Shown: positions 1 to 64,000 of the stretch, piece by piece
Position numbering within the stretch: the first letter of the stretch is position 1
Layout of the letters: each line of letters begins with the position of its first letter
Source: Macrostomum lignano
Taxonomy: Eukaryota
Reading direction: 5' to 3'
Assembly: GCA_002269645.1 (NCBI GenBank)
Contig: NIVC01000136.1
Coordinates: forward strand, 310,001-374,000
DNA length: 64,000 nt
Translations under genes and position numbers: made by a program
Notes under the pieces: generated by a model
What the model was told of the DNA's origin: nothing
The model's database searches: none
Seen by the model: only the letters and a program-made list of their open reading frames with translations

Positions 1-745
1 TGATGATTCTCTAGTGGGCTGATGTCGTTATAACGGATGGCAAGCTCAGTTCTAGCATTGATTTGGTAGGTGTTGTTGTAGCCCGGGTGGTCAAGGTCGT
101 GGCAAATCGCGGCCGTGATGAGGATGCCCAGATCCTCCTTGGGCAGCAGAGAGTCCAGGCCGCACAGGTGAATCATGCCGTACATCATTTGCGACACACA
201 GAAGCAGTGGCGAAAGTTGTGGAACGGGTTGTTCCGATAGTTGGCCTGGATGCACAGCTGTGTGTCGAATTATACTTTTGACTTTTAGCAACTCAGTAGC
301 AATTTTGATCGATTAAAAACTAAACAAAACGACTGAAAACTAAAGCCTAAACAAAAATTGATCACAAGATAGCTCGCTCTAGAATCCTCAATCCTTGTTC
401 TAAAAATAGCCTTCTTCAATAATTAGAGGGCATTGCGTTCTGAGTGAAGACGTCATTAGCTAACTTTTTGTGGAAGGCTAGACTGTTGAGCAGAAGACTT
501 ACCAGCCAGCGTTTCAGAGTCACCGGGTTCATGTTGAACTCTTGCAGCAGATCCAGCTCGTGATACATGTGCTCCAATAGACTGAGCATCTGAAAGAATT
601 GCGTGTACGGTTTTTAAATTATTAGTAAATTAGTGCGGCTTATGGTACAATCAGGTTTTTAAGCATCAGTTATCAAGCTTACTTCGTTTGGTTCCCAGTG
701 CCAATTATCGAACGTTGGCTTTTTAAGGTACTCGACTGTTCTCAT
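1..745 (-). CDS. PDE9: 5'-truncated duplicate of the PDE9-like gene (catalytic-domain exons; continues left of the window)
   Basis: 1-740 is identical by eye to 11687-12426 (offset 11686). Exons 683-745 ([21 protein letters not shown]), 503-589 ([29 protein letters not shown]) and <1-257 ([26 protein letters not shown]...[10 protein letters not shown]). The ATG at 745-743 lies in non-duplicated junction sequence. Expression is unknown. Confidence 0.8.
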
Positions 746-1828
746 TCTCGGCCGACTTTAGAATTACGAAGGAAGACCACATAGAGGAGACGAGCTCTAC
801 AGACCCGCCCGACAAAGAAGAGGAGCCCGCACCAGTAAGTGATCAATGAATTCTGTTCCCAGGCCTGAGGTCTGGAAGTGGGAGTTTACGAGTGACTGAT
901 CACCACTCTTTAACATTTCTTTAAGTTCAATCTTTGTAACAGTGAGTTCAATGCTGTTTATTAATTTTTTTATTACTAAAATACAATAGATATGGCTGGT
1001 TTTATTTAATAAAACATACAAATAATACGATAAACAATCACTATCGAGGGTCCAGACGAGCGCAGTTGCCTTGTTGCCATGCCTTCAAGAGGCCGACGGC
1101 GTCACCCTGATGACAGACTGAATAAGAGTCTGGCTGAGGAGGTACCAGCCGTTGAGGTTTTCTCATTATTGAGATTCTGACATGGGCGTAAAAGGGTGCA
1201 TTAAATACGCCGGCGCCCTTGGGAAGAATCCGAAAATCCGGAAAATTTGTTCGGGATGAGAGGAAAATCAGCGTTAGAAGTTTTAATTCTAAAACAACCC
1301 CGATATCTAAAGAAACCGGAACTATCAAGAATTACCTGTATTACCTGAATTATCTGGGCCAATGTACAAGATAATACGGCTTGCGCTGCAGATTGAAGAA
1401 ATCTAAAAAGACAAACTTTGACACAGTTCGCACTGCAGACGAAAAAAAACAAAACGCAAAACATTTTCGACACGACATGCAGTGTAAACAGAAACTCCTG
1501 CAGCGAGGCAGGTAAAATTGATGCGCTGCATGGCGCAAAGGCTGCGAGTGACGCATGCAGTGCCTCGGGATTCCAGACACTGTCTGGCAGAGATAAAAGT
1601 GCATTTAGTCGCGGGATTCTGGCCAACCGAATCCCCAGCTGAGGCAAACAGTCTGATGCAAATCCCAAACCGCGTGACGCGTCTGGAATGCAAAGTGCAG
1701 CCTGCAGTCACGTGAAATTTATCCGATAGGCAGGGAATGCTTCTTCTGTAAATAAATGCAGCCATTTTACAGAATGCAGCTGCAATCCTCAGCTTACCGA
1801 TACAACAACGAAAGGTGAACTTGACTCG

Positions 1829-4800
1829 ATGCAGCGCTTTCAGTTGCGAGTTTCTGCAGCGTTGGCTCTGCTGCTCTGCTCGCTGGCAGCCGGCCAGGTC
1901 TCCCAGTGCGCTCCCGCTGACTCTCCGCGGCTCCGCTTCGTGGCGCAGCTCAGCGTGAACGGCTGCGCGCTGTTCGTGCACGACACGGGAGCGAGCGACG
2001 GTCCGCACTTGGCAGTCGAGCCGCTCATGTGAGTGACGGACAGCCTGAGAGGCATTGTTCCCCGATTCGACTTCATCACCCAGCAGCTGTACTTCAGCGT
2101 TCCTGTATTGATGAGGGATGCTGGAATGCTCGCAGAGGCTCAGCGTCAACTGCGGCATCTGTCACCGAGGTCTGTGAGCTTCGCCACGGTGACCAACATC
2201 AGCGTCTTAGCCGACAACCGCTCATCGGTTCGGGTTTTGGGCTTCCTGTGGACTCCGGATGAGCCAGTAGCCACTCTGAGACTCGGCTTCAAAAGGATTG
2301 TTGTCAAGACCGATTCAAGTAAAGCTTCAGGTTCAAGAATTTTACAGGAAAGTTTACCTCTCCAGTTCTTTCAATCAGTGTATAACCAGCTGAAGCGCAG
2401 TGATGACTTTGGAAGCTCACCACAAGAGGCTCTTGAAAAGGTGAAGATATCAGCTTTTATCATTTCGAACGGATCTTGTCATGAGGTTCAGAGCCGCGTC
2501 ATGCTGCAAAACGACAGCTTCATCGAAGTCGGCTTGTACAGGAAAAAATTCTTACCCGTGTGCCGACAGCTGCGGTTCATTCGCTACGTCAAACTCGAGA
2601 ACTGCTCTGCCCGAGTGCACCAGAGACTCGACATCAAAGGCCACTTCCTCATCGAGCCTCTGCTGTGCCACAACATCTCCAGCTTGAGCAGCGAGTCAGT
2701 CAGGTATGACTACAGCCGAGACATGCACTACCTGAAGCTGGATCTGGTGCTGCAAGATGAGGCCACACGCGATGCTGTGAGGACTCAGTTGGCCGACTTG
2801 TCGCCTCGCTCGGTCGATTTCATGCGGCTGTGGACTGCTGAGAGATCGGTGAGCTCTTCGTTGAGTGCTCGGTTCGAGGTCGGTCCGCTGATGGCGTCGG
2901 CAGACTGGAGATCCGCTCAGCTGCGGCTGCTCTGCGGAACCTTGACGAAGTGCCGCGATCTCAGGTTGGTTGGAATTTTCTGAGGGGTTTTCAGCTTTTA
3001 TTGCACCAGATTCAAAAAAGAGTTTACTTTCTAGACTCTCTTTACTTCACAGGACTTCTTGAGTGTTTGCAAGAGTAATACAAAATCCCTTTTCGTGTCA
3101 GCTTGGTTGCTATTGAGCGATCAGATCAGGCTATCAATGCTTTTGTATTGGTTTTTTTTTTCTTTTTTAAATTTTTTTGGCGTTCAAAAATGGATTTGAC
3201 AATATCCAGGTCTGCTGTGCTGGCGGAGCCCGCTGACCTGTGGCGACACTTGCAGTGGCGGGTGACATCGCTGGTTGCTGAGCAGTGCATCTCCAAGTCC
3301 AGCCAAATCACTTCATCATGGAGAATGAAAGCGTCTGAAGGTGCAGTCAGCTGCTCCAGTCTGAAGTCCTGCGTCAGACTGCACAGCGCCTCTGCTCCAC
3401 GCACAGCGGCGTTTCAAATCCTGCCAGACGGTCGCTGCTTCGTGAAGTTTCAGCAGCGACTTACTGGCAGAGTGAGTTTCCAACGAAGCTGGACTGAGTA
3501 CGAGACTGGCTTCGGTGACAGCACTGACTTCTGGATTGGTGAGCGGCGTTTGTGTATCAGCTAATATTGTGTGACGGAGGGTTGGTAGCAGATCTTGTTA
3601 ATCTTATGGTGAAATTATGGTTGATTCATGCACTTTCAACTGACGTAATACGGACTGAAAGATTAACTGCCCGGCTAAATAAAAAAGTTAAGTTGAAATT
3701 GCGCCATGATGGCAATGGTCAACACTGGCCTTTTCCGCCTGATTGGCGTTTCGGGTCCTTATTTTTGGTCTTTGGTTTTTTATACAGCTAGGACTATCAA
3801 TGCCAAATAGTTTTTTTTCAGATGACTAAAATTTCATCCAGGACTCATCAATGAAAAGTATTTGACACTCCGTCCAGACAACGAAAATGTCGAAAAATGG
3901 AAGTCCCAAAGCTACTTTAAAGCATAAGGCAGTAGACAGCGGTTCAGTCCAGCCAGAGCAGCACCAGCCAGAGCAGCACCAGCCAGAGCAGCACCAGCCA
4001 GAGCAGCACCAGCCAGAGCAGCACCAGCCAGAGCAGCACCAGCCAGAGCAGCACCAGCCAGAGCAGCACCAGCCAGAGCAGCACCAGCCAGAGCAGCACC
4101 AGCCAGAGCAGCACCAGCCAGAGCAGCACCAGCCAGAGCAGCACCAGCCAGAGCAGCACCAGCCAGAGCAGCACCAGCCAGAGCAGCACCAGCTAGAGCA
4201 GCACCAGCCAGAGCAGCACCAGCCAGAGCAGCACCAGCCAGAGCAGCACCAGCCAGAGCAGCACCAGCCAGAGCAGCACCAGCCAGAGCAGCACCAGCCA
4301 GAGCAGCACCAGCCAGAGCAGCACCAGCTAGAGCAGCACCAGCCAGAGCAGCACCAGCCAGAGCAGCACCAGCCAGAGCAGCACCAGCCAGAGCAGCACC
4401 AGCCAGAGCAGCACCAGCCAGAGCAGCACCAGCCAGAGCAGCACCAGCCAGAGCAGCACCAGCCAGAGCAGCACCAGCTTCTACGAGTACAACCATCGTT
4501 GCAGTTTTTGCGTATATTTCTATGAAGTTTACATAAAAAACCTTGTTCCCCGACTCAAAACATTAGCTAGTAAATTTTGCGCTGTTCACGTCACGTATAA
4601 TATTAATGGCCTCATGAGGCCTTATGATAGGTACATGGCGTACTTAAGAAAGGTTAGAACTTATTGACTTATAAAAAAAATCCAAAAAAAATTCCTTTCG
4701 TGCGCGCCCTTCTACGAGAAATTTATCTGAGTCGCAGTCAAGTTTCCGAAGCGATGCATTCAGATGACATTTCGCTTCAGTCCTGGCCTGATACAATTAA

Positions 4801-5435
4801 AACCCGTCTTGAAGTCTCAGAACAGCCGGCCACTCATCTGGGATATCAGAAGACTTTGAATGGATAATTTAGTCAGTAAACGAATTTAGCTGCACCATCT
4901 GCTATGGAACGCACATTGTAAAAATATTATCTCAGGATCCAAATGACGAATCACCTGACAGCAGCGGCAACTAGCCGAGCAGAAGTGACTCAGACTCAGC
5001 CGCTCACCTCCCGCAGGTCTCTACGCCATCCACTCGCTCAGCCAGGGCGGCGCCACCCTCAGAGTGGAGATGAAGCTGTGGAACGGCTCTGAGCTGCATG
5101 CGGAGTACGCGGGATTCCAGGTGGGAGACGCCAGCACTGGGTATCGGATGACGTACCGAGAGATGCCGAGGGACAGGTTAAATGTCAGCTATGTCGCTTT
5201 GGAGAACAGCAAAGGCATGCGGTTCTCTACGATGGACAGGGACAATGACGTACACAGAGGAATCTCATGCTCAAACAGATAGGGAAAAGCAGGCTGGTGG
5301 TTTAATGCTTGTCTACACGTCAACCCTAACGGACTTTTTCCTTCGCGGGAGACAACAGATGGCAGCTATATCGTCTGGAACTCTGGCTCTGTCTGGCTGC
5401 TTCTTCGTGAAGTGCGGCTGATGCTGCAGATTTGA
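1829..5435 (+). pseudogene. Secreted fibrinogen-related domain (FReD) protein gene with two in-frame stops (probable pseudogene)
   Basis: join(1829-2964, 3210-3538, 5017-5435), phase-consistent GT-AG introns, 628 codons. Signal peptide MQRFQLRVSAALALLLCSLAAG. FReD motifs FQQRLTGRVSFQRSWTEYETGFGDSTDFWIG|LYAIH, FSTMDRDND and GWWFNAC...NPNG. In-frame TGA at 2030-2032 and TAG at 5280-5282. Confidence 0.85.
3947..4476 (+). repeat. 15-bp minisatellite (CCAGCCAGAGCAGCA)n, ~35 copies, in FReD intron 2
   Basis: Near-perfect tandem array; it generates the spurious (EQHQP)n, (AGAAL)n and (LVLLW)n ORFs. Confidence 0.97.
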
Positions 5436-5811
5436 GCATCAACAATTGAGCAACTCAGCGGCGCACTCTGTTGATTCAGATACTGATTTTCGGACTTATG
5501 CCAAACATTATTGGGAGACTAACAAGCCTGCTGCTGCTAATTATTACCTGCAAAACATGGATTATTACGTCTCCCTGATTGCAAGAGTTTTACTGACTGA
5601 AAACACTCGAGCGCATAAAAAGTGAAACCAATATTTATACACAATAAACTCATTTTAATAGACGCAAACTTTATTAATAAGCAAATTATAAAAGGCTGAA
5701 TACTTCAACTAAGAAATCTGAGCAGCTACTCACTTTATTCATACGGCCAAATGGTCGCGAATTTCTTTTTAAATTCACTTTTTACACTGGAATTTTAGTA
5801 ATGATTTTTTA

Positions 5812-6060
5812 TGAGCACCAGCCAGAGCAGCACCAGCCAGAGCAGCACCAGCCAGAGCAGCACCAGCCAGAGCAGCACCAGCCAGAGCAGCACCAGCCAG
5901 AGCAGCACCAGCCAGAGCAGCACCAGCCAGAGAAGCACCAGCCAGAGCAGCACCAGCCAGAGCAGCACCAGCCAGAGAAGCACCAGCCAGAGCAGCACCA
6001 GCCAGAGCAGCACCAGCCAGAGCAGCACCAGCCAGAGCAGCACCAGCCAGAGCAGCAGCA
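5812..6060 (+). repeat. Second copy of the 15-bp minisatellite, ~16 copies
   Basis: Same unit as 3947-4476, with a few GAGAAG variants. Confidence 0.95.
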
Positions 6061-6199
6061 GTCGTGGCAGCACCGGCCGACTCAGTTCTTCAGCTGATGC
6101 TTGCAACTGACTGACTCATAAATTAATTTTGTCTTAGACTTCTCCTTACTTCTTCTTTACCTTAGATTTTTTCATTTAGTCAAGTTTGCGAACAGAAGT

Positions 6200-6740
6200 A
6201 TTTAGATGACATTTCGCTTCAGTACTGACCTGATACAATTAAAAACCCGTCTTGCAATCTCGGAACAGCCGGCCGCTCAGCTGGGATATCGGAAGGCTTA
6301 AAATGGATAGTTTAGGCAATTAACAAATTTTAATTTAGGCAATCCAGGTAGGAGACGCCAGCACTGGGTATCGGATGACGTACCGAGAGATGCTGAGGGA
6401 CAGGTCAAGTGTCAGCTGGGATGCTTTGGAGCTCAGCAAAGACATGCGGTTCTCCACGATGGACAGGGACAATGACGTATGGGATGCTGGTTCATGCTCC
6501 AATAAATATGGAAAAGGAGGCTGGTGGCTTTAACGCTGCCATCAATTCAACCCTAACTGACTTTATCCTTCAGGGGATTTAGCACATCACAGGAATACGG
6601 TCAGGCACTCTGGCTCTGCCTATCGAACTTTTCGTGAAATGAGGCTGATGCTGCAGAGTTGAGAATCAAAAATTGAGCAACTCGTTGGCGCACTCTGTTG
6701 ATTCAAATACAGATTTTTCGGATTAATGCTAAAACAAGCT
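6200..6740 (+). pseudogene. Decayed partial duplicate of FReD intron 2 plus last exon
   Basis: 6200-6320 matches 4760-4880. 6345-6662 encodes QVGDASTGYRMTYREMLRDRSS...FSTMDRDNDVWDAGSCSNKYGKGGWW, followed by a frameshift (CTT TAA) and a TGA in place of GGA. Confidence 0.85.
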
Positions 6741-6984
6741 GTTGAAAGCCGCGGATTTTGAACCCAGGGAATTTTTCAATCCCAGGAACTATTTTTGCAT
6801 GTATTCTTAAATCTGAGGCCATACTCAAACAAAACTTGTTAATAGTTATTAGGATAGAGGTAAACAAAATGGAGTCCATTCGTATAAAATTTGAATTTGA
6901 GGCAAATATTGATATTGTTGGTTGGGCTTAAAATATTAAGATAATTGAATTAAGATACTAATTCATGCTCATACAGATGGCGCA

Positions 6985-7345
6985 TAGGAGGCTGGTGGCT
7001 TAGAGACTGCCGTCAAACCAACCTAACGGACTTTCTCCTTTGCCAGGGCCAGCAGATATGGCTGGCACTCTGGCTTTGTCTGGCTGTCTCTTCGTGCAGT
7101 GCGGCTGATGCTGCAGATTTGAGCAGCAAAAATTGAGCAACTCAGTAACGCACTCTGTTGACTCAAATATGGTTTTTTCTCGGATAACTGCCAGACATTA
7201 AGTACGACTAATACTTTTGCAAATTATGAGTCACATATTATCGATTTTTTCGATATCTTTCTGATTGCAAGAGTTTTACCTACTGAAAATAGTCGAGCGC
7301 ATAAAGAAACTGAAAACAATATTTTTCGTGATTTTTAACTCAATA
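6985..7345 (+). pseudogene. Third fragment of the FReD 3' end and 3' flank
   Basis: GGAGGCTGGTGG...CGGCTGATGCTGCAGATTTGA, with flanks matching 5434-5660. Confidence 0.75.
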
Positions 7346-8483
7346 AAATCATATTTTCAACCATAAGCTAATTCAAAAAAGTAAAACATCCAAATAAACA
7401 AACGTTTTTCGTAAGTCTCAGCCAGTTTAAAAATTTTACACTCGAATTTTCCACGAATTTAAAAACAAACCAAAAGCCTCAATGCTTTGTTGCTACGGAG
7501 CGCATGAGGCTTTTTTGAAGTGTTGCTTTTCTGATAGAATTTGATCGATTTTCTGGTTTTTTTGCTTCTTGCCAATGAGGCACGCAGACTCATTTTTTTG
7601 TATTCACAGCTTTATCGATAATCAATAAATAATCAATAATCAATAAATAATAATCAATAATCAATATTCAATAGTATATAATAATCAATAGTATATATAA
7701 TCAATAAAGAATTGAACCAGATTGAAGTGCGGAAAAGTGCTTTTATTGTTGGTGATGTGCAGGATCAAAAAATACCACCAATCAATTTTAATTTATTTGC
7801 GTTGACATATTTGCTATTGTCATGAGCGCTACTCAATGCCTGTCTACTGCATCTGGTCTCATATGCATTCTACGAACTTACAAAAGTAAAATGTACTATT
7901 TAAATTCTGAGCTGTAGATTTCACTTTAAATTATAGTGTCAAAATAGAAGATTGCAATAAAGCATACGGTAGGTAAACATAAACATGGTGTGGAGTCCAG
8001 GACTAATGTGCTCTATATACAAACTTATCGTCATTTTTCCAGTGCTGGAATGTTGGAGCCGGTGGGTAGGTTTTTACTTGAACTAATTGTAATTCGGTAA
8101 AGTGTATAATAGTCTTCACCAGACATACATGGTAAAACAAAATCGCACAACAGTTCTACTGTAAAGTGCAGATGAAGCAAGTTCAGTTCAGCTTCGTCTC
8201 GCTTCGAACCGCTCGTGAGCAGTAAAATTCGCAGAAAAATTTCACTTTTCTTCAGCTGTTTGCTGCTGTTCCTGCAAGTTGGGAATAAATTTGATTTAAA
8301 ATTAGATTAATAAGGAATCTTACTACATATATCAGCTTGTCGCTTTTATAACATATTTTACAGCTGGATGTGTCAAGGCCGAAATCTGCACAGTGGAAGG
8401 ACTAAATGTTTAATTTCATGGAAATATGAAAATGACGACTGTTCTTACCTTTTTTAACGTGGTTTGGAACAAAAGGGAGCCGG

Positions 8484-9053
<570 letters not shown>

Positions 9054-9373
9054 TACAAGTCGTCTTAAATTAAATAAACTGCAATTCAAGCGGTAAAACT
9101 GCGAAAGCGGCCCCTATGTGCTTCAAAATCTGTTCAAGTGAAAGATGGAGCAGACTCCACAGCTGCCTCTATCAAAGCTTCATGGCATCGGCATGCATTG
9201 GGTGCAGGAAAATCGGTCCTGGTTACAAATCATAAGCGGCTATACAACACAGACACAAATCAGCCTATGAAGATCATTTAAACGTCTCTACCAGGTGTAG
9301 TGTTGAAATTTTGGCTCTGAATCACAACTGATTGCTGCTATCGACTAAAGAGTAGCTAAATGAAATAGCAAAC

Positions 9374-9448
9374 CTGTTTCAGCTTCTCGTAGTGGTCAAG
9401 AGAACTCTTCAGTGGCGTCACCATGACTTCCGTGATGCGAGGGAACGG
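9374..9448 (-). CDS. PDE9: Alternative (duplicated) PDE9 exon B: PFPRITEVMVTPLKSSLDHYEKLKQ
   Basis: tacatttggcag acceptor, 75 nt (phase 0 to 0), GT donor (gtttgc). Homologous to exon A at 9986 ([26 protein letters not shown]). Confidence 0.7.
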
Positions 9449-9698
9449 CTGCCAAATGTACGTAGTTATTTAATAGTGTGACAGCCGGGTTGCGTTGCAC
9501 AGTATTCATGAAAATGTAAATAAAAATCTTTACGAGTACTTTTCTACGTAGAGACTACTCAAAAAGACGGTGCACTTTCAAACCGTGAACATTCACTGAC
9601 TGTTGCTGCTCCACGAGGTACATACTAATCGGCTTCGGTTTTCTTGAATATTTATCTTGGGAAATAATCATCTATGCTTGTTTTGACGTTTAAACGTT

Positions 9699-12600
9699 TC
9701 ATTTACCTACTGCACAGTAGAGCAAAGCAAGTTCTAACAGAAAGGAAAGCGGTAACATTGGGATGATCAGCTTTGAAACTTCACATGAGTCATTTTTCAA
9801 AGCTCTATGATTTTGATAGTCCTTCCACTGTTGATTCGGCCAGTCTGCTAGCAAATAAACTGTTTCAAAACCCTTCGGCTGTCTTGCCTGCTTTCGTCTG
9901 GCTTCCTCTTGCTCTTTGAGTGTCTCGTACTTGTGCAGAGAGGATTTCAGCTGCTGCACCATGGAGTCCGAGAGCGCGGGGAAGAGCTGATGAGTGCGAC
10001 AGGAGTTGGATGGGTGCTCAGACGTCAGACACTGTCGTTGAACTGAGATGGCCTTATGTAGCTGAGGTCAGTACTGACATCATTTCTGTCTATGAGCTTC
10101 ATATTCACTAATCCTCTCAACAGATATCCAACCCATCCCTTTTGATTTCAAGTCTTAAGTCATAGAAGGTTTGTGTTCTTTGTATCGGGTTGTATCCTAA
10201 TGGTTAGACTCAGAAAAATTTGTGCCTAGCATTATCAGCATTAGCTGGAGTAATTACGAGTGTGTCTGGCGACCCTCCAGTCATTGGACTGAACAGCCGT
10301 ACGCAGCGCAGATGCACCGCGCAAGCGTTTCGGCTGAGCTGTCGGTTGCCCATATGCACACTGAGCAGGTGTAGTACTAGTAATTCAATCAACAATTATT
10401 TGACTATAAGAAAGGAAGAACAACGCTTTTGTTTAAACTGGCTACAGTTTGTGAAGTGAGAACAAAACAGCCGCAGTTGATACAAATGAATGTTAAGTTT
10501 TGTGTCTTTCATGTCGCCTTATCCCTTATCCGACTGCAGTGCAAGCTACATGCAGGGTACCAAAATTATAATGACCTCACCGTATCTCAGCCTCACCTTA
10601 GCAACCGCCTCAAACATTGGAATGAGTACGAATCGGATGAAACCAATCTGAGCTGTTGGCTTTGTCACCTTCTCTCGGTCCATGAAGGGGGCCACGGGTA
10701 GGCCTTCGATTTTTTCTCGATCCGACTGATGTCAAAAAATGTTTTGAAACGTTGGTGCAGTGACTTTCTACTCATGGTTACGTATAGTAGTATGTTTCAC
10801 TCGCAAAGTGGCTGGCTGATTAATTGAACTAACCTGATTAAAATACTCCTCCAGCAAGCAGTCGACCCATGGCTCGCTGACCTCCATTGGGCGAACTTCA
10901 TTGGAGATGTCGCAGCACTTGATCAGCACCATTTTCAGCTGCGAAAATGCAGAATAGCTGTGATACATAAATGCGACTGGAAGTCCTATGAACTCTGTCT
11001 AAACTAAAATCTGAATGCAGCGTGAACTCACCGTGTCCAAGTGATCCTTCTTGGAGAAATCGAAGCCCTCCTCAGTGCGCTTCTTGAAGTTCTCCAGGAT
11101 CTCAGCGTGTCGAGCCATGTCGGTGGCCAGAATCAGCATCGTCATGCCCTGGGCATTAATTGATAAAGACAGTTAGTCAGTTCGCTCGGGGGCTGTAGTG
11201 TGGGCAGTCAGTCGGCAGTCTATCCGTAGGCAGTGCAAGCAGTTACGCCATGGCACGCGCCCACACTGGGTGTACAGACGCCTTGATTTTCTCTATTTTC
11301 AGACACGTTCACACGTACACTCTCTGTGTTTGGAGGCTTGGCTTTCACGTTAATTTTGCAACAAGTTACAGGCCAATTTAATCAAATTTTACTTAAAAAA
11401 TAAATTCATTCGAAAGTAAACAAGGGCCGCTTGATAAATACTCGTATTATTGTAAACTTGCATCCACACTCCTCTCAAGAGTTCGCCTCTTGATTTGGCC
11501 ATCACGAGCACGAGTCGAGGATTCCCTAGGATTACAGCTTTTTTAATTATTTAGAAACTTTTGTTTTACCAAGAGAGATAACAATAGCTTGTACTAACCT
11601 TGCGAATACGCTGAAAGGCCTCCTTGTCTACATTGGCGAATATATTGGTCTCCGGATTGTTGAGTATCTGGAAAGCCACAGCGCAGTGATGATTCTCTAG
11701 TGGGCTGATGTCGTTATAACGGATGGCAAGCTCAGTTCTAGCATTGATTTGGTAGGTGTTGTTGTAGCCCGGGTGGTCAAGGTCGTGGCAAATCGCGGCC
11801 GTGATGAGGATGCCCAGATCCTCCTTGGGCAGCAGAGAGTCCAGGCCGCACAGGTGAATCATGCCGTACATCATTTGCGACACACAGAAGCAGTGGCGAA
11901 AGTTGTGGAACGGGTTGTTCCGATAGTTGGCCTGGATGCACAGCTGTGTGTCGAATTATACTTTTGACTTTTAGCAACTCAGTAGCAATTTTGATCGATT
12001 AAAAACTAAACAAAACGACTGAAAACTAAAGCCTAAACAAAAATTGATCACAAGATAGCTCGCTCTAGAATCCTCAATCCTTGTTCTAAAAATAGCCTTC
12101 TTCAATAATTAGAGGGCATTGCGTTCTGAGTGAAGACGTCATTAGCTAACTTTTTGTGGAAGGCTAGACTGTTGAGCAGAAGACTTACCAGCCAGCGTTT
12201 CAGAGTCACCGGGTTCATGTTGAACTCTTGCAGCAGATCCAGCTCGTGATACATGTGCTCCAATAGACTGAGCATCTGAAAGAATTGCGTGTACGGTTTT
12301 TAAATTATTAGTAAATTAGTGCGGCTTATGGTACAATCAGGTTTTTAAGCATCAGTTATCAAGCTTACTTCGTTTGGTTCCCAGTGCCAATTATCGAACG
12401 TTGGCTTTTTAAGGTACTCGACTGTTTCTTGCGACAAAATGTACTGAAATCGATTAGAAATTCATGGAGTTTGTTTAGAAATGTTTCAAAAGAAGCAGGG
12501 GGCTGTGTGCACCCATAAGCAAAATTGTCACACAACCGGCGAGAAGCATCACTACACAGACTCCCCTGAGCAGGCACACAAGCGCGCGGATACGTACTCA

Positions 12601-15410
12601 CAGGCACACTCACAGGGGCCCTAAATTTATTTATAGTTAGGCATGTACACTTCCCTGTGACTTGGGGGTGAGCCCTCAAATTAAGCCTAGCCGAACAAAG
12701 CCACGCCGAGATTCCAATTTAGCCCTAAATTAATGTGACTGCATTTGGTATGGGGCCTGGGATGCTGGGACTTCTGCACTGCACTTTTAGATTCTCTAAA
12801 AGATATTTGTACAGCTGCTGAGCCTCAAACCTTTTGAAAAGCCGGCACACGCTTCATGCTAACAAATTTGATTCCATTGTCCGCCGTCAAAACAATATCC
12901 TCGCTGTCTTGCGATGACATTGGAACCCTGCAATTGAATTTTTTTTTAAATTGGCTTAACCCTAGGTTTCTATGACAACGGCATGAAGGAAACATGATAG
13001 ATTCATCAAGTTGATTCCATTAAGTCTAAGTAGAGCTAAATGTAAGGCATTCAAGATTTAGTGAGTCGCACCGACTCAGCCAGAATTACAATGCGTATTT
13101 ACACGCCCTAGCAAGCATCGAATTTAGCAGCAAGTCGTAAAAAAAGAGCAGAGCTCGAGAAATCAAGCTCGTGAGACTTTATCCACCTGTAGCATCGATA
13201 TTCTTTAGAATTCTTTAGTTATTCGCGACGAGAACTGAGTACTATTCCGTGCCTCTCCTTGATCAGTTGCCGCCAGGGACGAGCAGAGCCTTGGACTCTA
13301 AGTGCGACTATCCGACCAACTCATGCCAAAGAAGCCATCTCAGTCGAAATTCCCGGCGGGTTCAGATGAGGAGACCAGTCTAGCGAACTACATTGAGAAC
13401 TAGCGCGGACTTCCTTACTTTCTTGTTTCTCAAGTTGATTTAGTAAGATTTCACAGTACGTGGCCACTTCATTTAACTACACGTACTGGTGCCACACAAG
13501 CGTGCAATGAGATAATGGATGCACCAAACAAGAACATTTTGTTTGTCTACTGAAGGCAAACATTGAAACAACACAATTTTGAAATTGAAAAAAGGTAACG
13601 GCTCGTATCATACACTCGAAAATAATTACTCTGCTCTTGTTTACTTTGCCATCTGTCTCCCCCGCTAAAAACTTGAGTCCTCACTTCAGTTCCAGTTCCC
13701 TTTACTCAGCTTTGCAGTAAACCTGATGCACTTTTTCTCTCTCTCAATCCAGACAAAACCGACTCACAGCTTTGAGCCGGTTTCAGACGCCTGGCTCAGC
13801 TTCTTGCCCTGCTGCCAGACTTGGTCGCGGACTTCGCTGATCTCCTTCTTGCAGCGCTCGATTTCCACAAGTTTCAGCGATTCGCCTGAAAAGTTTTCGG
13901 CGATTCTAGATTATATATGTGTGTAGATGTTATGCATTTTCACCAGACTTGTACGGTGGTAAGAAACTCACTTTCAAGTCTCTTCTCAATTATATTGAGC
14001 CGTTTGTCCAGTTCAGTTCTGAACTCCTCCATGCGAAAAGCTCTGAAATGCGCACCGGTTTAACGATTTTGTTTAAATCTCATTCGGACCGACGATAGAA
14101 ATAAATCAAAGTGAATTCCTGCCTGTTAAACTGCTCTCCAACTTTGCTGAGCACCAGGCTCAGAGCTTGCACCTCGGTATCTCCGGAGTCGCCAGCTTTC
14201 GTTACGTTGACGCGGTAAGCCGAGCTGAAAGCGGTTACAGAAATTATTAATTTTTTTTAGAGTCAGAGGGGTTGTGTGCACCCTGGCGCACTTTAAGCGA
14301 CATAAGCACACAACCGGCGAGAGGCATTACTGCCCATTCCGCCGACTCCCCTGAGCAGGCATACAAGCGCGCGGATACGTACGCAGGCACACACTCACAC
14401 AGGAGTGTACAGCGGCCCTAACTTTATATTATCGTTAGGCATGTACACTTCACTGCGCCTCGGGGGTTGGCTCTCAAGGCCGTTAATTGCACGAGCAGAG
14501 CCAAGCCGAGATTCCAATTCAGTCCCAAATTAATTTGACTGCACTTGGAATCGAGCCTGGGTCGCTGGCACACCAGAGCAGCTGCGCTACCGCTGGGCTA
14601 CGGCCCCCCAGCGGTTACAGCAAGCTTTTAAAGTTCCTATGCAACAGTTTTACTCTTAAACCCATTAGCCTGTCATTCCTTACTCAGTTGTGTTCTGCGG
14701 CATGTCTGGCACAATGGGCACGTGACCACCTTCGGAAGTTTTGAGAACAATTTGCGAGCTGCGCTTCACTTGGGCCACCTGACAAATCAGGTCGTGAATG
14801 TCCTGCGACGAGCAGTGCGGGCTGAATACGATCTGAAATAGTGAGTAGTGGACGGAACTGAATAACGTGCTTTGAGCATATACACCGGGTTCATAACAAT
14901 AAGTGGTTCGTGGGTGTGGTCGTGGTTCAGATGAAAAGTACTATTAAGCCATAGCATCAGATAATTGGCTCCAATCGCGAGCTCATTAAGCCCAGCTGGA
15001 CAATTGTTTACGGTCTATAAATTTAGCATTTCATCTGAGTGATCATCCGAAAAATATTTACCTCACCTGTGCAGTTTTTGCAGGACTTAATTATTTTATG
15101 ATCCGAAAGAAGCAATCCAACCCTGCTGACCCAATCTAATTTTAGCCAGCATTTTTATGCCTATCAATTATCTGAAGTTCTCGAAAGCACCCCCCTCCCA
15201 TCTGGTTGCATTAACAGCGCCGCAGCTGAGGCCATGTTTTGCTGCCGATGTGATGAAATAGTTACCCATACGTTCGTATATCGATATGTTTTTGTAAGCA
15301 GCTATAGGCTCGACATGCGCTATAAAACAGCCGCTGAATGAACTCACCGACTCTGTTTTGCCGTTCACGCTCAAGAATATCGATCTCGACGTAGCCACTC
15401 CGTTGCCCAT
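9699..15410 (-). CDS. PDE9: cGMP-specific phosphodiesterase 9 (PDE9A-like), complete gene
   Basis: Exons (-): 15348-15410 ([21 protein letters not shown]), 14684-14832, 14123-14224, 13972-14042 ([23 protein letters not shown]), 13768-13885 ([13 protein letters not shown]), 12831-12927, 12369-12443 ([25 protein letters not shown]), 12189-12275, 11599-11943 ([13 protein letters not shown]; [34 protein letters not shown]), 11032-11148 ([10 protein letters not shown]), 10834-10938 ([13 protein letters not shown]), 10597-10725 ([30 protein letters not shown]), 9699-9986. All phases are consistent and the motifs are typical of the PDE9 family. The 3' end is uncertain. Confidence 0.95.
12490..12785 (-). 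mobile_element. SINE copy (diverged head) in a PDE9 intron
   Basis: Colinear similarity to 14255-14608 (shared CACAACCGGCGAGA, GACTCCCCTGAGCAGGCA, GCGCGGATACGTAC, TTAGGCATGTACACTTC, GCCGAGATTCCAATT). Confidence 0.7.
14255..14608 (-). mobile_element. tRNA-derived SINE
   Basis: Minus-strand 5' end GGGGCCGTAGCCCAGCGGTAGCGCAG...GGCTCGATTCC has Pol III A-box- and B-box-like motifs; A-rich 3' end; second copy at 12.5 kb. Confidence 0.7.
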
Positions 15411-16577
15411 GACCGATGAGATGAGAATTTTTAGACAAAGCTTAAATAAAATTGAACACTTGTTTAATCGATTTGTATGTTTGAGTACTTCGAGAAACCC
15501 TGAGCAGCTGCTGTGTCGCTTGACCGTCGGAAAACTGGATTCTCGATTCCCATAGGGGTGTTTTTATAGGTAGAGCTCACCTCGGCTATGGGGCAGCTCG
15601 GATTGGGCCAGGCGATGATGACGGCGGAACTGAGAGCGGAGAATAGGAAAGTAGAAGGGATTTGAGACCGAGGGAAAGAGGGTAATGGGGAAGCGGCCGG
15701 ACTGCCTGCCGGGTATTTCATTAGCGCCGGCCTGTTCCTCTCTGTAAACGGATTATTCCCTCCTCATACACCTGCTTTCCCACCTGGAGTCCAATTGACT
15801 CGCGAACTTGGTCTGGATAGAAAATTTGGGAAACGGAGGCCGCTGGGGAGAGGGGGGTTTCTGCTAGGCAGTCATCTAAAACAGAAGAATACGAGCAGCA
15901 GGAAGGACAGCGTGTTGTCGCACCTTCGCAAGTTTTTTGTCGAGCTTAGATGAAGATGTTCCTCTCTGTTTCTCTGTCCCATATGTAGGTAGACTTTCCA
16001 GGCTTTTCTTTGCAGTAAAGTTGCCAATTTATTTCGCTAGCTTTCGAATTAGCTTGGAACGCACGTTCAAGGCGCGTGCACAAAACGCGTATAGCTATAC
16101 ATGTAGCTCTGCGACATCGATGCAAACGAAATACAGATAATTAAAAGAACTTGCTCTGCTAGTCTAATAACCCTGCCTTTGATGCTTTCACTGGTTCTGC
16201 GACAACTGCAACGTCCGACGGTAGCAAAGGATTGATCAATTTTATGGGAGATGCTGCTTAAGAGTCTTATCTAGGTTTTTACTGGCTATTTCGTACATGC
16301 AAGAGCTGTGCATTTACAACTTTATTCGTTCATTGCATGAAAAATGGTACAAAAATTGCTTTCTAGCAGGAAAAAGAAGATAAACAGCTGATCTTTAGCC
16401 GTGAAGCGGATTTATCTCGCTAACTATCCTCTATTCTTAGAGACAGAACAAAGACAAAGACAGAGCAAACCGACTGACCCTCGTGCTCGCGATCCCGTGG
16501 TTCGATTCCGTGTGTCATTTATTTATTTATTGCATTCATTAATAGCTTCTGCACGCAAAATTTAGCTGGTGGATTGT

Positions 16578-17341
16578 CTGGGCGCCAACCTCCAAGATAC
16601 AAACGACAGAAAATGTACATGCCTAAAAAACTCTGGGCGCCAACCTCCAAGATACAAACGACAGAAAATGTACATACCTAAAAAACTCTGGGCGCCAACC
16701 TCCAAGATACAAACGACAGAAAATGTACATACCTAAAAAACTCTGGGCGCCAACCTCCAAGATACAAACGACAGAAAATGTACATACCTAAAAAACTCTG
16801 GGCGCCAACCTCCAAGATACAAACGACAGAAAATGTACATACCTAAAAAACTCTGGGCGCCAACCTCCAAGATACAAACGACAGAAAATGTACAGGCCTA
16901 AAAAACTCTGGGCGCCAACCTCCAAGATACAAACGACAGAAAATGTACATACCTAAAAAACTCTGGGCGCCAACCTCCAAGATACAAACGACAGAAAATG
17001 TACATGCCTAAAAAACTCTGGGCGCCAATCTCCTAGATACAAACGACAGAAAATGTACAGGCCTAAAAAACTCTGGGCGCCAACCTCCAAGATACAAACG
17101 ACAGAAAATGTACAGGCCTAAAAAACTCTGGGCGCCAACCTCCAAGATACAAACGACAGAAAATGTACATACCTAAAAAACTCTGGGCGCCAACCTCCAA
17201 GATACAAACGACAGAAAATGTACATGCCTAAAAAACTCTGGGCGCCAATCTCCTAGATACAAACGACAGAAAATGTACAGGCCTAAAAAACTCTGGGCGC
17301 CAACCTCCAAGATACAAACGACAGAAAATGTACATGCCTAC
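16578..17341 (+). repeat. 55-bp tandem repeat, ~14 copies
   Basis: Unit CTGGGCGCCAACCTCCAAGATACAAACGACAGAAAATGTACATACCTAAAAAACT; nearly homogeneous. Confidence 0.97.
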
Positions 17342-18339
17342 AAAGGTTTAGGGCCTCTGCACACCTGTGAGCTTGTTGTGAAAGTGTGCCCGGAAAACAG
17401 CAGTATAGGCGCCCTGTGTACACGTGTGTGCTCAGTGCTCTCAGGAGTCAGCAGAATCGGTTAAATCGCCTCAGCGCTGGTTTTGGGACGATGTTGCGGA
17501 AGGTGCTGCGCCAGGCTGCTGCCAGCCCTCCTTAATTTAATATTATTACTTTTATCATGAAATATGATATGACGCAGTCTGTAATACTCAAAACTATTAA
17601 GGTATTAACCGTATAAACAGAAGTAAGGCGAACATGTACTCGTAGCATTTTACACGTACATGTGCTTACAGGATCCGTCTTTTACTCTTCCATGGATACA
17701 TCTCCGTGATTGTTTTTACTAGAATATCCTCGGGTCTGTCTTGGGACTCTGAGGTATCTAAGATGCACTGTCTCATGGTGGGTTCTCTCGGCCGTTTCTT
17801 GGCGGACGCCCCTATACCCCTGTTCCCTACGCCGGTGAATGCTTTTTCCAAGGGCTGTCATTCATCGAGCTTCTGGAGGAGCACAACTTGTCGTGGTACG
17901 ATTAGAAAAACAAACAAACTATTGGCATTTGGCGAATATTCTATCATGTCTGCCATCAGGAATCGCTTTTAGAAAATATCAAAGCCTTCTGTCACCTGAC
18001 GCGTCACCCACTGGGCTGCCAGGAGATAACTCACATCGTTTTTAATCCGGAGGATGCCGTGCTAAATTATATCTTTCAGATTTTAAATTCATCCCAGGAG
18101 TAGCTAATTTGAATTCTCTCGGGACAGACAGCCCCGCCAATGGGGATTAGCAGACAGTGGTGACATATGCCACGCCAGAACGGCCGAATGAAGCAGCGAG
18201 CTGGTCGAGCTGATGTGACTGAGTTAATCTGATAATAACAAGTTATTAAATATTGATATTTCATCAAGTCTTGACTGATTGAAAAATCGGCACGACATTC
18301 TGCCACCCGCTCGACATCATTGAAACGTCTTTAAAAAGT

Positions 18340-19075
18340 CCCTGTCGCTTGATGCATGGGTGCCACTGTCACTTGATGCGCGTCCCTGTTGCTTGATTAT
18401 AATCCCTGTCACTTGATGCATGGGTGCCACTGTCACTTGATGCGCGTCCCTGTTGCTTGATTATCATCCCTGTCACTTGATGCGCTCCCTGTTGCTTGAT
18501 TATCATCCCTGTCACTTGATGCGCGTCCCTGTTGCTTGATGCGCGTCCCTGTTGCTTGATTATCATCCCTGTCACTTGATGCGCGGCCCTGTTGTTTGAT
18601 TTAAGTTCCTGTCGCTTGATGCATATGCGTCCCTGTCGCTCGATGCATATGCGCCCCTGTCGCTTGATGCATATGCGCCCCTGTCGCTTGATGCATATGC
18701 GTCCCTGTCGCTTGATTATCGTCCCTTCGCTTGATGCATATGCGTCCCTGTCGCTTGATTATCGTCCCTTCGCTTGATGCATATGCGTCCCTGTCGCTTG
18801 ATGCATGGGCGTCTCTGTTGCTTGATTTGCGTTCCTTTCGCTTGATGCACGGGCGTCCCTGCATTTCGTTTGATTATCATCCCTGTCGCTTGATGCACGG
18901 GCGTCCCTGCATTTCGCTTGATTATCATCCCTGTCGCTTGATGCATGGGCGTCCCTGTTGCTTGATTTGCGTTCCTGTCGCTTGATGCATGGGCGTCTCT
19001 GTTGCTTGATTATCGTCCCTGTCGCTTGGTGCATGGGCGCGTCCCTGTTGCTTGATTTGCGCTCCTGACGCTTTA
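18340..19075 (+). repeat. Degenerate ~22-24-bp minisatellite (CGTCCCTGTCGCTTGATGCATATG family)
   Basis: Interleaved variants around a CCCTGT(C/T)GCTTGAT core. Confidence 0.9.
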
Positions 19076-20761
19076 TTATGGGCGTAGCTGCTGTCGCTTG
19101 ATGAGTTGAGCTGCCACGCGTTTGTTTATCTTGGTTATATGTTTTTCAATTAGTTTTTAAGAGAAGCACAATTTATGCGGTGGCGATTAGGGGGCGATAT
19201 CTGGCTGCCCTCTGCGTACGCCACCGCTGCGCAGTTTCGAAAACACCGAGCTACATGTAATATATGTGGTTTTTTTAACGTCAGTTCATCTCAAAGAGCT
19301 GACAGATATTATGATACACGTATCAAGTGAGGCATATCGATGATCTAACAAGCTCTTTTAGCAATCAAAACCCTACACGATTGATATACAAAACGCCAGT
19401 AAAGATGCAAAAGGTATGTGCGATAACAAAAATCGGTCAACATCTGGGCGTTAGAATGAGCCTCTTAAGCCTCAATAAAGTGAACCTAATAAAGCATATT
19501 ACTAGAAAATCTAAAAGTATGTATGTATGTATTTTGATCAGTTAATCGATCACTCTAAAGCAACAGTTATTGAATAGAAAATCTGTTCAATTGCGTTATT
19601 GGATATGCTTATATCATTTTATTCTCAAGATCAGACAATGGATAAAATTGCATGCTAAAAAAGATTTTAATACAATATAATTTAACCTGCTTGATGGTTC
19701 TGTACACCATGCGGCTGTATTCTATACTATAATTCATCTGACAGTTACATAGAACCATAAAGCGTTTATTTATGTTCGTATGCTCTAAAAAATTGACCTT
19801 TATTACCAATTGATACCATATACATGTATTGTTAAAATGCGTGTAGACATACAAATTCCACGGGGGGCCGCGTGTGATGGCCAGCTCTGACATATGTAGG
19901 ATAGCTACATGTACACGTGGAAGTCTATACGATCTTCATGGTACCAGCAATTTTATTAGACAACGTTTGCTATACAAGTACATGTTTACATGTACCCGCG
20001 TTTGTAAGCAAAACAGTGTGGCTAGCTAAGTTATAACCCACGCTTGGCAGCAGGATATACATGTACATGCTCTGCAAAGTCAAGCTGACAGCTAAAAAAT
20101 AGTGACATGTACATGTAAGTTGTCCTTGCGCAACTAATAGTAATAAAATAATACGTAAAATATTTGTTAAAATTTACAAAACGCTCATCGGTAGTCGCGG
20201 TGCTTGATTTAAATAGATCGACAATGAATGGGTCATGTAAAATAAAGAGCTGTTTGTTTGCTTATAATATTTAATTTGCAAAATCCTATTAGCTTTTTAG
20301 AATTTCTAGTTTTTCTCGGTAAATAGCTACGCCTACAGTCACAAGGTACTAACTAAATAATACTATATTTCAAAACTGTAGCTGATCCTTAAATGAGTTT
20401 TTCAGTTACATCAGAGTCAGATCTTGATCATAGGTCTACCTCGGCATCAGGTAACTTGTTTGACATGCTTATGATTGGCTTATATATCATTGTACTTTTA
20501 TAGTGACTACTGACTAAACGATTATAGCATAGATAGAAGATATGACTACTTTATAATTGGCCTGCTGGCAATTGTTAATGACTAGCCTAGCCAGATATAG
20601 AAAATAAAGTGAATTATGATTAGGCCTATTCAATGATGTTCTAATCTATTGATTTTAAATGTAAGCTTAAATTCCTATCCAGCATATTGTCAATTTCTAT
20701 AGGCCCTAATTTTATTTGTTGTAATATTCCTATTGTTGTATTAAACTGACATTAAAATGTA

Positions 20762-22468
20762 TGAGGGTTGTTCGGAAAGTTCATGGACAAACATGAACTA
20801 TTGTTAAACAAGCAACAAAACTGAAAACCTTAGTCATCGACCTTCTCAATGTATGTGCCCTTGAGGCACACACACTTGTGCCAATGCTCTGGTAGCTTTT
20901 TAATCTTTGTAGCAAAGAATTCTTTAGGGGTATTTCTGACCCACTGGCTGACAGCAGAGGCTAGGGCCTGTACACTGCCATAATGGTGACCCCGGAGTGA
21001 CTCCTTCATCCGCCCAAACAGCCAGTAGTTGCTCGGTGCTAGGTCTGGTGAGTAGGGTGGGTGCAGTAGCAGCTTGAAGTCCAGGCTAGAGATGGCAGCC
21101 ATTGTTGCTTGGCTAGTATGGGGCCTGGCGTTGTCCTGCTGCAGCAGGATCCCCCTGGTCAGCTTGCCCTGGCACTTAGTCTTGATGGCTTAGTGCAACT
21201 TCTCTAGCATTTAGATGTAATAAGCATTGGTAATGGTAGTGCCACATGGAAGCCAGTCAATAAGCAGGATACTCTCCTTGTCCTAGAAGATGGTGGTCAT
21301 CTGCTTTCTAGCCAATGGTGCAGCCAGGGCCTTCACTGGGGTGGGTTCTCTAGCTGCCTTCTAGACACTGCTTTGCATCTTCAACTCTGGCTCACTGTAG
21401 TGAATCCACAAGTAGTAGGTTGGATGGGGTTGAAATCTTTGGGTGGGATCGGGATCGGGAATAATTTTTTTCTCGGGATTGGGATTCGGGAATCAGGATC
21501 AGGTCTTTTAGTGTATTGTCCATGTAAAGTTAAAAAAAATTGAGAAAAGATTGTCAAGATCAAGAAGTAAAACACAACAAAATTGATATAAAGTTTTGTA
21601 ACCAACAAAGTAAATAATGTAACAAGTTCAAGTTAAAGCAAAATACCTTCAAGTAATTACTAATTCTATAAATTTTTAATTGAAAGACTTGTTCCCGAAT
21701 CTCAAGTTTTTTAGGGTCAGGATTCTGGTCCTGCAGGAATTCAATTTTCCTCGGGATCCCGAGATTTTGGGATTGGGATCGGGATCCCGTCCAACCTCTA
21801 TCCACGAGTCATCCCCAGTCACAATTTGATCCAAAAAGTTTGGGTCATTGTAGTAGGCCTGCAGGAGCTGCTGACATGCACAGACCCGCCCGTGCTGCTG
21901 ATTATCTATTAGAAGCTTTGGGACCCAATGAGCAACAACTCATGACATCCCAAGCTTGGCCGTGAGAATTTCGTGAACTGCTGTGGGTGATATACCCACA
22001 GTCTGCCAGTTCATGCACAGTGATCCGGCGGTCAACATCAAGTGCCTGAAGCATGTGCTTAATGTTGAACATGTTGACCGTGGTAGCTGGCCTTCCATTG
22101 CATGGCAGATCTTCGACTGTCTCCTAGCCGTCCTCAAATCGCTGCACCCACTTGCTGACCATTGACTTCAAAGGGGCATCTTCACCATATGCTGCATGCA
22201 ACTTGCAAACAAAGTTGGCCTGTTGCTTTCCTTCCTTCCATAAAAACCAAATTATGCTTCGCTTGGCTTCTTTGTTTTTTTCCATAGTGCCAAAAATAGT
22301 GGGTAACTTAAAATGACTGACTGTACAAAATAAAATAAGCATATTTGATCACATTACCATTAAAAGTTGTGGGACATAAGTGCTGTCTATGGTCTAAAGT
22401 ATGGTGACTTAACTGTCTTTGTTTGGAAAAAATATAAGTTTGTCTACAAACTTTCCAAAAAACCCTTG
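20762..22468 (-). mobile_element. Decayed mariner (Tc1/mariner) DNA transposon
   Basis: TA target-site duplications (20760-61, 22469-70) and imperfect TIRs (TGAGGGTTGTTCGGAAAGTTCATGGACAAAC vs CAAGGGTTTTTTGGAAAGTTTGTAGACAAAC). Transposase remnant 22285-20830 with WVPKLL, VTGDDSW, LQQDNARPH and HPPYSPDLAPSNYWLF; multiple stops and frameshifts. Confidence 0.93.
21413..21800. mobile_element. hAT-type MITE nested in the mariner transposase
   Basis: 8-bp TSD TCCACAAG (21405-12) / TCCACGAG (21801-08); imperfect TIRs TAGTAGGTTGGATGGG vs TAGAGGTTGGACGGG; internal GGGATC subterminal repeats; non-coding. Confidence 0.8.
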
Positions 22469-22500
22469 TATATAGTAAGTAGGAGTGTTATGGCTACTCA

Positions 22501-25500
22501 ATGGATGACAAGCAGAATGGGGTGGCTGACCAAGGGGTGAAAGGTAATTCAGTCATCATGTGGAATCATGCTATTTGCTTAGTTTGTTAAATACCAGTAT
22601 ATTACATTAGGTATATTTATTTTAAAGTTCACCATTGGTTTATTATTGGTAAAGACCAATCAAATCAGCCTGGGTTTTTCAAGGTTGGAAATCCAGTTGC
22701 CAGCTGGCCCTTGGGGCTCAAAATCTAGTTCCCAACTACACTCTAGATCATGTAGTATATGCTTGAAAATTCAGGCATGTATTGGCCTTGCATGCCAAAA
22801 GTAGATGTGCATAGTTGGTATGCATCACTCCTAAGAAATAGTGTATGTGCATACCTAGTGTGCACTTTAAAGAATCATGCAGAAGAGTTATTGTGATGTA
22901 GAAAAAATTAAAAAAGTTTATTTTTAAGCATTTATTTCAAGCTTTCTTTTTTTTAAACTTGTAATTTAAAGAATTTAAACAAATTTTTGCATGTATCAAT
23001 TTTCCATTAGTAATAGCATTATCAAAAAAGCAGAAAAACTAACCAAATTATTTGTCAAAAAGGGTCCATTATGTAATTAAAGAAGGTCATTTATTGTCAC
23101 AATGTAAAAAAGGTCATTTATTATTGCAACATTGGCATTATATTGAGACTTGATATGTACTCAATTTTTTTCAGCATGCATTTATAATTATTTGATTTTT
23201 GTTCGGGTGTACACCTAGCATGATCCTGATTATGGGTTGCCAATGGCTATTTTTGGTTGCCCATTGGCAATTAGCCACATTCCCAAATATGAATATTTTT
23301 AAGATTAGGTTTAAAAAGCAAAAATTTGTTCTCTCAACTGTAAGATTGCTAGGCCTATCTATGCTGCAAATAATACCAAACTAACAATTCTATCATATTG
23401 ATTCAAATAGCACTTTTATTACATTTACAAAATCATTTTTTAAATTTGGCAACTAGCATAAAAAAATGAAGTTGCTAGATTGGCCTTTAATGTTGAAAAT
23501 CTAGTTGCCAATGCAATTTTCAAGGGGCCAAAAAAACCTATATAGCCCAAAAACCTTGCAATCAGCCAAAGTTTTTTTGCATATAACATTGTTATTAGCT
23601 AGTATTTTATCAGGCTTATCTTGTATTAAAATTTTATTAATTAAATAAATAAGATATAAAGATGATAGTTTTAAATACCAAACACTTCAATGCTATTTAT
23701 CAGTTAGATATTAGATACTTATAAGTGCAACATAGTTTATTATCACTAGCTACTTTGCCATACTCCAGAAAGCATAGATCATGCCATCATGCCAGAACAT
23801 TCTGGTGTGCATTTGGTTTTGCCTAAAATTGTGGTGTCCATTGGTATATATTTGGGTATTGAATGCCAAAAGTAGCATATTGGCATGCTATGGCATAGAA
23901 TATCATATGGCATATGTCATATAGCATAGAATAGCTGGCATAGAATATGGCGTGGCATGATTATAATAGTAGGGCATATCTTGTTGAGACAAAAAAATTG
24001 TGAAAAGACATGGTATTGTTAAAAAAGAATTCTTTTTTCTTAGTTTTATTGCAAAATGGCAAGTAAATTTTAATGTGCCAAAAAAAAATGTAGTATATTC
24101 ACATTTTATAATTGTTTTTTTAAAGTTAAAGGTGTTTTTGTAGTGCATTTTTAAACATAAAAAGGACATTTTTAAACATAAACTTTTTGTGGTTGCAACC
24201 ACAAAAAGTCATTTATTATTGCAATTGCTAAAAGTAAGTTGGTGTTGATATGCATTTGCTTGGCACTAGTGTGCATTTACATGGTACTGACATACATTGA
24301 TTCAGAGCATTCTAGCAGGCACTCAACATGATCATGACATGACTATGGCTACTTTGCAATATCAAATCACTTTGGCTACACTAGTTTAGTGCCTAATTGA
24401 ATCCTTAATATTGCTCTTGTGTTAAATTTACTTGGATGCAATTTTTTAGTGGAATTAATATAGATTTACAATTATTTAATAGTAGTATAATATATTGAAT
24501 AGTATGCAGTGTAACAATGTTTTATTATATATTACAATTTCTAAAAGGCTAAATACAATTAGCAGTCATTCTACTAAGGATTAGGGTCTAGGATAGACAA
24601 GTCCTAAGAGCAAATAGGAAGAGAACTTTAAAACAATTCAAATAAATGGTTGCAATTCCTATTGGAATAAGTTAACAAATCGTGGATGGCCATCTGTCAC
24701 ATTTTCAACATTTTCTATTGTTGCATTGCAGTCATACATGGGCAACTTTGGGAATCACCTGGCCGTTTCTATTGGCAACACATACATGTAAGTCGCTATT
24801 GGCTGAGAGCAGTCACGTGACTACTATTCCGTCCCGCTACTTACATATGCATGTTGCCAATAGAAACGGCTGAGTGAATCCCAAGGTTGCGCCCAAGCAT
24901 GATTGCAGTGGAAGGGTGGTTGTGGTTGATGGGTGGTGGAGCTAGAAGTGTGGCGCCTGTGCAACACCACAGGAGTAACATACTCATTGTTTAAGACTTT
25001 AAGTATAGAGTTTCAGAATGTTTACTTTATTTTCTGGGTTTTTTATCAGTCATTATTTGTAATTTTCCACCATGCTTCATAATTTTTCAAATCATGATTT
25101 TTTGCATTGTGATGCATTTTTCATGCTTTTGTCGCGTGTGTTGCATATTTAAACTACTTTTTTGCACGTGTTGCACATCTGTGGGTTTTTGAAACTTATT
25201 CCAATTGGGGTTGTAATTGATATAATATTCTAGTTTGGAGTTACATTCAGTAGAGTGTATTATAGTCAAAATGTTCAAAATAAACAAATCACAGATGGTT
25301 AAAAAAAGTTAAAAAATTTTTTTTCTAATTATAATGGCAGACGGATTGCACAACATGGAACAGTCTGAAGCTGTGCAGCAGTGGCGAGCCCAGTTCGAGG
25401 CCAAGATAAGCGAGAAAAACGCCTCCGAGGTGGCGGCCTTGGATCAGTGGCGTCGGGCCGCCACTCAAGAGTTCTCCGCTTGGCTGCGCAACCACGAAGA

Positions 25501-26727
25501 CGAGCTGGCTAGGAATAAGAGGCTTAATCGGGACAGTCAGGAAGCCTATCTTCAAGATAGGGAGCAGGGAGCTCATGGTTGGTGCTGTTTTGAGCAGTTG
25601 CTGTCTTGCTCTCATGGGCAAGAGGGTGGGATTCAGTCTGTGTGTGTTTAGGGGATGGGATTCAGCCTGTGTGTGTTTAGGGGATGGGATTCAGCCTGTG
25701 TGTGTTTAGGGGATGGGATTCAGCCTGTCTGTGTGTGTTTAAGGGATGGGATTAAGTCTGTGTGTGTTTAGAGGATGGGATTCAGTCTGTGTGTGTTTAG
25801 GGGATGGGATTCAGTCTGTGTGTGTTTAGGGGATGGGATTCAGTCTGTGTGTGTTTAGGGGATGGAATTCAGTCTGTGTGTGTTTAGGGGATGGGATTCA
25901 GTCTGTGTGTGTTTAGGGGATGGGATTCAGTCTGTGTGTGTTTAGGGGGTGGGATTCAGTCTGTGTGTGTTTAGGGGATGGGATTCAGTCTGTGTGTGTT
26001 TAGGGGATGGGATTCAGTCTGTGTGTGTGTTTAGGGGATGGGATTCAGTCTGTGTGTGTGTTTAGGGGATGGGATTCAGTCTGTGTGTGTGTTTAGGGGT
26101 GGGATTCAGTCTGTGTGTGTGTTTAGGGGATGAGATTCAGTCTGTGTGTGTGTTTAGGGGATGGGATTCAGTCTGTGTGTGTTTAGGGGATGGGATTCAG
26201 TCTGTGTGTGTTTAGGGGATGGGATTCAGTCTGTGTGTGTTTAGGGGATGGGATTCAGCCTGTGTGTGTGTGTTTAGGGGATGGGATTCAGCCTGTGTGT
26301 GTGTTTAGGGGATGGGATTCAGCCTGTGTGTGTGTTTAGGGGATGGGATTCAGCCTGTGTGTGTTTAGGGGATGCGATTCAGTCTGTGTGTTTAGGGGAT
26401 GGGATTCAGCCTGTGTGTGTGTGTGTTTAGGGGATGGGATTCAGCCTGTGTGTGTGTGTGTGTGTGTGTTTAGGGAATGGGATTCAGCCTGTGTGTGTTT
26501 AGGGGATGGGATTCAGCCTGTGTGTATGTTCAGAGAATGGGATTCATTTTATTTTTAACACCAGACTGCATTTTCCCCAACGCCGCACCAACACAGGTGG
26601 AGAGTGGCACCGCGTGGCCATTCTGTGCGACCTCGCCGCTAACTCTGGTGCCGCCGCCAGGCCGTCGCTGCCGGCAAAAGACGTGAGCAGGATGCGCGGA
26701 ATTCTCGGCCGGTTGGGTGCCGAGTAG
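22501..26727 (+). CDS. CLC: Clathrin light chain-like protein (short N-terminus)
   Basis: Exons 25341-25577 (EAVQQWRAQFEAKISEK...WLRNHEDELARNKRLNRDSQEAYL) and 26597-26727 (GGEWHRVAILCDL...AKDVSRMRGIL) match the CLC heavy-chain-binding helix and the C-terminal WERVARLCD...KDVSRMR motif. A putative upstream exon 22501-22543 (MDDKQNGVADQGVK, phase 1) is less certain; the alternative start is the ATG at 25334. Confidence 0.85.
24727..24907. repeat. ~67-bp-arm imperfect inverted repeat centred on AGTCACGTGACT
   Basis: Arms 24727-24793 and 24839-24907 are reverse complements (GCCGTTTCTATTGGCAACA / TGTTGCCAATAGAAACGGC). Confidence 0.85.
25627..26545 (+). repeat. ~29-bp minisatellite (GGGATTCAGTCTGTGTGTGTTTAGGGGAT)n filling a CLC intron
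   Basis: About 30 copies with a variable internal (TG)n. Confidence 0.97.
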
Positions 26728-27989
26728 AAAGGCACGTCGTTGGTTGAATTTAATTTTATCAACTCATAATTCATTTGAGCTATAATTTGTTATAATCAGC
26801 TGCTCCGTGATAAATACGTTTGTGCTTATTGATTTTAAAGCTCTGTTTAATACAGCTCGTAGTTACAAGTATTAAAATTTTCTGTTAGAATATAGCACAC
26901 ACACACACACAGACACACACATCTCAAGAAAAGCACATCAGTACTCGTAATTAAATGTACATGCAGGTAGTCGCTTTCTTCGTTGTCACAGCAACGGAAT
27001 AGTTCTACACTATTTTGTAGTTAGCGTTACTCAATATTAGCATTTCGTTCTTTAAATCTGTTGTGATCAGCTTTTATATTAATTTACGCTTTTATCGGCA
27101 TAATAATACCAAGTACTTGTACTTGTACAATTCATTCATTGCTATTATTTGTTATCTGTTCGAGAATCTGCAATTGTAGCTTTCATGTAATTTACAGCTT
27201 TTGTTTCTGAATTAGTACAATACATATAAAAATAAATTTACATTACTTGTTTACAATAGAAAAAGTTGGTATTTAATAACATATAATAATATATATAATT
27301 TTATATTGATTTTTTGTTCTGTCATGCGTGTTTTAATTTTCCAAAGTAAATTAATCAATCATAAGTAAATTAATTTTAATTATGTATATACTTGAAGTAT
27401 ACGTTACAGATAGAGACGATAAAATTGTTTCTTAAGTGCTGCGAGACAATTGTAATCGGCGTATACCATTCAATTGGCTTTCAGAATAGGCAGCAGAACC
27501 CTCTGCTATTTTAAGACCAGCGTTCGTAAGATAAGTTCGTAAGACCAGAGCATACTATGCTCCTCGTCTAAGAAATTCTTTACTGGCCGTCGTTTACATG
27601 TAAATAGGCATTTGTGCTTGTGTAACTGTTACGAGCATGGGCTAATAAAGTCGACTTGCGCACTAGTGATTCGACAAGTACATATTACTACTCCAGTAGC
27701 CATGGTTACGAGCAAATATTATAGGGACTGTACTGTAGAAATGAAGAGACCGATAGTCCGCCAAAAACTATTTGGAGCTGAGGCTCAAGCGAGACGATAT
27801 CAAAACGTAAAGCGTAAACCGTACACAGGGCTAATAAGCTCTCTCGATGATATATATATTGCAGTCAGTCAGAATCAGCCAGCGTGGAGGGGGGTGGGTG
27901 AGATGGGCCTGGGCTAAATCAGCGTACATAGAAAATTGAATAATAAACACGTACGTACATTAAATCACGCAGTGGAATTGGAAAGAAAA

Positions 27990-30085
27990 TCTAAATATAC
28001 TAAATCTCTAAGGTTTGTATGTTTGAATGCTTGTCCATAACGCTCTAGAGATCGCAATTCTTCACCGATTTTGATCGTGTTTTCGCCAAAAGATTCAAAT
28101 CTAAATATACTAAATCTTCTAATATACTAAAAATGTGATGTCTATATATATGTGATAGATTAGAGAAAAAATGGCTGGACCGATTTTGTTCGAACTTGCA
28201 CTGTTCGATCAGAAATTTTCCCGTGACTGTACATGCATCGTGGCTAAGAAATTGCTCGATGCTAAAGGCATTAAATATTCGAAAAACATGCTTTTTTTGC
28301 AAAGGTCAAGCAAACTTTTTGACTTGAAATGCATTGTAAGAATGCTAGAGAAAAAACTGACTGGTTGAATTCTGACTCTGAAATAGATTGCATCATAACT
28401 GAATTGTAACTCCGACTTGAATTGAAAATGCAGTGTGGAAGCGTAGCACCAGACTTGATTTAAATTGCGTAACCATATTGTTAACTGATACTGACTGACT
28501 GAGAAACTGATTATGTCATAACTGCTTCGTGTGATTTACTCTATGCTTGGATTTAAAAGTGTTGAGTTATATGCAGTGACGATGGTTTGAATTTTCATAG
28601 AGTATAATTTTTTTAATTAAAGCTTTTCAACGTCAGGAAAACTAAAAGACTTTTTAAAAAGAAGCCTCATGTAAAAATCATAGAAGCGTCATTTACAAAA
28701 TCATAGAAGCATCATTTAAAAAATCATAGAAGCGTCATTTACAAAATCATAGAAGCATCATTTAAAAAATCATAGAAGCGTCATGTAAACAATCATAGAA
28801 GCGTCATGTAAACAATCATAGAAGCGTCATGTAAAAAATCGTAGAAGCGTCATGTAAACAATCATAGAAGCGTCAAGAAAAAATCATAGAAGCCTCATTT
28901 AAAACTAATGAGAGTGTCATTTAAAAAATTAAGAAGCGTCACGGTAGAATAAAAGAAACGTCATGTCAGACATGAAGGTGTCATGTAAAAATTAAATGCA
29001 ATTATAGTGCTGTGCTGGGGAGAAAAACTGAGACGTAAAGGCTCTCAGAGAATAACTGAGATTACGGGGGGGGGGGTTTCTGAGATGTCAAAGCAAAAGT
29101 CAGAAGCTACTTCAAAGTTCATGTACTTTACTCCATTTTTTATTGCATTCTTTGTTGGCTCGTCACGGGGGGGCGCTGATAGAAGAAAAGTCATGTAAAA
29201 AATAAAAGTAGCACTATGTATACATAAAAGAAAGTCATGTCGAAGTTAAAAGATTCATTTGGGAATTGCTACGATGTCAAAGCTTGGTGGAAATCGTTAT
29301 AGTGCTGTGATTCTTAAAGAAAGAATCACTAAAATGTCAAGGCTTAGGGGAGAAGAATTGCTGAGATTTCAAGGCTTTAGGTTGGGTTAAAGTAAGGTTT
29401 AGGTCAGGTGTGGGTTGAGGGTTATATTTTATCGGGTTTCAAGGTTAACAGGGGATTTTTTAGATTTCAAGGTTTATGGGGGCCATTGCTGACATGTCAA
29501 GGCTTACGGGGGGAATAGCTGAGATGTCAAGGCTCACGGGGGTATAAATGAGATTTCAAAGCTAAAGTCAGAAGCTACATGTAGTTTATTGAAAACTTTT
29601 TATTACATTATTTGATGCCTCCTCAGGGGAGGGATCGCTGATAAAAAAACGTAATGTAAAAAATAAAAGAAGCTTCATGTCGAAGTTAAGAGATTCATTT
29701 GGGAATCCCTACGATGTTGAGGCTTGCAAGGAATCGCTATATTGCTGTAGTAGTGCTATAATGACTCTTAGAGAGAATTACTGAAATTTCAATGCTTTAG
29801 GGTTAGGTTAGGGTTAGGGTTAGGGTTAGGGTTAGGGTTAGGGTTAGGCTAGGGTTAGGGTTAGAAGGTTGACAGATATTTTTAGATTTCCAAGGCTTAT
29901 TGGGGGCATTGCTGAGATGTCAAGGGGGGAAGTTGATATGTTAAAGCTTGTGGGGGGATAACTGACATGTCAAGGCTTACAAGGTTTGACAGGAGATTTT
30001 TTAAGATTTCAAGGATACATGTAGCTTATTAAAAAAACGTGTATTGCATTTCTTTGGCTCCCCAACGGGGGGCGTAGATTGCTAG
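27990..30085 (+). mobile_element. Non-autonomous Helitron, copy 1
   Basis: Inserted between A (27989) and T (30086); 5' TC..., 3' hairpin GCTCCCCAACGGGGGGC then CTAG; AAATGGCTGGACCGATTTT subterminal motif; no TSD; colinear with copy 2. Confidence 0.8.
29797..29864 (+). repeat. Interstitial telomeric repeat (TTAGGG)~11 inside Helitron copy 1
   Basis: Direct reading of the sequence. Confidence 0.95.
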
Positions 30086-32454
30086 TCAATGCTACTAATC
30101 TACCTCCCAAACAGTGACATTCATTACAGTAATAACTTCAAGAGTACGTAAAAATAATGTTATTACAGTGAGTTGTGTAAATTCAATGAGGGAAAATAAT
30201 CCAAACCACAGCTTTTGGTTGTACATTGGAATTTTTCACGTGGATATGATTTTCTGTTGCCACAATTCTTTCGGCTTGTACGTGTCTGTTGCAAGGGTTT
30301 TAACAATATGTAACGTTTTTAATAGTTTTCCATTTGTAAGAAAAGCCACTAAGATAATAAAAAGTGTGTTTTTGCGTTTTTCAAAACAGAAAGTGAGTAA
30401 AATATAGCATAAAAAAACAGTATAGTTTTCGTGATTTTTCTATCTGTTTACTCATATCTTTCCTCGAAAGTAAGGTTCTGACTGGTACCTTGGCGTGTAC
30501 TGATCGTTAACTGACTTCGAATCACTTTCGATTACGCTGTTCTAGCATTTCTCGTACTTCTTAGTGGACTGTCGAGAATGTAGTCTTTCTTGTACTTCGC
30601 ACTCAACAATAATACCAAAAATTAAGTTTACATTCGATACGTCCAAACATTCTCTGTAAATAATATAATACTACAATACTACATCATGACATGATGACTG
30701 ATGTAGTAATATATTAAATTTTCGTTCAGCTGAGCCGCTAGAATATAACTCCTTGTTTGACTTAGTCTTAAGCTAGATTACGCTGAAACCAGCGGCTTAA
30801 TATATGGAACTAATGGGCTGGTTTCATGAAAAAAGTATTGTATATTTTCACTAATACTTGTACTGTATTGTATTTTACATTCATATAATTTTTTGATGGT
30901 CACTTTCAGAAATATTTCTATGTCATATTTAGTTTAATCTTTAATGGCCAACTCTATATTTAAATAGAGTTGCAATAAAAGTGAAAAATAATATTTTAAG
31001 TGTCACTAGTTTATGCTAGTGATTTTTTTTGTTAATTTCTAAGACTGATACCAAAGAACAATTAAAATTTATAATAGCCTAAAACAATTTAATTTTTAAA
31101 TTCAAAAGTAAATTGTTGATCCTAATTAATTAGATTTATTTATTTAATAGGGCCTATGCAATTATTAATGTTAGTTTTAGCAATTTTTTTATTTGCTATT
31201 TTTTGTCCAAGTTAATATATAAATATTGGTCACATATAAAAGCAGTCAATGCAACTGGCAATTGTACTTCAAAAATATAAATGTGGGCTTGTAGTAAATA
31301 CTTTTAAATGTATCTCCCATTATATTAGTGTTTCATTGACAATTGTTCTTTTCATTACATTTCCTATATTGCATGATTTTAACACTATCAAAAAGTTCTA
31401 TAAAGGCCTAGTTTTCAAAGCAGATTTATGTGTATATATAATTATTAGAATTCTTACTCTTGCTTTTGCTGCTATATTTTTCATTTTTGTTTCTACAGTA
31501 CAGAAGCTTTTGAAGGTGCTGATCTTAAAATGAAGTCTCATTGCTATATAACTTTGAACTAAATCCTTTTAGCTTCAAAGCATCCACTAGGACATGGGGA
31601 ATAAGAGTTTAGGGCAGGGATATTTTTTATAGGGATTGATTTTATATATATATATATTTCACTAGAAGCTGATTTTGTATCTTTAGACTATAAGGCCTAT
31701 AGCTACAAATGCTGAAACATACTGGACATACACAGTCATCATTAAACAGATTTTGGGAAGAAGCAATTGAATTTATTTAAGCATTTAGTTTTTCTTATCA
31801 GTCTGTGACAAAAAGTTTCATAGAAAATTAAAAAGCATTTTATATACCAATGTTTCATCCTATATACTAAAAATGAAAATCTTGCTTGCTTGCTTGTAAT
31901 CGATTAGAGAAAAAATGGCTGGACCGATTTTCATGAGACTTGCACTGTTTGATCAGAAATTTTCCCGTGACGGTACATGCATCTTGGCTAAGAAATTGCT
32001 CCATGTTAAAGCGATTAAATATTCGAAAAACATGCTTTTTTGCAAAGGTCAAGCAAACTTTTCGACTTGAAATGCATTGTAAGAATGCTAGAGAAAAAAC
32101 TGACTGGTTGAATTCTGATTCTGAAATGGATTGCATCATAACTGAATTGTAACTCTGACTTGAATTGAAAATGCAGTGTGGAAGCGTAGCACCAGACTTG
32201 ATTTAAATTGCGTAACCATATTGTTAACTGATACTGACTGACTGAGAAATTGATTATGTCATAACTGCCTCGTGTGATTTACTCCATGCTTGGAGTTTTG
32301 AAACTTATAATTATAAGTGCTAAAATTCATATTATCAAAACGATGAGAGCTAGCCTAGAGGTAAACAGACTGACTGCTAAATGCAGGGACGATGGTTCGA
32401 ATTTTGAGAGAGTGGAATTTTTTTAATTAAAGCTTTTTAACACCAAGAAGAAAA

Positions 32455-33900
32455 CTAAAAAATTATAGAAGCGTCATGTAAAAAATCATAGAAGCGTCCT
32501 GCAGAAATCGTAGAAGCATCATGTAAAAATCATAGAAGCGTCATGTAAAAAATCGTGGAAGCGTCATGAAAATATCATAGAAGCGTCATGTAAAAAATCA
32601 TAGAAGCGTCATGAAAATATCATAGAAGCGTCATGTAAAAATCATAGAAGCGTCATGTAAACAATCATAGAAGCGTCATGTAAAAAATCATAGAAGCGTC
32701 ATGTAAACAATCATAGAAGCGTCATGTAAAAAATCATAGAAGCGTCATGTAAACAATCATAGAAGCGTCATGTAAAAAATCATAGAAGCGTCATGTAAAC
32801 AATCATAGAAGCGTCATGTAAAAAATCATAGAAGCGTCATGTAAACAATCATAGAAGCGTCATGCAAAAAATCATAGAAGTGTCATGTAAAAAATCATGG
32901 AAGCGTCATGTAAAAATCATAGAAGCGTCATGAAAAAATCATAGAAGTGTCATGTAAAAAATCATGGAAGCGTCATGTAAAAAATCATAGAAGCGTCATG
33001 TAAAAATCATAGAAGCGTCATGTAAAAAGCATAGAAGCGTCATGTAAAAAATCATGGAAGCGTCATGTAAAAATCATAGTAGCGTCATGTAAAAAATCAT
33101 AGAAGCGTCATGAAAAAATCATAGAAGCGTCATGAAAAAAACATAGGAGCGTCATGAAATAATCATAGAAGCGTCATGTAAAAAGCATAGAAGCGTCATG
33201 TAAAAAATCATGGAAGCGTCATGTAAAAATCATAGTAGCGTCATGTAAAAATCATAGAAGCGTCATGAAAAAATCATAGAAACGTCATGAAAAAAACATA
33301 GGAGCGTCATGAAAAAATCATAGAAGCGTCATGAAAAAAACATAGGAGCGTCATGAAAAAATCATAGAAACGTCATGTAAAAATCATAGAAGAGTCATGT
33401 AAAAATCATAGAATCGTCATATAAAAAGCATAGAAGCGTCATATAAACAATCACAGAAGCGTCATGAAAAAATCATGGAAGCGTCATGTAAAAATCATAG
33501 AAGTGTCATGTAAAAAATCATGGAAGCGTCATGAAAAAATCATAGAAGCGTCATGAAAAAATCATAGGAGCGTCATGAAAAAATCATAGAAGCATCATGT
33601 AAAAATCATAGAAGCGTCCTGCAGAAATCGTAGAAGCATCATGTAAACAACCATAGAAGCTTCATGTAAACAATCATCGAAGCGTTATGAAATAATCATA
33701 GAAGCGTCATGTAAAAAGCACAGAAGCGTCATGTAAAAAGCATAAAAGCGTCATGTAAACAATCATAGAAGCGTCATGAAAAAATCATAGAAGCCTCATT
33801 TAAAAACTAATGAAAGCGTCATTTAAAAAATTAAGAAGCATCATGGAAGAATAAAAGAAGTGTAATGTAAAAATCAAAAGAAGCGTCATGTCAGACATGA
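32455..33900 (+). repeat. ~22-23-bp tandem repeat (AAAAATCATAGAAGCGTCATGT)n inside Helitron copy 2
   Basis: About 60 copies here versus about 12 at 28668-28960 in copy 1. Confidence 0.95.
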
Positions 33901-34678
33901 AGGATGTCATGTAAAAATGAAATGCAGCTATAATGCTGTGCTGGGAAGAAAAACTGAGACGTAAAGGCTCTCAGAGAATAACTGAGATTACGAGGGGGGT
34001 TGTTTCTGGGATCTCAAAGCAAAAGTCAGAAGCTACTTCAAAGTTCATGTACTTTACTCAATTTTTTATTGCATTCTTTGTTGGCTCGCCATTGGGGGGG
34101 GGTGCTGATAGAAGAAGAGTCATGTAAAAAATAAAAGTAGCACTATGTATACATAAAAGACAAGTCATGTCGAAGTTAAAAGATTCATTTGGGAATTGCT
34201 ACGATGTCAAAGCTTGGTGGAAATCGTTATAGTGCTGTGATTCTTAAAGAAGGAATCACTAAAATGTCAAGGCTTAGGGGAGAAGAATTGCTGAGATTTC
34301 AAGGCTTTAGGTTGGGTTAAAGTTAGGTTTAGGTCAGGTGTGGGTTGAGGGTTATATTTTATCGGGTTTCAAGGTTAACAGTGGATTTTTTAGATTTCAA
34401 GGTTTATGGGGGCCATCGCTGACATGTCAAGGCTTACGGACGGGGGGGGGGAATAGCTGAGATGTCAAGGCTCACGGGGGTATAAATGAGATTTCAAGGC
34501 TAAAGTCAGAAGCTACATGTAGTTTATTGAAAACTTTTTATTACATTATTTGATGCCTCCTCAGGCGAGGGATCGCTGATAAAAAAAGCGTTATGTAAAA
34601 AATAAAAGAAGCTTATCGCTATAATGCTGTAGTAGTGCTATAATGACTCTTAGAGAGAATTACTGAAATTTCAATGCT

Positions 34679-34711
34679 TTAGGGTTAGGTTAGGGTTAGG
34701 GTTAGGGTTAG
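34679..34711 (+). repeat. Interstitial telomeric repeat (TTAGGG)~5 inside Helitron copy 2
   Basis: Same position within the element as 29797-29864. Confidence 0.9.
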
Positions 34712-35092
34712 AAGGTTGACAGATATTTTTAGATTTCCAAGGCTTATTGGGGGCATTGCTGAGATGTCAAGGGGGGAAGTTGATATGTTAAAGCTGGGGG
34801 GGGAATTACTGACATGTCAAGGCTTACAAGGTTTGACAGGAGATTTTTTAAGATTTCAAGGATGCATGTAGCTTATTAAAAAAACGTGTATAGCATTTCT
34901 TTGGCTCCCCAACGGGGGGCGTAGATTGCTAGTAAGTATATTAAAAGTCTTCAATATTAAGTAGAATCTCAGTTTTAGCATTATCTATAAAACATTAATT
35001 TGCTATTTCATATGCTTCTTTTATTTTCTTATTTTCAGAGAAAAACATGATAAAATAGAAAACACTGCCATTACCAGTAATAACAATCAGCG

Positions 35093-55678
<20,586 letters not shown>

Positions 55679-55689
55679 TACCTGGCATG

Positions 55690-56330
55690 TCCTGTCCTAT
55701 TCTAACTCTCCGACTCGTCTAATCTCTTTTATATACTCTCTCTCCTTTGTCTCATCTAATCTCTCATGTCTCATCTAATCTCTCATGTCTCATCTAATCT
55801 CTCGTCTCATCTAATCTCTCCACTGTCTCATCTAGTCTCTCGCCTGCCTCATCTACTCTCTCCCCTGTCTCATCCAAACTCTCTACTGTCTCATCTAATC
55901 TCTCCACTGTCTCATCTAACCTCTTGCCTGTCTCATCCAACCTCTTCCCTGTCTCATCTATTCTCTCTTCCCTTTCTCATCTAATCTCTCTTCTCTGTCT
56001 CATCTACTCTCTCCCCTGTCTCATCTAAACTCTCTACTGTCTCATCTAACCTCTTGCCTGTCTATCTAATCTCTCTCATGTCTCATCTAATCTCTCCACT
56101 GTCTCATCTAATCTCTCCACTGTCTCATCTAACCTCTTGCCTATCTCATCCAACCTCTTCCCTGTCTCATCTATTCTCTCTTCCCTGTCTCATCTAATCT
56201 CTCATCTCTGTCTCATCTACTCTCTCCCCTGTCTCTTATAATCTCTCTGTCGTGTCTCATCTCTCTCCTGTTCAATGTAATCTCTATCCTATGTTTCATC
56301 TCATCCCTCCTGTCACATCTAAAGCCCAAT
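55690..56330 (+). repeat. Pyrimidine-rich degenerate repeat (TGTCTCATCTAATCTCTC)n
   Basis: Begins just after the FRMD4-like stop codon. Confidence 0.85.
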
Positions 56331-57901
56331 CTGTTCCCACTCACTCATATATTTACGCATCATCAGTAGACGCTGCACAATCAAGCAACTTTATTCGTAC
56401 TTCTGTGTTCGATGCTCGCATCTGTGATTTGGTTTATAAAAGATGTATTTTTATTTTGAGCCGATATTTTTGTTGTTATTTGAAGTCTGCCTCAGCCTGT
56501 TCGCATTCTAGTCACAAATCTAGTAGCATGTGTGAGCTTTATTGCGCCATTTTATTTTCCATTCAATATTTTTTAGAAAATTATGAAAGATTTTTTTCAT
56601 CTCTCGCCTGACTTTCGGGTCTTCCCTCAGTTTGCGCTGGACTTTTGTTAGACTGATGCAGTTTTATTTTTCTTTTTTTTCAAAAAAATAGAGTAGATTT
56701 GCTTATTTTCAGCTGCTTCTACTCATAGTAGAGCGAACGGGATACGCAAATATATTGTCAGTGTTGTTTGCTTCCGTAGAAACTCCCGACCCTGACTCAA
56801 TCCCCAATTTGACCATCTGAATTTTCGTTCGGCTTCTTGACTGCATTTTGTTTTATTAATTATGATAATTCTTGTTCAACTTAAGTCGTGATTGTTCTAT
56901 TTTTTCTGTTAATTATTTTTTTGTTCAGATATGTACTACATGTACTACTAAACCCAATCAGTCAGCTTATTTAGCAATTTATTCTTATTTTAATTTCCTT
57001 TAATATTGCTATGGTCTGCTTCAGTTAAATTTTGAGTGTATAAATAAATCAAATCAATTTTGCTAATTAATCACAGCTTGTTGACTGGGCAGATTTTTTT
57101 CACAGAATTAAACATAATTAAAAAAGACATTGTTTTGTTTCATTTTTGTATACAATACTACTAATTAAAGTGGTGCAGAGTAGCAAAAGCAGGACAGGCT
57201 TTGTATATTTTATTTTTCAACGCGGATTAACAAAACATGGTTAATTTTAACTAGGCAAGCGTAAGGACAGAATAATTAAAAATACGTTTACACAGAATGT
57301 TCTTCTCTTAAAAAACACGGTACTGTATACAAACAGTAGTTTTTTTTAACTCGATTGGGCCACTCCTCCACTTTTCATATCGTCCGTAACTGAGACTACT
57401 CTTAAGGATAGTAGTATTATTTGCATATAGCTGGCTAAACTTATTTGCGCATGAAACTTAACTCGTAAAATGGAAGCCGCACGCTCACGCAGGGCCTTAT
57501 CATCAGGCATGTACACTCACTGTGACTTGGGCCCACCACGCCTCTCCTGAAGAGAGTTTGGTCGGTGAAGTATACCCTGAAAATTACTGATTTCTTATGA
57601 AGCCATGCCCTAACAGAATTCTAAGAAAGCAATCATTGAAATCCTTTCGCATTGTCTGCGTAGCGTACAGGTTATGCTAATTAGCACTGTGATTTTTAGT
57701 ACCAGGTAGATACCACAAGAAGTACCTAGATAGTAACACACAAGCCCCAATGGAAATGATATACTTTTCCACTACAAAATATAACTGGTCCTCAGAGTAG
57801 CGAAAAAGCAAATTTTTGAAGTGACGATATCTACAGGTACATGCAGTTATCACTGAATCTATTAGTTCAGGCAAGCAGCAACACGTAGAGCTCCCGTGCA
57901 C

Positions 57902-60109
57902 TTATCTGGGCAGACCCGGCAGCATCTGCAGCACCAGAAATCCCTGACTGTCGGCCAGGCTTCCCAGCGGAGCCGTCGCACTTGCTGCTGCTCCAACTGG
58001 CCGCAGCTGAAATCCACCACCTCCACCGCCGCTGCCGACGCCGCTCGCCAACTCGGCCGAAAGTCGGTCGCGGAACTCGCCCAGCCCGATGTCGGCCGGG
58101 CAGCCGCTGTACAGCCGGGCCGCTCCGTTCGGATCGCGGACGAACACGGACACAATGGCGCCGCCGTCGGTGCCGCTGCTGTCGGTGGAGTCCGACGCCT
58201 GCAGGCAATGCAGCCGGCGAAGGTTGCCGCCGTCGCCGCCGGGTTCGAGTTCGACACTATCCAGCTGAGTGTCGGGTTCGAGGACGACAACTGGCGTCGA
58301 GGCCGCATCGGTTGATGCCGACGGCGGCGGGAGCCAAGCAAGCCGAAGCGGTGGCTCCTCGCTGCTGTCGACGAGATCCGCGGCCAGTTGGTGCGCCGCC
58401 GCAGCAGCCTCACTCGTTGTCAGGCCTGGACGCAGGGGCACGACAAACTCGTAGTTGGGTCTGACGGCGATCTGCACCACCGGCTGGTCCGGCCCGACCG
58501 CCTCCAGGCTGCTGGTTGATGTCACCGAGTAGTCGGCGAGCCGGCGACTGTCGCACAACACGCGGCCGCGCAGCGTCAGGGTTTGGTCGTAGGGCCGTGG
58601 GCCACCGAGACGGTGAACGAGAGACTTCAGCGTGCCGATCTGCAGGTCTGGTTCGGCGAACAGCGCCAAAATTTTGTCGCCGACGCGAACTCGCAGATCA
58701 AAGTGGCTTGGTCCGGTCGCTTGTAGGACGTCGTCTTTGCCCAGGCCGAGTCGGACGAGTTCCCGAGCGTCATCAAGCAGTCGGTCACCCATGGCAATGC
58801 GCAGCTGGTCAAAGTCGGCAGTCTTGCTGGCTCTGTCGGTACCGTGGAGCTTCATTCGGAGCGTCCGCACCGTCGCGTTACGCGGCATCGTGACCGGCAG
58901 GAAGCTGTTGCGGTGTAGCACGGTGCACTTCACCAGCTGGTCGGCGCACAGTCGGAGCACACAGGCGTCACTCAGCTCGTAGTGCCGCAAAGTTCGTCCC
59001 CTATTGAGCTGCCTGTTGCCGAATTTCAAACGCAGGCACTGCGAATCCAGCCCTGTGGCTCGGCTCACCTTTGACAGCAGGTCTTCCACGTGAGTGTCCG
59101 CGTCGAGCGTTGCCGACAGCGGCTTGGCGCGCAGGCGCCCGACATCGATGGTGACGCGGATTCGCTGGCGCTGACTCCCTGATGGTGGCTGCTCATCTTT
59201 CAATTGCTTAGCAGCTGCTGAAGCTGACGAACTCTCAGCTTTGGTCATGCTGGACTTCGTTTCTGGGGATCGCTTCGTCTGCGTCGCCTTATGACCGTTT
59301 GGCTCGCTGAACTCCTGCCGAATCTTTGTTGCTTGAGCCGCCGATTCCAGCATGGCTTTGGCTCTCTCGGTGGAGCTGATCAACTCAGATTTGGCCTGTC
59401 TAGCCAGCTGTTCCAGATCCCAAATAGTTCCTTGTGGAACTGTCATCGTACTTGATTTGACTGGCTCCTGGTCGGCTTGGGCTCGGCCGGACACTCGATT
59501 AGTCCAGTCTCTCAGCTCGCTGTCTGTGATGATCCGCTGCTTCAACGACGGCGGCACCGGCTGCTGTTGCGGGGTGGTTGAGTAACTGGGCAGCACAGGC
59601 GGCCTGTCTACCGTGATTCGCTCAGCTCTGCAGGAAGACAGAGAGCGCACACTGGACGGCGTACTTGATGCCGAGTTGAAGTCTTCCGGCCGATTGGAGA
59701 GCAGACCAGCCTGCCGCAGGAGCGACTCTGTGTTTTGACCGGCGTCTGGCGGCAGGATTCGACTGAAACTCGACGGTCCAGGTCGTCGGAGCTCACCTGT
59801 CAGAAACTGTATCGGCACGCGGCGGTTGACTGGCGCCACTGGCTGCGTTCGAGGCGGCGTCAGCGGCTCAATGATTGAACTCCGATCATCCGACGCTGTA
59901 GATGCCGGCGCCAAAGGAGAAATCGGGGGTCTGGCGCGGGGTCCTCTGCTGGCCAGCTTTCGTCGAACTCCGGCTGCTAGAAGCTTTTCAACTCGCTCCA
60001 CAGCAGCTTCGCTGGGGTTGGCGAGTCGGTGGCCCGGATAAGACTTCGGCTGCGTCTGGAGAGGGGCGCGCTGCCTACACGACCCCGACTGTGTCCGCTG
60101 GCCGCAAAG
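57902..60109 (-). CDS. Protein with tandem ubiquitin-like (beta-grasp) domains; probably the 3' part of the upstream long ORF
   Basis: Uninterrupted GC-rich frame open from 60109 to TAA at 57902. Three UBL-like units (...LRLKFGNRQLNRGRTLRHYEL...; ...LRIAMGDRLLDDARELVRLGL...; ...QTLTLRGRVLCDSRRLADYSV...) and possibly two degenerate ones. No C-terminal di-Gly. There is no ATG at the 5' end of the frame. Confidence 0.75.
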   Translation of the reverse strand, partial: LCGQRTQSGSCRQRAPLQTQPKSYPGHRLANPSEAAVERVEKLLAAGVRRKLASRGPRARPPISPLAPASTASDDRSSIIEPLTPPRTQPVAPVNRRVPIQFLTGELRRPGPSSFSRILPPDAGQNTESLLRQAGLLSNRPEDFNSASSTPSSVRSLSSCRAERITVDRPPVLPSYSTTPQQQPVPPSLKQRIITDSELRDWTNRVSGRAQADQEPVKSSTMTVPQGTIWDLEQLARQAKSELISSTERAKAMLESAAQATKIRQEFSEPNGHKATQTKRSPETKSSMTKAESSSASAAAKQLKDEQPPSGSQRQRIRVTIDVGRLRAKPLSATLDADTHVEDLLSKVSRATGLDSQCLRLKFGNRQLNRGRTLRHYELSDACVLRLCADQLVKCTVLHRNSFLPVTMPRNATVRTLRMKLHGTDRASKTADFDQLRIAMGDRLLDDARELVRLGLGKDDVLQATGPSHFDLRVRVGDKILALFAEPDLQIGTLKSLVHRLGGPRPYDQTLTLRGRVLCDSRRLADYSVTSTSSLEAVGPDQPVVQIAVRPNYEFVVPLRPGLTTSEAAAAAHQLAADLVDSSEEPPLRLAWLPPPSASTDAASTPVVVLEPDTQLDSVELEPGGDGGNLRRLHCLQASDSTDSSGTDGGAIVSVFVRDPNGAARLYSGCPADIGLGEFRDRLSAELASGVGSGGGGGGFQLRPVGAAASATAPLGSLADSQGFLVLQMLPGLPR

Positions 60110-63100
60110 TCACGGTCGAGCAGCTCGTTGTGCTCGAAATTGACAGCGAGTTCCTGCTCCGAGTACTGATCCGACGGAGTTGGCAGGTCCGATTCGGCGT
60201 CAGCCATCAACCAGTGCGAGCTATTTGCCAGCTCGGGAGACTTGGTTGCAGCCCTGCGAAGCCGCCTCAAGTTGGCCAGCTCCGCCATCAGTTCGCTCTC
60301 ACCGTCGTTCATGAGCTCCTCAATAGCGTCGAGCTCCGCCTCAATCTCGGAAGTTGTCAATCCCTGGCGTTTCTGTACGTCACCTCTGCTGAGTTCCAAC
60401 AGGGCCAGAAGTTCTTCCCGGTCCCACCGTGATAAAGGATGCTCTGATGGTTGCTGGGGAAGCTCAGTCGAGTCCTCAGATGCCTCATAGTACCTCAGAT
60501 GAAGTGGGAATCCCAGCTGTTCGGCACCATCATCCAGGTGGGGCTCTGATGCAGCATGAAGGTTGGCAGGTCTCTGGAACTTCATAGGATCGGAGGAGCG
60601 AAATTCATGTCCTTCGTCTGGGCGATCTTTTCCATGACTTTCATCTAGAAGCGGAGGCTGCTTTTTGCTGGAATCTTCCTCCGGCGCTTTTTCTGGCTTT
60701 GTCTGTGTGCAGCGGTCGGAGCTGCTGGGCCTGGGCTCGGTCTGGAACGACCTGGATTCCAGAGTTCGCTGCCTGCTGCGTCGGCCGCTGTCTGGAGGCT
60801 CATCAACGCAAACGTGAGAATCGACAACTGTCTTCGAGGCTCCGTCCGGCTTTCCGTTAGATAAATCCGACGATCCCGATGGCTCGTCCCAGCCTCCAGG
60901 GAGCAGATCGTCGGGATCCACCACTTTTTTCCAGGTCTTCTTCGTGTCATCGCTGGGTTTCTCTTCTACTAGCGATGCCAGGCTGTCCCGGCTTGCTGGG
61001 GGTCGCGCTTGATCAGGGATGTTAAAAAGCGGCTCGCTCTCCTCCTCTGCGCCCTGAGTTGATGTTGAAATATCAGCCATCTGCGGAGCGGGCACTGGTA
61101 CGCTCGGCTGCTCCTTGGATTCGTCGTCACTTTTGCGCTCCGTTTCGGTGCCCACTTCGCTCACTAAAGGTTGAGTTCGAACGGAGCCGTGCCGGCTGAA
61201 GTCCGCCAGCAAGTCCGAAGTGGTGGCGAATGCGTCCTGCTTGGATGGTAGCGGAAGCGTCTTCGCAGCTTCATCGTCCGACGCTTTCGATTTTGGCACG
61301 GTGGACGGGGTCTGTTCGGACAGTCGTCTGGCCCTGGCCGGATGCGAATGCCTCGGACCCAGCATGCCACAGACATCACAGAAAAATTCTTCCGGCTTCT
61401 GGATGCTTTGATCATCCGAGCGAGCCCGAATGCCAGAGCTGATGTAGCTCTTTGGCTCTGGAGCCGGGGGCTCATCGGGTGCTGGAACATCGGGCTTTGC
61501 AACTGCCTTCTTTTGACCGAGAATAAAGTCGTCTTCTTTCATTGGTTCTGCGTCAGTTGCCATGTCCTTATACCTTTTAGCAGGCTTTGGCTTCTCTTGC
61601 GGAACTTCGGATTTGTCAGAACCGATGGCAGCCACCGTCGCTTGTGGCGTTGGCTGCTTGGAAGCTGCGCTTCGCCCTCTCCTACTGTAACGAGGCCCCA
61701 GCTTAGGGGCCGGAGTGAACCTCTTGCCGGCATGTCGGTGCACGTAGCGCTTTTTCTTCCGCAGTACCACCGTCTTGCGGCCGCCGTACAAAAGGGCAGG
61801 AATTTTACCGCGTAGCAGCGTCCGTCCAAGCGCGTCTTCGTACATTTGGCGCCATCGGTTGCTACTGGACTCTTCCTCAGGACCAGAGCCTTTTGAGGGG
61901 CCTGTCTTTGTGCCGGGACTCGACGCCGAGCTTGAACTTGAACTTGAACTTGAACTCGAGCTGCTCGATTTGCTCGATTTGCTCGACTTGCTACCCTCCT
62001 TTCTGCTGGCGTTTGGCTTCTTATCCTCCTTTGCTTGGCTTTCATCCACTGAGGATTGGTCGTCTAATGGCTGGAAACCCTTGGGATGAGGCCCGTCCTT
62101 GTCTCCTAAGTCGGAGGGCAGAAGGACTGGTTGTTTTGTTTCGTCAGCTGCGGCTTCAGCGTCGGAGTCAGGCGGCGCTGTCGGCTCCTCCCTGTCCCCT
62201 GTGTCGCTGAGTTTGCTTCGGTACGACGGCGGTTTCCGAGGTTTATCGTCCCGTCTGCCCGGTTCGGAAGGTACAAATATTGGCACGGGCATCGGCAGGC
62301 CACCCTCTGCGTCCTTCTTCTTTTTCCTCTTTTTATCCCGCTTGGCTTCGTCAGAGTCGCCAGCAGCGACGCGGCTCCTCGGGCGCTTGGTTGGTGCAGC
62401 TTTCCCACCATCGTCAGCTCCTCCACCGCTGTCAATCTGCAGCTCTGGGGCCTCCTTGCCGCCCTCATGCTGGTCATGCTCTGCGCTTTCATCGTCAGCG
62501 TGTGAATCTGCCTGCGCCTGGTGCCTCCGTAGTCGCGGCGTCGGGCTGGGACCCCGGCGCGGCGCCTTCGGCGTTTCGTCATCTGGCGGTTGGGGCGTGA
62601 GTCTTCTTCGAGATGGAATCGGAGGTCCGGGGGGCTCCTTGCCACCCTGAATCGCGTCGCGCTCCGTGGGTGGCTCCGTAGGCCGAGCTTCCTGATTTGG
62701 TTGGCTCGGCGGGACAATCACACCCACTCCAGACGCTCCAATTATGCCACCTCCAATGCCTGCAGCTCCAGCTGCAGCCGCCGCCGCGGCCGCCATCTTG
62801 CCCCCGCCACCCGGCTTGGGTTCCTCGTCCGAGCCATCTTCCAACCCTCTTCCTCCTCGCGGCCTCAGGTTTGACTTAACGTCGTATTCGTCAACCGATT
62901 CTTCAGCTGGTGAGTCATGATGTTCGTCTTCGTCCGCTTCGGGCAACTCTTTGCCGCCCTGTTGATGCACAGTCTCCTTTTCTGGCTCGTCGGGCGTTTC
63001 CGCGGTCACAACATCTTTGCGCCCTCGCTTGCCCTTGACGTGGTCCCACAGCTTCTTGCCGCCAACGCCAGCCGCAACTCCTCCCGCGGCACCGGCCACG

Positions 63101-64000
63101 GCTCCGGCCAGACCCTTGCCTCCGGGGCCCAGCAGGCCTGCCAGCTTGCTGGATTTGGAGCCGCCTTTGCCGCCGCTGTCGTCTCCGCTGCCACCACCGC
63201 CATCGCTATCGCCGCCGCCTCCAGGCTGTTGTTGCTGCTGCTGCACGATGGTCTTCAGAGTCTGCGGGGCCGCTCCGCCGGCCGCTTTGCCCTTCTTTTT
63301 ACCAAACAGTTTGCTGCCAAGGTAGACCGCTCCGGCACCCACGGCCGCGGCTGCCCCGTATTTAAGAGCGGTCTTCAGAACGCCTCCTTTCTTGTGCTTC
63401 TTGCCGCCGTGACCGCCGCCGCCGCCGCCGTGAGAGCCGTGGCTGTGCGAGCTGCCACTGCTGGAGCTGTGACTGCGCGAGCTGCGACTTCGATGGCTGT
63501 GATGAGAACGGCTGCTTCGACGACTGCGGCTGCTGCGCCGGCTGTGTCGGCTTCTGTTCGAGTCGCCAGAATCCCGCCTTCGTCTGTCTCTGTCGCGACG
63601 GTCGTCCTGCTGCTGCTGCTCCTGCTGCTGATTGCCGCTGCTTCCTGCAACCGCGATTGCCGTGGCGCCGCCGGCACCGGCGAGAACACCGGCTCCAGCG
63701 GCTCCAGCGGCCCCAGCAGCACCTCCGGGCACACCGCCACCGCCACTGCCGCCGTCGTTTCCACCGCTTGGCACTTGTGCCGCGGCGCCTGGTTCTGGAG
63801 CCCCCGATCCAGCGTCTTCAGCGTTCGGCTGCTCGCCGCCACCGGAGCCTCCGCCGCCGCCACCAGTGCTACCGATGCCACCTTCAGGGCCCCCTCCGCC
63901 CTCGTCACCGCCACCGCCTCCATTGCCGGAGCTCCGCGGCTCAGGAGTTTGGTCGTCGGCTGCTCCTCCAGCATCTCCGGTCTCACCAGCGCCTCCATCG
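59977..64000 (-). CDS. Large low-complexity (Gly/Ser/Lys/Glu/Pro-rich) protein, 5' end outside the window
   Basis: I checked that the frame stays open from the track's GTG at 63774 to the window edge, giving at least 1341 codons with no stop. Coding-like GC content; no recognisable family. Confidence 0.8.
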   Translation of the reverse strand, partial: DGGAGETGDAGGAADDQTPEPRSSGNGGGGGDEGGGGPEGGIGSTGGGGGGSGGGEQPNAEDAGSGAPEPGAAAQVPSGGNDGGSGGGGVPGGAAGAAGAAGAGVLAGAGGATAIAVAGSSGNQQQEQQQQDDRRDRDRRRRDSGDSNRSRHSRRSSRSRRSSRSHHSHRSRSSRSHSSSSGSSHSHGSHGGGGGGHGGKKHKKGGVLKTALKYGAAAAVGAGAVYLGSKLFGKKKGKAAGGAAPQTLKTIVQQQQQQPGGGGDSDGGGGSGDDSGGKGGSKSSKLAGLLGPGGKGLAGAVAGAAGGVAAGVGGKKLWDHVKGKRGRKDVVTAETPDEPEKETVHQQGGKELPEADEDEHHDSPAEESVDEYDVKSNLRPRGGRGLEDGSDEEPKPGGGGKMAAAAAAAAGAAGIGGGIIGASGVGVIVPPSQPNQEARPTEPPTERDAIQGGKEPPGPPIPSRRRLTPQPPDDETPKAPRRGPSPTPRLRRHQAQADSHADDESAEHDQHEGGKEAPELQIDSGGGADDGGKAAPTKRPRSRVAAGDSDEAKRDKKRKKKKDAEGGLPMPVPIFVPSEPGRRDDKPRKPPSYRSKLSDTGDREEPTAPPDSDAEAAADETKQPVLLPSDLGDKDGPHPKGFQPLDDQSSVDESQAKEDKKPNASRKEGSKSSKSSKSSSSSSSSSSSSSSASSPGTKTGPSKGSGPEEESSSNRWRQMYEDALGRTLLRGKIPALLYGGRKTVVLRKKKRYVHRHAGKRFTPAPKLGPRYSRRGRSAASKQPTPQATVAAIGSDKSEVPQEKPKPAKRYKDMATDAEPMKEDDFILGQKKAVAKPDVPAPDEPPAPEPKSYISSGIRARSDDQSIQKPEEFFCDVCGMLGPRHSHPARARRLSEQTPSTVPKSKASDDEAAKTLPLPSKQDAFATTSDLLADFSRHGSVRTQPLVSEVGTETERKSDDESKEQPSVPVPAPQMADISTSTQGAEEESEPLFNIPDQARPPASRDSLASLVEEKPSDDTKKTWKKVVDPDDLLPGGWDEPSGSSDLSNGKPDGASKTVVDSHVCVDEPPDSGRRSRQRTLESRSFQTEPRPSSSDRCTQTKPEKAPEEDSSKKQPPLLDESHGKDRPDEGHEFRSSDPMKFQRPANLHAASEPHLDDGAEQLGFPLHLRYYEASEDSTELPQQPSEHPLSRWDREELLALLELSRGDVQKRQGLTTSEIEAELDAIEELMNDGESELMAELANLRRLRRAATKSPELANSSHWLMADAESDLPTPSDQYSEQELAVNFEHNELLDRDFAASGHSRGRVGSAPLSRRSRSLIRATDSPTPAKLLWSELKSF

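What the first reader, a model, noticed from the sequence alone, without database searches (positions are those of the whole stretch)
683..760. Duplication breakpoint inside a PDE9 exon creates a new in-frame ATG, giving a ready-made catalytic-domain-only PDE9
Seen: 1-740 equals 11687-12426, and the identity stops inside the exon encoding [25 protein letters not shown]. On the minus strand the parent reads CAA GAA ACA GTC GAG (Q-E-T-V-E). The duplicate reads ATG AGA ACA GTC GAG (M-R-T-V-E, ATG at 745-743), in frame with an intact donor at 682 and the downstream exons. Known: this segment marks the start of the PDE9 catalytic domain, so the copy would lose the N-terminus (Gly2, regulatory and coiled-coil region) but start at the catalytic domain. 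Inference: this could be a nascent gene. It sits head-to-head with the FReD gene (ATG 1829), whose upstream region could act as a bidirectional promoter.
Basis: partly seen in the sequence, partly recalled or inferred. Interest (0 to 1): 0.7.

Follow-up and report, generated by a model that had tools for sequence, protein, structure and literature searches.

The report
Truncated PDE9 copy, young tandem duplication
A very recent head-to-tail duplication of about 11.7 kb in the flatworm Macrostomum lignano left an extra copy of the PDE9 gene without its first 203 codons; it could encode the catalytic domain alone, but nothing shows it is expressed, and such partial copies are ordinary in this repeat-rich polyploid genome.

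Summary
Window 1-740 is identical at all 740 bases to 11687-12426. Identity stops 17 nt inside a 75-nt PDE9 exon, and an in-frame ATG (745-743, minus strand) sits two codons upstream of the break.

The organism is Macrostomum lignano, a neopolyploid flatworm with a difficult genome assembly. A homeologous locus from assembly Mlig_3_7 (L001, about 97.7% identical) is collinear with the window from base 740/741 onward and has no second PDE9 copy. It therefore shows the unduplicated state. The junction is a tail-to-head join with at most 1 bp of microhomology and no repeat at either breakpoint.

A deposited 1104-aa gene model (P0242) reads through parent PDE9, antisense FReD and the second copy. 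It shows that the copy carries catalytic exons A'-F' and G1' left of the window.

The "nascent gene" reading is not supported.
- An open in-frame ATG arises at about one random junction in four in this window.
- The copy has no splice acceptor and no known promoter.
- The neighbouring "FReD gene" is a pseudogene with two nonsense substitutions.
- Thirteen upstream ATGs lie between it and the junction ATG.
- The copy looks like a mosaic of homeolog types, so assembly expansion remains a real rival.

Interest is low to moderate.

The parts
1..740 (-). Right end of the duplicate (left) copy of the PDE9 3' part. It holds exon C' (257-1, cut by the window edge), exon B' (589-503) and the 3' 58 nt of exon A' (740-683), with both introns.
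   Evidence: 740/740 identical to 11687-12426. Exon mapping by tblastn and splice sites.
740..741 (.). Tail-to-head duplication junction. The end of the unit (equivalent to 12426) is joined to the start of the unit (741).
   Evidence: Identity to the parent stops here. Homology to the unduplicated homeolog L001 starts here, at L001 8971 = window 740. At most 1 bp of microhomology.
743..745 (-). In-frame ATG supplied by the non-duplicated flank. It would start M-R-T-V-E-Y-L..., a 316-codon ORF if the downstream exons are as in the parent.
   Evidence: Chance expectation 24-27%.
677..682 (-). Intact donor (GTAAGC) of truncated exon A'.
   Evidence: Identical to the parent donor.
741..1828 (.). 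Start of the duplicated unit: 1,088 bp upstream of the FReD ATG. On the minus strand it would be the 5' flank of the truncated PDE9. It holds 13 ATGs and shows no CpG-island-like signal.
   Evidence: Collinear with L001 8972 onward.
1829..5435 (+). Fibrinogen-related (FReD) pseudogene, head-to-head with the truncated PDE9. Premature stops at 2030-2032 and 5280-5282.
   Evidence: Pfam Fibrinogen_C on the exon translations. Paralogs and the homeolog read straight through both stops.
8243..15410 (-). Parent PDE9 gene. The complete 517-codon model runs MGNG...EQQQTAEEK*. Exons: 1 15410-15348; N2 14832-14684; N2b 14224-14132; N3 14042-13972; N4 13885-13768; N5 12927-12831; A 12443-12369; B 12275-12189; C 11943-11599; D 11148-11032; E 10938-10834; F 10725-10597; G2 9448-9374 (alternative G1 9986-9888); H 8271-8243.
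   Evidence: Matches the deposited models P0121, P0241 and P0242.
11687..12426 (-). Parental segment identical to 1-740. It is the right end of the duplicated unit.
12427..12443 (-). The 17 nt of exon A (TACATTTTGTCGCAAGA) that, together with the acceptor upstream of it, the duplicate lacks.

Best explanation
This is a very young head-to-tail (tandem) duplication of an 11,686-bp unit (window 741-12426) in one subgenome of Macrostomum lignano. It was made by non-homologous joining, with at most 1 bp of microhomology.

The unit runs from 1,088 bp upstream of a FReD pseudogene, through that pseudogene and the convergently oriented 3' three-fifths of PDE9, to a point 17 nt inside PDE9 exon A. The right-hand copy is continuous with the rest of PDE9 and leaves one intact 517-codon gene. 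The left-hand copy is a 5'-truncated PDE9 that lacks codons 1-203, its promoter and the acceptor of its first retained exon.

The flank happens to supply an in-frame ATG, so the copy has an open 316-codon frame covering the whole catalytic domain. Most likely it is a silent by-product of the duplication, that is, a partial duplicate on its way to being a pseudogene, and not a working gene.

Shown: the junction, the identity of the two copies, the unduplicated homeolog, the exon content of the copy as far as G1', and the open frame. Inferred: that the whole 11.7-kb unit is present twice, that the junction exists in the animal, and that the copy is silent.
For: - 740/740 identity with an abrupt end.
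- The junction has tandem-duplication topology: the end of the unit is joined to its start, in the same orientation.
- The homeologous locus L001 (NIVC01003286.1, 97.6-97.8% identical over about 15 kb) is collinear from window 740/741 rightward. It holds one PDE9 only, and 8,970 bp of unrelated sequence lie to the left of the breakpoint equivalent.
- There is no N, repeat or transposon end at either breakpoint. The nearest LTR in L001 ends 557 bp away.
- The copy matches its in-window parent at all 5 sites (3 substitutions, 2 indels) where the homeolog differs, so near the junction it belongs to the same subgenome as the parent.
- The deposited model P0242 runs parent PDE9 -> antisense FReD -> second catalytic domain. 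All its window-mapped exons are 100% identical to the window, and exons A'-F' of the second copy are identical in protein to the parent.
- The locus has a history of local duplication: extra partial FReD exons at 6339-6530 and 6954-7133, and two arrays of the same 15-bp minisatellite.
- For silence: no acceptor; 13 upstream ATGs; the neighbour is a pseudogene; no separate model of the copy among the listed hits; the ATG is a 1-in-4 chance event.
Against: - The sequence left of the window is not visible. Only about 2.6 kb of the left copy is documented, through P0242, which stops abruptly although the frame continues. That probably marks a contig end in the older ML2 assembly.
- The G1' exon of the copy carries the homeolog's two residues (T, S), not the window parent's (S, P). 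In the assembly the left copy is therefore a mosaic. M. lignano assemblies are documented to contain chimeric scaffolds (36% of assembly length) and wrongly expanded or collapsed variants (PMC10733133; REAPR figures in PMC5730564).
- No reads and no expression data could be examined. Silence is inferred from absent evidence, in a species where even the parent PDE9 has no model in the NCBI annotation of the homeologous locus.
Confidence: 0.6

Rival explanations
1. Assembly artefact. The extra copy does not exist in the animal. Reads from homeologous copies of the locus (subgenomes S, L1, L2, about 2% apart) or a chimeric read were laid out one after the other, giving a false, locally expanded duplication in a noisy-long-read assembly.
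For: - The left copy is a mosaic: window type at 1-740 but homeolog (L001) type at both diagnostic residues of G1'.
- The only older model of the copy ends abruptly about 2.6 kb from the junction, as at a contig end.
- Perfect identity of the two copies is what consensus polishing of a false duplication would give.
Against: - The junction joins two unrelated sequences with at most 1 bp of overlap. Overlap-based assemblers need a read containing such a join.
- A random ligation chimera would very rarely join two points 11.7 kb apart at one locus, in the same orientation, to give exact tandem-duplication topology.
- There is no N in the whole window.
- Near the junction the copy is not homeolog type: 0 of 5 diagnostic differences.
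- The arrangement is present both in the window and in the sequence from which P0242 was predicted. It is not known whether these are two assemblies or one.
Confidence: 0.28
2. Nascent gene. The duplication is real and the truncated copy is transcribed and translated from the junction ATG into a catalytic-domain-only PDE9. Transcription would come from divergent activity of the FReD upstream region, from read-through, or with spliced-leader trans-splicing.
For: - The open frame runs from ATG 745 through exons identical to the parent.
- The product covers human PDE9A 191-494 and begins 4 residues inside a construct that crystallises.
- The ATG has A at -3.
- About 30-39% of M. lignano genes are SL trans-spliced, which lowers the need for a well-formed 5' end (PMC8629364, PMC5730564).
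Against: - No transcript evidence of any kind.
- The ATG is expected by chance in about 25% of junctions.
- There are 13 upstream ATGs if transcription starts near the FReD promoter.
- The FReD neighbour is a pseudogene.
- The retained exon has no acceptor. The AG sites near the junction (ACAG|TCGAG, TAAAG|TCGG) do not fit the reported trans-splice motif [T/C]TNCAG, and the ATG that ends the spliced leader would be out of frame at both (read from the sequence against the motif given in PMC8629364).
- The upstream same-strand gene (the parent PDE9) ends about 7.5 kb away, far beyond the 1-kb operon spacing.
- With zero divergence there has been no time for selection to show.
Confidence: 0.06
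3. The junction is real but is not a simple full-length tandem duplication. It could be a shorter segment beginning at 741 inserted into exon A of another homeolog's PDE9, which would disrupt that copy and add nothing. It could also be an extrachromosomal circle of the 11.7-kb segment whose reads were threaded into the chromosome path.
For: - Only the junction and about 2.6 kb to its left are documented.
- The mosaic pattern of the left copy would fit a junction that belongs to a different homeolog from the right-hand sequence.
Against: A simple tandem duplication explains the same facts with one event. Nothing seen requires more.
Confidence: 0.06

Closest known systems
Partial (5'-truncated) tandem gene duplicates, as catalogued among young duplicates in Caenorhabditis elegans and Drosophila (own knowledge: Katju and Lynch 2003; Zhou et al. 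2008; Rogers et al. 2009)
   Same: Head-to-tail copy of a few to tens of kb. The breakpoints ignore gene boundaries. The join is by microhomology or blunt ends. One copy of the cut gene stays intact and the other lacks its 5' end and promoter. Divergence is near zero.
   Different: Here the event sits in a neopolyploid genome with three homeologous copies of the locus. One of them serves as the unduplicated reference, but they also make assembly error a serious alternative. By chance the truncated copy keeps a complete, open catalytic-domain frame with its own ATG.
False duplications in genome assemblies of heterozygous or polyploid organisms (own knowledge: Kelley and Salzberg 2010; Ko et al. 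2022; for this species PMC10733133)
   Same: Near-identical adjacent copies in a genome with about 2% diverged homeologous sequence. Mosaic of variant types in one copy. Apparent gene gain.
   Different: The junction is a clean non-homologous join without a gap, and the junction-proximal 740 bp are of the same variant type as the neighbour. Both are unusual for a layout artefact.
N-terminally shortened PDE isoforms and catalytic-domain constructs of human PDE9A (PDB 2hd1, 3dy8, 8bpy; own knowledge: PDE9A has many 5' splice variants and residues 181-506 are active in vitro)
   Same: The predicted product begins at the equivalent of human residue 190/191 and keeps the whole PDEase_I domain, including the HNFRH, HDLDHPG, ATDMARH and AQIGF motifs.
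   Different: Those isoforms arise from one gene by alternative promoters or splicing and are known to be expressed. Here the shortening is genomic and expression is unknown.

Membership tests
PDE9 (class I cyclic-nucleotide phosphodiesterase, PDE9A orthologue) | PDEase_I catalytic domain above Pfam's threshold | tested here: met
   PF00233, 292.5 bits against a cut-off of 24.8, residues 62-291 of the truncated product.
PDE9 (class I cyclic-nucleotide phosphodiesterase, PDE9A orthologue) | Closer to PDE9A than to any other PDE family | tested here: met
   Human PDE9A chains score E about 3e-157. The best non-PDE9 chains (PDE4, PDE2 and others) score about 2e-48. All close database relatives that carry a name are named PDE9A.
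PDE9 (class I cyclic-nucleotide phosphodiesterase, PDE9A orthologue) | Metal-binding His/Asp motifs and the invariant glutamine of the nucleotide pocket | tested here: met
   [23 protein letters not shown] and TAQIGFI are identical to human PDE9A in the printed alignment. The roles of these residues come from my own knowledge of PDE structures.
PDE9 (class I cyclic-nucleotide phosphodiesterase, PDE9A orthologue) | cGMP hydrolysis | not testable with these tools
   Needs an enzyme assay.
Tandem segmental duplication | Tail-to-head junction with both copies in the same orientation | tested here: met
   Window 740 (equivalent to 12426) is followed by 741, the first base of the unit. Offset 11,686.
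Tandem segmental duplication | A homologous locus without the junction (empty site) | tested here: met
   L001 is collinear from 740/741 on, has a single PDE9, and has unrelated sequence to the left.
Tandem segmental duplication | The whole unit is present twice | tested here: inconclusive
   The window shows 740 bp of the left copy. P0242 extends it to exon G1', about 2.6 kb. The remaining roughly 9 kb lie outside the window and could not be fetched.
Tandem segmental duplication | Support from reads and read depth in the organism | not testable with these tools
   No access to reads.
New gene born by partial duplication | Intact open reading frame with a start codon and splice sites | tested here: met
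   ATG 745-743, donor 682-677, exons B' and C' identical to the parent. Exons D'-F' are identical in protein according to P0242.
New gene born by partial duplication | Its own transcription start, or another documented route to a mature mRNA | not testable with these tools
   No transcript data. Indirect signs are negative: no acceptor, 13 upstream ATGs, pseudogene neighbour, no separate model among the listed hits.
New gene born by partial duplication | Evidence of selection or persistence (divergence with constraint, presence in other lines or species) | tested here: not met
   0 differences in 740 bp, so there is nothing to measure. The homeologous locus lacks the copy.
False duplication (assembly artefact) | Gap, contig edge or repeat at the junction | tested here: not met
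   No N in the window, and unique sequence on both sides of the junction.
False duplication (assembly artefact) | The copies differ as alternative haplotypes or homeologs do | tested here: inconclusive
   Not near the junction: 0 of 5 diagnostic sites. Yes at G1': 2 of 2 diagnostic residues are homeolog type.

The most novel reading that the evidence does not exclude
The duplication is real and the truncated copy is transcribed, either from divergent activity of the decaying FReD promoter or after spliced-leader trans-splicing. It would then give a free catalytic-domain-only PDE9 lacking the Gly2 N-terminus and the coiled-coil region. That would be a gene caught at birth, essentially at zero divergence, in a neopolyploid flatworm where transgenesis and knock-down are available to test it.
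Probability: 0.05. Interest if true: 0.55.

Novelty: new member of a known kind. Interest (0 to 1): 0.22.

Why it matters
If real, this is a well-defined example of how a non-homologous tandem duplication cuts a gene and leaves a partial copy. Both breakpoints are resolved to the base, and an unduplicated homeolog serves as reference. That is useful as a marker for copy-number variation among M. lignano lines and for checking assembly quality at this locus.

It also corrects two database items. The 1104-aa 'PDE9' protein with two catalytic domains (P0242) is a read-through artefact. The FReD gene here is a pseudogene.

It does not open a new question about PDE9 or gene birth unless expression is shown.

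Tried and rejected
1. Fetching the DNA left of the window. The look-up of encoding contigs on the window's own deposited models P0121 and P0242 found nothing on record. The NCBI annotation has no PDE9 model at the homeologous locus to anchor on.

2. Unequal crossing-over between repeats. Rejected: there is no similarity between the two breakpoints beyond 1 bp, and no repeat at either.

3. Transposon-mediated origin. Rejected: in L001 the nearest element (LTR pair 4632-4879 / 8154-8413) ends 557 bp from the breakpoint.

4. That 741-848 is the coding 3' end of an upstream plus-strand gene (ORF ...[35 protein letters not shown]). Rejected: the homeolog has a stop four codons upstream of the breakpoint equivalent, and the 35-aa tail gave no database hit.

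5. A 69-nt intron to remove the in-frame TGA at 2030 in FReD. Rejected: the homeolog and all paralogs read through without a gap and have TGC there.

6. That P0121 was an allele proving a third variant. It is simply the L001-type homeolog.

7. Spliced-leader rescue. The nearby AG sites do not fit the reported motif, and the leader's terminal ATG would be out of frame (together with the sequence).

8. CpG-island signal in 741-1828: none.

9. The first homolog search, with a 168-aa query, returned only proteins under 300 aa and missed the species' own models. The 307-aa query found them.

Full report
**Observation.** Window 1-740 equals 11687-12426 at every base, and the match ends abruptly at 741/12427. 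No other long exact repeat at a distance exists in the window. The remaining repeats are minisatellites, microsatellites and one 77-96% segmental repeat. On the minus strand the parental sequence is the 75-nt exon ...tttcag|TAC ATT TTG TCG CAA GAA ACA GTC GAG...AAC GAA|gtaagc ([25 protein letters not shown]; 12443-12369). The copy keeps the last 58 nt, preceded by ...TAA TTC TAA AGT CGG CCG AGA ATG AGA.

**The gene.** Homologs map a complete PDE9 gene on the minus strand from 15410 to 8243. It has fourteen exons and 517 codons, running MGNGVATS...EQQQTAEEK*. All exons from A onward are in phase 0. The break falls after codon 203. The hypothetical product of the copy (MR + residues 204-517, 316 aa) has a full PDEase_I domain (292 bits). 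It aligns to human PDE9A residues 191-494 at E about 1e-157, against about 1e-48 for other PDE families, and starts four residues inside the shortest crystallised construct. The "catalytic-domain-only" description is therefore accurate as a reading of the frame.

**Organism and deposited models.** A search with the 307-aa product found the window's own PDE9 models. The cluster holds P0121 (471 aa), P0241 (448 aa) and P0242 (1104 aa). The FReD neighbour's relatives are all from Macrostomum lignano, which identifies the species.

P0242 runs through the parent PDE9 (skipping its true stop at 8243-8245 by using a GT inside the last codons). It continues through antisense open frames of the FReD region (5138 to 1799) and into a second catalytic domain beginning VEYLKKPTF. 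Every P0242 exon that maps inside the window is 100% identical to it. P0242 is thus an artefactual fusion model. It does prove that, in the sequence it was predicted from, the left copy continues beyond the window edge with exons C', D', E', F' and G1'. Exons A'-F' (279 aa) are identical in protein to the parent.

**The unduplicated reference.** P0266, a FReD protein 95-97% identical to the window's, led to L001, which is NIVC01003286.1:32287-55531 of assembly Mlig_3_7. L001 matches the window from 740 to 15738 at 97.6-97.8%, in the same order (FReD, then PDE9 on the opposite strand). This level fits the 1.9-2.4% SNP divergence reported between the S, L1 and L2 subgenomes of this neopolyploid (PMC10733133), so L001 is a homeolog.

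Homology begins exactly at L001 8971 = window 740/741. The 8,970 bp to the left in L001 hold an LTR retroelement (4632-8413) and 557 bp of unique sequence, with no PDE9 exon. L001 therefore shows the state before duplication.

The three sequences at the breakpoints are as follows.
- Left flank: ...gttgttacgct|ctcattctcgg
- Right boundary: ...cgactgtt|tcttgcgac
- Junction: ...cgactgtt|ctcattctcgg

This is a tail-to-head join with at most 1 bp of microhomology and no repeat or transposon end. It is the signature of a non-homologous tandem duplication of the unit 741-12426 (11,686 bp).

**Real or artefact.**

Evidence for a real event:
- Such a join needs reads that contain it.
- A random chimera would hardly link two points 11.7 kb apart at one locus in direct orientation.
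- There is no gap.
- The copy agrees with its neighbour, not with the homeolog, at all five sites that distinguish them within 1-740.
- The arrangement is present in the window and in the sequence behind P0242.

Evidence against:
- The G1' exon of the copy in P0242 has the homeolog's residues (LFPALTDS...ARQSKG) and not the window parent's (LFPALSDS...ARQPKG). The left copy is therefore a mosaic.
- P0242 ends at ...ETVYL although the frame continues in both types, as if a contig ended about 2.6 kb left of the junction.
- The published assessments of these assemblies are poor. ML2 has 32% error-free bases and Mlig_3_7 has 64%. There are 180 Mb of duplicated blocks at least 95% identical (PMC5730564). 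36% of assembly length lies in chimeric scaffolds, and expanded or collapsed variants occur (PMC10733133).

A reading that fits everything is a real duplication in one subgenome, with the assembly path switching between homeologs left of the junction. I put a real duplication at about 0.65-0.7 in total and a pure artefact at about 0.28.

**Is it a nascent gene?**
- The ATG is not evidence. In this window 24-27% of arbitrary junctions have an in-frame ATG before the first stop, and Met 229 (MLSLLEH) would be available anyway.
- The copy has lost the acceptor of its first exon and everything upstream of it.
- The proposed promoter donor, FReD, is a pseudogene in this copy. Compared with L001 it has TGC>TGA at 2030-2032 and TGG>TAG at 5280-5282, where all paralogs have sense codons.
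- Its ATG is 1,084 nt from the junction ATG. The minus strand in between contains 13 ATGs and shows no CpG-island-like signal.
- M. lignano trans-splices about 30-39% of its genes, which could in principle rescue a promoterless 5' end. However, the AG sites near the junction do not fit the reported [T/C]TNCAG motif, the leader's terminal ATG would be out of frame, and the nearest upstream same-strand gene ends about 7.5 kb away, against a 1-kb operon spacing.
- No separate model of the copy appears among the listed database hits.
- Expression could not be tested directly. The species' transcripts are not in the searchable protein collection at this locus: the cluster holds only three UniRef models.

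**Verdict.** The functional interpretation is possible but unsupported. The most likely status is a very young, silent, 5'-truncated partial duplicate, or an assembly expansion, in a genome full of near-identical duplicated blocks. This is a known kind of feature. Interest is low to moderate.

Noticed in passing
window 2030-2032 and 5280-5282 (+): The FReD gene next to the junction carries two nonsense substitutions relative to its homeolog (TGC>TGA, TGG>TAG). All paralogs read through both positions, so this copy is a pseudogene unless both are base errors.
   Followed up: yes
window 9986-9888 and 9448-9374 (-): PDE9 has two similar, consecutive phase-0 versions of the exon after the catalytic core: G1 ([33 protein letters not shown]) and G2 (PFPRITEVMVTPLKSSLDHYEKLKQ). 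They look like a duplicated exon, possibly used in a mutually exclusive way. The homeolog has both.
   Followed up: partly
P0242 (UniRef, 1104 aa), mapped to window 14223-1799 and 736-1: A deposited 'protein' with two PDE9 catalytic domains is a read-through artefact. It skips the true stop at 8243-8245 and strings together antisense open frames of the FReD pseudogene.
   Followed up: yes
window 3949-4478, 5814-6061, 6339-6530, 6954-7133: Two arrays of the same 15-bp minisatellite (CCAGCCAGAGCAGCA; 35 and 16.5 copies, 97-99% matches), followed by extra partial copies of the last FReD exon (about 81% and 76% identical at DNA level to the L001 FReD last-exon region). These are older local duplications within the same unit.
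   Followed up: partly
window 16.5-56 kb: More than 25 separate mini- and microsatellite arrays (periods 4-72 bp, up to 1.7 kb each) fill much of the window. This fits the 15% simple and tandem repeat content reported for this genome.
   Followed up: partly
window 28151-30086 vs 31895-34933: A segmental repeat of about 2 kb (77-99% identical in pieces) contains short TTAGGG runs (29797-29864, 34679-34711) and a 22-23-bp minisatellite that is greatly expanded in the second copy.
   Followed up: no
window 20833-22348 (-): Remnants of a mariner/Tc1-type transposase (HTH_48 and DDE_3 matches), broken across frames.
   Followed up: partly
window 25313-25648 (+); 38577-38948 (+): An isolated exon with a clathrin light chain match, and another with a weak FERM_C match. 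The genes they belong to were not modelled.
   Followed up: no
window 57902-64000 (-): Two very long overlapping open frames (699 and more than 1,265 codons) in a region of 50-61% G+C. One has a ubiquitin-family match and the other is low-complexity with no family match. This is probably one large gene that runs off the window.
   Followed up: partly
L001 4632-8413: An LTR retrotransposon (260-bp LTRs 94% identical, with gag/protease/RT/integrase frames on the minus strand) lies upstream of the homeologous locus. More retroelement frames lie further left (676-3052).
   Followed up: partly
window 9701-10154 vs L001 17251-17710: The stretch around exon G1 is twice as diverged between the homeologs (4.4% substitutions) as the rest of the locus (1.6-2.3%). 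It is the place where the left copy switches variant type.
   Followed up: partly
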